64,000 nt of DNA from an uncultured delta proteobacterium (GCA_963815255.1 CAWFGH010000005.1:453627-517626), one strand, 5' to 3'; shown: positions 1 through 64,000, counted from the first letter of the stretch. Program-made: numbers and translations. The notes: generated from the sequence alone by a model not told the origin.

Positions 1-154
1 TGTCCTCGAAGCTCTCAAGAGCGGCACGCAAGTCGGTGGGCGAGGCCACGTCCTGAGGCAGGAAGTCGTTGACCTGGTCGAAAGTCAGATAACCCTGCTC
101 GCGGCCGAGGTCGACTAGGCCCTGGAGATCTTTTCCTTCGTACTTTGCCTTCAT
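1..154 (-). CDS. RpoD-like sigma-70 factor, N-terminal end only (gene leaves the window)
   Basis: Reverse-strand ATG at 154..152. My translation MKAKYEGKDLQGLVDLGREQGYLTFDQVNDFLPQDVASPTDLRAALESFED resembles sigma-70 region 1.1 (GYLTxDxxNDxLP). It is absent from the ORF track because it has no stop inside the window. Confidence 0.45.
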   Translation of the reverse strand, partial: MKAKYEGKDLQGLVDLGREQGYLTFDQVNDFLPQDVASPTDLRAALESFED

Positions 155-1044
155 GCTTCTTAAGCTTTCGTCCCAGCCGGCGTCATCACCGACTTGTTTT
201 GCGAACAGCACGAGGCGCATGAATCCAGGTTTACGGCCCGCCGCGAGTCGCTCTCCGGACCTTGCGCTGCTGTATTAGGGTATTCGGGCGTTCTCTTCGT
301 TGTAGGTTCGATTTGTCGCGACTGTCTGGATTACATAGTGGTCTTCAACGAGCGCCATGCAGGTCGCGTGTTGTCGCTTTGCGCTGACCCACCCGGATCG
401 AGCGGCGACCCATTCGCACGGATGATGCAGTCCGCCGACCTGCGTTGCGGCGATGATACTTCGCTTCTTTTGCGAGTGTGCGAAAGCGACGCCGATATCC
501 CTCGCACGTCGCCTTTATTGCGGACAGATCTTGACGGAGGAAGGCGCTGCCTACGACCCGCTCGAATTCATCCAGGAGCGCTTCCGCGCGCCCGGGCGAC
601 AGCTCGTCGCTCAGTGCGTCGATTTCACCGAGGGCTGCGCGCAGTAAGTCAAACGCCTGGCAACGGATCATCTTGAATTTGCGCTAGTCTGGTAACCGAT
701 CTTGCCCAAGTTAAAGAGCGCATCTTCTTTGCCTCTGTTTTGAGCGCTCCGTATTGCCGCTGTCGCGTTCGGTGCAACGAAGGCTGCACCGGTTTCCAAG
801 TCAATGGCAACGTACTGGCCGCAATAACGCTTTTAGTAGACGCGCTTGTATCGGTCTTTGTGGATATCGTCGCCCCTGTCTATTTCATGAGGCAATGACA
901 TGATCCATAGTAGCGTTTCTTCGTTGTCTTAACCAGACGACCGTTCGTCCGACGCTGTTCTGAAACCGCCGAACCGATTCGGGTAGGTTCTGACGCTGAA
1001 GAACATCGAGCGCATCCGGCGTACCCGATCTGCCCACCATTTTA

Positions 1045-2157
1045 TCAACTTCGGCCCACGTCCTTCGCCGGCTTGTCGTCACGCAGGGCCACGAATTTCG
1101 AATGGCGCAGATGGTTGACGTCGGTCCAGTCCGCGTACTCGATCTGCGCGACAAGCTGCGGTTTCAGCCAGCGGCATTCGGCCATCTTGTCGGCGGTCAG
1201 ACCCTGACCCCACCTGCCCTTGTCGCGTTGGGGCAGGTTCGAAAATGGGCAGGTCTTGATTTCGAGCTTGTGGAAACGCTCGAAAACCTTCGCCCGAAGA
1301 GCCGGAACGAAACCGGCCCGGACGCGCGCAACGTAGATGAGGTCGTCGCGCTCGTAATAGCCGACGATGATGGAGTCGAAGTTTTTTGGCGCCGGGACGT
1401 AGCCGCCGATCACAAGCTCCTGGCCCTTGTTGATGCGCATCTTTACCCAGGCGCCGGAGCGCCGGCCCGGCTCGTAGCGACTGTCGCGGCGCTTGGCGAT
1501 CACGCCTTCAAGGCCCTGCTTCCTGACCGCAGCGACGATTTCGGCGCCCGTGGCCTCCAACGTTTCCGAAAAGAGGACGTCGGCCTGCATCAGGGGCGTC
1601 ACCTTGGCGCGGAGCAATTCGCGGCGATGGTCGAGCGGACGGTCGCGTAGATTTTTTCCGGCGAGGTGCAAAAGGTCGAAGGCGTAGAACTGAAGCGCCG
1701 TGGCGGCGTGATTGTAGTTTTGCAGGACGTTGAAGGAGGGTCTGCCGGTTTCGTCGAGAGCGACAATCTCGCCGTCAACGACGCTGCCGTCCGGCAGGTT
1801 CGAGAGCGCATTTGCGATGGACGGAAACCGGGCCGAGAAATCATTCCCATTGCGCGACATGAGCCGAACGCGGCCAGCGCTCTTTATTCCGAGCGCCCGG
1901 TAGCCGTCGAACTTGATCTCGTATTCCCAATCCGGCCCTTCCGGCAGCTTCGCTACGGCCAGGCATTGCATCGGCTCGAAGAAGCGGGCGGGTTGCCGGG
2001 CGCGTGTCTTTCGGATCGTGTTGGCCACCGCGATCAGTGTAGCAGCGGGCTCGGGTCGCCGATGGGGGGTAGCAGGTAGCAGTATCGAAGAGCTAGGTTC
2101 CAACAGACCAGCGACGGAGTGACTTCTCCCGTGGTAGAAAACGAGGTCGAGATCCAA
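1045..2157 (-). CDS. ATP-dependent DNA ligase (LigC / LigD ligase-domain type)
   Basis: 370-aa ORF with nucleotidyltransferase motifs KFDGYR (I), DGEIVALD (III), FYAFDLL (IIIa), LEGVIAKR (IV) and WVKMR (V). The true start is uncertain. Confidence 0.85.
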   Translation of the reverse strand: MDLDLVFYHGRSHSVAGLLEPSSSILLPATPHRRPEPAATLIAVANTIRKTRARQPARFFEPMQCLAVAKLPEGPDWEYEIKFDGYRALGIKSAGRVRLMSRNGNDFSARFPSIANALSNLPDGSVVDGEIVALDETGRPSFNVLQNYNHAATALQFYAFDLLHLAGKNLRDRPLDHRRELLRAKVTPLMQADVLFSETLEATGAEIVAAVRKQGLEGVIAKRRDSRYEPGRRSGAWVKMRINKGQELVIGGYVPAPKNFDSIIVGYYERDDLIYVARVRAGFVPALRAKVFERFHKLEIKTCPFSNLPQRDKGRWGQGLTADKMAECRWLKPQLVAQIEYADWTDVNHLRHSKFVALRDDKPAKDVGRS

Positions 2158-3369
2158 CCCAACGAAAAGTTCGCTTGTATGGTGCTCTCGTTTTTTGACG
2201 CGAAGATTCAGAGCCCCGTGGCGGCGGAGCTCGGATACGGATGCAGTCTTTCCCGCTCCCTTCCTTTCTCGTTAACCGGCTGGGTGCACCGATGGCTTGG
2301 AGATTTCATCGTTGAGCAATTGCAGACCAGCCCGCGAGTCGTACTGACGGCGAAGCAACCATCTTCTAACGCCGGAACGTTCGACGGTGAAAATCAGGTT
2401 TTGGCGGACCGGATCGCTCATTTGCTTTGGGGCATATCGGCGGTTGCTGGCGTGCCGATCTTCAACCTCGGGCGTCTGTTCTCAGGGAGTAACGTCGCCG
2501 GCGAGATCAAAATCCGACAGTCGGCAACAGTGGAGAACTTCTATCGCTCGGCGGGCATGCCTCCCATCGTGGGTCTGCGCGAGCTGGCGCGCGCCGTCAA
2601 ATTCGCTCGGCACCTGGATATCGTGATGCGTCGGAAGGCAGAAAACCCTCGAGCCTATTGGCGACTTGTGAGCGGTACGAATGCGTTTGTGAACGGCCTT
2701 AAGAACAAGGACGACGAAGAACGGCTGCATCACTTCGTGCGCGCAATCGAGTCCTTTCAGCCTGCGTCTGGAAGCAGCCGCCGAGACTTCGTTCGCTATG
2801 CAGCCTGCCTCGTCGCGCGACCTCAGTCGGATTCGGTGCGTAAAACTCTTGAGGAAATGTACGACCTTCGTAGCGCTGCCGAGCATCACCGTCATTTTGC
2901 AGAGCGCGCCCTGCCGGGCGTCGAGGCACCCGAGGAGCGTGCTCGCCGTCGGACAAGGCAAGCGGAGGTCTTGGCGCGGGAGCTTTTTAAGAGATTGGTA
3001 GCAAGCGAACCCGACAGTCTTGAGTTCTTTCGAGACGAGCCTGCGGTCGAATTGGCTTGGGCCGAGCCTCGGAAACTGCTTGGGTCGAGCCATTGGACCT
3101 CGATACCATCTCGTAACTCGGCCGACCGGCCGCTCGCGGCGCACGCCCTTCACCGGCTTGTCCTTACGCGGATGAGCTGGGTAAGGAACTGCTCGATAAA
3201 GGCGCTTAACGGGCAACGAACCTGGCTGACTTGTTCTCGCGACTATCGGTCCACGGTTGGGGAGGAATGGCGTGCCGAAGTCAGTATCGCTTTGACAACT
3301 GGCGATTTCGCTAGACTTAGTCTATTCCGCAGGAACGATCGCAGCGAAGAGTTCTCCTGCCGCTCTTAA
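2119..3369 (+). CDS. hypothetical protein with HEPN-like R-x4-H motif
   Basis: 416-aa ORF. The only recognisable signature is MYDLRSAAEHH (R-x4-H). Its 3' end overlaps the convergent gene 3322..4353 by 48 nt, so the ends are uncertain. Confidence 0.45.
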   Translation: MTSPVVENEVEIQPNEKFACMVLSFFDAKIQSPVAAELGYGCSLSRSLPFSLTGWVHRWLGDFIVEQLQTSPRVVLTAKQPSSNAGTFDGENQVLADRIAHLLWGISAVAGVPIFNLGRLFSGSNVAGEIKIRQSATVENFYRSAGMPPIVGLRELARAVKFARHLDIVMRRKAENPRAYWRLVSGTNAFVNGLKNKDDEERLHHFVRAIESFQPASGSSRRDFVRYAACLVARPQSDSVRKTLEEMYDLRSAAEHHRHFAERALPGVEAPEERARRRTRQAEVLARELFKRLVASEPDSLEFFRDEPAVELAWAEPRKLLGSSHWTSIPSRNSADRPLAAHALHRLVLTRMSWVRNCSIKALNGQRTWLTCSRDYRSTVGEEWRAEVSIALTTGDFARLSLFRRNDRSEEFSCRS

Positions 3370-4353
3370 CACTCCCGAACTCATCGGCAGCGCCACGGAC
3401 ACGTCGGAAGTGAATCGGACATCACTCACCGCGGGCGAAATCGGTCCGTCGATCTTCGGAATTTCCATAGAATCGAAGAACTGCAATGATTGGCTCGCCA
3501 ATTCCTGATCAAAGCACTCGTCCATTGCCTCACTCCAACTGGCTCCTAAGGTCGCATAGAAGATGGCGTCAAATTGCATGAGGAGGACAGGGTCGGCGGC
3601 TAGGAGGCTACGAATATCATCGAACAATTGGCGCAAGGAAAGGCCACCCCCAACAGCTTCGACAAAAAGGGATGCGACAACAAGCCGGGCATTGGAGGGC
3701 GGGGTAAGCTGAACGAGCGAGAAGTGGTGGACACGAAGACGATTGCTACTACTCTTGACCTCAAGGCGCTGCCGGCCTCTCAGGAAATCGACGCGCTCAT
3801 ATGGAAGGCTATGCCAAGCTGCGACAAGCATGCGAGGGTCGTTCGCGCTTCGAATAAGCAGCAACTCGGCCCATAACCCTTGGACTGATTTCTTCGCAGG
3901 CATCGCCAGGGCTTGGAATAGGTCGACGAGCCCAGAAATGGCCCGTCGGATGGCGGCCGCCGTTGGTGTCGCTCCCAACATCGTTATTATGGGGGAGAGG
4001 ATTCGCAAAAAGTGCGGAAACAGCGAGGTGTCGGCACTGGCGCATCTGATAATCGTGAAGGTTCCTTCCTCCTGCTGACCGTTGGGATGACCTATCACAC
4101 ATGGGACTCCGTAGGAGACCATTAGGTTCTGGAGGCGAATAGGCGCCGGCCGGGCAGCGGAGGCAGGCTGGCGCAGTAGCAGGCAAGGCGAGCCATTGGT
4201 ATCCTTTGCGAGACGGTAATTCTGCGAGCCGGGGACAGCGACGGCTGATAGACTGCGCCCCGGCGGCAATTCCCGCGGCAAAATCAAAGAGTCGAACAAG
4301 TCACAAAGGTCCGTGCTCACGATTGGCCTCAACGTTGTTCCTGAACGAGCCAA
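3322..4353 (-). CDS. PD-(D/E)XK-motif nuclease-fold protein (last gene of the Dcm/GHKL/Z1 operon)
   Basis: 343-aa ORF overlapping the Z1 gene end by 25 nt. ERVDF...RLEVKSS gives a D...E-x-K arrangement. Confidence 0.7.
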   Translation of the reverse strand: MARSGTTLRPIVSTDLCDLFDSLILPRELPPGRSLSAVAVPGSQNYRLAKDTNGSPCLLLRQPASAARPAPIRLQNLMVSYGVPCVIGHPNGQQEEGTFTIIRCASADTSLFPHFLRILSPIITMLGATPTAAAIRRAISGLVDLFQALAMPAKKSVQGLWAELLLIRSANDPRMLVAAWHSLPYERVDFLRGRQRLEVKSSSNRLRVHHFSLVQLTPPSNARLVVASLFVEAVGGGLSLRQLFDDIRSLLAADPVLLMQFDAIFYATLGASWSEAMDECFDQELASQSLQFFDSMEIPKIDGPISPAVSDVRFTSDVSVALPMSSGVLRAAGELFAAIVPAE

Positions 4354-6563
4354 TCCTCCGCCATATTCCGCGGGATCCAGACCGCTACGGTGGGAACATC
4401 ATCGGCGATGAGCGGCCCTTGGCCTCGCGGTCCCTGGTCCTTTTGTCTGACCTCGAGGATATGAATCTGAATTGTAACGCCTTGTAAGCCACGCTCCCGC
4501 TCGTCTCCAGGATAAACCATGTCCCGATGCGCTGCGTCGGCATAGTTTGCGCCCTGAAACAGAGTCGGGATCTCTTGGCCATCGTTGACGCTACGCTGAC
4601 GGCTCTCGCCTTTTTTCATTTGGTAAATAATGCACGTCGCATCCGCGTGGTCTTCCAGGTAAGCCTCAACCTGTAACAGCAATCCTGTGAAGAGTTGTGA
4701 GTCACGCACCTCGGTCAGCCGCAGGGGAATCAGCAGTTCCTCATAGGCTCGATGGAGCGGAACATCTTCGGCGATGAGGTGGACCTGCTCTCTGGTCCTG
4801 CGCGGATCGCCCGGCGACTCCGTCCACGACAGTTGTGGAATGAAACGGCGAACGGTATTTCGGTTCGCTTCAAGCAACTCCTGTGTTCCATGAGGGACTT
4901 TTGGCCAAAACCAGTCATCCGAAATAACGTCTTGCCTATAGTCAAGATCCAAAACCTGTCGACGCGTGGGACGAAGGCTAGAATCCAGAAAAAAAGCGCG
5001 ACGCCACTCACTGAGCGGTCGCCCGGTGTCGCGGTGTTCCTGGAGACGCTGACGGATGTCCGCTTCATGCTCGACGTAAAATTGAAATGCATTGCGAACG
5101 CTAGTTTCAAGAAATACGCGGCAGTAGCCGAGATATCTACGCTTGTAACCAAAGAACCGCGCACGCTGCTCCATGGTGTCTGCATTTCCGACACCCATGT
5201 CGCGAGGCATGTACGTCACCGTTAGGCCCTCGACCGTATAGCCCCTGTCCATGGCTTGGCCGCCTACCAGAATCCACGAATAACTGTCCTTCCAATCCGG
5301 CTGGGGTGTCGTCGGCCTGGCGTTTACTTCCAACACCCTGGTGTGGCGGATCGAGTACTCAAGCTCGCTAGCGAGGGCATCAAAAGCAGGAAGATCAGGC
5401 ACCGTGTTCGCGAGGTCTTCGTACTCAGGTCTAAATGTGTCTATAAAGCTAAAATGCTCCGGATGATTTGTCGGCAGGCTAAGCAAATCGATCCAGTGCT
5501 GTCTGATTTGGGTGATCCAGTGATAAAATCCTCTATGGCCCGTCGTCTCGCGTGAGGGATGTACCAGCATCGATCGATTCTTTCGGCCCGATTGCTGATC
5601 CTCCGCGAGCGCGAAGGCAGCTGCCACGCCAAGAAAGAACAATCGTAGAGCCACTATGAGAGACGGCGGCACATCCTGAAGAGGAACACCGCGACCAGCA
5701 ATCTCGTTTGGGGGGATAACGCGTACGAGATTTGGATTTTCTTCGAAAAAAGTCTGACCGCCGACATAGTCAGTGCCCGGAGTCAGCAGTTCCACAAAAC
5801 GTGGCGACAGAACATCAATGATGTTGATAAGTAAAGGCGCCTGCGGGGTCGCTGTATATTGCAAATATGCGTGGTGCGGTAGGTTTTGTCGAATAGTGAC
5901 TAAGCGTTGGTACGTAGTGCTTTGCGCTCCCTGTCCAATGCGCGTGTTGAGGCCCGCTTGATCTGCCTCATCATCAATGACGAGAACAGGTAGTGTTGCA
6001 AGGTCGAGATGTTCGAGAACTCTGTTGAGATTCCTTAAATTGGTGGTGTTCTTGAGCACTGTGACAAGCACAGTCTTGCGACGATGTTGTGGAAGTCTGT
6101 CGTTGCGCCAGTCGGCAAGCACGTCGGCAATACTTTGGCTATCATTCGGTTTGGGATTTCGGAACAAGCGCCATTTACGGTTTTCTTGTAGACGAAGATC
6201 TTGCTCGAGCCGACGCGTTGACTGGTCAAGGAGCGGGTTACTGACCCCGGTGATCACAATCACGATGGGATAGCTGTTGTCGCGAGCCAGAGCTGCTACG
6301 GTCGTGAAGGACATGGTTTTGCCGCTTTGCACATATCCGAGGACCAAGCCGGTCGTTGATTCGGACGGACCATGCGGCGGTATACACTTGCTGAGAATGC
6401 TCGTCGCTTCGGCGACTACGCGTTCACTGCTATCACCATCGAGGTTGAGGTGTCCGACGAGTTCGCGCACCTCAGCACCTTGAAGCGGAACCCACAGGCT
6501 GCCGGGTGGCAGCTCGTCCTGAGGGGTTATCGTCTCGCCGCTACCGGAAATCGTGGAACCCAC
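4329..6563 (-). CDS. Z1-domain P-loop NTPase
   Basis: 744-aa ORF with GYVQSGKTMS (Walker A-like) and VLVIDDEADQAG (Walker B/DEAD-like). A GGAGAG RBS sits in the 13-nt gap after the upstream gene. Overall it resembles the Z1 proteins that accompany Dcm genes. Confidence 0.8.
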   Translation of the reverse strand: MGSTISGSGETITPQDELPPGSLWVPLQGAEVRELVGHLNLDGDSSERVVAEATSILSKCIPPHGPSESTTGLVLGYVQSGKTMSFTTVAALARDNSYPIVIVITGVSNPLLDQSTRRLEQDLRLQENRKWRLFRNPKPNDSQSIADVLADWRNDRLPQHRRKTVLVTVLKNTTNLRNLNRVLEHLDLATLPVLVIDDEADQAGLNTRIGQGAQSTTYQRLVTIRQNLPHHAYLQYTATPQAPLLINIIDVLSPRFVELLTPGTDYVGGQTFFEENPNLVRVIPPNEIAGRGVPLQDVPPSLIVALRLFFLGVAAAFALAEDQQSGRKNRSMLVHPSRETTGHRGFYHWITQIRQHWIDLLSLPTNHPEHFSFIDTFRPEYEDLANTVPDLPAFDALASELEYSIRHTRVLEVNARPTTPQPDWKDSYSWILVGGQAMDRGYTVEGLTVTYMPRDMGVGNADTMEQRARFFGYKRRYLGYCRVFLETSVRNAFQFYVEHEADIRQRLQEHRDTGRPLSEWRRAFFLDSSLRPTRRQVLDLDYRQDVISDDWFWPKVPHGTQELLEANRNTVRRFIPQLSWTESPGDPRRTREQVHLIAEDVPLHRAYEELLIPLRLTEVRDSQLFTGLLLQVEAYLEDHADATCIIYQMKKGESRQRSVNDGQEIPTLFQGANYADAAHRDMVYPGDERERGLQGVTIQIHILEVRQKDQGPRGQGPLIADDVPTVAVWIPRNMAEDWLVQEQR

Positions 6564-6576
6564 ATCGTTCTCTCCG

Positions 6577-8135
6577 TTAAGGCTTCGAGAAGGCGTCTCG
6601 TAACAATTGATTTAGATTGCGTCTAATGGTTCCGTATTGAGGCACTCCGGAATCCCGCGCGGTTATCTCAGCAAGCCCGATCGCCGCGGCGACCCTGGCT
6701 AACGCCTCAATTTCTGTAGAATCAGCACGACAGAACTGCTGCATAAAGGGATGTGCAAGCGACATCCGAACAGTGATCTCGCGGTGAGCGCCGCCGGTCG
6801 CAGGCTTGTCCGCAACCGTAATCCAATCTTCAACCGCGGGTCCAACGCCAACTCGATTCTGATCAACCACTTGGCGCCCCGGTGGTCGACTTCTATTTGC
6901 CGCGTACTCGCAGATTGGTCAGGCGGCGCAGACTCCACCAGTCGCTCTAGAAACGGCCGTGCAAGACTCTGCTGCTCTAAGACGGGTGGGACCTCCTTCT
7001 CGACAGTCTCAGCAACCCGGGTGTTGGCCTTCTCGGCTTCAGCGCGAAGTTCGCGCCGAGCCAAACGGGCGCGGAAGTTCTCCGCCTGCGAAAGCAGCGG
7101 GAGACCCTGTTTCTCAAGCTCGTCATATAACAGTTCGAGAAATGGCTGCTCGTGGTCCTCCCACTTAAAGCCATCTTTAGTATGGCTTACCTCGAAGCCT
7201 TCAAGATGAATTTCGCCGATAAGGCGCTGCCTGCGAAAAGAATTAGCAGCACCGAAGATGAACTCTGGCCGGTACGGGTCGTCAAGACTGCCCTCGATCA
7301 AGCGCTTGCGTCTGAATAGAGCGAGTCCGGCTGTTGAGGTGCTTGCAACATCTCGGAGGGCTGCAAAACCAGACGCTTTCATGCCAAGTCCAAAGTCGAA
7401 ATTGAATTCACGATGCCATAGCCTTGGACTCTCCGTTGGCGTCTTGTAGTACGGGGCAAGCAGGATCTTCGGAATCTCATATCTCAATGGCTCGCGGTTG
7501 AACCACAATTCCATCGTCTGTTCCCGCAAAAAGATCCGGTAAATGCTTGCGAGATGATCTTTGATCTTGCTGCCGGTCTTGGTCTGAAGCTTGTCGTATG
7601 GATCGATTAGCGTTATTTCGGTGAAGTGATCATTGACGCTCGCAGGTTGCTCGTCGACGTCAAGCTCCTCGATGGAGTCCCGCACAATGCTGTCGATGTC
7701 TAGTGAGATCGTACGTTCAGCCGCTTCACCGAGCGCAGATGTTCGCACCTTCCAACGCGGTGCGAACCAGCATGCGGCGCTCTTCATACCCATGCCGAAC
7801 TCGGAGAGTCCTGTGCGATCGTTCGGCAATTCTGCTGGACGAAACGCGCGTGCATAATCAGCTGCGGCAATGCCAGCAGCATTGTCTCTTATCTTAATTC
7901 GGACCTCATCAGAACGCTCTATTTCGATTTCGACTTTGAGCCGAAACTGCTGGCCGTGAAGCTGCTGAAGCTTTTCGCGATTTTGTAGGTAACTTTCAAG
8001 CGAGTTGTCGACAAACTCTGCCATCGCGAACCACGCCTTGTAATTCAGGTGCCGAAGAACGGAGAGGATGCCAACCCCGGGACGAATGCTGACGCGAGGC
8101 GGTGGCACGGCCGGTTTTGCTTCAGTTGGCGGCAT
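6577..8135 (-). CDS. GHKL (MORC/MutL-like, HATPase_c_3 type) ATPase, reading frame broken near 6850
   Basis: The 478-aa ORF 6699..8135 carries GHKL boxes EFVDNSLES, IRDNAAGI and SEFGMGMKSA. The plausible C-terminus (VEDWITVADKP...RMSLAHPFMQQF) continues in ORF 6577..6870 in another frame. Confidence 0.75.
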
Positions 8136-9462
8136 ACCTCACGTGCTCAGCTTCAACGGTTCTGAGAGGGCCTGTCGTGCGCGTCAGAGAACGAGCGGCG
8201 TAAGAGCGTAGTAGGCTTTCGCCAATGAGGCGCACTAGATCACTATTAACGGCATTACCAAGAGCCTTGAAAGCGTTGGTGGATGCGGGCGGTAGGTATT
8301 TCAGCTCGTGAAGGCTTTGGAGACGCGCACACTCGCGAGGTGTCATGTAGCGCCGTTCCCACCCGATGATCGGCACTTGCGTCGTGGTCATCGCGATCAG
8401 CGATGGAGCAGTCGTTGGCCGCTTAATGCGCACGCCTGATGCTCGAAACTGAATCACGTAATCCCAGACATTGCGCTTCTCGCCTTTGCAGTTCCATTCC
8501 AGCTTCTGATGACTCGGTGCAAAATCAAGAATGCGAGGGAGCCAAGGCTTTATCCACTTCTTGTGGCGCTGATAGAACTCACGGTTTTGCTGGATGAAAA
8601 GCACCTTCCAATGGGGAAAGGTCTCTTCGTTGGTACGGGCATAAGAAGGCAAGCCATCCATTCGAGCTGCTGGCTCGAACCATTTAAGTGGGAAGCCGTG
8701 ACTACCTCGATACTTAGTCAGCCTTCTGCTTCCCAGCGCGTAGGGCGTTAACTGCTCGAATGGATATGTGGCTCCGAACTCCATCGACCAGATTGGAAAA
8801 GAAGGCAATTCCTCATCTTTCGGAAATGCGCTGATGAAGGCCTGCCAGACCTGGAGGCATTTCTTAACCTGTGGCGTGATCGCCCTCGCGCCTTTCGGAT
8901 CTTTGTCCAAGACGGCGTTTATTGAGAGGTGCGGTTCTCGCGCTTCTTGCGGCCATACAAAATCCGTCAGCCCGGAGCGGCTTCCAACAATGAACACCCG
9001 CTCACGAATCTGTGGAATGCCGTACTGGTGAGGCGACAAGTGCTTGGTCCTAATATCGTACCCGGCCCTCTGAAGGTCTCGCTTTAGCTGCGACCACGTT
9101 TCGCCTTTGTCGTGGCGCTCCAGATTTGGGACATTTTCAAGAATGATGTACTCGGGCTTGTGATGCTTGAGCACACGAAGCACGTGCGCGAACAAGTCGC
9201 CCCATTTCGGACAATCGAAGCCTTGTTGTTCGCCTGCCTTAGAGAACGGCTGGCATGGCGAGCCCGCACAGAGAATGTGATGCCGGGGAATTCTCTCAGC
9301 AGGTATTGTGCGAATGTCGCCATGCGGACATAAGGCGAAATTTTTTTCGTAAAGCTTCTGCAGGTTCATGTCCAATTCGCTGGCAAATACACATTCGTGC
9401 CCCAGGCGCGCGAGTCCGACATGAAAGCCGCCAAGTCCAGCAAAGAGGTCAATGAATCGCAT
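8122..9462 (-). CDS. dcm: DNA (cytosine-5)-methyltransferase
   Basis: 446 aa with FAGLGG (motif I), GSPCQPFS (IV), ILENVPNL (VI) and ALGNAV (X). Confidence 0.95.
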   Translation of the reverse strand: MRFIDLFAGLGGFHVGLARLGHECVFASELDMNLQKLYEKNFALCPHGDIRTIPAERIPRHHILCAGSPCQPFSKAGEQQGFDCPKWGDLFAHVLRVLKHHKPEYIILENVPNLERHDKGETWSQLKRDLQRAGYDIRTKHLSPHQYGIPQIRERVFIVGSRSGLTDFVWPQEAREPHLSINAVLDKDPKGARAITPQVKKCLQVWQAFISAFPKDEELPSFPIWSMEFGATYPFEQLTPYALGSRRLTKYRGSHGFPLKWFEPAARMDGLPSYARTNEETFPHWKVLFIQQNREFYQRHKKWIKPWLPRILDFAPSHQKLEWNCKGEKRNVWDYVIQFRASGVRIKRPTTAPSLIAMTTTQVPIIGWERRYMTPRECARLQSLHELKYLPPASTNAFKALGNAVNSDLVRLIGESLLRSYAARSLTRTTGPLRTVEAEHVRYAAN

Positions 9463-9928
9463 GGTGGCCTCGTCGGGTGCTGTGAACGAGGCTCTCGATG
9501 GTGCGAGCGGTCCGCTCCGGATCTTGGTGAATGTCCATCTCCCAAATTCGAAGGACAGTCCATCCTTCTTTTTCTAACAATCGGACAGTCCGGCGGTCGC
9601 GACTACGGTTTACCTTTATCTTACGGGTCCAATAGGAAGGGTTGGTGCCGCTTTGAAGCTTCTTTGATAATCGCTGCCAATGTCTTCCGTGCCAAAAATC
9701 TCCATCACAGAAAACAGCGATCCGCTCTTTCGAAAAAACGATGTCCGGCTTTCCTGGCAGCGTTCTTACGTTTTTGCGATAGCGAAGTCCGTGTTTCCAA
9801 AGGAGAGTTCGCAAGAGATGTTCGTGCGCTGTGTCGGTACTGCGCGTCATCCTCTTTGCGTAGGAACTGGCCCGAGATGCCGCTGACAGTCCCTTAAAAG
9901 AGGGAACTACTCTTGAGCTTCCACCCAT
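9449..9928 (-). CDS. vsr: very short patch repair endonuclease
   Basis: 159 aa. GKPDIVFSKERIAVFCDGDFWHG is typical of Vsr. The gene overlaps the dcm start by 14 nt. Confidence 0.9.
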   Translation of the reverse strand: MGGSSRVVPSFKGLSAASRASSYAKRMTRSTDTAHEHLLRTLLWKHGLRYRKNVRTLPGKPDIVFSKERIAVFCDGDFWHGRHWQRLSKKLQSGTNPSYWTRKIKVNRSRDRRTVRLLEKEGWTVLRIWEMDIHQDPERTARTIESLVHSTRRGHHAIH

Positions 9929-10268
9929 ATCTCCACCACCCTCACGCTCACCCCTGCGTCTCTATGCTGATTGAACAACTCGTCCTTTTTGAATTTCCAA
10001 ACTTACCGGACCGCGCGTGGCCAGCTTCTCGCCGCGTATATTTTGCTGGTGCCACGTCTAGCATCGAGCCACGGTGCACCAAGGATGAAAGAACCGTGCA
10101 GCTCTGTCCTCGGTCGAGGTAAACCGAACCTTTCCGCGGTTTCCTCGTCGACGGTTGACGCTGTGCTCTCGTTTTCGATAAGGACTTGACTCATAGCATG
10201 CTGACTGTACACATACCCGGTCTTTTGCTCTTCTTTTTCCTTAATACACCACAAAACGCCATACAGCG

Positions 10269-11150
10269 CTAAATGGCAAGAGCTGACCACAATGAAGCGA
10301 TTCCAAATTTCTCCTTCATAGCCGCGGTCTTCGCCCAAGGCTCGCCGGGCATGGCTGTGATCAGCCTGTTGAAGACGATGACGAACGCACTCCTGACCCC
10401 ATCCTCGGTCAGTTTGGCTGCTTCCTCAGGAGCGAGCAGCGGACGGATGTCAGTCATGAATCGGGGCGCGGCAAGTTTCGCAAACATCCGCTGCTCGGCC
10501 TGAGCACGGCTTACTGGCGTGGCGCCGCCATCGAGATAAAGCCCAAAGCATTCGACCAAGCGCGCCGTATTGAGGTCGTGGAAGGCTTCAAGAGCGTGGA
10601 AAAGGTCGAGCAGGTCGCGTCCCTTGTTCCTCTGCAAGAGCGCACGGAGCTTAGTGGCGAGGAGTTCTTCGCGTGAAAAAGTCGCGATGTCTGCTCCGCC
10701 CGCATACCAGGGGTTTTCGACTTCATAGCGGATCGTTTGCGGGGGATCGAAGGCGTTAATCTCGCGCGTATTGATCTCGACTTTCAGTCTGATGATTCCG
10801 GAGCCGTCCTCAGCCGGCGCGCGAAATCGCAGCTTCGGCGCGGTGTCGCTTTGCTCGAATGCTGCGCGGCCAAGCCACGGCTCGAGCCTGTCGCGGATGC
10901 GATCGAGCACGGGGCCGATGGGGCCTGCCGCCGTGCGGACAAGGTCAATGTCTTCGGAGTAGCGCAGCGGCTTCGGAAGATGGAGCTTGTGGAGCGCCGT
11001 TCCGCCGCGGAAACGCAGTTCCCGCGCAAGCGTCGGATCGGCGAACAACTCCACGAGCGCGCGGCAGATGATGAGATCCTGCTCTACCTGTCGCATTTCC
11101 GCCCAAGGCGCTTTGGCGCTCCAGGCGATGATGTTCATGCTCGGAATCAT
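10269..11150 (-). CDS. abiEii: AbiEii/AbiGii-family nucleotidyltransferase toxin
   Basis: FRGGTALHKLHL and YSEDIDLV NTase motifs. The chosen start (MIPSMNIIAW) gives an ATGA start/stop overlap with the upstream antitoxin at 11147-11150. Confidence 0.85.
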   Translation of the reverse strand: MIPSMNIIAWSAKAPWAEMRQVEQDLIICRALVELFADPTLARELRFRGGTALHKLHLPKPLRYSEDIDLVRTAAGPIGPVLDRIRDRLEPWLGRAAFEQSDTAPKLRFRAPAEDGSGIIRLKVEINTREINAFDPPQTIRYEVENPWYAGGADIATFSREELLATKLRALLQRNKGRDLLDLFHALEAFHDLNTARLVECFGLYLDGGATPVSRAQAEQRMFAKLAAPRFMTDIRPLLAPEEAAKLTEDGVRSAFVIVFNRLITAMPGEPWAKTAAMKEKFGIASLWSALAI

Positions 11151-11983
11151 TCGTCGCGCTCCGGCAGGCGGCGGACAAGGACGCGCCAACGCTTGTCACG
11201 AGCCACGATCCCCGGAGCCAGATCCGGAACAGACGTTAGCGATGGGTCAAGCTCGGTCCACTGAAGGTGCGAATCGCGCTCGAGGAACGCATGCAGTTTT
11301 TCCGCAGGGTCCGGGAGACCTGAGCGGTCCAGGAGGTATCCGGCCCGTTGAACGACGGATCGCTCGAAGGCATTGCAGAGCGATGCCATTTTCCCGGCAT
11401 CGAGCTTGGGACCGAGGTCCGCGAAGATGGTCAGAACATTGTCGATACCGCCGCTCGCCTCGGGATAGCGGAGAAGATCGAGAAGCGTCAGTTCTACCGA
11501 AGAAACCTTCATTTTGCCGGTATCGGTCTTATGGTCCTCGATGCCGGGGGCAACAGCGTTCAGGTCCTTTTTGAAGTAGAAGGTGATTTTCGACCGGCCG
11601 ACTTGGAAGTTCCGCATCTGCTTGTCGGACACGACCTGGAATTCCATGACCGCATGATGCGCGGCCCCATGAAGTTCGGCGGCTTTCAAGAGGCCGACAT
11701 AATAGGGCCGTTTCTCATGACGCATGAGGTCGTCGATGAAGGATGCTGGCGGCGGACTTCCGAAATTAAGGTTCTGGGGCGGTACGATAACGTAGAAGCC
11801 TTGCCTCGGGTTCAGAAGCCGTCCGCGCTTCTGAAGTTTCTCTGCAGCAGCGAGGAAAGCCCCCCGACCTGTTCTGATGGCCGTCTGTGCTTCGTCACGC
11901 GAAAAAACCAGGCGACCAGCCGCGAGGAGCCCTGTGATATAGGCGGACAGGCTGGACCGGGATATGTCTGGTTCATAATACAT
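11147..11983 (-). CDS. abiEi: AbiEi-family antitoxin / transcriptional regulator
   Basis: 278-aa ORF immediately upstream of, and overlapping, AbiEii. The N-terminal region (LVFSRDEAQTAIRTGRGAFLAAAEKLQKRGRL) looks wHTH-like. Confidence 0.8.
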   Translation of the reverse strand: MYYEPDISRSSLSAYITGLLAAGRLVFSRDEAQTAIRTGRGAFLAAAEKLQKRGRLLNPRQGFYVIVPPQNLNFGSPPPASFIDDLMRHEKRPYYVGLLKAAELHGAAHHAVMEFQVVSDKQMRNFQVGRSKITFYFKKDLNAVAPGIEDHKTDTGKMKVSSVELTLLDLLRYPEASGGIDNVLTIFADLGPKLDAGKMASLCNAFERSVVQRAGYLLDRSGLPDPAEKLHAFLERDSHLQWTELDPSLTSVPDLAPGIVARDKRWRVLVRRLPERDE

Positions 11984-12110
11984 TCTCGACTAATTTAGCA
12001 GTTTTCTGCATACAAGTCATTAAATATTTATAGAACATATCCCGATATCGTCTACAACAGTCGATTTTATCAATATGATTCAAGATAAGTCCACGAACGC
12101 TTTGCGGAAC

Positions 12111-13750
12111 CTACAGACGAGGAGCCGGTGATGGGTTGCGCGCCATTGTGGGCGCAGTTAGCTCTCTGCTGAGGGGCACAGCCGCTTCTAACTGCGGCTC
12201 GGCCGCCGGTTCGGCGGCTTGGGCGTCGCTCTTATCGAGGTCGAGGGCGGCGTTGAGCTGGGCCTGGCGGGCGAGCAATTCCTTCAGACGCGGTTCGTGC
12301 TCGAACGGCCGGTTCGCCTGGGCCTGGTAGTCGGTCAGCGTTTTCTCGAGCCGTTCGATTTGGCGCCGTTCGTCCTCGGCGGCCTTGTCGAGGGCGCGCA
12401 GCGTGTGCTCGCTGCTCTGCATGGGGCCGATCGGATTGTCGGCGTTGATGTGCGCGGTGTAGGTTCCCGCGCCCGGATGAACAGGTCCGGCACGGGTGCT
12501 CCCGGTTTGTCCCGGCTCAGGATTTCAAATCCCCTGAAAGTCGCCCGCAGGCGCGGCGCATGATCGTCGCGGCGGGACAGTACCGCGCGGACGAGTGCCT
12601 TGGCCGCATCCTCTCGCGCACCTTTGCCGGAGAACAGTTGCTTGCCGACAGTCATGGTGAAGTCCTCGGCGTCATGCGCATCGCGCGTCGCGATGTCCGC
12701 ATGGAGAGGCTCGATGGTTTCTCGCGCGTCTTCGATCTTCTCGGGCAAGTTACGAAGCTGCCAGCGGATACTGTGCTGCTGGTTGAGGTGAACCGCGCGC
12801 AGCTGGTCGAGCTTGCGGATCTCGGTGTCGATTTTGACCTTTTCCATGACGGCGGGATTGCCGGAGGCGATGGCCTTGATTTCGGCGTAAGTGAGAGCGC
12901 CGCCTTCGAGACCCTCGGCGGTGCGGACCGAAGTCTGGCCACTCATGACCTGCTGGATGAACCTGGCCTTGGCTTCGAGGGTCTGCCACATATAGGGTCG
13001 AACGAGTCTTCGGTGACGTAGCGGTAAATTTCGACTTCGGGATTGAGATTGCCTTGGCGGAGAATTCTCCCCTCGCGCTGCTCGATGTCACGCGGCCGCC
13101 AAGGCGCGTCGAGATGATGGAGCGCGCGAAGGCGGCGCTGCACATTCATCCCCGCACCCATTTTTTCGGTCGAGCCGATAAAGATGCGGACCCGGCCGCG
13201 TTGACGGCGTTGAAGAGATTCATCTTGGCGAGGTCGCTGTCGGCGTCGTGAATGAAGGCGATTTCGTTTTTGGCAATGCCGGCGGCGATGAGCCGGGAGC
13301 GGACTTCCTCATAGACATTGAAGCGGCCCGGATGGGGCGTGGAGAGGTCGCAGAACACGAGCTGGGTCGAGCGCTCGTTGCGAGTTGCGTCCCACGTCGC
13401 GCGGATTCTCTCGATGGCGCGTCCGAGCTTGGTGTCGCCATGCGCGTCTGCGAAGGGATCGACGAGGCGCATGTCGAGCGCGGCCTTCCTGCCGTCGCCT
13501 GTGATCTTGAGCATGTTGTCTTCGGACGGATCGACGCGCCGTGAGCGGAGTTGCTCGGCCACGTTCAGTAAGCGTTTTGATGTAAGCCTTCAGCGGCTCA
13601 CTTGCCGGGGCCGCGACAATTTGCGGCTTGCCGTTGGCGACAGCCAGGCGCGGCGAATTGAGCATGTCGGCGCAGGCGAGGTACATCAAGCAGAGGGCTC
13701 GTCGCCAGTCCGCTCGTCCCAAGCCAACTGCGAGTGTCGTTGACACGACC
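12111..13750 (-). pseudogene. 3' remnant of a large SNF2-type helicase (helicase/methylase class found on conjugative and integrative elements)
   Basis: Consecutive minus-strand pieces lie in different frames (13309..13752, 13146..13562, 12943..13161, 12335..12991, 12111..12422). Helicase motif VI QREGRILRQGN and DNMLKITGDGRKAALDMRL are present. The N-terminal two thirds are absent. Confidence 0.65.
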
Positions 13751-13884
13751 ACGGCGCGAAGCAGTCCGACGAACTATGATGCGCCGGGCGTGACAGTGAG
13801 TCAGCTCGAGGGCGAAGGCGCGACTGCCCTACGACGACGCGTTGGGCGTGGGTTCGGGGTGTTGATCATTCACTCAGTTGGTCA

Positions 13885-13929
13885 GCGACGACGCGAAGCC
13901 CAAGCCGCGATGCATGGCGGCGGGGTTGG
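13885..13929 (+). repeat. palindrome-containing repeat module R2 (copy 1 of 3)
   Basis: GCGACGACGCGAAGCCCAAGCCGCGATGCATGGCGGCGGGGTTGG. Further copies lie at 14493..14536 and 41299..41345. Confidence 0.8.
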
Positions 13930-13953
13930 TTAGTCGCCCAGTTGTTCCAGCTG

Positions 13954-14313
13954 CTAGGTCTTTAGCAGATCGTCCAGCCGGCGGGTCATCGCCTCGGCGA
14001 TCTCGCCAAGATGCTCCAGCGAAGCGAGCGCGCGATCAAGGAGTTCCTCGGCATATCCGCGACCTTCTGCGGTCGCATCGTGCGCGGCCCGCAACTCCAG
14101 GTTGGTCTGGTCGGTGAAGTCCTCAAGTTGCTGTAGCCGACCGGCCAGCTCCCGCAGGACAGGTGCAGGTAGCCCGAGCATTGCCTTTTTCCATCGAGCG
14201 GCGAGTTCTGGGCAGATATTCCAAAAGTAGTGATGCATCTCGGCCGCCAACAGGTCGCGCTTGCGCCGTATCGCTTCTTCGTCGACCATGAGTACAACTA
14301 TGGCGCGTGTCAC
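13954..14313 (-). CDS. hypothetical helical protein
   Basis: 119-aa ORF downstream of the excisionase gene. A degraded copy of its C-terminus occurs at 40639..40780 on the other strand. Confidence 0.4.
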   Translation of the reverse strand: MTRAIVVLMVDEEAIRRKRDLLAAEMHHYFWNICPELAARWKKAMLGLPAPVLRELAGRLQQLEDFTDQTNLELRAAHDATAEGRGYAEELLDRALASLEHLGEIAEAMTRRLDDLLKT

Positions 14314-14393
14314 GATCCGAGTCTGCCCGTGATATTGGGCGGCCCGGATATTTTGAGCGTGGACTGCGGTGCGCTGGGTCAGATCGAGCGGCT

Positions 14394-14484
14394 CCGGACT
14401 TTTTGAAGCGAAAAATTTGGGAGAATTGGTTTTTGATTGTGCGCGCGGGGAATCCGGATCGCGCGGATTCGGAGTAAAACTGGG
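14394..14484 (+). repeat. repeat with family-1 head, subfamily 2
   Basis: CCGGACTTTTTGAAGCGAAAAATTTGGGAGAATTGGTTTTTGAT...GGGGAATCCGGATCGCGCGGATTC aligns with 25211..25284. Confidence 0.75.
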
Positions 14485-14492
14485 TTGCTCAA

Positions 14493-14536
14493 CGACGACG
14501 CGAAGCCCATGCCGCGACGCATGACGGCGGGGTTGG
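14493..14536 (+). repeat. repeat module R2 (copy 2)
   Basis: CGACGACGCGAAGCCCATGCCGCGACGCATGACGGCGGGGTTGG. Confidence 0.8.
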
Positions 14537-14642
14537 GCGTTCGTCTCTCTGACGGCTGCTCAGAGTGAGGAGTGACGACCGAAACGTAAGAGGCGGGATC
14601 GCTAGCCCTTGGGTCCTCGGTAGCCCCCAGTCTTCCCCGTTC

Positions 14643-14849
14643 CTACTTGAGAGCGTGGTTTTTCTGCTTTGAGAGGCTACGTGGACTCTCAGCCATCAAT
14701 CGCAGTATCACGTCTTTCCGGAATCGCCATTTGAGGCCGATTCGGAAGCTCGGAATCTTGCCCTGCCTGATCAGTTTGTAAACCGTGGACGGGTGAACTC
14801 GGAGTAAATCGCAAATTTCCTTTACCGTCAGGACGTCATCGTCGGCCAT
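14643..14849 (-). CDS. excisionase/AlpA-family helix-turn-helix DNA-binding protein
   Basis: 68 aa. LTVKEICDLLRVHPSTVYKLIRQGKIPSFRIG is a typical excisionase-type HTH. Confidence 0.85.
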   Translation of the reverse strand: MADDDVLTVKEICDLLRVHPSTVYKLIRQGKIPSFRIGLKWRFRKDVILRLMAESPRSLSKQKNHALK

Positions 14850-15176
14850 CGGTCTAAGGGCGTCTTTCGTTTGAACTTATGGGTATTAATAGCACACTTG
14901 AGACCGCAATAGCCATGCAAAGAGAGGCCGCCTGCATCCGTGGGCTTTAGTAGTCGGGTCCGATTCGTGTAGCGGCAAGACTTCCAAGCAGCGTCCCCGG
15001 ATTTGCACAAGTCCCGCAAACTTCGTGGAGAAGGCCACGCCACCCCGCAGGCGCTCGCCTATATTTCGATGGTGTCGCGAGGGTTGGTTCCTGCGACGGA
15101 CTTGGCGGTTACCGGGTGACCAAGTGAAGGCCGCGGCCACTTGGTGACGAGGCGTAGACTCGGTGGTCCAATTATT

Positions 15177-15440
15177 CCAGACTTTTTGAGGAAAATTTCG
15201 TGAGCGACCAGCCGCCCGTTTCCGTGACCCTTCGATCAAACATCACACCCCCCTACCCCCCGCACTGCCGCGGCGACGGAGGGCTCGAAGCCAGGCGGGT
15301 CGTCGAGACCTCGGCGCCAGGGCCACGAAGCAAACCGAGTGCGGCGAGGCGGCTCCGGGTAGCCGGTTGACCGAGTGACCGGGCAGCCCGAAAGGGAGGT
15401 GCCAAGCAGTGGTCCGGCGCTGCCGAAGCGGCGGCCACAT
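15177..15440 (+). repeat. dispersed repeat family 1, long copy A
   Basis: Head CCAGACTTTTTGAGGAAAATTTCGTGAGCG, then CAGCCGCCCGTTTCC, ACCCCCCTACCCCC, GGCTCGAAGCC, GTCGTCGAGA and GGGCCACGAAGCAA. It aligns along about 200 nt with copy C. Confidence 0.8.
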
Positions 15441-15570
15441 CACGCGACGGTCGTTCCTTGCGTAGACGGAGTCGAAGTCGAGCGCCGGTATGCCCTTACA
15501 GAGCCCGCTGCGCTTCTCAAGGGCGGGATGCTACAAGGAGAGCGAGTTGCTTGGTTTTCCGAGTAAGGCG

Positions 15571-18500
15571 ATGCGCTGTTCGAAGTGCGGGACGGAAAGC
15601 ACAGACGCTAAGAAATTCTGCGCCGAATGTGGCGGCCCGCTGTTCAGTCGCTGTCCAAAATGCGGCTGCGGAAAACAAGCCTACATCCAAATTTTGTGAG
15701 GAGTGTGGCACCGCACTCGATGGTCACGCGGCATCTGCCGCTACCAGTTCAGCTCAAGCTGCATCAACGACTCCCAATATTCGTGTCACGCCGGAGCAGT
15801 CGGCCGGCGATCCGCTCGACGGCGAGCGCAAGACGGTGACGGCGCTGTTCGCGGATATCAAGGGCTCGATGGAGTTGATGGAGGACCTCGACCCTGAGGA
15901 AGCGCGCGCGATCGTCGATCCGGCGCTGAAGCTGATGATCGACGCGGTGCATCGCTACGACGGTTACGTCGTGCAATCCACCGGCGATGGCATCTTCGCG
16001 CTGTTCGGTGCGCCGGTCGCGCACGAGGATCATCCGCAGCGCGCGCTCTATGCCGCACTCCGTATGCAGGAGGAGATGAGCCGCTACTCCGGCGAAGTTG
16101 CGCGAGGCGGGCAAGCCGCCACTCGAGGTTCGCGTTGGCGTCAATACCGGCGAAGTCGTGGTGCGTTCGATCAAGACCGGCGACGCGCATACCGAGTACA
16201 CGCCGATTGGCCATTCGACCAGCCTGGCGTCGCGGATGCAGACGCTGGCGCCGACCGGCTCGATCGCAGTCACCGAGAGCACTGCGAAGCTCTGCGACGG
16301 ATACTTCGCGTTCAAGGCGCTCGGGCCCGCACGGGTCAAGGGTGTCAGCGAGCCGGTTCAGCGTTTACGAGGTGATCGGGCTGGGGCCGCTGCGTACCCG
16401 CCTGCAGCGCGCGGCCGGACGAGGGCTGACCAAGTTCGTCGGGCGCGAGCGCGAGATGGAGGCGATGCAGGCATGCCGCGGAGCATGGCGCAGGGCGGGC
16501 GCGGACAGATCGTCGCGGCGATGGCGGAGCCGGGCATCGGAAAGTCGCGGCTGTTCTTCGAGTTCAAGGCCACCATCGCGTCGGGCTGGATGGTGCTGGA
16601 AGCGTTCTCAGTCTCGCACGGCAAGGCCAGCGCCTACCTGCCCGTCATCGATTTGCTGCACAGCTATTTCAGGATCGTCGGCGGAAGATGACGAGCGTAC
16701 CCGGCGCGAAAAGGTCGCGCGGCAAGGTGCTCGATGCTGGATCGAACGCTCGAAGACACGCTGCCCTACCTGTTCGCGCTGCTCGGAATCGTCGAAGGCG
16801 AGGATCCGCTGGCCAGATGGACCTGCAGATCAGAAACGGCGCACGCTGGACGCGATCAAGCGAATCCTGTTGCGCGAATCGCTCAATCAGCCGCTGATAG
16901 TGATCTTCGAGGACCTGCACTGGATCGACGAGGAGACCCAGGCGTTTCTCAATCTGCTCGCAGATTCTATCGGCACCGCGAAGATGTTGCTGCTGGTCAA
17001 CTACCGTCCCGAATACTCGCATCAATGGAATAGCAAGACCTACTACACGCAGTTGCGGCTCGATCCGCTTGGCAAGGAAAGCGCCGAGGAGATGCTGACC
17101 GCGCTGCTGGGCGACGGTGCGGAAATGCGCGCCGCTCAAGCGCCTGATCATCGAGCGCACGGAAGGCAATCCCTTCTTCATGGAAGAGACCTTCCAGGTG
17201 CTGATCGAGGAGGGCGCGCTGGTGCGCAACGGCCGCGGTGAAACTCACCAAGTCGCTGAAGCAGCTGAAGATCCCGCCCACCGTGCAAGCGATCCTCGCT
17301 GCGCGCATCGACCGTTTGCCGGCCGATCAGAAGGAGTTGCTGCAGACGCTGGCGGTGATGGGCGAGAAGTTCCGCTCGGCCTGGTCCAACGCGTGACGCG
17401 CAAGCCGACGACGAGCTGAAGCGGATGCTCTCGCGAGCTGCAGCTGGCCGAGTTCATCTACGAGCAACCGGCGGTGGGCGACGCCGAGTACACCTTCAAA
17501 CATGCACTGACGCAGGAGGTGGCTTACAACTCGATGCTTGATCGAACGGCGCCGGGATCTGCACGAGCGCGCCGGCGAGCCATCGAGGAGCTGTACTTCG
17601 CGAGCGCTCGACGACCACCTGGCCGAGCTGGCTCATCATTACGGCCGCAGCGCAAATCTCCGCAAGGCGGTGCATTACTTGGGGCGGGCCGGAAACCAAG
17701 CTTTGGAGCGCTCAGCCTTCTCGGAAGGCCGAATCCTGCTGAGCAGGGGGCTCGAACTGCTCAAGGAACTGCCCGACGACACGCAACGCGTGCGCGAAGA
17801 GATCGACTTGCAGACCGCTCTGGCTTGGTTGTTATTCGCGATGGGAGCCCCTGGCGGATCCGAGCGAGAGACCGCCTATGTTCGAGCAAGGGAGTTAAGC
17901 GAACGGCTGGGGGATAAGGCGAAATTGATCGAGGCGCTCACTTTTCTCTCCAATGTTCGCGTAAACCGGGCGGAACTACACCCGGCGAGAGATCTGGCCG
18001 AGCAGGCCGTTGCCATGGCAGAGCTCGTAGAAAATCCTGGGATAGTGGCCAGAGCTCATTACCAGTTGGGCCAGGTATTTTTCTACCAGGGCGCATACGC
18101 TGCTTCGCGCGAGCATTTAGAACAGGCACATGAACTCTTCGGCCCTGGACCGTATCGAAATTTCTTTGATGCGTGGTATGCGAGATGGAACGCTTACTAC
18201 TTGGTTTTAGTTGCAGCTGTTAGCGGGTATCCGGACACGGCGCTCAAACGAAGCCGCGAAGCGTTATCCGCCGCGAGGCGCTCGTCTGATCCTGATTCTA
18301 TTGGCGTTGCTCTACATACCCACGCCACCCTCATTTGGGTGCTTGGGGACCCTCGGATGGCGCTGGGAACCGCGGAAGAATTGCTTGCGCTGAGCGCCGA
18401 GCACGACATGCCGTTTTTGATGCTGATTGGATCTTGTTGGCGCGGCTGGGCGTTGGCGGCTCACGGACGGGTTGAGGAAGGAATCACGGCGCTGCAGCGT

Positions 18501-18941
18501 GCCCGCGCGGCCTCGGCGGAAGCGGCCCTTGTCCTGCTCATGGTGCTGCATATGTTGGCGGAGGTCTATCTGTGGGGCCGACGCTCCGACGAAGGGCTCG
18601 ATGCAGTCGCTAACGGGCTGGCGCTAGCGCAGAAGACCGGGTCAGGAGGTCTCGAGCCGGAACTGTATCAGATTAAAGGGGACCTGTTATTGCTGCAGGG
18701 CGCGCCTAAAGCTGCGGAGGCCGAGCGGTGCTTCCGCCAAGCCATCCGGATTACGCGAGACCAGAGCAATAGATTGTGGAATTTGCGTGCCACTACGAGT
18801 CTCGCGCGGCTGCTCGCAAAGCAGGGGCGCTGCGACGAAGCGCGCGCGATGCTCGCCGAAATCTACGGCTGGTTCACCGAGGGTTTCGACACCGCCGACC
18901 TGAAAGACGCAAAGGCGCTGCTCGACCAACTAAACGCATAG
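15571..18941 (+). pseudogene. zinc-ribbon / class III adenylate cyclase / AAA (STAND) ATPase / TPR protein, multiply frameshifted
   Basis: Signatures present: MRCSKCG..KFCAECG, TALFADIKGS..STGDGIFALFG, AEPGIGKSRL, IVIFEDLHWIDEETQ, ERTEGNPFFMEE, then a TPR tail ending [25 protein letters not shown]. They are spread over ORF pieces in all three plus frames, needing at least eight frame changes. Confidence 0.8.
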
Positions 18942-19262
18942 CCGGTTCGGTCTGATATCCTCGCCTCGGCCAAAGATCTCGATTCAGGCTCATGGGGCAA
19001 CCGCGACATGCTAAGTCGGGACCGCTTGCTTGTCACGGCTTTGAATTGCTCCGCCGCGCTCATTGGTCGCAGCGCCTGCCTTCGTGGCGTTCCTTTCCAC
19101 CTACAAACTCTCAGTCTGGGATGAAGAGCGCGAGGGTCGAAGAAGGTTCGAGTTCGATATGCCGTGGCTTAGACACGTCGCGACGGAGCCGACCGGATGG
19201 CTGGCGGCTCCGTCCGAAAACCAAAGAATAGGCTATTACTGTAGGAATGTTTCGCTTGCACT

Positions 19263-19999
19263 ATCCAAGACGGCTCATATCTTTTCCCTGCTGCACGAGA
19301 TATTTTAAAAATTCGCGGCCTAACACTGTGATTGTAACGACATTTCCTTCTTGCAGCACCAGTTTGTTGTTGCCGGCTAAAAATAGAAACCATTGATCGA
19401 ACGTGCGGTTTCGAAAGGATTCCGGCACCGTCAAGAGGCCTTCATCGAAATAGTGTCGCAGTTCGTCAAGTGACAGCGTGCGATTTGTTTAGATCATTCA
19501 GCGCCCGCAATTGACTTCCGAATATATTGAGGTAGGTCATCTCAAACGCAGCAACTGCGATCACAGAAGCGATTACTCGGACAAGATACCTTTCACGTTC
19601 ATTGCCAGGTTCGTACTTCTCTGATTCCGTGCGGACAGCCTTTTCAAGATCGGTCAACAGAGGATTATCGAATGTCTTGTAAAAATCCGCGGCCTTTAGG
19701 AACGACTCAGTGTTCTCGGTCCCCTGTTTTTGTGATTGGTATTGCTTCTGCTGCGGATGAAAGGCCTTATAGATCGCGATCCAGCTAGGCAACAAAAAGA
19801 CTAATCCAACGATCAGAAGCAGACCGAAAAGGACAAAAGGATGTCCCGCTTCATCAACTGCCGGTCTCGAGTGTGTGTAGGACTCTGGCCGCACGTTCCA
19901 GCCATAATAGGCCGCAACTGCATAGAACGCCGCGACCCCGCAGAAAAGATTTCCGAGTATGGAAGAACCAAGAATAGCGGGTAGGGACAATTTTCTCAT
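19263..19999 (-). CDS. membrane protein (two predicted TM helices), apparent frameshift near 19470
   Basis: 177-aa ORF 19466..19999. A coding-looking continuation follows in the +1 frame (TLSLDELRHYFDEGLLTVPESFRNRTFDQWFLFLAGNNKLVLQEGNVVTITVLGREFLKYLVQQGKDMSRLG, stop at about 19263). Confidence 0.45.
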
Positions 20000-20109
20000 A
20001 TTGGTCCTATTATGTTCGCGTGTGGTCCTATCAGCGACGAGCGCAAACCGTACCTTTATGAGGGAGGTAGTTCCGCTACCCGAAGGATGTTCTCAAAAGC
20101 GTCTGTTTG

Positions 20110-20493
20110 CTACCGGGCGAATACCGAAGGCGCAAGAGTCCGAAAGACGACAGAAAAGCTAAGGCTTAGATTTGAGGTATCCTTGATTTGCTGCTGCGAC
20201 AGGTGCACCGGCTTCGCGACCATTTCATCCACCAATACCTTGTACCTGAAGGCTTCCATATACACGGTCGCGGTCTGTTGTAGGTGAGCCGGCGAAAGAC
20301 GCTCAGCGATCAGCGGCAGTTGGCTCTCGAACTGCTCGCGCGTTAGAGCTATGCGGAACGGCACGAAAAGATTCTGCTTTACAAACGATAACAGAACTAC
20401 TGCGTTGTTGACCGCTTCGATACCGACAGCGCGCATTGCTGCTATGAACCGCCTCTCCTGTGCCTCGCGATCTGTCTGCTCTCGCACTTGCAA
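20110..20493 (-). CDS. hypothetical protein
   Basis: 127-aa ORF co-directional with its neighbours. No recognisable motif. Confidence 0.4.
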   Translation of the reverse strand: MQVREQTDREAQERRFIAAMRAVGIEAVNNAVVLLSFVKQNLFVPFRIALTREQFESQLPLIAERLSPAHLQQTATVYMEAFRYKVLVDEMVAKPVHLSQQQIKDTSNLSLSFSVVFRTLAPSVFAR

Positions 20494-20819
20494 CTGCTTC
20501 TGGAAGGTGGCCTCTCTGCGATCTCACTCATCGCGCTGCATTTTCAGCTGACCCGACAGCGTCCACCAAACCCCGCACAGGGCAAGAGCGCCGACGATAA
20601 TCGAATCTCGGAAAATATATGGATGCTTGGACGAGCCAATCCGCAAAAGACATGGGCGGTCACCTCCCGTCCAATATACAGCGCCCATACCCCTATGCTA
20701 TGGAAGGATGACTGGCCTGTGGCGCGCTTAGGGAGAACGACCCAGGGACGATGTGCGAGGCGACCGCGGCATCGCGACCATCGCTTGCTGATTCGTCCGC
20801 TCTGCCGTGTGGTAGGCGT

Positions 20820-21497
20820 TCAGCATTCCGATCGCTTCGAAGGAATCGACAGCGTGCGGCTATCGCCTTCTAGGTATATCAGGCGCGAAAAACTGGCAGC
20901 GATTATCGAGACGGTCCTGAACCCGCTACGGGGCAGGGCGGCAAGAAGCGGGCGCAAGATAGAAAGCGCCTTAGGTAAACACACAACAACGCTGGTGGGA
21001 GCGTTCTCGTAGAGAACAAGATCGTAGGCGTCGGCCCGGGTCCAACGTCCAGTCGCCAGCCCGTCGCCTTTTGTGCGTATTCTTGCGCAGACCTTAGCTG
21101 CCCAATCGTGCTCTGGCGCGTCACCTACCACGGGATCGCCTCCGAAAACAGGTTCCCCCTCAGACCGCTCACTCTTGATGAACAAGCGATGCGCCTCCGG
21201 TGTGCTCGCCTCGGTCGCCTCGAGACCGATTTGAGCGCCTCCCGGCATGCCAAGCGTGAAGTCCGGCGATTCTGATTGCTTGGCATGGATAACGGTCAAC
21301 GGATACGCCAGGGAGCCTGCGACCGCTAGTGCGCGCAGGTATCTGCCCAACATCCACAATTCCGTGTCGAGCGACTCTCTTTCATCATGCGGCGGCACTT
21401 GGCAGCGTTCGTCGAACTCGACCACGTCCTCCTCGTTGCGAAACATGATGGTGAACGGTTCCTCGGAAGGCCGACGCGTGCCGCGTGATTTTTTCAT
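20820..21497 (-). CDS. hypothetical protein, paralog of 47797..48471 (possible nuclease fold)
   Basis: 225 aa, visibly well conserved with the 224-aa ORF at 47797..48471 over the full length. SESPDFTL...IGLEATEA is weakly reminiscent of a PD-(D/E)XK core. Confidence 0.65.
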   Translation of the reverse strand: MKKSRGTRRPSEEPFTIMFRNEEDVVEFDERCQVPPHDERESLDTELWMLGRYLRALAVAGSLAYPLTVIHAKQSESPDFTLGMPGGAQIGLEATEASTPEAHRLFIKSERSEGEPVFGGDPVVGDAPEHDWAAKVCARIRTKGDGLATGRWTRADAYDLVLYENAPTSVVVCLPKALSILRPLLAALPRSGFRTVSIIAASFSRLIYLEGDSRTLSIPSKRSEC

Positions 21498-21775
21498 CTG
21501 TGCCCACTATAGACCCGCCCATGAGCTTACGCCGAGACGCGTGGCCGGTTAATCGCGCCTCTGCTCATTGATAATGCCGAGCGCTCCGGATATCCACACC
21601 GCTCGGCGACCCCACGAGGTAACCACAGCGACGATGCGACGAGGCGACCGCGCGGCACGCGTACGAGGCGGCGCCCTTGCTCAGTAGGAATCGGAACGCG
21701 CACTACGGCGCTGGCGATGCCTCTTGAAGAAAATCCTTCCGATCTTCAAATAAGCGGCGCTTGCTGGTTCGTCTG
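20835..21775 (+). repeat. about 0.95-kb direct repeat, copy 1 (contains the 225-aa paralog and its upstream region)
   Basis: Collinear nucleotide similarity with 47810..48765, including the non-coding upstream stretch CATCTGTGCCC(A/G)CTATAGACCCG...GGTTAATCGCGCCTCTGCTCATTGA...GGATATCCACACCGCTCGGCGACCC. Confidence 0.8.
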
Positions 21776-21948
21776 CCCCCGCTGTGGAGGTGAGCATCCA
21801 CCATGCCGAAGATCCACATCCCAACGCCGAAGATCCACAGCCCAACGCGAATAAGCAGGAAGATGGAACCGAGCCCGACTACTCCGCCCGCGCCGGAGAG
21901 CGCGCCGCGCTGTTCGTTCGGCGGCCCGTACTTTGTACAGAAAGCCAT
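21703..21948 (-). CDS. small membrane protein
   Basis: 81-aa ORF with a hydrophobic core and an internal 21-nt tandem duplication (GLWIFGVGMWIFG). Confidence 0.35.
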   Translation of the reverse strand: MAFCTKYGPPNEQRGALSGAGGVVGLGSIFLLIRVGLWIFGVGMWIFGMVDAHLHSGGRRTSKRRLFEDRKDFLQEASPAP

Positions 21949-21997
21949 CTGACAGTTTCTAGTCTTTCGCGCCAGGGTTTGGAGAGGCGGCTTTCAT

Positions 21998-23022
21998 TCA
22001 AATCGGCTGGCGAGGATCGATATTGCTTTCCCTGCGAATCATTCCAATGGAATCCATCCATCCGATCTGTGGCTCATTCCATCGCTGTTGGCCTCGATGG
22101 ATATTCAACGACAGGGTTGCATCCTCGCTATTTTCTCCTGTGAGAAGTAGGTCGAGCCTGATATTGCATTGAGGTTGCGGGAGTAGCTGATTTTGTACGA
22201 TGTCGATAAGGCGATTAGGAAGAACTGAGTCGGCATTTAGTATGCCGAAATGAAACCGTCCGGACCCTGGGTCGGTAAACCAGGCTACATCCAAAAAAGC
22301 GTCAACGCTATGATTAAGATCCTTGGTTGGACTGATTTAGGATTCTCATACGACCACGGCAACAGGAGTGGGTCTTCGAACAGAGGAACATACCGTTCGC
22401 CGTTCAACTGTGAAATTCGTATCAAATAGGCACGGCAGTTCTTGACCACTGGCGAGATCGCGCGCGCGAGTACTCGCACATAGAGCAGCTCGAGGCTGCC
22501 AACAACCGGAGTTAACAACACGAATTTCGGTTGTAGCGGGTCGAACTCTAGTCTCAATCGCGGGGCTAGATGGGCCTCCAAGTCAACAAGCTGTCGGCGT
22601 TCGTAAGCCCAGATGCGATAAACGGTGAATGCGAATGCACATACCGCCAGCGGCACGAAGAACCATCGCACGTTGGGAAATATGTACGCCAGGAATGCAA
22701 ACGGGACGGTCAAAACTCCGGCCATCAACGTGAACCATTCGTGGGCACTGACGCGTACAAATTCACTGATGCTCGGTGGACGGTGCTGGACCATAGTCAT
22801 AGTGCTCGCGAAACTGTACAGCATCGTGAGGCTATCATTGACCGCATAGTCTATGCTCTTGAGCGAGCGGCAACGATAGGCAATAGGATGGTTGCGAGCG
22901 ATGGGCGCGAACAAGACCTTCCAGCAGAAAGGTGACAGGGGCCGGGTGCTCGGCGAGTCCAACGAGTTCCGCAAGCTGCGCCGCCCCATCCAAAAGGCGC
23001 ACGACGATCGAGACGGAGCCAT
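21998..23022 (-). CDS. membrane protein, probable frame break near 22290
   Basis: ORF 22285..23022 has two hydrophobic helices (WFTLMAGVLTVPFAFLAYIF, FFVPLAVCAFAFTVYRIW). ORF 21998..22294 follows directly in another frame. The start is probably an internal Met. Confidence 0.4.
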
Positions 23023-23162
23023 GCGCGATGTCTGCCGCCTCTACGGCGTAAAGGCGATCGAAGCGCTGCCAGGCGCGATCCGGGCGGCGACGTTGGCGCT
23101 TCTTGGCCCGCAGGCCTAAGAGTTCCACACGATAGAACGCATGGCTCGGCTATGAGGTAAAC

Positions 23163-23330
23163 GGCGAGGCGTCGAGCGCAGGGTCAGGTTGCTTCGCGCT
23201 CAGTGGATCGGTAGCGTCGAAGCCGCCGGGCCGGGGAGCGATCTATCGAGCGGATCGAAAAAGCGGGGCCGCTATGAACGCGATTCCGCTTCGAGGCGTC
23301 CAGCGCATCACGCAACGCGGATGACGCTAA
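23163..23330 (+). repeat. repeat module R3 (tail-type), long copy
   Basis: GGCGAGGCGTCGAGCGCAGGGTCAGGTTGCTTCGCGCTCAGTGG...GCGGGGCCGCTATGAACGCG...CCGCTTCGAGGCGTCCAGCGCATCACGCAA aligns with 41368..41505. Confidence 0.75.
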
Positions 23331-24078
23331 TGTGATCGTTCCCTTCCCGTTGGTTCTGCTCCACACTGAAAGAAGCCGGTTCCCCCTGCGCCTGGCGCGA
23401 GGCTCTTAAGACCGCTGACCGTCCGCAGGGTTTCAACCTTATCCACAGCATCAAACTGCTTCGCGCAGAAGGCGTGTCGCCCTGATGCGCGCTGATGCGT
23501 CCACAGCCGATCTGTGGATTTACGCCATCCGCGCCGTTTGAACTCACCCGGCGGAGATCAAATCATCGGCATTGGCCGGAAACTCGCCGCAGGGAGAAAG
23601 ACCTATGTCCGCACCCGTCTGGCTTCATGGGCTTACGGGCGAGCGCCTACACTGTTTCCGTGTCGAACGCCAAGGCGCGGACATCGCGCTTAGTAGCGAC
23701 ATCGCGTTGTGCGGCGCTGGGGTTGCTAAGTACGGTCTCGGCTATCGCGGTAGCGCCGACTGGAAAAAACGCGAAGCTCGCCTCCTTGCGCGCGGTGTGC
23801 GCACGTGTCGGTATTGCGCGAATTGCTTGGAACTGGATAGACCCGTCGCGACGTCCGTTCGCGGCCAGGGGGAGGCGGACCGTCACAGTGCGCAAAAAGC
23901 GACCCGGCGAAGTCCCGGAGCCTAAGAAAACCGATGCCACCGAAGCGAAAGTTTCCTAAACCGAAGTGGAAGCGCGGGCTGCGCCAACAGCGCGGTTGTC
24001 GTGTGCGCGTCAAAGGCCGTGCTCCGCTGTGCGAGAAGCACTTAGCCGGGCGGAAGGACGAGCCCAAAGTCGGCGGGA

Positions 24079-24456
24079 ATGAAGCTGACGCATGAGCAAC
24101 GGCAGGTATTTCGGATGCTCGCCAACGCGCGACGGCCGAGCGGTCGCCAGGGCGAGGCGGGCCCACTACTGCTGAGCGACCGTGCCCGCAAGCTCGCGTT
24201 CCGACTCGCCGGAATAGGGGAGGACGGGACCGGGCCGCTCACTTGGCCGGCGAAGGAGCGGAGACACCTGACGACCAAGGAGTGCGGCGCCGGGCTCTCG
24301 GTGTTGAAGTCGCAACACGCGCTGCGCTGGTCCAAGAAGTGGAGTTATGGAGACCCAGAAGCCAAGTTTGTGATAGCCGACCTGATGGCCAGGCTGGAGC
24401 AAGGGCGCGCGCGGGTAGAAGGTAGTCCCGACCCCCCACCGCGCTCAACATCGTGA
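24079..24456 (+). CDS. hypothetical protein
   Basis: 125-aa ORF in a plus-strand run of small ORFs. Confidence 0.35.
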   Translation: MKLTHEQRQVFRMLANARRPSGRQGEAGPLLLSDRARKLAFRLAGIGEDGTGPLTWPAKERRHLTTKECGAGLSVLKSQHALRWSKKWSYGDPEAKFVIADLMARLEQGRARVEGSPDPPPRSTS

Positions 24457-24597
24457 AGGAACGGATCGAGGCGGAACTGGAGAAACAGGCGGCAAGATTT
24501 AGTGAGGCGAGAACAAGGACCTCAAGCCCCGATGCTAAAAAGCAGAGCAAGCTTCTGCTCGGCTTGTTGGTTCTACCCGAAGGAAGGAAACACGACA

Positions 24598-25008
24598 ATG
24601 GACGATGACGCCCGCAAACAGAAGGCGCGCAAGCTGGCCGACGAGGCCGCGCGCGCCGAAGCCCACGAAGACGGTGCCTTCGCCGCCGAAGTGGTCCGGC
24701 GAGAACACGGCGATGACTTCGAGGGCGCGCGAGATCCTGCCCAGCGCGCCTATGACGCGGCCTGGATCGCCGCCTACGCCGAGTGCCGAGAAGATTTCGA
24801 GGCCCTCATGCTGGCGCTGCTAAACGCCTACGACGGCGAGAAGCATCCCGCGTCAGTCACGGCCGCGATGCTCGCCGATGCCGTGCTGGTCGAGCGCGAC
24901 CCGGAGCACAAGGCTCACCCTGACATAGTCGCCGGCGCGCGCCGGACCCTTATCCAACTGGCGGAGAAGATCCTCGAGACCTTCCCGGCTGCCCACGAGC
25001 CGAACTAA
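24598..25008 (+). CDS. hypothetical acidic helical protein
   Basis: Met preceded by GAAGGAAGGAA. 136 aa beginning MDDDARKQKARKLADEAARAE. Confidence 0.45.
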   Translation: MDDDARKQKARKLADEAARAEAHEDGAFAAEVVRREHGDDFEGARDPAQRAYDAAWIAAYAECREDFEALMLALLNAYDGEKHPASVTAAMLADAVLVERDPEHKAHPDIVAGARRTLIQLAEKILETFPAAHEPN

Positions 25009-25210
25009 CCCCGGCGACCCAAAGGCGCTGCCTTGACGCTCCTGGCTCGACGCCGATGATCCCCGTCAGGACCGGAGGGAAGGCGAGGTTCTCCCCCCAA
25101 TGTCTTTCTCGCGGAGGTTTAGATGCGCAGGCCGCGGCCGAGCGCTATGAGTCTCGCCCTCTGGTCCGAATGCAATGAAGCGCGTCTAGCCAGCCGCACG
25201 CCACGCCGTA

Positions 25211-25284
25211 CCGGACTTCTTGAACAAAAATTTTGTGGAGATCGGTTTTTGATCCGCGGGGAAGTCGGATCGCGTGGATCAGCC
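25211..25284 (+). repeat. repeat with family-1 head, subfamily 2
   Basis: CCGGACTTCTTGAACAAAAATTTTGTGGAGATCGGTTTTTGATCCGCGGGGAAGTCGGATCGCGTGGATC. Confidence 0.75.
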
Positions 25285-25302
25285 AACTTGGCCGTTCGGA
25301 GT

Positions 25303-25371
25303 AACTCAGCCAAGGAGTGCGACGACACGTTGATCGTTGGCGCTCAGTCGCGGGGTCACTCGGTTGCTCAG
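25303..25371 (+). repeat. repeat module R4 (copy 1 of 2)
   Basis: AACTCAGCCAAGGAGTGCGACGACACGTTGATCGTTGGCGCTCAGTCGCGGGGTCACTCGGTTGCTCAG. Confidence 0.75.
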
Positions 25372-25594
25372 CTCCTCAGCAACTAGGCCCTCCGAGCCGC
25401 CGGTCATCTGCGACCTCGCCAAGATGCTTCGAGGAAGTACGCGCGAGCTAAGGAATTGCTCGACGGATCCCCGATCCTCAGGCTATTGTGCAAGGCGCCT
25501 CAGTGGCTCAGTGACTGAGGCAAGTCTGGCGAGCCAATCTCACTGACGACGCGACCGGGCGGCGGCGTCTCTGCGCGCTCGGCCTCTCGATGGC

Positions 25595-25660
25595 CCCGTA
25601 CTTTTTGACTCCAAATTTGGCGGCGACGGCTTTTGATTCAGCGATTTTTCAATCTGTGTA
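25595..25660 (+). repeat. repeat with family-1 head, subfamily 3
   Basis: CCCGTACTTTTTGACTCCAAATTTGGCGGCGACGGCTTTTGATTCAGCGATTTTTCAATC aligns with 36399..36465. Confidence 0.7.
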
Positions 25661-25697
25661 ATTGGAACCTACCGCTTTCGATGCCTCGCAGCCTCGG

Positions 25698-26165
25698 TCA
25701 TTGCTTCGCGGGAGGCGGCGGCAAGCCGATTGACGCGTGATCGACCACGTAGCGCCACTTGCCATTGGACCTGTGCAGCAGTTCAGTGGTTCGCACGCGC
25801 GCAGTCATTGGCTTGCCGTCAGGGCCGGGCATCGTGTCGTCCCACATCCCGACGTTGATGATGTAGTCCTTTCCGATTGCATTTGAATCGGAGCTGACCT
25901 GCTTCAGTGATGATTTCGCGGCGCTTGAGCATTCTGTTTTGATCACCTTTGCGATTGCCGCCTTGCCGTTCGCAACCTCGCCTTCGCCAGGCCAAATGAG
26001 GATCGCGTTATCTTCGTACAGTTCGAGCGCCGCAGGAACGTCGCACGAGTTGAAGGCCTTTGCGAAGGCGTCCGAATGAGCTTTGACAGCTGCGGCCGGA
26101 TCGGCCATTGCCGACCGAGCACACATCAGAATTGTCACCAAGCAAATTATCACGCGTTTCACCAT
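25698..26165 (-). CDS. secreted NTF2-like (SnoaL/DUF4440-type) protein
   Basis: 155 aa with signal peptide MVKRVIICLVTILMCARSAMA. The sequence pattern is typical of small NTF2-fold proteins. Confidence 0.6.
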   Translation of the reverse strand: MVKRVIICLVTILMCARSAMADPAAAVKAHSDAFAKAFNSCDVPAALELYEDNAILIWPGEGEVANGKAAIAKVIKTECSSAAKSSLKQVSSDSNAIGKDYIINVGMWDDTMPGPDGKPMTARVRTTELLHRSNGKWRYVVDHASIGLPPPPAKQ

Positions 26166-26291
26166 TTGGAGAGCCTCCTTTTCGTCGTCGGCAGGCGTGC
26201 TGTACGCGTACGAAGTTTGTTAGCGTAATTTTTGACCGCCGCCAATAGAGTTGTGCCTGAAGCGACCGGGACTGCCGGTGGTCTAGTTGTT

Positions 26292-26632
26292 CCGGACTTT
26301 TTGACAGAAATTTCGCGAGCGGGTAGCCACCTGTTTCCGCGCAGATCCAACCAGACTTCGACCCCCATACCCCCGCGTCGTCAAGACACGTCCCAGGGCC
26401 TCGACGCAACCGAGTGCGGGCAGCGCGGGTCGGGCGGCCTTGGCAGCCGCGCCATTGCGCCACCGCGCCGCCCCGGGTCGGAGCGCCGAATCTTGGGTCT
26501 CTGGATGCAAACGCACGCGTGATACCCGAGCAGGCGAGGTCGCGCCCGGGCGGCGTGACTGGGGTGAGTGGGTTACGGGGTTGCGGCGAGGCGTTGAGCG
26601 CAGGGACGGGTTGCTTCGCTGCTCAGTCGCTT
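26292..26632 (+). repeat. dispersed repeat family 1, long copy B (head plus tail)
   Basis: Head CCGGACTTTTTGACAGAAATTTCGCGAGCGG, then ACCCCCATACCCCC, and tail GGCGAGGCGTTGAGCGCAGGGACGGGTTGCTTCGCTGCTCAGTCGC. Confidence 0.8.
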
Positions 26633-27175
26633 AGGGCGCCGCTGGCCCGAGCAGTTGGGTGACCATCGACTTCGTGGGCTTCGCGATAGTCAGAATGGGA
26701 TAAAACTCGGTGGATGTGGGTCTTCGTCGGAATCGCGATACTGTTCAACCCGATTCTTCCCATCTATCTGAAAAGAGACGCCTTTTCGACCAATTTGGCA
26801 GCATGATCCAGCACGCCTGGATCTTTATCAAATTGCCAGAGGTAGCCTACAAAATACGAAAGGGTCAATGATCTATAGGCGTCAGCATAACTAGGGTCTA
26901 GCTCCTCACCATTGCCTCGTAGCAAGCCAACCTGCCCTCGATCGTCACTGCCTTTTTTGGAAAGACCACGCCGATGAGAAACGCCGACCCGGAGTGCCGC
27001 TGGCATCACTCGCACTGGCATAATCCAATGGCGGTAGGCTCGCCTTCGTATCGCAGCGGACCGCCCCACAAAGGCAACAGCCTGCTCCGCCTCTCGTCGC
27101 TTCCGCCATGGTTCCTCCGCGGCGTCGCGTGGGATTTCAATCGGCACCTAGCAGGCAAAGCCGATCTGACGCGGC

Positions 27176-28292
27176 TCAGTTAAGACCATAACAGCGCGCA
27201 GCATTGCCTCCCATCACTTTTTCTCGACCCGTTGGCGTCAACGGCGCGCAGTGTTCATGCAGTTCCGCGACCGCGCCAGGAAAGACGCAGTCATAATGCG
27301 GATAGTCCGAGGCCCACATAAGGTAGTCCTCGATTCCCAGAGTGGCAGCCGCCTTCAAGGAAATATCGTCGGGTTCGCAAGAGCAAAAACATTGTCGACG
27401 GAAGTACTCGCTCGGCGGAAGCTTCGTCTTCAGGAACCATATGGCCGATCTTGGCAAAGAACTCATCCATCCGCGCGAGCCAAAAGGGAACCCAAAGCCC
27501 GCCCGCTTCGAGAAACGCCACGCGCAGACGCGGAAAGCGGTCGAGCACGCCGCCGCAAATCAGGTTCATGCAGGCCATCTGCTGTTCGAGCGGATGGGAA
27601 ATGATCATGCGCTGAAAGAAGTCGCGGTAGCGATCAAATCCTGCCGTCGGCATATCGCCCATCACCGCAGCGTGCAGCGCAATTGTACAGTCGAGCTCCT
27701 GCGCTGCCGCCCAGAACCGATCGTACGCCGGATCGCTGAGCAACCGATCGTTATAGGGATTCGAACGCACCAGCACGGCGTGGACCCCGTGCTCCTTGGT
27801 CACCCGGCGCATCTCTGCAACTGCGAGGTCGACGTCGACCAGCGGGACCGGCGCAACGTTGAGCAGGCGAGCTGGCGCGACTCTGCAGAAGTCCGCCATC
27901 CAGTTGTTGTAGGCGCGGCACCCGGCCTCTGACACCGCCGGATCCTTTAGACCGACAAACATCAGCCCCATTGAGGGAAACAGTACAGAGACGTCGATCC
28001 CCTCCGCATCCATGTCTTTGAGTCGCGCATGCGGATCGAAGCTGCCAGGACGCAGATCCTCCCATGTTAGTTTGCTCATCGACTCCGCTGAGGTGAGCCC
28101 GCCCGGAATGCACATTGCGGCAGGCGAATAGACGCCGGCTGCGAGGACTCTGCTGCCGAGCGCGATACGATCGATCCCATGTTCATCTTTTATGATGCGG
28201 GGGAGCTGATCGCGAAACTTGGCTTCGACGTAGTCGTTCCAGAACGTGCGCGGTTCAACGATATGCCCGTCTGCGTCGATTATCTTCGCCAT
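27176..28292 (-). CDS. amidohydrolase-2 family metal-dependent hydrolase, apparent frameshift near 27460
   Basis: IIDADGHIVEP start motif and DAEGIDVSVLFPS. The expected C-terminus (ASDYPHYDCVFPGAV...MGGNAARCYGL) lies in ORF 27176..27466 in another frame. Confidence 0.8.
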
Positions 28293-28517
28293 GTTCAGAT
28301 CTCCAAATTCTTAATGTCGCCTACTCCTTGAGACTGTGCACTCGCCTGTCCGGGTTGGACGGAAGAGTAACTCTGGCGATGTTTACGCTCTCACCGACGC
28401 GCGTTTAAGTCAAAACTGCTCTATTTGGGTTGCGCGAATCATTGGCTGGGATAAGTTCTTTCGACCCAATTATTGCGACGGCGATCGCGCGAATCCTAAG
28501 ATACAAATTATCCGAGT

Positions 28518-29441
28518 TTAATCCTCGTTTCGTTCCTTCGCGGGTTCGAAGCCAGGAACCGTGCCGTAGATGCTGTCCAAGGTCGCGATCCATGTCTTAT
28601 CGAACAACGGGTCCGCTGGCACACGAAAATCAATTTTTCGTTTGCGCAGGTCGGCGATAAAAATGCTCATCACCCGATCAAGGCTTAGTAATTCGGAACT
28701 AGCTTCGCCTTCGAGCTCGGCTTTCCAGACGAGGGAGAGACGTACCGCGCTAAACGGATAAGTCGCTCGAATCTCGCCGTTCACTACGATCGCCCAGATG
28801 TCATCACCCATAGCGCGGAGCTCGGCCGCGGCTGTGATTTGTGGAAGCTTTGCCTCGGGCGTGCCCACCCTACCGATGCGATGATACATACGGTCGTTAT
28901 CGGCCATGATCGCAACATTGTGGAACGGCGGTCGCTCGGTGAGCATTGGTCCATCAAGCCCTTCGGGCCAGTATTCAAAGTTGCCACCCCGTCCGTCGTA
29001 GAACCAGGAAACTGCGCCCGCCTGGATGACACGCCAGCTCTCAAAAAGCTCGGACCGACCCATGGCGACCAGCCATGCGATGGGATAATGCTCGCGCGTC
29101 ACGCCGCGAAAGGTCGGGACGTCAACGTGCGTCGGACCGGCGGGCATCGGCGCATTCAAGTTCACGACGACGAGCTTGGGACGGATACTTGAGCTACCAA
29201 ATAGCGCGCGCGCCGCGTTAAGGAACCGCTGGTTGTGCAGAATTGCTTCCGCACCTGCTACCAGCGGCTCACCGCCCACCGCCCAGTTGCCGCGAAAATA
29301 AGGGAGAACCGGTTGCCCAGGTGTCGCTGGAATGTACTCGACTATGGTGCGGTATGGTGCATGGCGTGCGAAGAGCTCCCTGACAGCATCCGGGTCGTCG
29401 AACGCCGGTTCGATGCGAATCAATTTGGCGAGGTTCTGCAT
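28518..29441 (-). CDS. hypothetical protein
   Basis: Long clean 307-aa ORF. No motif recognised. Confidence 0.55.
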   Translation of the reverse strand: MQNLAKLIRIEPAFDDPDAVRELFARHAPYRTIVEYIPATPGQPVLPYFRGNWAVGGEPLVAGAEAILHNQRFLNAARALFGSSSIRPKLVVVNLNAPMPAGPTHVDVPTFRGVTREHYPIAWLVAMGRSELFESWRVIQAGAVSWFYDGRGGNFEYWPEGLDGPMLTERPPFHNVAIMADNDRMYHRIGRVGTPEAKLPQITAAAELRAMGDDIWAIVVNGEIRATYPFSAVRLSLVWKAELEGEASSELLSLDRVMSIFIADLRKRKIDFRVPADPLFDKTWIATLDSIYGTVPGFEPAKERNED

Positions 29442-29494
29442 ATCAGTTTCGCCCCCCGATCCTCGAAATCCTTTTGAAGCAGCTTCCTCTTTGA

Positions 29495-29935
29495 TTAGTG
29501 CGCAGATCCGGACTTACGCGGGAAGCCTCTCACATTCACGAAGCGGCCGTGGTGCTGCGCGATTAAGCTGTCGATGATCTTGCGGTGAGCAGTGAGGGTA
29601 ACGAGGGTCGCCTTCCTCATCTCCCCCCATGAGGCGGCTGAAGCCGTGGGCGTCGGCGCAAAGGATAGCGGTGAGCTTGCGTTCCACACCCACCTGTCAT
29701 TGCATCATCCTGTCGGGTGGAATGATTGTCAAATAAGCGTCGGGGCAGAGACGCGCGCCCGAAGAATACGAGTCACCCGCGCAGAAAACGCATTTACCTG
29801 TCCAATTCATCGAGCAGCGCCTTGGCGTCTTTCAGGTCGGCGGTGTCGAAGCCCTCGGTGAACCAGCCGTAGATGTCGGCGAGCATCGTGCGCGCCTCGT
29901 CGTTGTGGCCCTCCTTACCATCAGCCACGCCAGAA
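29495..29935 (-). pseudogene. fragments of a further cyclase/STAND/TPR paralog
   Basis: My minus-strand translation of 29794-29935 reads [42 protein letters not shown]-stop, nearly the same C-terminus as the pseudogene ending at 18941. ORF 29495..29689 contains LTAHRKIIDSLIAQHHGRFV, which is cyclase-domain-like. Confidence 0.5.
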
Positions 29936-29960
29936 ATGTTCCGTCGTTGTGCAAAACGCG

Positions 29961-32900
29961 TTACGGTTTCAGGTCAGCATCCTCCTCCAGACGCCTCATG
30001 AAGCTTTGGAACTCAACGCGGCTGCGCAAAGAGTCAAATTGTGGGTCGTTCTTGATGATCTTCAAGAGCCACGGCCTAGCTCTCGGCACTTGCGAAAATA
30101 TGTACTCGAGCTGTTCCAGCGCGGCATCAACCTCACCGATGACCGCATACGTGCAGGCTGCATTATAACGGACGGTGTGATTGCTGGGTTCCAGTGAGAC
30201 TGCACGTCTGGCCCATTCCATGGCACGTGCGTTCTCACCCTGGTAGACCAAAGTTGCCGCACCAACACCCAGGACTTCAGGCGCATCAGGTCGCTGTTTC
30301 AGAGTTGACTCTATGCGAATTAGAGAGCGACGAGCAGTCTGCCTGCTCAGCTCAGCGCGACCTTGCAACTCGTATACATTGGCGAGCAGCGTCAGAGACG
30401 CAAAATCGTCGGACCGAAGTTCCGCGGCACGTTCTAACAAAGATGCGGCGCGGTCGAAATCGCCCCGGTTTCGGCAATTGATGCCAGAGAAGAAATGCGC
30501 GTCGAACAGCAGTGGATCTAGTTTGATGGCGCGCTCGAATGCGGCCTCCGCTTCGTCGGCACGGCCGCCCACAAAAAGGGCGATTCCTCGGGTAGAGTGA
30601 GCTTCGGCCATGTCCGGCGCCAGCCCAAGAGCCTTGCTGCTGATGGCGAGCAGGTCCGTGTACGAGATTGCGGAGTCTCCGTTGATCCAGAGGAAGGCGT
30701 CGCAATCTGCCAGGCCGGTGTAGGCCCTCGCATACGTCGGGTCGATCTCCACAGCTTTGGTGAACAGTTCGCGCGCCGCTTTCATCGTAGAGGTGCTGCC
30801 CCAGCTTTCGAAGAACTTCGATCGGCCCTTGATGTAGTATTCATAGCCCCTTAGTTCCGATTCGCGACGGTCGCGTTCGGGTGATTTCGGCGACAGGCTG
30901 AGTAGCGCCAAAGCCTGTTGGTAACTTTCTAACGCTTCCATAAACGCGTAGCGCGTCTCCGCTGCCTTGCCCGCCCTCGACCATTCAACAATCGCTCGCT
31001 CAGTCTCGCCCGCTTCGGTCCAGTGGCGCGCGAGGATCTCGGGACGGGATTCTTTAAGAGCGGCGAATTTTTCCTCGATGGTAGATGCTACTAGCCGATG
31101 AAGCTCTTTACGGCGGCTTTTGAGCAGGGCTTCGTAAGCCGCGTCTCGGATGAGCGCGTGTTTGAACAGGTAGTTAGCCTCCGAAGCGCTGCCACGCACG
31201 TAGAGCATCTCTGCGTCGGCCAGATTGCGGAGCGCGCGCTCCAGGTCGTCTTCGGCGATTGGATGGATCGCATGCAGCAACTCGTACGAAAATTCACTGC
31301 CTATGACGGCGCCGAGTTGCGCGACCTCCTTGGCCGGCCCCATTCGATCCAGCCGCGCCATCAACGAGTCGTGTAGCGTCACCGGGATTTCGAGTCGGGT
31401 TAGCTTGGGATTGTCACTCTCGAGCACCGCCCGCGTCAGCTCCTCGATGAAGAGCGGCACCCCGCCGCTACGTTCGACCAGCAACTCTAGTGTCTCCTGA
31501 GGCAACACCCTTTGCGCTGCTACCTGCGCAATCAATTTCCTGGCGTTGCGCCGTCTCAGCCGGTTGAGCGTGATTTGGGTATGGTGAGCGCGGGTTGGCC
31601 ATGGAACCCGGAACTCGGGTCGCGCGGTTGTTAGCAGGAGCAACCGCGCGGTCGCCACTTGCTCGACTAGAACTTGAAGCATCTCTATGGTCGACGGGTC
31701 AGCCCAATGCAAATCCTCGATCGCGAGTACTAGAGGCTGCACTCGGGCATGGCCTACGGCCCACTCGACCAGCGTCGCCAGCAGGCGACGGCGCTGTTGC
31801 TCGGGTGAGAGCCGCAATGATGGATATTTCGCGGGCGGCGGCAGACCCAAGAGAGAAGCAAAGAGCGGCAGAGCTTCTGAGAGGTTGAGTCCGGCCAGCT
31901 TCAGCCTGGGCTCCAGTTGCACGAGTGGGTGCTCTGCAGAGCCCTCGCCGCGCCCCGCAATAATGTTGCGAACATTTTCCACGAAGGGATAAAAAGGCGT
32001 GTTCTGGAACAATGGCGCGGTTGCCGTGTCCACCCAAGTGTGTCGTTCGGCTGCGATCTGTTCATGGAACCGTCGCACTAGTCGAGATTTGCCAATCCCA
32101 GCTTCGCCGACGATTACTACCACTTGACCTTCGCCATCGAGAACACGTTCCCAACGATTCATCAGCAGGCTCAGCTCATCCTCGCGGCCGACGAACGGAG
32201 TGAGTCCGCGCGCCGCTGCGGCAGCTTCGAGCCTTCCGTGCACTCCGCTGGGTTGAATAACGCGGTACAGTCTTACCGACCGATCGACGCCCTTGAGCGC
32301 TGGGCTGCCGCGATCTTCGAGCACGAAGTGGCCCGAGACAAGTAGATGCGATGCATCGGTGATCAGCACGGTGCCCGCTTCCGCCACCGCCTGCACGCGC
32401 GCGGCGATATTGGGAGTGCCGCCGAACACGTCTGCCTCCTTTCCCGCACCGGCGCCAATCACGACCGCGCCTGAATCGATACCGACCCGCGCGGCGAGCC
32501 TGGGCCGTTCCGGTTGCTCGTTGAGTTTGGATATAGCGTCGAGAATCGCAAGGCCAGCATGCACGGCACACTCGGCATCGTTGTCATGCGCCGCGGGATA
32601 GCCGAAGTATGCCATCACGCCGTCGCCGAGATACTGCGCAACGCTTCCGCCGAAGCGCTCGATGGCCTCGGCCGCCGCACGATGGTAGCCGCGGACGACT
32701 TCCCGCCACTCCTCAGGATCGAGCTGGCTGGCTATCTCGGTCGAGCCGACAAGATCGCAGAACAGTACCGTGAGATGCCGCCGCGCGCCTTCGAGTCTTT
32801 GGCGTGGGTCTTCTTGCTCAACGGTGCTGAGTGCGGCTTCGTGCTCGCCTGATCCAACAGTAGCCGTGGGTTGCGAGAGAGGGGCACCGCAGTCACCACA

Positions 32901-33023
32901 GAATCTTTCGCCCGGCTCGCTCGATGCACCACAGGAAGGACACGCCAGCTTCAGCGCCTGGCCGCACTGGACACAGAACTTCCGCCCCTCACGATTGTCG
33001 CTCCCGCACTTGGAACAGCGCAT
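29961..33023 (-). CDS. double zinc-ribbon / class III adenylate-guanylate cyclase / AAA (STAND) ATPase / TPR protein
   Basis: Intact 1020-aa ORF with [67 protein letters not shown] and C-terminal TPR repeats. Confidence 0.9.
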
Positions 33024-33214
33024 TTACTTCCTTCCAGGCTCGGCGAGTCGCCCCTTCATTTATCATCTCAACCCCGGAGGGACCATCCCGCTGTTTCCGG
33101 TGTGACGCCCACAGCCGGACATTGTTGAGGACTTGCTTGTCGGGCCTGGACAAGAGCGCGGCGTTCACCGAGCTGCCCGCTCGGGTGGCGTGAGAGGGCG
33201 AGGTTGCGCCGACC

Positions 33215-33295
33215 GGCGTTACTGGGTCACCGGGTTATGGGATTGCGGCGAGGCGTCGAGCGCAGCGGCTGGGGTCACCTCGCGCTCGGTCGCCG
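33215..33295 (+). repeat. repeat module R3, isolated tail copy
   Basis: GTTACTGGGTCACCGGGTTATGGGATTGCGGCGAGGCGTCGAGCGCAGCGGCTGGGGTCACCTCGCGCTCGGTCGCC matches the tails of copies B and C. Confidence 0.7.
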
Positions 33296-33420
33296 ACCGT
33301 CCTGCATTTCATTTGACGTAACCGTGGTGTGGCTGGGTAGCTTTTTGGCCGCATTGTTATTTATGATGCGTTTGGACCCCGGTGACGCATGTTCTTGTCT
33401 TCCACCTGAGGAGGTCTCTT

Positions 33421-33567
33421 ATGTCACCTCTCTTACTGATTCTGATCTTGATTTTGCTGTTTGGCGGTGGCGGCGGCTACTACGCTTACGGCCCATATGG
33501 CGGAATCGGAATCGGAGGCATCGTCCTCATCATTCTGCTCGTGTTGGCGCTCACTGGGCGGCTGTAG
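33421..33567 (+). CDS. DUF3309-like small membrane protein
   Basis: MSPLLLILILILLFGGGGGYYAYGPYGGIGIGGIVLIILLVLALTGRL, 48 aa, is the typical composition of this family. Confidence 0.65.
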   Translation: MSPLLLILILILLFGGGGGYYAYGPYGGIGIGGIVLIILLVLALTGRL

Positions 33568-33659
33568 GGCTCACTCGCGAAGTCGACGCGCCCGCCGCGA
33601 GAGAGTTTCTCAGGCAAGACTTAGCAGAAAGAAAACCACGGTCCCGCTCCAGGTGATCC

Positions 33660-33956
33660 ATGCGAACACAGCTAAACATCATCGATGGTAAGGGGACAAC
33701 GAAGAAGCTCTCCCTGTTCAGCAGCAAATCGAACTCCGGCGTGCATGTCGTCGTGAGAACGGAGCAGTCCGCCGATCCCCTGGCCCTTGATAAAGCCCAC
33801 CAACCTCTCGGACACGTCGTCGCTCCGGACCAAGCAGCGCTCTGGCAGGAACTGATGGGTCATCCTAAGAGAATAAAATACGCTCCCAATTATGATTTCA
33901 CACTCCCGGCCGGCATCAAGGGAGAGGCGATTTGGTTTGACTTGGACAACGGCTAA
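33660..33956 (+). CDS. hypothetical protein
   Basis: 98-aa ORF with lower local G+C. No motif. Confidence 0.35.
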   Translation: MRTQLNIIDGKGTTKKLSLFSSKSNSGVHVVVRTEQSADPLALDKAHQPLGHVVAPDQAALWQELMGHPKRIKYAPNYDFTLPAGIKGEAIWFDLDNG

Positions 33957-34043
33957 TCGAATCGCCTTCACGCTCGGCTAAGAAGGCGGAACGCGGATGC
34001 GGCGGGTTAGGTTGAACGGATCGCCCTGTGTTAGTCGTGTTTT

Positions 34044-34217
34044 ATGGCTAGGCAACCGTCCAAGCCTCCGGCGCCTCGACTCAGCGTCTGGGGCGCAACA
34101 GGCGACCCAAACTGCCGACGCCGCACGTTGACCAGTGCGCAGTATGCTGAGAAGCGGGCCGACCTGAACGCGAAGCTGTGGCAGATGACGACGACCGAGC
34201 GCGAGCGGCGACACTGA
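34044..34217 (+). CDS. 57-aa basic protein, paralog of the ORF ending at 43133
   Basis: My translation is MARQPSKPPAPRLSVWGATGDPNCRRRTLTSAQYAEKRADLNAKLWQMTTTERERRH. It shares RRxLTSAQ[YF]AE..R..L..KL.Q[ML]T..ERERR with 42918..43133. It falls below the ORF-track length cutoff. Confidence 0.4.
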   Translation: MARQPSKPPAPRLSVWGATGDPNCRRRTLTSAQYAEKRADLNAKLWQMTTTERERRH

Positions 34218-34278
34218 CCGACGGCGGCACCAATAGAAGAGCGCGGCGCACGACGTCACAGATAACCGATTTTCGAAA

Positions 34279-34596
34279 TCAGGCGGCGTTTCGGCTGCGC
34301 AGCCGGGGCGGACTCAGCAGTTTCTTTCGGTCGTCGTCATCGCTGGGTAAGCGCTTGCCAGGGCAGCGCTCGCTCAACCAGCGCGCCGTCACTTCGTCAT
34401 CGAGCCGGCAAAAATAAACCGCCGAAGTATACACGGCATAAACAGCGCCTGACGAGAGAACGGTCACAATGTCTCGATCACAACTGCCGCACTGGTAGTG
34501 CACCACGCCCTCGCCGGATTCTAACTTCAGATGAGGTTCCTTCCTTTCGAGCCACTGATGTTCACCCGAGATCCGGTTGGATGTGTGGGCAGCCAT
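34279..34596 (-). CDS. hypothetical protein abutting the IS5 left end
   Basis: The track ORF 34279..34734 runs into the IS inverted repeat. The internal Met at 34596 gives 105 aa that lie entirely outside the IS. Confidence 0.3.
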   Translation of the reverse strand: MAAHTSNRISGEHQWLERKEPHLKLESGEGVVHYQCGSCDRDIVTVLSSGAVYAVYTSAVYFCRLDDEVTARWLSERCPGKRLPSDDDDRKKLLSPPRLRSRNAA

Positions 34597-34612
34597 AAGT
34601 CGCCTCGTCTTC

Positions 34613-35944
34613 CTAGCAGGCTGTTGAGAAAATTTCTCTGCGATGTGATCGACCGATGAATTTGCATGGGTATAGTTGAAATAGGCCAGTGGGGTTGCGG
34701 AGGAAGCGGAAGATGCGGGGACATGATCGGCCACAGACGACGATGTTGACGTTGGTGAACCCCGAGAAGAGGGTCCCTGCGAACCATCCGATAAGACTGA
34801 TCAAGGCGCTGGCTGAAGTCGCCCTCAAAGAACTCTCGCCGCTGTTCGAGCAGATGTACAGCGAAGTGGGCCGGCCCTCAATCCCGCCGGAGCGGTTGTT
34901 GAAAGCCTCGCTGTTGATGGCGCTGTATACGGTGCGCAGCGAGCGGATGTTCTGTGAACAGTTGGACTACAACCTTTTGTTCCGCTGGTTCCTGGATATG
35001 AATTGGGACGAGCCGAGCTTCGACCACTCGACCTTTAGCCGCAACCGCGCGCGCTTGCTGGAACACGACGTGGCAGGCGAGTTTTTCCGCACGGTGGTGG
35101 CGGAAGCTCGTGAGTTGAAGCTGACCAGCGATGAGCACTTTACGGTGGACGGCACCCTGATCGAGGCCTGGGCGTCGCTCAAGAGCCTGCGCCCCAAGGG
35201 CGAAAAGCCTTCCGATCGCACTACTCCCGACGACCCCGGCAATCCGAGTGTGGACTTCCATGGCGAGCGGCGCGGCAACGCGACCCACCAGTCGACCACC
35301 GACCGCGAGTCCCTGCTGGCCAAGAAGGGCGCGGGCAAGGAAGCGAAGCTCTGTTACTCGGCCCACGCATTGATGGAGAACCGCAACACCATTTTGATCG
35401 ACTTTCAGGTCGAGCCAGCCGATGGACATGCCGAGCGGCGTGCCGCGCTCGCGATGGTCGCCGCGCGCCTGCCCGGCAGTCGCCGCATCACGGTGGGCGG
35501 CGACAAGGGCTACGACACCCGTGACTTCGTCGCGTCCTGCCGCGCGCTCAACGTCACGCCCCACGTGGCACAGAACCTGGCACGGCCGGGTGGTTCGGCG
35601 CTCGACGCCCGCACCCTGCGCCATCCGGGTTACGCGGTCAGTCAATGGATCCGCAAACGGGTCGAAGAGACCTTCGGTTGGATGAAGACCATCGGCGGGC
35701 TGCGGCGCACCCGCTATCGCGGGCGCCAGCGGGTGCAGATGCATGCCTATCTGGTCGCCGCCTCCTACAACCTACTGAGAATCGCCAGACTCAGTGCGGC
35801 GCCGGCATGACACCGACTCCTACAACCCTGCTTCACCGACCCCTGGTGTTCGAAGCTTTCGCCCAACACAACTAAATCCCGGTGTGTCTGCCACAAACTA
35901 ACGTGAAACTGACTAATCAAACCCTTTCGTCAACAGCCTGCTAG
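34613..35944 (+). mobile_element. IS5-family insertion sequence (about 1.33 kb)
   Basis: Terminal inverted repeats CTAGCAGGCTGTTGA at 34613 and its reverse complement ending at 35944 flank a single DDE transposase gene. Confidence 0.8.
34713..35810 (+). CDS. IS5-family DDE transposase
   Basis: MRGHDRPQTTMLTLVNPEKRVPANHPIRLIK...GRPSIPPERLLKASLLMALYTVRSERMFCEQLDYNLLFRWFL is a typical IS5-group N-terminus. Confidence 0.9.
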   Translation: MRGHDRPQTTMLTLVNPEKRVPANHPIRLIKALAEVALKELSPLFEQMYSEVGRPSIPPERLLKASLLMALYTVRSERMFCEQLDYNLLFRWFLDMNWDEPSFDHSTFSRNRARLLEHDVAGEFFRTVVAEARELKLTSDEHFTVDGTLIEAWASLKSLRPKGEKPSDRTTPDDPGNPSVDFHGERRGNATHQSTTDRESLLAKKGAGKEAKLCYSAHALMENRNTILIDFQVEPADGHAERRAALAMVAARLPGSRRITVGGDKGYDTRDFVASCRALNVTPHVAQNLARPGGSALDARTLRHPGYAVSQWIRKRVEETFGWMKTIGGLRRTRYRGRQRVQMHAYLVAASYNLLRIARLSAAPA

Positions 35945-36029
35945 ATAAAGTTTCAGGTATTTTAATAACCGAAATGTCGAATTCAAGAGCTGTCTGTCTC
36001 CTTAGTCAAAATCTCCATGAGCGGTCACT

Positions 36030-36075
36030 GATGGAACAACAGCAATGTTTTAGATGGAACAACAGCAATGTTTTT
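36030..36075 (+). repeat. 23-bp perfect tandem duplication (x2)
   Basis: GATGGAACAACAGCAATGTTTT(A/T) is read twice in a row, in an intergenic region right of the IS5 element. Confidence 0.9.
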
Positions 36076-36398
36076 AGCGCTACTTGGCGATGGCGCGCCG
36101 CTTAGCTACGGACCACTTTGCCTACAGGCTCGGCGTTGGCTTCTGCTTCGTGCGTGCGCGTGGCCACAGGTGCGCATATGGGTGGGCTCGCTTCTTAGCC
36201 AGACATGCGCGATGCGCGACGTGCCAATCGACTGACCCTTGAAAGACCGTCAAACCAAAAGGGCCACCGCATTGGACGCCGGCAATAATAGCAGCGAGGC
36301 GGAAAACGCATCCTCGTGAACCATCCATTGAATGTGAGGCTGGTCACTCTACTTTGGACCGATTGCCGATGGCAATTTAAATGCGCATGGGGCTCCGT

Positions 36399-36465
36399 CC
36401 GGACTTTTCCATTTCAAAATTTACGGCCGAAGACTTCTCGATTCAGCGATTTCTCGATGCGGTTT
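36399..36465 (+). repeat. repeat with family-1 head, subfamily 3
   Basis: CCGGACTTTTCCATTTCAAAATTTACGGCCGAAGACTTCTCGATTCAGCGATTTCTCGATGC. Confidence 0.7.
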
Positions 36466-36682
36466 GCCGGCTTCGAGCGGGGATGCTTAGTTACTCTACG
36501 CTCAGCTCCCGCGGCCCGCAGAGAAATTTTATTGGAGAATCCGGATCGGCCGCCGACCTGGCGCACAGCTCCGGAAGCGCTCAGTGAAGGAGTGCGAGGG
36601 TGGGTGAGAAAAGGAAAACACCCGAGTCACCCCTGTGGGCTCCGGACCCGGTTTGCACCAGATTGCGAATCATGGGGCGTTC

Positions 36683-36874
36683 TTACGCATTGGTCAGAGC
36701 GGAATCGACCCCCTTGGCGAGTGAACCGATGTTGTTGCCCAGCGCCTTGTAAGTGCCGTACACCACCACCGCGATGGCCGCCAGGATGAGCGCGTATTCC
36801 GTCATCGTCTGGCCGCGGGAGTTGCGAACCACCGACTCGCGTGCGCAGATGAATATCTTTGTTATTATTCCCAT
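36683..36874 (-). CDS. flp: Flp-family type IVb pilin
   Basis: 63 aa. RGQTMTEYALILAAIAVVVYGTY is the Flp prepilin processing motif followed by the hydrophobic segment. Confidence 0.8.
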   Translation of the reverse strand: MGIITKIFICARESVVRNSRGQTMTEYALILAAIAVVVYGTYKALGNNIGSLAKGVDSALTNA

Positions 36875-37001
36875 CTCCCAACATCCCCCTACATCTCATT
36901 GCCCTATTGGACGTCGGTCGAGTCTATATTTTTCGTCTAATGCTGTCTAGAGAGAACGTTACGATAAATTACGTCTCAAAACTTCTCTAAAATAGAGCCG
37001 G

Positions 37002-37270
37002 CCAGACTCTTCGAAAGAATTTTGTGCGAGCGGTCAGCCGCCCGTTTCCACGACTCTCCGATCAGAAATCGCACCCCCTACCCCCATCCGCACAGCCGTG
37101 GCGACCGAGGCTCGAAGCCTCGCGGTCGTCGAGAACCTCCGCGGCCGCGGCTTGGGCCACGAAGCAACGAGCGCGGCGCCGCGGTGCGGGCGGGTGGCTG
37201 GATTACCGGGTGACGGGGTGTGGCGACACGTCGACCGCAGTTGGCTGGGTACTTCGCGGCTCAGTGATTG
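37002..37270 (+). repeat. dispersed repeat family 1, long copy C
   Basis: Head CCAGACTCTTCGAAAGAATTTTGTGCGAGCGG, then CAGCCGCCCGTTTCC, ACCCCCTACCCCC, the perfect hairpin CGAGGCTCGAAGCCTCG, and a tail ending GCGGCTCAGTGATTGC. Confidence 0.8.
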
Positions 37271-37921
37271 CAGCCGACCAAGCATTCAGCAACTCCCCCA
37301 GCCTGCGGTAGCGTAGAGCGCGACACGCGTCGCAAATTGTGCTATCTATCGGTCGTAATCGCTTAACCGCGGGTCAATTTAGCTGTGGACGATAATGCCA
37401 AGCTAAGGCTCTGCGCCTCCGTATGTATGTGCTTTGCGCTGAGTGCGCGCGTTTGATCGATCTCAGCGAGGGCAATCGGTGTTGAAGGTAGGGACATCAT
37501 CCTGCATGTTGCCGAGGAACACGACCCCTGGTTGAAAATGCTGGGCATAAACGAATGAAAACGAACCCGTTACCGATCATCGCGCTTGGCATTCTACTCG
37601 GCGCTATTCTCATCTACTTTGCATTCTAGCCCGCGAGACTAGCGGCAACCTCGAGCATAGTGGCGGGGGCTGCTTCGCGGCTCACTGACTAAGACTCGGG
37701 AACTCGTCGCGTCCGAGGTTCTCGGCATTACCACGCGATCTCTTTCGTATATTTCCACGGGCATCTGAGACCACACACTTGGTTTCCTATTAAAAAGCTC
37801 GTCATACGATCCTGCAAGCAAACTCCGTCCTATCTGGGCCTCTGCTCTAAGGGTTCAAAATTACGGAATCACAATTGCATTACAGATTGTAGTTGCTAGC
37901 CTTATTGCGAGTTCTTCCAAC

Positions 37922-38281
37922 ATGGATGCGCCAAACGGCAGGATTCTGGTGGTCGACGACAATGCGCACGCATTGCGGGCTATGTCAGAGTTACTGAAGT
38001 TTGAAGGATTCTCCGTTCTCACCGCACAAAACGGCCTGGACGCTCTCAAAAAGATGAGGACTGCTGATCACATTTCTCTGGTTCTGCTGGATCTCTGGAT
38101 GCCAGTGATGGACGGGTGGGAGGTTTTACGCCGAAAGAGAAGCGCGGCCGACATAGCAGATATCCCCGTGGTTGTGCTTTCAGCGGTCGCACCGGATTCG
38201 CTAGACGGTGCGGACGAGGTCTTGAGGAAACCAGTCGATCTAAGACCCTTTGTAGATACAGTCAGACGACTCAGCAAATGA
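37922..38281 (+). CDS. single-domain response regulator (CheY-like receiver)
   Basis: ILVVDDN, LVLLDLWMPVMDG, VVVLSA and a conserved KP. Confidence 0.9.
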   Translation: MDAPNGRILVVDDNAHALRAMSELLKFEGFSVLTAQNGLDALKKMRTADHISLVLLDLWMPVMDGWEVLRRKRSAADIADIPVVVLSAVAPDSLDGADEVLRKPVDLRPFVDTVRRLSK

Positions 38282-39196
38282 GGATGCGTAACGATTCAGC
38301 GCATCGGCTGGTCGAGGCTCATATGATGAAAGGTGTTAGCCCTACTAAGCTTTGGAATCTGGCATCCAAGTTGACCAGTCTCTGCGTTAAACCGGACCGG
38401 TTGCTCTGAAACCATGGGAGCAGGAAATTCGCGATTACGTGATCACCGCGAAAAAACCCACTTTCTTTGCTCAACACAATCTCGTTAGGTGGGGCAAGCT
38501 CAAAGGCCTCGTGTAGTTACGTTGGCGAGTCTGAAATTGCACTCGGTCAGCTCACTCGGCCTCACAGAGTCACACTCAGAGGCAGGGCTGATCGGTTTTA
38601 TACCGTCAGGCGACGCCTAGTTTGCGCCCTACCTGGACAATGCAATCTTTTCTGCTCTGGCGCTTTGGTAGATATTTGTTGGTGGGCTTGGCGTGAGTTT
38701 CGCGCTGAGTGCGCCGGCGAGCCCTCTCGTACACGGTGCAGCCATGTCGCCCGCTCCGGCATGTGCGGTTTGCTTTCCTCGGGGTCGTGCGATACAGCGA
38801 CTGGGACCATTGCCGCCGAGAGAACGAAACGACACACTAAGTACCGAGTCACGGGCGTGACTTCCTTGAATCGTTCTCCGAAAATAGCTTTTTTGACACG
38901 AAAGACTAGCAGGGACCAGCGCCTTTCATGAGATAACCATGCATTCATGCGTGTTTGATTCTGCAAAATTGTCTGTGACGATTACTTTTCCTCTGTTGAG
39001 TAGCTCGCGATTAGTTGCTTGGGACCACCACTACGTATAGATCTGAGTGTCTGCATGCACAGGTCAGCGCGTATCAATTTTCGAGAATGCCGCCAATGTT
39101 TAGTTGTGTCCAGCGTTGCCAGCCGCATAGCACTGAGAAGGGCCGACCCAAACGCACCAACTGCTCAGTCCAACCCATTTGCGAGATCCAACTGGA

Positions 39197-39685
39197 CTAC
39201 TTCGACGTTCTGTTTGTATTATGAGCTATGTCAGCGCTTTGGTCAGAGGCACGTGGAGCACTGCCCGAACTAAGCAAAATTAATTTGTTAGCCGAGATTC
39301 CTTTATGCTCGAAATAGCTCGCCACCGCTTGGCTGCGTCGATTGACCAAGACAGAGTTGCGACCGGTGTAATCTTTGCTCGTATTCTGAGCGGAACGGAC
39401 TTTGACATAGATCAATGATTCTGGATTCTGCTTGATGGCCAGTGCTGCGTAATCCAGGAGCGGCATCGAGTCTTTGTCGATCTTGTCGCTTCGAGCTCGA
39501 AAACGGACTCCGTGCAATACGATTCGCTCTGCGGTAGCGACATGGGGTGTTCCGGATCCGGCTGCCGGCGGTCCCGTAATCACCCGCGTCTGAGCCTGGG
39601 CCACAGAGGCAACTCCGACAACCAACGCATAAGCGCCGGCGATTAGCGCGACGCTTGCCTTGAGAACGATACTTTCGAAGTCCAT
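39197..39685 (-). CDS. OmpA-like domain protein with signal peptide
   Basis: N-terminal hydrophobic leader ending AQA. VRFRARSDKIDKDSMPLLDYAALAIKQNP...NRRSQAVASYFEHKGISANKL resembles an OmpA/MotB C-terminal domain. Confidence 0.6.
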   Translation of the reverse strand: MDFESIVLKASVALIAGAYALVVGVASVAQAQTRVITGPPAAGSGTPHVATAERIVLHGVRFRARSDKIDKDSMPLLDYAALAIKQNPESLIYVKVRSAQNTSKDYTGRNSVLVNRRSQAVASYFEHKGISANKLILLSSGSAPRASDQSADIAHNTNRTSK

Positions 39686-39741
39686 GGTTTTTACACCTCT
39701 ACCGCGCCCTTTCTCGGATTGACCGAATCATTTGACGGTCA

Positions 39742-39975
39742 TTACTGCAGCGGCACCATGGTCAGTGGTACCGCCCGGCACAAGGCGATCTCGTGTTTCA
39801 AGAGCGCGGTCTGCTCGCGGCACCGATTCGCGTAATCATTAGCCGACACCTGGTTCTGCTGAGGCGTTACCGATTCAAGACTGTGAGAAGGAGCTATTGT
39901 GCAGCCGCTCATCAGGGACAACACGGCTCCCACAATCGTGGCGCGAGCAATGTTGCGGATACTGTTCGCTTTCAT
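39742..39975 (-). CDS. small lipoprotein
   Basis: 77 aa with lipobox LMSGC after a hydrophobic leader. Confidence 0.5.
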   Translation of the reverse strand: MKANSIRNIARATIVGAVLSLMSGCTIAPSHSLESVTPQQNQVSANDYANRCREQTALLKHEIALCRAVPLTMVPLQ

Positions 39976-41298
39976 AGATCAAATGCTTCATCTGACGAGG
40001 TGACGAGGGTTGCCTGAATTACAGATCGCGCGCCTACCCAGATCTAACTGAACAGCATCAACCGTGCCGCGAAAATTTCGAGCAGTTATAATACTGGCGA
40101 GGACGTCCTTGCGCCAAAATTGCGGGCGGTCGGCCAGTTGGGGGAGGGTCGGAAAATATTGCTAGCAAAGGACAGAGCCAGGGACGAAGGCTCATTAAAC
40201 TCGGGACCTTTCCGGTACAACAATTGCGGGCCTGGCTCTCATAGGAGTCGTCCAGCGAAGGCGCTGAGACTGCCTAGGATTCCGTCCAGAATGAGATATC
40301 GCTGACTAGAAAAGGAAAGCGACAAAACCGAGGATTTTGAAGGCTTGCGCGAGAAGCTGCTCAGATTGAGTAGCAACTCGAGGAGATCGAACGCCAGGAG
40401 CGGTTTGGAGCTGACACCTAAGTCTAGAAGAGGGAAAATTAAAATGTCGCGAATATTTCCGCTTTTACTTGCCATGCTTCTGGTGTGGAAACAGTCAGAC
40501 ACTTTGTCTGATCGAACGAAACCAAGCGCTTGCTGGGGGGAACGGAAGTCGGGCCCGGAAAAGTTCCCAAGGCTACACAGTTTCGCAGATGCGACCACCT
40601 TTTGGTGAGACTCTTGCCCCCTAGTCGCTCAGCGCGGCGTGCCGACAGAGCCGGACGTCGATCACGCATTGGCGTCTCTTGAGCGTCTCAGTGATATCGC
40701 CGAGTCGATGATGCGGCCCTGGACGAGCTGCTCATGCCCTCGTAGCTGCGCAACTGGGCAACCGCGCCACCGCGGCCGGACGAAAGCGGCTCGCACAACG
40801 ATGGGATCGAACAGACATTCCAGCTGAAGTCTAAACTTTTCTTTTTGAGGCTAGTATCGACAAAAGAAGGCTAGGCCATTTTCTTGACACTATCCCTTAT
40901 GTGCACATATTCTGATGTGTAGGGGATTGGTTCCCCTAGAGAAGACCTTCTAATACGGTTGGGTTTGTGGCCGGGGGCCGGCCGCTTCCCAACTCTCTGC
41001 ATTCTTCTCTTTGGCGTTCAGAGGTGGTGGTGGGGGGATGTGGTTTGAATAGCACTTTCTTTTCGAGCGAGATGGCCAGGTCAGTGGCGCTCCTGCCCGA
41101 GGAGCCGCTGGCCTCGGAAGTCCGGGCACTGTTGAACAGCATCACCAAAGTGATCGAATGCGCCACGGGCGGACATGGACGATGCGCCAACAGCGTGTGC
41201 GGATGCCGCTGTCACAATGTCGCGCCCGAAAGCAGCGGACGAGCATGTTGGCGCTAACTGGGCGGCTGTAAAGTTCGCTCACAAAGTCGAGGTCACCC

Positions 41299-41345
41299 GG
41301 CGACGACGCGAAGCCGATGCCGCAATGCATGATGGCGGGGTTGCT
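41299..41345 (+). repeat. repeat module R2 (copy 3)
   Basis: GCGACGACGCGAAGCCGATGCCGCAATGCATGATGGCGGGGTTGC. Confidence 0.8.
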
Positions 41346-41367
41346 TCGTTGCTCGGCGTGCCCATCC

Positions 41368-41505
41368 GGGCGAGGCGTCGAGCGCAGAGCCGGGTTGCTT
41401 CGAAGCCACTCGCCGGAGGGTTCTCTACCGACTGGCTCGAAACCCGAAGCGGGACCGCTATGAATGCGGCCCCGCTTCGAGGTGTCGAGCGAATCACGCA
41501 ATACG
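41368..41505 (+). repeat. repeat module R3, long copy
   Basis: GGCGAGGCGTCGAGCGCAGAGCCGGGTTGCTTCG...GCGGGACCGCTATGAATGCGGCCCCGCTTCGAGGTGTCGAGCGAATCACGCAA. Confidence 0.75.
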
Positions 41506-41507
41506 CA

Positions 41508-41861
41508 TCATGGAATCGTCAACGTGTTGGTACCTTTGATTTGAAACCATTCAAAAAGGCCTAGCGCGCCCGTTGCTGGAGGTGGTCCCAGAACGAAACC
41601 TGTCATCGTGTAAGTGGTGGTCCCGGTCACGTCTTCAAAGACGCCGGTGCCGGCAACCATGTCGTCCGTTTCGGTAGCGGAGAAAGTCCCGGTTGACGGA
41701 CTGAAGCAGCCGCTTTCCGACTTGCCGAGCCAAAAGATAGATCCGTTCTCCTGGTCAATCGCATACACAATGCCCACTAGCTTTGTATCGAACCCATTCT
41801 CGCTCTCACCGAAGATGCCGGTGAATTTGCAGGGGGTAGTGCCGGTGCTGTACTCATTCAC
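41508..41861 (-). CDS. hypothetical protein (possibly fused with the upstream ORF)
   Basis: 117-aa ORF with a GTGA overlap onto 41858..42181. Thr/Gly-rich. Confidence 0.35.
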   Translation of the reverse strand: MNEYSTGTTPCKFTGIFGESENGFDTKLVGIVYAIDQENGSIFWLGKSESGCFSPSTGTFSATETDDMVAGTGVFEDVTGTTTYTMTGFVLGPPPATGALGLFEWFQIKGTNTLTIP

Positions 41862-42181
41862 GCCTTGACCGTGAAAGTCACCACTAAAAGAGCGCTTGTG
41901 TTCGCACTCGATGCTTCCGCAAAAGTGTTCAGGGCCGCAATCGAAGTCGTACTGCCATCGAAACTGAAAGACCCACCAATGCTCACAGCCGTCCCCCTGT
42001 TAGTAACCGTGCACTCGATGGTTTTCGCCTGAGCCACCGTCGCCAGCAACAGGCCCGCAGAAAGTGTCAGACAGCACCCGCCGACTTGAAAAGCATTCTC
42101 GTTACCTCCTCGTTCGAGTTGGCAAACAGCCCAAAGAACCGGCTGCGGCAGGTGCGGCAAGAGAGGAAGCGCGGGCCGCAT
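41858..42181 (-). CDS. hypothetical secreted protein, start unclear
   Basis: Signal-like CCLTLSAGLLLATVAQA. A GGAGG plus ATG sits out of frame just upstream, suggesting another indel. Confidence 0.35.
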   Translation of the reverse strand: MRPALPLLPHLPQPVLWAVCQLERGGNENAFQVGGCCLTLSAGLLLATVAQAKTIECTVTNRGTAVSIGGSFSFDGSTTSIAALNTFAEASSANTSALLVVTFTVKA

Positions 42182-42357
42182 TAGCGCTCAATGCGAGCCG
42201 CGGCCTCCCATCGGCGCGCGAGTAGGTTCCGCAGACGGCACAAACCGAGCGAAGCGCATGGTCGCAGCGCGTAGCGCCGGATCATCCGGCAGAGTTCAAC
42301 ACACCGTCCGTATCATCCCCAAGCGCCATGATCTCACCCGGAATCCGGGATGCGCTA

Positions 42358-42891
42358 TTAGTCGTCGTCGCGCCCCGACCTCGGGAGCGTTATGCGGAAC
42401 TGGAAGCCGGTTGGATCTAAGCTTGTCACGGTAACCTGTCCGTTACCGGGAAACTTGCCGCTTGAACCCACGAGCGTCTGGATGTAGGTCTGGCCCACTC
42501 CCGTAGATATCGGGACGATTCCGATCGTTGCAAAAGTCCCGTTCGGACTGAAGTCGAACTGCCAGGTCACAAAGCCCTGGACATCAGGCGCCGCAGGCAA
42601 ACCCTTAGGTGATCCCAATCCTGCTTGGAGACTCACATTGGCATAGAAGGTGCCGATCACCGGGGTGTTAATATCGGAGCATTGTTTTACCCCACCCATG
42701 GGAATCGTTCCTTTGGGAAAAATATTCGCTGCCACAGTGAAGGATGCGCCAGCCTTGGTAAGGTCATCCTGGGTGGCGAGGTCCGATACGCCGGCGCAGA
42801 TGTCAAAGCTCCGCGCCGTCCGCGCCATCGCGGGCATCGCGGTCGCGAACACCATCGTCGCCGCCAATCCGTACTTGATTAAACCCTTCAT
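42358..42891 (-). CDS. secreted hypothetical protein
   Basis: Strong RBS (AGAGGAGGAATAGTT-ATG) and signal peptide MKGLIKYGLAATMVFATAMPAMA. Confidence 0.6.
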   Translation of the reverse strand: MKGLIKYGLAATMVFATAMPAMARTARSFDICAGVSDLATQDDLTKAGASFTVAANIFPKGTIPMGGVKQCSDINTPVIGTFYANVSLQAGLGSPKGLPAAPDVQGFVTWQFDFSPNGTFATIGIVPISTGVGQTYIQTLVGSSGKFPGNGQVTVTSLDPTGFQFRITLPRSGRDDD

Positions 42892-42917
42892 AACTATTCC
42901 TCCTCTAGGCCCTATGG

Positions 42918-43133
42918 GTGCAAGTTCCAAGGGTCAACTCTGAAAAAGTATCGAAAGTTCCCCGTTATTCGCCGACCGGCCGCTCGCGCTTTCGGCGGGG
43001 CGCAACCGGCAGCTCCATCAGCAAGCGCCGCCTACTGACGAGCGCACAGTTCGCCGAGATGCGCCGCAAGTTGGCCAACGTGGATGACAAGCTGCGCCAG
43101 CTGACGGCAGCGGAGCGCGAGCGGCGACGCTGA
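42918..43133 (+). CDS. small basic protein, paralog of 34044..34217
   Basis: The C-terminal half KRRLLTSAQFAEMRRKLANVDDKLRQLTAAERERRR matches the 57-aa ORF at 34044. The start is uncertain. Confidence 0.35.
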   Translation: MQVPRVNSEKVSKVPRYSPTGRSRFRRGATGSSISKRRLLTSAQFAEMRRKLANVDDKLRQLTAAERERRR

Positions 43134-43265
43134 CACCGACAGCCGCGGGCGGGCGGTGGATCCGTTATTCGGTTTCTACGCTACCCGGTGGCCCACTTCT
43201 GTCACGATGTAGCCGCCGATGCAAAACTGACCCGGGTCGCCGATTGAAAACTGACCGACCCCGGC

Positions 43266-45096
<1,831 letters not shown>

Positions 45097-46062
45097 ACGG
45101 AACGGCGAGGGGGAGATCCCCTCGCACTCCCCCTGATCAGACCGCTCCAAGTGGGTCAGTTTTACTTCGGCGATCCGAGCATGGGTGGGTCAACATTCAA
45201 TCGGCGTTGACAACCGACTGTCGATTAGAGCGGACGGTCTCCACGGGCGTCTGCACGTTCCGCCATCCACGCGCGACTCCGGAGCAGATTGTATCCGTGT
45301 TCGTTGCCGGCGTGCTCGGCGAGCGCCTCATTGCGCCTCGTACGGATATCGAGGTCGCGAACACGGACGCACGAGAAGCTGCGAAGCTCGCGCGTGGCCT
45401 GGATCTCAACGCGATTGTGGCGAAGACGCGGCTGCGCATTTACAACCTGTGGACCGAGGTGGTTCGACTGTCAGAAGCGCTCGACAAGCGCGGCTCGCTC
45501 GATGCGGGCGAGATCGCACGCGCGGCCAGAATGCCACCACTCTCTTGGCTCTCGGGGTTCTGAATGTGAGACTGCTCTACCATCGGCCTCGATATCAAAC
45601 AGCTTATGGCTCGTCGCGTGTCACAAAGCTGCCGCGCTCCCGTCTGACCAAGCTGTAAAGCTCGTGGTGTCCGGCAAGGCACGGGTCGCCGATGACGAGC
45701 CCGAGCGCGAGGCGTTGGAATCTGCGGTGCGACACACAAGCAAGCGCCGTCAGTTCGTTGGGAGTTGTATCTCTGCCAGCCGCGCTATTTTCAGGGCAGA
45801 TAGTCACTCCCGCGAAGCCGATATCTTCGGCAAAGGCGATAGCGGGGGCCTAAGGCTGAGGCGCACCGACTGGCGGGCGCCTTCAGTGGACTGAAGACGA
45901 CGCCAGCCAACCAATCCAGCTTGATTTATGGCCCTTGTCGGGCGGAAGGACGGCGAAGTCAGCCGGACGCAACCGTCCTTGACAAACTGGGCTGCTTCGC
46001 TCAAATCATTCCGATAGAATGGGGATGTAAGGTGTCTTCGCACGTAAGCAGGGGGAAACACA

Positions 46063-46275
46063 ATGAACGCGAAGCTGAAAAGGGCGCTCGAACTACTGCC
46101 CGAATACGAGCAGGAAGCGCTCGGCCAGCTCCTGCTGGACCAATTCGCAGAAGATGACACGGCGTGGGAAGCGGCCTTTGCAGCATCGCCCGAGAAACTG
46201 GTTCGCTTGAGAGAGGAAATTCGACAAGCCCACCTCAAAGGCGAAACTAAACTCTTAGATCCCGAAAAACTCTGA
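46063..46275 (+). CDS. putative type II antitoxin
   Basis: 70-aa acidic helical ORF directly upstream of a RelE/ParE-like ORF. Confidence 0.5.
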   Translation: MNAKLKRALELLPEYEQEALGQLLLDQFAEDDTAWEAAFAASPEKLVRLREEIRQAHLKGETKLLDPEKL

Positions 46276-46337
46276 ACTCGCGCGCCACTTCGCGATTTTG
46301 GTCGGCTTTCGCCAGACTGCCAAAGCATGTCCAGCGT

Positions 46338-46538
46338 TTGGCGCAGCAAGCCTACCGTACATTTCGACATAATCCGTACGACCCTGCACTTTATTTTAAA
46401 AAGGTGAAAGGTACTTCCGATCTATATTCCATTCGAGTCACTTTCGACTATCGGGCGCTTGGCCATATGACGAAAGCCGATGAAGTCGTTTGGGATTGGA
46501 TCGGAACTCATGAAGAATACTCAAAAATGATCCCCTAA
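46338..46538 (+). CDS. RelE/ParE-superfamily toxin (start probably further upstream, near 46272)
   Basis: YRTFRHNPYDPALYFKKVKGTSDLYSIRVTFDYRALG...VWDWIGTHEEYSKMI fits the family pattern. The same frame stays open back to the antitoxin stop (SRFWSAFARLPKHVQRL). Confidence 0.55.
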   Translation: MAQQAYRTFRHNPYDPALYFKKVKGTSDLYSIRVTFDYRALGHMTKADEVVWDWIGTHEEYSKMIP

Positions 46539-47305
46539 TCTGACGCGCCTTCATTGCCCACAAATACAGCGAAGCACGACCAACCTTTAATTCTTTCATT
46601 CCAGTAAGGATTCATCTCAGGAACGCTCTTCCCCTGCGTATCCGTAAAGTTATAGCGGACGTTCACGCCAGCTTTCTCGTTTAATACACTACGCAAAAAC
46701 TCAGCATAGGCTGGATTTGACCCCGTTCGAGCCGTTCTTACTTCAAGCCCATCGTCCAAAGTTCTATCGGCCAAAATGTCGCTTGTTTCGCATCCCGAAA
46801 ACGCAAGGAGTGTATTGAGTTCGTTTGCAATGTGCTGCGAGTAGGGCGTCGGATAGTGAATGACCAGCGCGAGGCACGAATCTGCGTTGGGCTCGTGCAA
46901 GCGGGCCTGGATCTGAGTACGAAGTTCTTTAGCCATCCGCCATTGTAGTCCATCGTTATCAAACCACATCGGCAATGGCGTCGGCGCTGGGGCGGATACG
47001 CAGGCTCCGGCTTTGTCGTCAGGGAGCGTGGTATCTTTTGCGGACGCTGAAAGTGATCGTGGCGACGCGCTATCGGATTTCGGTCTCGGCATTAAAGCCA
47101 TCGCCATCAGTAACGCGATAAGGGCGACGGCCGCCCCCCTCAGTTCTCGTTGCCAAGGCCACTGTCGCCAACGGGTTATGAACCATCCTGCGGATGCCAC
47201 AACCGCCCCTAAAGCGACCGGCCTAAGCCAGTCGAGAATCTGCCAACCAAACCAATAGCTCGCGATATCCACCGCAGAGCGGGCCAATGCTTGATACCAG
47301 TCCAT
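46535..47305 (-). CDS. membrane-anchored hypothetical protein
   Basis: 256-aa ORF with N-terminal hydrophobic helices. Confidence 0.5.
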   Translation of the reverse strand: MDWYQALARSAVDIASYWFGWQILDWLRPVALGAVVASAGWFITRWRQWPWQRELRGAAVALIALLMAMALMPRPKSDSASPRSLSASAKDTTLPDDKAGACVSAPAPTPLPMWFDNDGLQWRMAKELRTQIQARLHEPNADSCLALVIHYPTPYSQHIANELNTLLAFSGCETSDILADRTLDDGLEVRTARTGSNPAYAEFLRSVLNEKAGVNVRYNFTDTQGKSVPEMNPYWNERIKGWSCFAVFVGNEGASD

Positions 47306-47796
47306 ACAGCCCCCTTCAGTGGGAAGCCCCCCGAAGGGACACGGTACTGCGCTTGACGACTACCGACCAGCGGCGGAAACTGGCGGCATGAGCAGTCCTT
47401 ACGCTCAGCCGATTCTGTTTTTCTTCTGTCGCCCTGCGGCGAGTACCACGAAAAGACGCCTCCGCACTACCGCGCCATGAAGCGCCGCAAGGCGAAGCGC
47501 CTGAAGGCGTAGTCTCAGCGGCATAATCCCCAAAATTTTAGGCGACTGATTGCCCGGATTCCAAGTTCCCGATTTGATCGCCCCGGCAGCCGAACCCCTC
47601 GCCCCGGACGCTCACGAGGTGACCTAGCTCTGCGTCCAGGGCGACTCAGCGACAGCGCTAGCCGGTCCGGAGTCTTCACGCTCGCGAAGCAACCGAAGCG
47701 ACGATGCGACGAGGCGACCGCGGGCTCGGGAATTGAGTCGCGGCCGCTTAGCATCGCGACGGAGCCGATCCGGACGGCCGGCGGCTCCGATTCAAC

Positions 47797-48471
47797 CTAA
47801 GCTCGTTTCAAAGGAATCGACAACGTGTGCCTATCGCCTTCCAGGTATATCAAGCGTGAAGAGCTGGCGGCGATTATCGAGACGGATCTGAACCTGCTAC
47901 GGGGCATGGCAGCAAGAAGCGGGCGCAAGATAGAAAGCGCTTTGGGTAAATTCACAATAATATTGGTAGGAGCGTTCTCGTAGAGAACAAGATCGTAGGC
48001 GGTGGCGGAAGTCCAACGTCCGCTCGCCAGCCCGTTGGCTTTTACACGTATCCTTTCGCAAACGTTAGCCGCCCAATCGTACTCTGGCGTGTCACCTACT
48101 GCGGGCTCACTTCCGGCGAGAACGACTTTCCCCTCAGATCGTTCACTCTCGATGAACAAGCGATGAGCTTCTGATGTACTTGCCTCAGTCGTCTCAAGGC
48201 CGATTTTAGTGCCTTCCGGCGTACTCAGCGTGAAGTCCGGCGATTCTGATTGCTTGGCGTGGACGACGGTCAACGGATACGCCAGGGAGCCTGCGACCGC
48301 TAGTGCGCGCAGATATCTGCCCAACATCCACAATTCCGTGTCGAGCGACTCTCTTTCATCATGCGGCGGCACTCGGCAGCGTTCGTCGAACTCGACCACG
48401 TCCTCTTCGTTGCGAAACGTGATGGTGAACGGTTCCTCAGAAGGCTGGCGCGCGCCGCGTGATCTTTTCAT
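47797..48471 (-). CDS. hypothetical protein, paralog of 20820..21497
   Basis: 224 aa, collinear with and visibly well conserved against the 225-aa ORF at 20820..21497. Confidence 0.65.
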   Translation of the reverse strand: MKRSRGARQPSEEPFTITFRNEEDVVEFDERCRVPPHDERESLDTELWMLGRYLRALAVAGSLAYPLTVVHAKQSESPDFTLSTPEGTKIGLETTEASTSEAHRLFIESERSEGKVVLAGSEPAVGDTPEYDWAANVCERIRVKANGLASGRWTSATAYDLVLYENAPTNIIVNLPKALSILRPLLAAMPRSRFRSVSIIAASSSRLIYLEGDRHTLSIPLKRA

Positions 48472-48765
48472 CTGTGCCCGCTATAGACCCGGCCATGGGG
48501 TTACGCCGAAACGCGTGGCTGGTTAATCGCGCCTCTGCTCATTGACTAAGCCGTGCGCTCCGGATATCCACACCGCTCGGCGACCCGACGAGGTAACCAC
48601 AGTGACGATGCGACGAAGCGACCGCGCGGCTCGGTACGAGGCGGCGTCCTGCCTCAGTAGGAATCGGAACGCGCACCCACGGCGCTGGGCGATGCGCTCT
48701 TGAGAAGATCCTTCCACTCTTTCGAGCGCGAGCGCCGCGGATAGGCGCTTGTTCAGCTGGCAGCC
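47810..48765 (+). repeat. about 0.95-kb direct repeat, copy 2
   Basis: See copy 1. Same orientation, about 27 kb away. Confidence 0.8.
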
Positions 48766-49091
48766 GCCGCAGTCCGGGCTCGGCACGGTACTCCAAGTTC
48801 TATGAGGGCGCGCTTCGTACCCTCCGGATCCACCAGCCTATAGTAGGCCCGTCGGCCCCCGCGGCTCCCGCCGACACGGATCAAGATGCCATGCGTCACG
48901 AACGGCTTGAAGTTTGGCAACCAAAGGCCAGGTATCTTTGTTCGGGCACGGTCGAGAATCCAGGAACCGGCCAAGTCTGTCGCAGGCCCAAGCTCATCCG
49001 CCAATTCGACACAGGCCGCGACGGGTGCTAGCAGATGCTGATCTTTGATAGCCATCACGGATTGATAGGCAATCGATTCCGTCTGCTTCAT
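48753..49091 (-). CDS. hypothetical protein
   Basis: Internal Met (MKQTESIAYQS) of the 155-aa track ORF. No motif. Confidence 0.35.
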   Translation of the reverse strand: MKQTESIAYQSVMAIKDQHLLAPVAACVELADELGPATDLAGSWILDRARTKIPGLWLPNFKPFVTHGILIRVGGSRGGRRAYYRLVDPEGTKRALIELGVPCRARTAAAAS

Positions 49092-49514
49092 TTCCAGTAC
49101 CTCCAAGACTCTAAGTAGCGTTTCAAGCCATATTGTAGTGCTCGACTTGCGGACAACGAAAGACCGACGGCAGAGGTTATCCACAGGCAGAGGTGTTTGT
49201 TCATAAAGGGTGGGCCGCAAGCCGAAGAGTCGTTCTCAACAAGCCCCCAACAGGATATCCTCAGGCTTGCCCACAGGGTCTCCCGGCCCAGAGTGCCGGT
49301 CGCAGGGGGCGGCGGGAAAACCGGCCAAACCGGGTGAGAAGAGAGTAAAGACGCCTAGCTCTTCGGGGCGCACCCTGTCGCCCCTCCACAGTTCATATCG
49401 ACTTTTGTCTCGCGCGTATTTGCACCGACAGTGGAAGTGCCGCCGACCTGGTAGGAATGAAGGAGCCAGTACCTACCGAATCCATGATGTTGGGCTTGGA
49501 TTAAGGAGGAGGGG

Positions 49515-49745
49515 TTGATGGTCGGAATGCTTCAAATTCTCACTTACATGCTCGCGTTCTACTTGGTGGTAAAGGGTGTGGAGATCTTGCAGATCGCGTT
49601 GGCGTCGAATCGCGAGAAGCGAGACGGCATCATAACTATCGGAATCCTCATGTTGATTCTGTGCATTTGTGCGGCCGGCGGATTCGTCGCAATGCAAGAC
49701 CAGCAAGCCAAATCTGTAAGCAGTCAAACGACGCCCTCTCCATAG
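49515..49745 (+). CDS. small two-TM membrane protein
   Basis: 76 aa preceded by AGGAGGAGGGG. Two hydrophobic segments. Confidence 0.45.
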   Translation: MMVGMLQILTYMLAFYLVVKGVEILQIALASNREKRDGIITIGILMLILCICAAGGFVAMQDQQAKSVSSQTTPSP

Positions 49746-49965
49746 CACGAAGGTAAGCCAGCAACGATGCGCGAGGCGGCCGCGCGACTCGATTATGAGG
49801 GAGGCGACGAGGCCGTCGAGCGCAGGGACGGCGGACAGGCAGACGGCAGTCCGGTCACGCCTTACGAATTCTCAGCGCCGGATTTAAGCGCAGCGAAGCC
49901 CGCGCCGGGCTTTGATGAGCGGCGGCAAAGTGTAATGGTGGGGCAAAGCACAAGGAGGATTCGAT

Positions 49966-50382
49966 ATGATGTCGCAGTTGCTGACCCAATTTTTTGCGGC
50001 CGTTCATGATTTTAATGCTTGTCGGACCAAGGGCGACTATCAACATTTGGAGAAATACTATGACCCCCACGCCGAACTCCGTGAAGTTGATCCGCCGCAT
50101 CACAAACACACCGGACGCGACCATATCATAAAGTACTTGGGGGAGACGCAACCAAGACTTTTGCCTCGATTTTGGCCTAGTTTACCAACGATCACCGAAA
50201 CCCCAGCGGACTCCGATACTGAGACCGCTGCTTCGCTTGATGGGTCGGCTACTTACTTTGATTCTACAACGACTGCTCCAGGAGCTAATAGAATGCCATT
50301 TGTGATCAATTTCCATTTCGAGTTCAAGAGACCGAACACTGGGAGCCTTTGGTTGGTCACGGTCGGGAAGAGAGTACTCTAA
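49966..50382 (+). CDS. hypothetical protein, possibly NTF2-like
   Basis: 138 aa preceded by AGGAGGA. The N-terminal pattern LTQFFAAVHDFNACRTKGDYQHLEKYYDPHAEL resembles SnoaL-like proteins. Confidence 0.4.
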   Translation: MMSQLLTQFFAAVHDFNACRTKGDYQHLEKYYDPHAELREVDPPHHKHTGRDHIIKYLGETQPRLLPRFWPSLPTITETPADSDTETAASLDGSATYFDSTTTAPGANRMPFVINFHFEFKRPNTGSLWLVTVGKRVL

Positions 50383-50514
50383 CTCATGCGCAGGTGCGCG
50401 CCGACCCCTATTCAAAAGATGCTCAAGGCAAAGAGAGCGATAAGGCGTTCCTCGGCTTGTTAGCCCGGCGGGGCTGGGTTGCCGCCCCTTCGGTTTGCTG
50501 GTCATCTCTGCTGC

Positions 50515-50748
50515 ATGGAAGCCATCAGACCCGGCCACGTCGTTATCGCTAGGTATCTGATGTTGCTTGGCGCTGGATGTCTGGTCATCGTCGTGCTTAC
50601 TCATGTCTGCGAAAGACTTCATCTGTTTCCCGTGATGGGCTGGGGGCTGAGGAACAGCCTCGGCCATTATCTCGACCTCAGCGCCGCTATTCTCGGTCTC
50701 GCTTTCGTTCCCGCAGGATATTTCCTCGCGTCTCGCAGTGGTCGCTGA
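50515..50748 (+). CDS. small two-TM membrane protein
   Basis: Internal Met MEAIRPGHVVIARYLMLLGAGCLVIVVLTHV... of track ORF 50479..50748. Confidence 0.35.
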   Translation: MEAIRPGHVVIARYLMLLGAGCLVIVVLTHVCERLHLFPVMGWGLRNSLGHYLDLSAAILGLAFVPAGYFLASRSGR

Positions 50749-51026
50749 GATCCAGAATCGCCTGCGGATACTCGGCGCAGTGCACCGTCCGCGGCTGCCG
50801 CGTCCGAGCTACCAGGCTCGCCAGGTACACCGATGGCCAAGGCCGGCCGCTCAGGCAGCGCGAGCTATGCGACCGACACGCGGACTGGCTGGCTCAGAGC
50901 GAATCGCCCGAGCGTTCATGATTTGAGAGGCGCACCCGATGCGTGAGAAAATCGTCCAGACGACGGCCCCGTAAAAGCGGGTTACGACCGCGCGGGCGCT
51001 TCGCGAATCTGGCACGCCACGGGGCC

Positions 51027-51102
51027 AACTCAGCCAAGGAGTGCGACGGACGTTGGCCGTTGTCGCTCCGTCGCTGGGTTGCGGGGTCACTCACTGGCTC
51101 AG
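51027..51102 (+). repeat. repeat module R4 (copy 2)
   Basis: AACTCAGCCAAGGAGTGCGACGGACGTTGGCCGTTGTCGCTCCGTCGCTGGGTTGCGGGGTCACTCACTGGCTCAG. Confidence 0.75.
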
Positions 51103-51142
51103 GATGGAGCTGCTAAGTCGCGGAGTTGCACAACTGTTGTAC

Positions 51143-51260
51143 CCGGACTTTTCGACAAAAAAATTCGCGTCAGCGCAGCGCGCGCCTCTTCATCGACTCC
51201 AAACGGAACATCGACCCCCCCTACCCGGCACCCTCTTTTCGCTCCGTCCGCAGGCAAGAG
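51143..51260 (+). repeat. dispersed repeat family 1, short copy D
   Basis: CCGGACTTTTCGACAAAAAAATTCGCG ... CGACCCCCCTACCCGG. It lies about 0.3 kb from the tRNA-Phe 3' end. Confidence 0.7.
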
Positions 51261-51567
51261 AGCGACGGTTACTAAATGGGTTACTGCGAGATTCCGCAAC
51301 GAAATCGCGGAGTTACCGAGTAACTTAGTGCCTCGTTTCGTGCATCGTAAGCCCGCGGAATCACTTCGGAATCGCGATCAAAAGCTTGTCACGAAGTCGC
51401 TAAGTCACTGCGGCCGTGGGGTGGAATGATCATCGGCCAGCTCAGCCGAGTAGCGAAGTGACAACGAATTTAAGCATCGAAGTGTGCTCGCTGGCACCTA
51501 ATTTTGCACCTAAAATCCTAGAGACGTCAAACCGAGGTCAGAAAAAGCTTGATTATTAAAGGTTTTT

Positions 51568-51643
51568 TGGTGGGCAGGGGCTGAATCGAACTCTCGACAC
51601 GAAGATTTTCAGTCTTCTGCTCTACCGACTGAGCTACCTGCCC
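51568..51643 (-). tRNA. tRNA-Phe (GAA), CCA encoded, T-stem not complementary
   Basis: The reverse complement reads GGGCAGGTAGCTCAGTCGGTAGAGCAGAAGACTGAAAATCTTCGTGTCGAGAGTTCGATTCAGCCCCTGCCCACCA. Acceptor, D and anticodon stems pair perfectly. T-stem GAGAG/CAGCC pairs only at its two terminal positions. Confidence 0.8.
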
Positions 51644-51766
51644 ACCGGGATTCTGCGCGTCGGGGCCTTCGCGGCGGTCTTAATTCGTACCTGTCCCGAC
51701 TCGCCCTTGCAACAGCCATCAGGCCGCGCCAGCGCTGTCCATCGGACGGCCTCGAGCGGCGTCGCG

Positions 51767-52727
51767 CTACTGCTTGAGTGCCGCGACCCGCGCCTCGACG
51801 AAATCGATCACCTTGGCCTCGAGGTTGGCCCCATCCAGCCGATCGATCTCCTGGATTCCCGTGGGACTGGTCACGTTGACCTCGGTCAGGTAGTTGCCGA
51901 TGATGTCGAGGCCGACGAAATAGAGCCCGTCGCGCTTCAGGCGCGGCCGCAGCATCGGCAGATTTCGCGGTCGCGCGCGGTGACTTCGGCCTTGACGCAA
52001 TTGCCGCCGACATGGATATTGCCGCGGTGCTCGTCGTCGCGCGGCACTCGCAGCGTGCATCCCAGCGGCTCGCCGTCGAGCACGATCAGCCGCTTGTCGC
52101 CGTTGCGGATTTCCGGAATATAGCGTTGGGCCATGATCGGCCGTGACTCGAAACGGGTCACCGCTTCGAGGATCGCGTTCAAGTTGCGGTCGTCCGCGCG
52201 CGGCCAGAAATACGCTTTCGCCGCCATGGCCGTCGAGCGGCTTGACGATCATCTCGCCGCCTTGCTCCTCCATGAATTGCTTCAGGCGCGCGATTTCGTA
52301 GCTCACCATCGTCGGCGGAATCGCGCCGGGGAAATTCAGCGCGTAGAGCTTTTCGTTGGCCTCACGCAGGCCCGCGGGCTCGTTAAGCACGAAAGTGCGG
52401 CGGCGATCGGCCAGGCTCAGCAGCATCGTGGCGAACAGGTAAGCGTCGTCGGCGGGCGGGTCCTTGCGCATGAAGATCGCGTCGAAACGCCTCGAGCGGA
52501 TAGTCGGCGCCGTCGTCGAGAAAGCGGTAATGCGGCGTCCCGCGCATCACCTCGCATCGCCGCGCCCCGGCAAACGCGTGCGCGCCGATCGCATAGAGGT
52601 CGTGCAGGGCGACGAAGTAAGCCTGATGTCCGCGGCCGATCGCCTCGAGCATGAAGGCGAAGGTGGTGTCCTTGTCGGGCAGCACCTTCTCCAGCGGGTC
52701 CATCACGAAGGCGAATTTGTAAGCCAC
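51767..52727 (-). CDS. gshB: glutathione synthetase, three apparent frameshifts
   Basis: The N-terminus MAYKFAFVMDPLEKVLPDKDTTFAFMLEA lies in ORF 52383..52727. MRKDPP...MIVKPLDGHGGESVF lies in 51767..52471. YIPEIRNGDKRLIVLDGEP...HRGNIHVGG lies in 51937..52227. The C-terminus LYFVGLDIIGNYLTEVNVTSPTG is back in the 51767 frame. Confidence 0.85.
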
Positions 52728-52769
52728 CGATCAGTCTTCTCCGCGAATCACTCTGCCGCAAGCACTCCA

Positions 52770-53501
52770 TCAAGCACGCGCTCCATCAAATTCGTCGAGC
52801 GCGCCGGCCGCGATGCTGAGCGCGGCTAGCGCCGCGGTCTCGCTGCGAAGGCGCCGCCCGCCCAATCCCGCGGCGAGGAAGCCGGCCGCTCGCACTGCCG
52901 CCAGTTCCTCGTCCGTGAAATCGCCCTCCGGTCCGCAGAGCAGCAGCGGCGCGCGGTCGCCGGCCTTGCGCAGTATCGCGCCCAGCGGTGGCGCGCCCGC
53001 GCTCAGGACCACGCAGAGCCTGCCCCCGTTAAGCCGCCGGATCAAGTCTCCTAGCTTAAGCGGCGCGATGACCTCGGTCGCGCGCGGCGCAAGGCTCTGC
53101 TTGGCCGCCGCGGTCGCGAGCCGGCGCCATCGCGCGAGCCGCTCATCGCCGACCTCGCGCACGACCCCGCGCGTACACAACACCGGCCATAACTCGGCCG
53201 CGCCGAGTTCGGCGGCCTTTTCGACCAGGAAGTCCATCCGCGGGCCCTTGATCACGGCCGCTGCCAGGACAAGGCCGGCGGTGGCTTCCGCGCGCGCGTG
53301 CGTTGCTGCGGCGATTTCGACGACCGCGTGGCGCGCCTGGAAACTGCGAATCGTGCCCGCGTACTCCGCGCCGCGCTCATCGAACAGCGCGACCTCGGCG
53401 CCGGGCGCGAGCCGCAACACGTCGCGCATATGATGGAGTTCCGCGCCGCCGACCAGCGCAACCGCGCCGTCGACGGCCGACGAAGATATCGCAAATCTCA
53501 T
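52770..53501 (-). CDS. rsmE: 16S rRNA (uracil1498-N3)-methyltransferase
   Basis: MRFAISS...GAELHHMRDVLRLAPGAEVALFDERG...VIKGPRMDFLVEKAAELGA is typical of RsmE. Confidence 0.8.
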   Translation of the reverse strand: MRFAISSSAVDGAVALVGGAELHHMRDVLRLAPGAEVALFDERGAEYAGTIRSFQARHAVVEIAAATHARAEATAGLVLAAAVIKGPRMDFLVEKAAELGAAELWPVLCTRGVVREVGDERLARWRRLATAAAKQSLAPRATEVIAPLKLGDLIRRLNGGRLCVVLSAGAPPLGAILRKAGDRAPLLLCGPEGDFTDEELAAVRAAGFLAAGLGGRRLRSETAALAALSIAAGALDEFDGARA

Positions 53502-53521
53502 CGCAATCTTGGCCGCCCGCT

Positions 53522-54415
53522 TCATCGCGCCATCACCAGCGTGCTCCATCCGCGATCGCGCCGCACGCCGAGGCATCGCAGGCGCGGTCCGTAGCTACGG
53601 AGCACCGCCGGCGCCTCGCGGTTGAGAATTCCGCCGAGCACCAGGCGGCCGCGTCGCGCCAGCAGCCGCGTCAGCGTGGTCGCCATCGCGATCAAAGTTG
53701 AGCTAAGGATGTTGGCCGTGATCAGGTCGAAGCGGCGGCCGAGGCGCGCAAGCGGCGTGGTGGCGAAGCGGATTTTCCTCGCGAGCGAATTGAGCGCCGC
53801 GTTCTCGCGTGCGTTCTCCAGCGCGAGCGCGTCGATATCGATCGCGCGTACCTCCGCGACGCCCATCAGGCGCATCGCAATCGCGAGCACGCCCGATCCT
53901 GTGCCGACGTCGAGCGCGTGCTCGAACCGCTCGGCTGCGCAAAGCTTCTCGATCGTCGCGAGCGCGCCGTAGGTGGTCGGATGATGCCCCGTGCCGAAGG
54001 CCTGTCCAGGATTGATTACCAACTTGAGCCGCCGCGTGGCAACGTCCGAGTTCCATGGCGGAACGATCAGCAGGCGGCGGCCAATCCGCAGCGGCTCGAA
54101 ACGATCCATCCATGCCGTCGCCCAGCCTGGATCCGCGATAAACTGGTGACGCGGCGTCCGGCCCGGACGCGCGAGCATCCCGGCCGCGGTCATCGCTCGC
54201 CGAATCGCCGCAAGCCGCGAGCCGCCGAGCCGATCGAAATACGCCTGGAGTTCCAGCGTCGCGTGGCGATGGGCGCTCCGATGGTCTCCGCCGACCGCGC
54301 ATCCCATCGCCCCCTCGGCGACCAGCATCCCGGCCGCATCGTCAACCATCGCGGCCGGAACCTCGAAAGCAATCCGCACGTAATTGCGGGCGGCGCGTAA
54401 AGCGATTCGGGTCAT
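53522..54415 (-). CDS. prmA: ribosomal protein L11 methyltransferase
   Basis: INPGQAFGTGHHPTTYGAL and DVGTGSGVLAIA motifs. The start is taken at the Met of MTRIALRAAR. The upstream part of the 546-aa track ORF overlaps the plus-strand GDPD gene. Confidence 0.8.
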   Translation of the reverse strand: MTRIALRAARNYVRIAFEVPAAMVDDAAGMLVAEGAMGCAVGGDHRSAHRHATLELQAYFDRLGGSRLAAIRRAMTAAGMLARPGRTPRHQFIADPGWATAWMDRFEPLRIGRRLLIVPPWNSDVATRRLKLVINPGQAFGTGHHPTTYGALATIEKLCAAERFEHALDVGTGSGVLAIAMRLMGVAEVRAIDIDALALENARENAALNSLARKIRFATTPLARLGRRFDLITANILSSTLIAMATTLTRLLARRGRLVLGGILNREAPAVLRSYGPRLRCLGVRRDRGWSTLVMAR

Positions 54416-54565
54416 CGTCCTTATACCAAGCATAAGGGTCGTGGCGCGGCTTGACGAGTGGGGCAAGGCGAACTGCCTGTGGAGAGGAGGCGCCGCCGGA
54501 TTTGCCCGTTGCGATAGGCGGCGGGTAAACTCGCTTGCAATGAGAGCGGTTCGGCTGGTTCTCTG

Positions 54566-55291
54566 GTGGCTTCTTCGATGCTGACGATTGCCCATCGGGG
54601 CGCCAGCGCTCTTTATCCTGAAAACACCTTGCGCGCATTCATCGAGGCCGCCGAGCTTGGCGCCGATATGTGTGAGTTCGACGTGCGGATGACTCGCGAT
54701 GGCGAGGTCGTGGTGATTCATGATGCGACCGTCAACCGCACTACCGACGGTCGCGGGAGGGTCGCCGCGATGAGTGCGGCGGCGATCAAGCGGCTGGACG
54801 CCGGAGCGCGGTTCGGCGCGGAATTTCGCGGCGAGCGCATTCCAACGCTCGCGGAAGTCGCGCAGGCGCTCGGCGCGCGATGCGGCGGACGTTGCGGGAT
54901 GGACGTCGAACTCAAGGCGCCCGGCCTCGAAGCGCGGGTATGCGACATTCTTCGCGGATGCGGTGCGATGGAACGCGCGATCGTCTCGAGCTTCGATTGG
55001 GATCAGTTGAAGATCGTGGCTCAGCAGGAGCCCCGGTTGCGTCTCGCCCTGCTCGGCGAGAAAGCTTCCGCCGCGCTGCTGGATGCGGCGGCAGCGATGC
55101 ATGCGTTCGCGATCGCGCCGCGGTTCGATATCGCGGACGCCGCGCTGTGCGCCGAGGCGCATCGCCGCGGCCTCGCAGTCTACGTATGGACCGTCGATGA
55201 CGCGGCGACGATGGGCCGGCTCATCGCAGCCGGCGTTGATGGAATCATGACCAATAATCCAAAACGCCTTCGCGAGCTGGCGGCAAGCTGA
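54566..55291 (+). CDS. glycerophosphodiester phosphodiesterase
   Basis: IAHRGASALYPENTLRAF...EFDVRMTRDGEVVVIHDATVNRTTDG is the GDPD signature. Confidence 0.85.
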   Translation: MASSMLTIAHRGASALYPENTLRAFIEAAELGADMCEFDVRMTRDGEVVVIHDATVNRTTDGRGRVAAMSAAAIKRLDAGARFGAEFRGERIPTLAEVAQALGARCGGRCGMDVELKAPGLEARVCDILRGCGAMERAIVSSFDWDQLKIVAQQEPRLRLALLGEKASAALLDAAAAMHAFAIAPRFDIADAALCAEAHRRGLAVYVWTVDDAATMGRLIAAGVDGIMTNNPKRLRELAAS

Positions 55292-57049
55292 TGGCGCGTT
55301 TTTCCGACGACAAGCTCGAAGAGGTCCGCACGCGCGCGGATATCGTCGAGGTGATCGGCGCGCATGTCCGCCTCAAGCGCGCCGGCCGCAACTTCGTCGG
55401 GCTCTGCCCGTTTCACAACGAAAAGACGCCGTCGTTTTCGGTCAACGCGGAGCGCGGGTTTTTCCACTGCTTCGGATGCGGCGCGGGCGGCACGGTGTTC
55501 AACTTCGTGATGCGGACCGAGGGGCTGAGTTTTCCCGAAGCGATCGAGTCGCTCGCGCGCCGCTACGGCGTGACGCTTCCCGAGCGCGGCGCCGAGGCTG
55601 GACCGGGCGCGGGCGAGCGCGACGCCGCGCTACGCGCCAATCAGATCGCCGCCGATTTTTTCGTCCACGTGTTGTGGAAGACGCCCGACGGCGCCGCGGC
55701 GCGCGAGTACCTCTCCGCGCGCGGCGTCGCGGCCGAGACCGCGCGCACGTTCGGGCTTGGATTCGCGCCCGAGCGCCCCGCTAACCTGGCAGGCGCGCTG
55801 GACCGGCGCGGACTATTGGCCGCGGCGGTGCGCCTGGGCCTGGTCAAGCAGGACAGCGCCGGGACGCGCGACATGTTTCGCGGACGGCTGATGTTCCCGA
55901 TTCGCGACGGCCAGGGGCGAGTGCTCGCGTTTGGCGGCCGGGTGCTCGACCAGCGCCTGCCGAAGTACATCAACTCGCCCGAATCGCCGCTCTACTCGAA
56001 GTCGCGCAATGTCTACGGTTTGTATGAGGCGCGCGCGGCGATCGCCAGCGCCGACCGCGCGATCGTGGTCGAGGGTTACCTCGACGCGATCGCAGTGTGG
56101 CAGGCGGGCTTCAAGGAGACGGTCGCGAGTCTCGGCACGGCGCTGACGGTCGATCAGTTGCGGTTGGTCGGACGGCAAACGCGCAACGTGCTGGCCTGCT
56201 TCGATGGCGACGCGGCGGGACGCAAGGCCTCGCTGCGGGCGCTCGAGATATTTCTCGCTGCCGGGCTGCTCGGGCGGGGAATTTTTATCCCGCCCGGGTT
56301 CGATCCCGACACCTTCATCAAGGAGCGCGGAGCGCAGGCGTTCGCCGAGCTTATCGCGTCGGCGGATTTGCTCGTCGACTATTTCCTCGCCGAGCATGCG
56401 GCGTCGGCGCGCGGCTCGCTGGAGGCGCGTGCGCGGGCGGCCGCCTCGGTGGCCGAAGTGCTGAAGGCCGTGCACAACGCGTTTGAGTTCGATTTGCTGG
56501 CGCGCAAAGCCGCCGACGCGTTGGGCGTCGGCGAGGAGGTGCTGCGCGCCGAGGCGCGCCGGCCCGCGCGCGGTGGCGCCTATGGCGCCGCCGCGCGCGG
56601 GCCGGCATCGGCGCGGCCGCCCTCGGCGGCCGCGCGCGGGCGACGGCGCGACGGCCGCCGAAGTCGGCCTGCTCGCCGTCGCGCTGTTGCATCCGGAGTT
56701 GCGCGGCGAGATCGCCGCGCACTCAGCGATGCTCGAGGATGCGGGCGTGGCCGCGGCGCTCGCCGACGTGTGCGCCTCGGAGGAGCCGGCGGCGATGCTC
56801 GAAGTGCGCGTCGCCGAGCGGCTCGGCGACGTGCAGCGCTCGCGCCTGAGCGCGCTCGCGGTCGGGCCGTTGATCGAGACGGCGGCGCAGGCGCGCGCGC
56901 TCGCACGCGACTTCGCCGAGGCGCTTGCGCGGCGCCGCCAGCAGCGCGCGATGGAGACGACGCGGCGGGCCGCGGCCAGCGCGGGCAGCGATGATGAGGC
57001 GATGGCCGCGGCGCAGGAGATGATTGCGCTGAGAAGGCGCGGCGGTTGA
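55291..57049 (+). CDS. dnaG: DNA primase, apparent frameshift near 56.60-56.65 kb
   Basis: Zinc-finger CPFHNEKTPSFSV..FHCFGCGAGG and TOPRIM region VVEGYLDAI..CFDGDAAG. The plausible C-terminus (AEVGLLAVALLHPELR...EMIALRRRGG) lies in ORF 56483..57049, +1 relative to 55291..56994. Confidence 0.85.
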
Positions 57050-57168
57050 ACGGGTGCGGCGCGATGGACTGCATCGGATCGTGACAGTCAAGTTAAATCG
57101 TGTCGGAGACACCCTTTAATTTGTAGGGTGAAACTTGGTACGATGGTGGTTGCACAATGCGCTCGCAA

Positions 57169-57244
57169 GGGCCCATAGCTCAGTCCGGTTTAGAGCTGCC
57201 GGCTCATAACCGGCTGGTCCCAGGTTCAAATCCTGGTGGGCCCA
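57169..57244 (+). tRNA. tRNA with CAT anticodon (Met by anticodon; sequence resembles tRNA-Ile2/lysidine type)
   Basis: GGGCCCATAGCTCAGTCCGGTTTAGAGCTGCCGGCTCATAACCGGCTGGTCCCAGGTTCAAATCCTGGTGGGCCCA folds as a full cloverleaf. No CCA is encoded. Confidence 0.9.
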
Positions 57245-57355
57245 TATCATCAACAGATGGAAAGATTTTTTTGGCCGATGTCAGCAGTGCGCGCGATCGT
57301 GATCGACCGCGCGCATTGCGGCGCATGAATCGGCCTGCACCAAACGGAGGCAGAA

Positions 57356-58060
57356 TTGCGTGAAGAGATAGCCCGGTTAATGAGTCTGCAAACCATCGAC
57401 CGGCAGTTACACGAGCTCGGGCAATCATTGTCTTCAGTCGCGGAGCGCGTTGAGCAGCTTCGCGGCGAAATCGAAACCTCTCAGGCCGAGCTGGATCGAC
57501 TCACCGAGGAAGACCAGCAGGCGGCCACGGCGCGCCGCCATCTCGAACGTGAACTCGCCGACGGCGAGGCACAAATCCGCAACAAACGGATGCGGCTGAA
57601 CCTGGTGCGCAACGACAAAGAGTTGCAAGCGCTCGGCCACGAGGTCGAGTCGCTCAAGGAAAACAACCAGCGCCTGGAAAGTGAAGTGCTGGCCTCGATG
57701 CAGGCGGCTGAGCCGCGCGCCCCGCGAATCAAGGAACTCACCGAACTCATCGCCGGCAAGCGCACGGAGCTCAAGGCGGCCGAGAAAGAGATCGCGGCCG
57801 AGGTCGAGGAGCTGAAGATGTCGATTCAGCGCCAGCGCGTCGAGCGCGACCGCGCGGCCTCTTCGATCGACGACGTGCTGCTGCAACGCTACCAGATGAT
57901 CTTCAGCCGGCGCGGCGGACTGGCGGTCGCACTGGCAAAGTCAGGCACCTGCCAGGGATGCCGGATGCGCCTGCCGCCACAGCTCTACAATGAGATTCAG
58001 AAGCACCTTCAAATCCACTTCTGTCCCAACTGTCAGCGTATTCTCTACTACGAGGGCTGA
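57356..58060 (+). CDS. COG1579-type coiled-coil / C4 zinc-ribbon protein
   Basis: TTG start 5 nt after GGAGG. Long coiled coil, then CQGCRMRLPPQ...HFCPNCQRILY. Confidence 0.75.
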   Translation: MREEIARLMSLQTIDRQLHELGQSLSSVAERVEQLRGEIETSQAELDRLTEEDQQAATARRHLERELADGEAQIRNKRMRLNLVRNDKELQALGHEVESLKENNQRLESEVLASMQAAEPRAPRIKELTELIAGKRTELKAAEKEIAAEVEELKMSIQRQRVERDRAASSIDDVLLQRYQMIFSRRGGLAVALAKSGTCQGCRMRLPPQLYNEIQKHLQIHFCPNCQRILYYEG

Positions 58061-58096
58061 TACGCGCGTCGCGCGACCGTGCTAGGATCGGCGCTG

Positions 58097-58426
<330 letters not shown>

Positions 58427-58435
<9 letters not shown>

Positions 58436-59806
58436 CATTCGACCAACTCCGCCGTCTGATTTCGTTTCTGATTTTTTTTCGGCGCGCCGGCCGCTTTTGA
58501 GCTGCGCGCGTGCCTTGGGCGGCGTGGCCGCGTTCCCGCCGCGCGCCGGCCGCTCCAAGATTGCTTGCGGGGTGATCAGAAAATTCGCGAGGCGCGCCAG
58601 CGCCGCGAGGCTGGGAGTGCCGGGCCGGATTTCCGGCGCGAGCGCTATCTTCACGCGCGCCGGCAATCCGTCAACGAAGCGTTTGACGCGACGGATGTCT
58701 TCCTCGGCGCGCGCCCGATAGCTCTCCAGGTAGGTTAGCGTTTCAGCCACTCCGGCATCGCCGGCGTCATCCACATCCAGCGCGGCCCGAAGCCGCGGAA
58801 TGTCATCGAGCGCGTGATCATGTGTGAAGCCGCGATAGATCGTTTCGTCAAGGAAGCGGTTGATCACGATCGCGCCGAGGTGCAGCCCCTCGGATTCCAT
58901 CTTGTCGATAAGCTTGCGCGCCTGGCGCAGGCGATCGGGCTCGGCGGTGGTGACCAGCACAAATCGCACGGCCGGTGAGCGCAGCAGCGCGGCGACCGTT
59001 TGCATCCGCGCCGTGATTCGCTCGGCGGCGCCGGCGGCGTCGGCGAAGAAGTCGGCGATGGAAGAGAGCGTGCCGCCGCCCGCGAAGCGCTCCAACTCGC
59101 GCGCGACATAGCTCGTGATGCGTGCGGCCAGCCTTAGCGCCAACGAGGCCGATTGCCCGGCCGGCTTGATCAGCCATCGCGCGGCCTGCGAATCGAGCAG
59201 CCGTATCAGGCGCGCCGGCGCTTGCACGAACTCGAACGCGTGTGCGGCGGGAGGAGTATCGACGACCTCCAGGTCGAACTTGCCCGTCTCGTGAAGATCG
59301 TGGAGCGCCTCCAGCGCGGCGTAAGCGTCGGAGCCGGCGAACCGCGTGCTGAGGCTTTGATAGAAGGCGTTGTCGAGGATGCGTCGGCGAACGGCTGGGT
59401 CGGTCACATGCGCGGTCACCATCGCGTCCCATTCGCCTTTGACGTCGAGCATCATCGCACTGAGCTTGAGCGCGGGGTCGAGACCGGCGGCGCGCAATCG
59501 TCGCGCGTCAATCCGCGTCGGCTTGCCGCCCAGGCGCGGCAATCCAAGCGCTTCGCGAAGCCGCCGAGCGGGATCGACCGTGATGACTGCGGTGCGCAGA
59601 CGAGCGGTCGCGGCGGCGATACCGAGGGCCGCGGCGATGGTGGTTTTGCCGACTCCGCCGGAACCCAGGACGACAAGGACAGAGCGCGGCTTGAGCAAAT
59701 CCTTCACGGTTACGGAGCGTCCGCCAAGCGCCGCGGACGTCACGCGCCAAAATAGCAGAACTGGTAAGCGAAAGATGGCGGTCAGGGGGATTGATAGTGC
59801 TTGCAC
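58427..59806 (-). CDS. ArsA/GET3-like P-loop ATPase
   Basis: VLVVLGSGGVGKTTIAAALG deviant Walker A and VVDTPP. 459-aa ORF; the start is uncertain. Confidence 0.7.
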
Positions 59807-59913
59807 GAAGCTGTGGATTGCGCTTGAGGCGCAATTGGACGCAGGCGCAGTGCGGCGGATACTATTTTGAGGGCTGCGCCGATGTGGGGGCGCAGCGCTG
59901 GGGAGGTCGCAAG

Positions 59914-61125
59914 ATGGTATTGCCGGCGGCTGTGATCGTGGCGTTGGCGGTGGGTGCGATAGTCGCCTGGCTGGCCGCCGCCCGCCGCTGGGAAGGCAAG
60001 GTGCGCGAGGCCGAGGTGCGGATGGAGGAACGCGAGCGCGGCTTCTCCGCGCAGAAGGCGCTGCTCGAAAGCTCGGAGCGCAAACTCGCCGATACTTTCA
60101 AGTCGCTCGCGGCCGACGCGTTGGAAGCCGCCAACCACAGTTTCCTGACGCTCGCCGATCAGAAGCTCGGCTCGGTGGTCGGTCCGGTCAACGAATCGCT
60201 GGGCAAGCTCGACCGCGAGATCCGCGAGATTGAAGGAGCGCGCCGCCAGGCCTATGGCGCTCTCGGCGAGCAGATAAGTTCCCTCATCACCGCGCAGAAG
60301 GAGTTGCGCTCGGAAGCATCCAATCTTTCGCGCGCGCTACGGGCGCCGTCGGTGCGCGGCCGCTGGGGTGAGATTCAGCTCAAGCGGGTGGTCGAGATGG
60401 CCGGGATGCTCGAGCGCTGCGATTTTTTCCAGCAGGACAGCGCGGCGAACGACGACGGCAAATTGCGTCCCGACCTGCGCGTGCAGTTGCCCGGCGGCAA
60501 GAACATCATCGTCGACGCCAAGGTGCCGCTGCAGGCCTATCTCGAAGCGCTCGAAGCGACGAGCGAGGATGCGCGCCAGGAAAAGCTCAAACAGCACGCG
60601 CAGCAGGTGCGCGCACACATGGTCGCGCTCGGCTCCAAAATGTACTGGGATCAGTTCCAGCCCAACCCCGAGTTCGTAATCCTGTTTTTGCCGGGTGAGC
60701 CGTTCTTCAGCGCCGCCCTGGAGCAGGACCCTTCGCTGATCGAGCAGGGTGTGGCGCAACGCGTGATTCTCGCCACGCCAACGACGTTGATCTCGCTGCT
60801 GCGCGCGGTCTCCTACGGATGGCGTCAGGAGCAGTTGGCGGAAAACGCGCAACGTATCAGCGAGATGGCGCGCGAACTTGCGGACCGGTTCGCCACGATG
60901 GTCGAACATCTGCGGCGCGTCGGGACCTCGCTGAAGTCGTCGGTGGGCGCGTTCAACGAAGCGGTCGGTTCGTTCGAGGGCCGCGTGATGCCGTGGGCGC
61001 GCCGCTTCCGCGAGCTTGGAGTGGTCGGCAAAAAAGAATTGGGCGAGCTCGAGAAGATCGACGTCGTGCCGCGCGAACCGGCGTCCGCCCTGGAGGAACG
61101 GCCCGAGGTGGCCGCGCCGAAGTAG
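59914..61125 (+). CDS. rmuC: DNA recombination protein RmuC
   Basis: N-terminal TM helix, then coiled coil, then RGRWGEIQLKRVVEMAGM...VDAKVPL...FLPGEPFFSAALE. GGGGAGG lies upstream of the Met at 59914. Confidence 0.85.
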   Translation: MVLPAAVIVALAVGAIVAWLAAARRWEGKVREAEVRMEERERGFSAQKALLESSERKLADTFKSLAADALEAANHSFLTLADQKLGSVVGPVNESLGKLDREIREIEGARRQAYGALGEQISSLITAQKELRSEASNLSRALRAPSVRGRWGEIQLKRVVEMAGMLERCDFFQQDSAANDDGKLRPDLRVQLPGGKNIIVDAKVPLQAYLEALEATSEDARQEKLKQHAQQVRAHMVALGSKMYWDQFQPNPEFVILFLPGEPFFSAALEQDPSLIEQGVAQRVILATPTTLISLLRAVSYGWRQEQLAENAQRISEMARELADRFATMVEHLRRVGTSLKSSVGAFNEAVGSFEGRVMPWARRFRELGVVGKKELGELEKIDVVPREPASALEERPEVAAPK

Positions 61126-61140
61126 CGCGGCACGCGCCGG

Positions 61141-62364
61141 CTAAGGCTGTTCCACGTTGGAAGGCGAGGGCGGTTTGAGCTGGCTGCGCTCGTGGCCTTC
61201 GGCGATCCAGGCCTCGACTTCGCGCCGCTCGCGCGCGAGGAAGTTGCCGATCGCGCGGCGCAGGCCGTCATGCGCGACATAGTGGGCGCTATGCGTGAGC
61301 GCGGGATCGAAGCCGCGCAGCCACTTGTATTCGCCGCCGGCGCCGGGCTCGAAGCGCGCGATTCCGTTGGTGATGCAATGCTCGATCGCGGCGTAGTAGC
61401 AGACGTTGAAGTGCAGATACTTCAGGTCTTCAAAACATCCCCAGTAACGCCCGTAGAGCACGCCCGACTTCTGCAGGTTGAAGGTCCCGGCGACCAGCTT
61501 GCGCCCGCGATACGCGCAGACCAGGCAGACGTAGCGCTTGAAGCGCTCGCGCATCTCGGTAAAGAACTCGCGCGTCAGGTAACGGCGGCCCCAGTAGAGT
61601 TTCTCGATCGTGGAGAGGTAGAGATCGAACATCGGGCCGAAGATCGAGTCGGGGATGTCGTCGCCCGCGTGCACCTTGATGGTCACGCCCTGGGCGACGA
61701 GCGCGGCGCGCTCATGGCGGACCGCGTAGCGGCGTTTGCTCTTGAGCGCGCCCAGGTAGTCCTCGAAAGCGGTGAAGCCGGTGTTGCGCCAATGGTACTG
61801 GTAGCCGAGGCGCTCGAGGAAACCGAGTTCGCGCAGCGCCGCCGCCTCGTCGGCCAGGCAGAAGTTTACATGCGCTGAGGAGAGCTTGTTGTCCGCGCAG
61901 AGCTGCGTCAGGGCGCGTCCCAAGGCCGTGACCAACGGCCGCCGCGCGACGCCGGGCGCGGTGAGAAAGCGCCGTCCGCTATGCGGCGTAAATGGCACGC
62001 CGGCCAGCAGCTTGGGATAGTAGCGGATGCCGCTGCGCTCGGCCGCGTCAGCCCATCCCTGGTCGAAGACGAACTCGCCCATGCTGTGGCCCTTGAGGTA
62101 GAGCGGGCAGGCAGCGATGAGAGTTTTGCCGCGATGGATCGTCAGATGGCACGGGCCCCATCCGCTCGCCCGCACCGCGCTCTTGGAATTCTCCATCGCG
62201 AACAGCCAGTCCCAATCGACGAACGGGGTGTCGTCCTCGGCGAGCAGCGCGTTCCAATCCTCGCGCGCGATGCGGTCGATGCCCTCGATGACGCTGACTT
62301 CGATCGTCGCCGCATCCGCGCCCGTGACACGGGCGGTCGTGTTCTTATTGTCGTTCCTCGCCAT
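61141..62364 (-). CDS. GNAT/FemAB-like acyltransferase (COG3146 type)
   Basis: 407-aa clean ORF. The sequence pattern (HLTIHRGKTLIAACPLYLKGHSMGEFVFDQGWA...YYAAIEHCI) fits this family. Confidence 0.65.
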   Translation of the reverse strand: MARNDNKNTTARVTGADAATIEVSVIEGIDRIAREDWNALLAEDDTPFVDWDWLFAMENSKSAVRASGWGPCHLTIHRGKTLIAACPLYLKGHSMGEFVFDQGWADAAERSGIRYYPKLLAGVPFTPHSGRRFLTAPGVARRPLVTALGRALTQLCADNKLSSAHVNFCLADEAAALRELGFLERLGYQYHWRNTGFTAFEDYLGALKSKRRYAVRHERAALVAQGVTIKVHAGDDIPDSIFGPMFDLYLSTIEKLYWGRRYLTREFFTEMRERFKRYVCLVCAYRGRKLVAGTFNLQKSGVLYGRYWGCFEDLKYLHFNVCYYAAIEHCITNGIARFEPGAGGEYKWLRGFDPALTHSAHYVAHDGLRRAIGNFLARERREVEAWIAEGHERSQLKPPSPSNVEQP

Positions 62365-62390
62365 AATCTATGGGGCCATAATCTATGGGC
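62361..62390 (+). repeat. 15-bp tandem duplication spanning the GNAT start codon
   Basis: CCATAATCTATGGGG followed by CCATAATCTATGGGC. Confidence 0.9.
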
Positions 62391-62575
62391 GAGCTTAGCC
62401 GTGCCGGACGCCGCCGCAAAGGGCTAGCGGCCGGTGCTCCCACGACCATGCACCGATTTGCTATTCTATATGAGCAAGCAGGGTGACGGCTCCGGACGAA
62501 CTCGCTCGGACGATCTCGCTCCGACGATTTCGAATGACGGGTGGCTGACTGGCGAGTGAAGCAGAACGAAGAACG

Positions 62576-62956
62576 ATGAACGACGAGCTTTGGCAGCGAG
62601 AAATGCGGGCGCGCAAGCGCGATGATGATGGCGCCGGCAACGGACGTCCCTCCGATGGCGGCACGGTCGTCGAGCGGCGGACGCGGCCCGAGACCCGCAC
62701 CAAGAAGCCGCCGATGTACAAGGTCATCCTGCTCAACGACGACTACACGCCGATGGAGTTCGTGGTCGAGATATTGAAGGTGGTTTTCCACAAGCAGCAC
62801 GCCGAGGCGACCAGGATCATGCTGCACGTGCATCAGAACGGGATGGGCGTGGCGGGCGTGTTCCCGTACGAAATCGCCGAGACCAAGGTGCGCACGGTGG
62901 AGGAACTGGCGCGCCAGAGCGAATTCCCTTTGAAATGCGTGATGGAAAAAGCCTGA
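62576..62956 (+). CDS. clpS: ATP-dependent Clp protease adaptor ClpS
   Basis: [29 protein letters not shown]...[19 protein letters not shown]. Confidence 0.9.
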
Positions 62957-63063
62957 GCGGCACGAACAATTTTTAGTGATTAATTTGATCTTAATGATTA
63001 GTTTGGAGTTATGCACAGTACAAAAGATTCTGACCGCAACGGTCAGCGAAGAGGAGCCGGCGG

Positions 63064-64000
63064 ATGGCGTCGCAAGGCGTGATGCTTAGCCGCGAGTTGC
63101 AGGTCACGCTGCAGTTGGCGATGACCGAGGCGCAGAGCCGGCGCCATGAATACGTCTGTCTGGAGCACGTGCTCTACGCGATGCTCCATGATTTCACCAC
63201 CAGCAACGTGCTCAAGCATTGCGGCGCGAATATCGATTCGCTGCGCCGCAAACTGCAAGGCTACCTCGACGACGGCGTCGAGCGGCTTGGCCGCGGGGCC
63301 GACGCCACTCCGCGCTACGCGACTGGCGTGCAGCGCGCATTGCAGCGCGCGGCATTGCACGCGCAGTCGGCGGGCCGCCAGGAGATAAACGGTCCGGCGG
63401 TGCTCATCGCGATGTTCCAGGAGGCCGAGTCGTACGCGCTCTACTTCCTGCAGGAGGAAGGCGTCACCCGCTTCGACGTGATTAACTTCGTTTCGCACGG
63501 CGTTTCCAAGGTCGGTGCGGACGACGATCGGCAAGTGCGCGGCGCCAATGAAGGCCAGGGCGAGAGCGAGGACGAGCACGATCACGAAGAAGGCGAGGGC
63601 GACGAGGACGAGGAGGGCACGCCGAAACTTTCTCCGGCACGCGCGCTCAAGCGCTACGCGATAAACCTGGCCGAGCGCGCCGCCAAGGGCAAGATCGATC
63701 CGCTGATCGGGCGCAAGAATGAAATCGAGCGCGCGGTTCATATCCTGCTCCGCCGGCGCAAGAACAACCCGGTCTTCGTCGGCGAAGCCGGCGTGGGCAA
63801 AACTGCGCTGGCCGAGGGCCTGGCGCTCGCGATCCATGACGGGCGCGTGCCGGAGGCGCTCAAGGGCGTCGAGATCTACGCGCTGGACATGGGCGCGCTG
63901 CTCGCGGGCACGCGCTTTCGCGGCGATTTCGAGCAGCGGCTGAAGGCCGTGATCAAGGCCGCGTCGGGCAATCCGAAAATCGTGCTCTTCATCGACGAGA
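63064..64000 (+). CDS. clpA: ATP-dependent Clp protease ATP-binding subunit ClpA (5' part, runs off the window)
   Basis: My translation reads [41 protein letters not shown]...[39 protein letters not shown]...KIVLFIDE. It is not in the ORF track because no stop occurs. The alternative start is at 63082. Confidence 0.9.

Follow-up and report, generated by a model that had tools for sequence, protein, structure and literature searches.

A methyltransferase-linked MORC-Z1-DUF4420 operon of restriction type in an uncultured delta proteobacterium

The five-gene unit vsr-dcm-MORC-Z1-DUF4420, found in a 64,000-nucleotide stretch of DNA from an uncultured delta proteobacterium (the window), is a methyltransferase-linked restriction-type defence operon. 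It is a further example of a predicted kind that is already on record, and this copy is possibly broken or mis-assembled. We lean towards reading the module as a horizontally acquired, methylation-protected system of ATP-dependent restriction, composed of 'MORC + Z1 helicase + novel RE-fold nuclease + Dcm (+Vsr)'.

Gene content and layout of the operon

The five co-directional minus-strand genes proposed in the first-pass annotation are present at their coordinates (Table 1), although the GHKL gene is split between two ORFs. The five domain calls were borne out by HMM searches, in which Pfam supported Vsr (1.1e-23), DNA_methylase (5.8e-64), HATPase_c_3 (2.8e-15), Z1 (2.3e-34) and DUF4420 (9e-34), and catalytic motifs were found in each product. 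The 14-nt overlaps of vsr with dcm (ATGCGATTCATTGA) and of dcm with the GHKL gene (ATGCCGCCAACTGA) were likewise recovered, as was the 13-nt gap with GGAGAG ahead of the Z1 GTG. The 25-nt overlap proposed at 4329/4353 did not stand, as it arises from the choice of a TTG start for the last gene. The longest nuclease ORF, from TTG at 4353, encodes 343 aa; the start is instead a GTG at 4320, with GAGG ahead and an 8-nt gap past the Z1 stop, and it is at this GTG that the deposited protein P0124 (332 aa) and most homologues (~332 aa) begin. The region 5' of vsr is the only sizeable non-coding gap of the unit; a sigma-70 consensus scan gave 0 sites within it, with sites in the region not above chance, so that its role as operon promoter region is presumptive.

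Table 1. Features of the operon (window coordinates).
Feature	Coordinates	Strand	Evidence
vsr, very-short-patch T:G mismatch endonuclease, 159 aa	9449..9928	-	Pfam Vsr, TIGR00632, FCDGDFWHG
dcm, C5-cytosine DNA methyltransferase, 446 aa	8122..9462	-	Pfam DNA_methylase, motifs
MORC-type GHKL+S5 ATPase gene, 519 aa if repaired	6577..8135	-	HATPase_c_3, homologue alignment
Frameshift site in ATPase gene	6837..6840	-	DNA alignment with 9 homologous loci
DEAD-Z1 SF2 helicase-like NTPase, 744 aa	4329..6563	-	Pfam Z1, PADLOC Helicase_II, motifs
DUF4420 ('NRE') PD-(D/E)XK nuclease, 332 aa	3322..4320	-	Pfam DUF4420, invariant residues
Intergenic region 5' of vsr, 340 nt; presumed operon promoter region	9929..10268	-	

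The Vsr protein scored above the TIGR00632 cut-off (3.2e-35; 121 bits vs 97.85), with its motif FCDGDFWHG encoded at 9686-9712, and it adjoins, with overlapping genes, a C5-methyltransferase in which motifs I, IV, VI, VIII and X were found (FAGLGG, SPCQPFS, ENV, QIRER and GNAV). The two were accordingly taken as a Dcm-Vsr pair, in which the vsr-then-dcm order is the reverse of that in E. coli. The catalytic half of Dcm matched M.HhaI at 1.5e-46. Across 50 systems compared, its target recognition domain (TRD, residues 190-380) was as conserved as the catalytic core, and a covariation test of the TRD against regions of the other proteins gave partial correlations of 0.09-0.27, in a domain that hardly varies.

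The GHKL motifs of the ATPase are EFVDNS, DNAAGI and EFGMGMK, and the MORC-specific S5 motif GhXhhpXXRhl (PMC2292703) is present as GLALFRRKRLI (7296-7328, residues 270-280). An AF2 model of the homologue P0001 matched the GHKL+S5 modules of Hsp90/TRAP1, MORC2/3/4 and SMCHD1 at E ~1e-12. The Z1 protein carries Walker A (QSGKTMS), a DEAD box (DDEADQ) and YTATP, followed by a separate C-terminal domain of ~200 aa, and residues 47-545 matched PADLOC Helicase_II (REBASE 'Type II helicase domain protein') at 2e-58. It is predicted to be a dsDNA translocase. Searched by sequence against PDB chains, it gave no match at E<=1, including to the C-terminal domain of H.CglI, the structure of which is reported in PMC5861437.

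The nuclease belongs to a family with 1929 representatives at 50% identity. Residues E152, D178, E187 and K189 (E152...D178...E187-x-K189, numbered in the 332-aa form) were invariant among 44 homologues. In the AF2 model (pLDDT 88.5), an N-terminal beta domain precedes a PD-(D/E)XK-like core, where the four residues are carried by a helix and a beta-hairpin, the arrangement typical of such cores. A Foldseek search with this model returned no similar solved structure.

Local G+C is lower, as had been noted, at 0.54-0.57 in the operon vs 0.63-0.71 at 52-64 kb, and the lower values reach as far as tRNA-Phe (51568-51643). AbiEi/AbiEii lie directly upstream of the operon, the ORF at the other flank (2119-3369) has no Pfam match, and IS elements are present. 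The operon core was also found on a Rathayibacter plasmid and within a TrwC/T4CP/ArdC-bearing conjugative element. CBASS-like neighbours were observed in the defence contexts of the module.

Conservation of the module and its relation to known systems

Synteny was compared across 83 non-redundant loci (MORC identity 50-87%) from many phyla, including Acidobacteriota, Alphaproteobacteria, Chloroflexota, Poribacteria, Planctomycetota, Verrucomicrobiota and Actinomycetota. In 79/79 loci the ATPase gene is followed directly by Z1 and in 75/78 it is directly preceded by a co-oriented Dcm gene, and DUF4420 comes after Z1 in 57/74; the four-gene core Dcm-MORC-Z1-nuclease is complete in 51 of 67 loci. 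The same 14-nt dcm/ATPase start/stop overlap was seen in the closest relatives checked (L001 and L002). Some loci (L037, L046, L065 and L083) have a methyltransferase of another type. The proposed conservation of the unit thus applies to these four genes, whereas Vsr is accessory, being present in 29/67 loci at variable positions and directly upstream of dcm in 15/67.

The architecture is already known, having been described in 2008 (PMC2292703) and again in 2022 (PMC9523054). Iyer, Abhiman & Aravind (2008), in a purely computational study, defined the same operon type as the 'third type' of prokaryotic MORC restriction-modification operons, with identical gene content: MORC ATPase, SFII helicase, RE-fold protein, cytosine methylase and Vsr (PMC2292703). 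Both diagnostic motifs occur in the window proteins, GhXhhpXXRhl in the ATPase and DThhQXuRhFG, which marks the helicase C-terminal domain later named Z1, as DTMEQRARFFG in the Z1 protein (5148-5180, residues 462-472). The uncharacterised adjacent RE-fold protein 'NRE' with E-D-ExK is found here as DUF4420, and the cytosine methylase is linked, often together with Vsr there and with Vsr here. The architectures do not differ; the window copy has a frameshifted MORC gene. Miller et al. (2022) described a putative defence system with the same core of Z1, DUF4420 and cytosine methyltransferase, in which type I is associated with DNA-repair endonucleases and type II with MORC, both associations being found in the window operon (PMC9523054). 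Like the window operon, that system has ~20% similarity to mzaBCDE. Its Z1 protein is longer (925 aa vs 744 aa), and its type II has an AIPR gene, whereas a Pfam scan of window ORFs, both immediate operon flanks included, gave no AIPR.

Mza (mzaABCDE) is an anti-phage system of Gao et al. 2020, as cited in PMC9523054, which terms it validated. Its GHKL ATPase, Z1 protein and PD-(D/E)XK protein stand in the same order as the window trio. The NCBIfam models MzaB, MzaC and MzaD (NF041932-4) matched the window ATPase, Z1 protein and nuclease in that order, and the PADLOC MzaC model matched the Z1 protein at 9e-20. Across the family, MzaB matched 28/46 members and MzaD 36/44, with MzaC at 1e-25. 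The link to Mza suggested earlier therefore stands as distant homology, but not as membership. Scored as Mza, the window module reached 20.1 vs 850 bits (MzaB), 89.8 vs 1500 (MzaC) and 17.6 vs 420 (MzaD), far below the family cut-offs, and PADLOC made no call for the window ATPase or nuclease. Neither MzaA (sigma-factor-like) nor MzaE (AIPR) was matched in Pfam/PADLOC scans of the operon neighbours; the window operon has Dcm (and Vsr) instead.

CglI, NgoAVII and BceSIV combine a C5-methyltransferase with a DEAD-Z1 'H' subunit of the kind encoded here (PMC4267653, PMC5861437). That subunit is a dsDNA translocase needing an R partner, and its ATP hydrolysis and translocation activate cleavage. 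The R subunit consists of a PLD nuclease and a B3-like reader, whereas the window nuclease is a DUF4420 PD-(D/E)XK protein and Pfam found no PLD or B3 protein in the operon; the window operon additionally has a MORC gene, a GHKL subunit being absent from the CglI/NgoAVII type. The mechanism had been described as not worked out, which is right for the MORC-Z1-nuclease complex, as we found no experimental work in the literature on it or on any family member, but not for the Z1 motor, of which CglI/NgoAVII is the only one studied biochemically. The E. coli systems MutL-MutH-UvrD and MutL-Vsr are alike in kind, with a GHKL+S5 ATPase, a methylation-reading PD-(D/E)XK nickase and a helicase, and the analogy to MORC operons was drawn in PMC2292703. 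The match of the window ATPase to MutL in the PDB is weak, however (E ~0.3), the window module has no MutS-like sensor, and modules of this type, unlike the E. coli systems, sit in mobile, defence-island contexts.

Frameshift in the ATPase gene

The ATPase gene had been taken as a single ORF, and a 1-nt deletion in a C-run that breaks the frame had been missed. The gene has 1559 nt, which is not a multiple of 3, and is spread over two ORFs that differ in frame, one at 6699-8135 (478 aa) and the other at 6577-6870 (97 aa); frame A is real to ~6839 and frame B covers 6577-6838. The alignment with homologous loci showed that the window lacks one base within or beside the C-run, with GGACCC-GCGG where homologues have GGACCCCGC or GGACCCGGC, i.e. 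GGACCC(C/G)GCGG. Joined at ...ELALDP/AVEDWI..., the repaired protein aligned end to end with intact 519-aa homologues at 83-87% identity over the full length.

Because of the frameshift, this operon copy is inactive or mis-assembled: either the restriction arm is dead and a functional Dcm-Vsr pair is left, or the shift is an assembly error. It may not be working at all in this genome. Orphan Dcm and Vsr are a common end-state of RM systems, and this copy could well be such a decayed remnant, its restriction arm truly inactivated, although we lean slightly towards the contrary. The shift is in the deposited sequence, where the protein (P0008) is the truncated 478-aa form, it takes away the most conserved C-terminal 87 residues, and a STAND gene of the same island (15.46-18.94 kb) is split into at least 5 frames. 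However, those 87 residues past the shift are still ~90% identical to P0001, giving no sign of relaxed constraint, and all other operon genes are intact. The housekeeping gene gshB has three 1-nt indels, yet each of its pieces still encodes well-conserved protein, a pattern that resembles assembly error; L088, a related long-read contig from soil, has 49 gap openings across the same operon; and one indel in the 6.6 kb of the operon fits a background of at least 9 frameshifts in the 64-kb window. Decay would in any case concern the state of this copy and not the nature of the family.

Working model and alternative readings

Gene content, motifs, strict order across phyla and an island beside AbiE were observed, and from these we infer a working model. 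The best reading is a predicted RM-like self-marking, in which Dcm would methylate a fixed target and so protect self DNA from the cognate nuclease; it is the tight Dcm linkage that argues for such protection. Vsr, where present, would mend T:G mismatches arising from 5mC deamination. Restriction would be carried out by a three-protein machine of MORC, Z1 and nuclease, with the DUF4420 protein as the putative PD-(D/E)XK cutter. Through its fast-evolving N-terminal beta domain, the DUF4420 protein would also be the likeliest candidate for reading the unmethylated site. The nuclease is the fastest-evolving component (mean distance 0.62-0.71 vs 0.38-0.48 for the ATPase cores), as expected of a restriction nuclease or reader. 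About 17/74 loci have no DUF4420 after Z1, one of them with an HNH protein in its place and others with no obvious nuclease, and the nuclease of this family may thus be exchangeable or dispensable. The DEAD-Z1 protein would link site recognition to distant cleavage by translocating on dsDNA, like the CglI H subunit, and the MORC ATPase may, as a clamp or matchmaker whose dimerisation is driven by ATP, license nuclease and motor, in the way that MutL activates MutH and loads UvrD. The looping/MutL analogy, like the operon type, was proposed in PMC2292703.

More speculatively, MORC-Z1-DUF4420 could be an ATP-dependent restriction enzyme class of its own that follows MutL/UvrD/MutH logic, a possibility that we hold with considerable doubt. 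In this scheme, unmethylated Dcm sites would be where the MORC clamp loads, the Z1 motor would reel or scan the DNA, and the PD-(D/E)XK subunit would receive its licence to cut. If so, the unusually invariant TRD would imply that a single conserved methylation mark is policed by the entire family, and the module would hold the ancestral activity of reading methylation that gave rise to the MORC chromatin silencers of eukaryotes.

We consider it unlikely that the trio is instead a methylation-independent, Mza-like defence that senses infection otherwise, as must those Mza systems that have no methyltransferase, with Dcm/Vsr as a separate hitch-hiking or regulatory cassette. The trio is homologous to MzaB/C/D, whose systems have no methyltransferase (PMC9523054), an undiversified TRD across the family is unusual for classical Type II RM, and some loci have the other type of methyltransferase. 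However, the adjacent, co-oriented Dcm gene and the dcm/ATPase overlap kept in the closest relatives speak against a separate cassette, tight linkage across phyla being the signature of an obligatory protective partner, and CglI, to which the Z1 component is related, is a genuine RM system (PMC4267653).

Very improbable is a dedicated repair module, in which MORC, Z1 and nuclease would, instead of acting on foreign DNA, aid Vsr at the 5mC-deamination mismatches that the linked Dcm gives rise to, as analogues of MutL, UvrD and MutH: the weak MutL match, the MutL-Vsr and MutL-UvrD functional links and possible recruitment of some family members to repair given in PMC2292703, and the presence of Vsr here and in 43% of loci are set against the persistence of the trio in the 57% without Vsr, the mobile and defence contexts (AbiE neighbour, plasmid, conjugative element, CBASS-like neighbours), the anti-phage role of the relatives named Mza (PMC9523054), and an HNH protein at the nuclease position in L068, which suggests a swappable nuclease.

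Composition of the operon and its products

The operon is a genuine, widespread defence module whose kind two earlier computational studies have already described, and its central gene is frameshifted in this assembly. The five minus-strand genes claimed by the first-pass annotation were all recovered by ORF calling on the window, and Pfam searches supported the assignment of each product (see the table). The catalytic motifs listed for each product were all located at defined positions, and the two 14-nt start/stop overlaps (vsr/dcm and dcm/GHKL), the 13-nt gap with GGAGAG before the Z1 gene and the lower local G+C (0.54-0.57 at the operon versus 0.63-0.71 in the 52-64 kb core) were likewise seen in the sequence. 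Two points had to be revised. In place of one continuous ORF, the 1559 nt of the GHKL gene are read in two frames, 6699-8135 (478 aa) and 6577-6870 (97 aa). As for the Z1 and nuclease genes, their 25-nt overlap hinges on the choice of a TTG start. A GTG start at 4320 is preceded by GAGG and lies 8 nt past the Z1 stop, and both the deposited nuclease protein (P0124) and nearly all of its homologues are ~332 aa long and begin there.

Features of the window and of related contigs
Feature	Location	Strand	Match or remark
NHEJ-type ATP-dependent DNA ligase (LigD ligase domain)	1045-2157	-	TIGR02779 3e-80
Convergent ORF, 416 aa	2119-3369	+	overlaps 3' end of nuclease gene
DUF4420 nuclease	3322-4320	-	Pfam DUF4420 ('putative PD-(D/E)XK family member') 9e-34
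Z1 protein	4329-6563	-	Pfam Z1 2.3e-34
MORC-type GHKL+S5 ATPase	6577-8135	-	Pfam HATPase_c_3 2.8e-15
dcm	8122-9462	-	Pfam DNA_methylase 5.8e-64
vsr	9449-9928	-	Pfam Vsr 1.1e-23
AbiEii/AbiEi type IV toxin-antitoxin (abortive infection) pair, complete	10269-11983	-	Pfam 6e-36 / 7e-26; PADLOC 3e-98 / 3e-86
STAND gene (Zn-ribbon / adenylate-guanylate cyclase / AAA_16 / TPR)	15458-18941	+	at least five reading frames
Intact STAND paralogue, 1020 aa	29961-33023	-	
DDE transposase	34689-35810		
IS21-family element	rve core 43523-44314, IstB 44311-45096		
tRNA-Phe	51568-51643	-	
gshB (glutathione synthetase)	51767-52727	-	beside tRNA-Phe; three frames by three 1-nt indels
Dcm-MORC-Z1-DUF4420 core in L004-L006 (JGI metagenome contigs)	8275-14809		inside conjugative element

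The ATPase is a MORC protein in the sense of Iyer et al., as it carries their S5-domain signature (GLALFRRKRLI); further features are a long helix and a highly conserved C-terminal domain (...GVPQYGTIRRNLNQLLR). The AlphaFold model of an intact, 86%-identical homologue (pLDDT 79) matches two-domain GHKL+S5 ATPases, among them MORC2, MORC3, MORC4, SMCHD1 and Hsp90/TRAP1, at E ~1e-12. One member of the MORC family alignment weakly matches the NCBIfam model NF050001 'BbrUII/HgiDII family restriction enzyme' (E 0.0099), a sequence similarity that hints at a tie between MORC-type ATPases and a named restriction-enzyme family.

In the Z1 protein, Walker A is accompanied by the DThhQXuRhFG motif and by a DEAD box that literally reads DEAD. 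PDB sequence searches with this protein and with the nuclease found nothing. In the confident DUF4420 model (pLDDT 88.5), a helical linker joins an N-terminal beta domain to an alpha/beta core, in which the invariant E152, D178, E187 and K189 are predicted to be placed as in PD-(D/E)XK enzymes. Foldseek of this model against the PDB returned no match better than E = 0.2 and thus no similar solved structure; Pfam, motifs and topology are therefore what supports the fold assignment. The DUF4420 family counts 1929 representatives at 50% identity, nearly all stand-alone proteins of ~330 aa.

Distribution and relation to described systems

Among the GTDB species representatives scanned, at least 501 encode the ATPase. 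Using the ATPase, 80 loci were gathered from one-genome-per-species GTDB representatives, with further loci from metagenome contigs; MORC identity to the window is 50-87%, and the loci come from Acidobacteriota, Alphaproteobacteria, Chloroflexota, Poribacteria, Planctomycetota, Verrucomicrobiota, Gemmatimonadota and other phyla. Synteny was counted over 83 non-redundant loci. The Z1 gene lies directly 3' of the ATPase gene in 79/79 loci that had room for the Z1 gene, the Dcm gene directly before the ATPase gene in 75/78, and DUF4420 follows Z1 in 57/74. Of the loci without DUF4420, one carries an HNH protein at that position and others show no obvious nuclease. The proposed conserved five-gene unit thus holds for a four-gene core, complete in 51/67 loci, but not for Vsr, which is present in only 29/67 and varies in position (15 upstream of dcm, the rest after the nuclease or elsewhere).

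The module family is widespread, mobile and located in defence islands. An intact homologous operon is present in Methylocapsa polymorpha RX1 (CP136862, around 2.435-2.442 Mb; L031). The core was found on a Rathayibacter festucae plasmid (NZ_CP047182, 8428-14514; L087), where PGAP annotates it as dcm, ATP-binding protein, Z1 domain-containing protein and PD-(D/E)XK motif protein, and in L004-L006 it sits among NikA-like, T4CP, TrwC relaxase, topoisomerase and ArdC genes. In these contigs an HTH_37 gene, which may encode a controller protein, precedes the core in place of Vsr, and a TIR_2 gene and an AAA_13/SMC-like gene follow it. A search of the phage collection with the ATPase gave zero matches and no phage record with the module. 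In the closest intact relatives (L001/L002, 83% MORC identity), a gene for NOV_C (DUF3883) and the CBASS-like pair SMODS + S_4TM lie downstream, and the module there has another defence-island context.

[quoted passage not shown] The Z1 + DUF4420 + cytosine-methyltransferase core was found again by Miller et al. (2022; PMC9523054), who present it as a putative defence system ~20% identical to mzaBCDE and, with reference to Gao et al. 2020, call Mza validated. A link to Mza had also been proposed for the window, and the NCBIfam MzaB/C/D models do match the ATPase, the Z1 protein, the nuclease and their families. However, the window proteins score far under the curated cut-offs, the operon has neither MzaA nor an AIPR gene, and PADLOC, which matches the Z1 protein to a REBASE-derived 'Type II helicase domain protein' model at 2e-58, calls neither the ATPase nor the nuclease. 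On these sequence comparisons, the module is related to Mza but does not belong to it. In a computational analysis of CglI, the Z1 region was assigned to an SF2 motor as its second RecA-like domain; this motor needs its nuclease partner both for ATP hydrolysis and for translocation on dsDNA (PMC4267653, PMC5861437). The window module has the Z1 motor and a C5-methyltransferase in common with CglI/NgoAVII; it differs from them in having MORC and no PLD-B3 nuclease. No experimental work, biochemical or genetic, on a MORC-Z1-DUF4420 system turned up in the literature searches.

We propose that Dcm would mark self DNA, that Vsr, where present, would repair deamination damage arising from 5mC, and that the nuclease, the Z1 motor and a MORC clamp would form an ATP-dependent restriction complex against unmethylated DNA. 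By analogy with CglI, the Z1 motor could give long-range communication, and MORC could be a matchmaker in the manner of MutL; PMC2292703 put forward the looping/MutL analogy. A rival reading is a methylation-independent, Mza-like sensor with a hitch-hiking Dcm, a gene that keeps its place before the ATPase in nearly all loci. Another is a dedicated repair module centred on Vsr, which the majority of loci lack. Across 50 complete systems, the nuclease is the fastest-evolving component (mean distance 0.62-0.71) and the target recognition domain of the methyltransferase (TRD, residues 190-380) is as conserved as the catalytic core (0.43 vs 0.46), which suggests one specificity common to the whole family. 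As the TRD barely varies, a covariation search between it and MORC, Z1 and nuclease regions in these systems carries no information on the site reader. MORC-Z1-DUF4420 operons represent the prokaryotic setting that links MORC ATPases to DNA methylation, and working out the mechanism of the family would bear on MORC action on DNA and on a two-ATPase restriction mechanism.

The reading frame of the MORC gene

Conceptual joining of the two frames (ELALDP|AVEDWI) gives a 519-aa MORC ATPase that aligns end to end with intact 519-aa homologues at 83-87% identity, and DNA alignment with homologous loci places the one absent base in GGACCC(C/G)GCGG at window 6837-6840. We lean towards an assembly artefact. 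The 87 residues past the shift are still ~90% identical to intact relatives. The housekeeping gene gshB is broken at three sites, with one base too many near 52483, another surplus base in GGCCGCGCGCGG near 52195 and one base too few near 51955; every piece remains well conserved and GshB-like in protein sequence, a pattern suggestive of indel errors of the assembly and not of an old pseudogene. Over the same operon, the related soil long-read contig L088 has 49 gap openings. The rival is real decay, which would leave a dead restriction arm and an orphan Dcm-Vsr pair in this copy only, and it is somewhat less probable. In its favour, the STAND NTPase gene of the same island is split, and several core genes (dnaG, rmuC, prmA) are clean. 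Neither phase variation nor programmed frameshifting was accepted as an explanation for the C-run, as the run is just 3-4 bases and the full-query homologues among the matches listed are all single ORFs of ~519 aa.

CGCG occurs near three of the four indel sites examined, and a methylation-linked base-calling artefact is not claimed because the genome is GC-rich. The L088 copy (ENA ERZ25039468 contig_42508, 7556-14161) covers the whole operon at 81% nucleotide identity; its MORC and Z1 gene calls are fragmented, a neighbouring GDPD gene is likewise split, and the assembly is indel-rich. The window locus adds little past one more example and, because of the frameshift, is a poor experimental choice; the family overall is still a worthwhile experimental target.

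Genomic surroundings

As read from its sequence, a large variable island appears to take up the window below ~51.5 kb. The G+C jumps from ~0.57 to 0.63-0.71 at tRNA-Phe, the AbiEii/AbiEi pair lies immediately upstream of vsr on the same strand, and IS elements are present; the module is therefore probably part of a tRNA-Phe island, beside other defence genes. The broken STAND gene is ~30% identical to its intact paralogue, the cyclase domain of which matches Pycsar PycC models at 1e-19. The LigD-type ligase gene lies two genes downstream of the operon. The convergent ORF between them has zero Pfam and zero PADLOC matches and just 12 rare homologues of ~330 aa, so its 416-aa reading is too long at one end. 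By eye only, this ORF shows an RSAAEH motif (Rx4H, HEPN-like).
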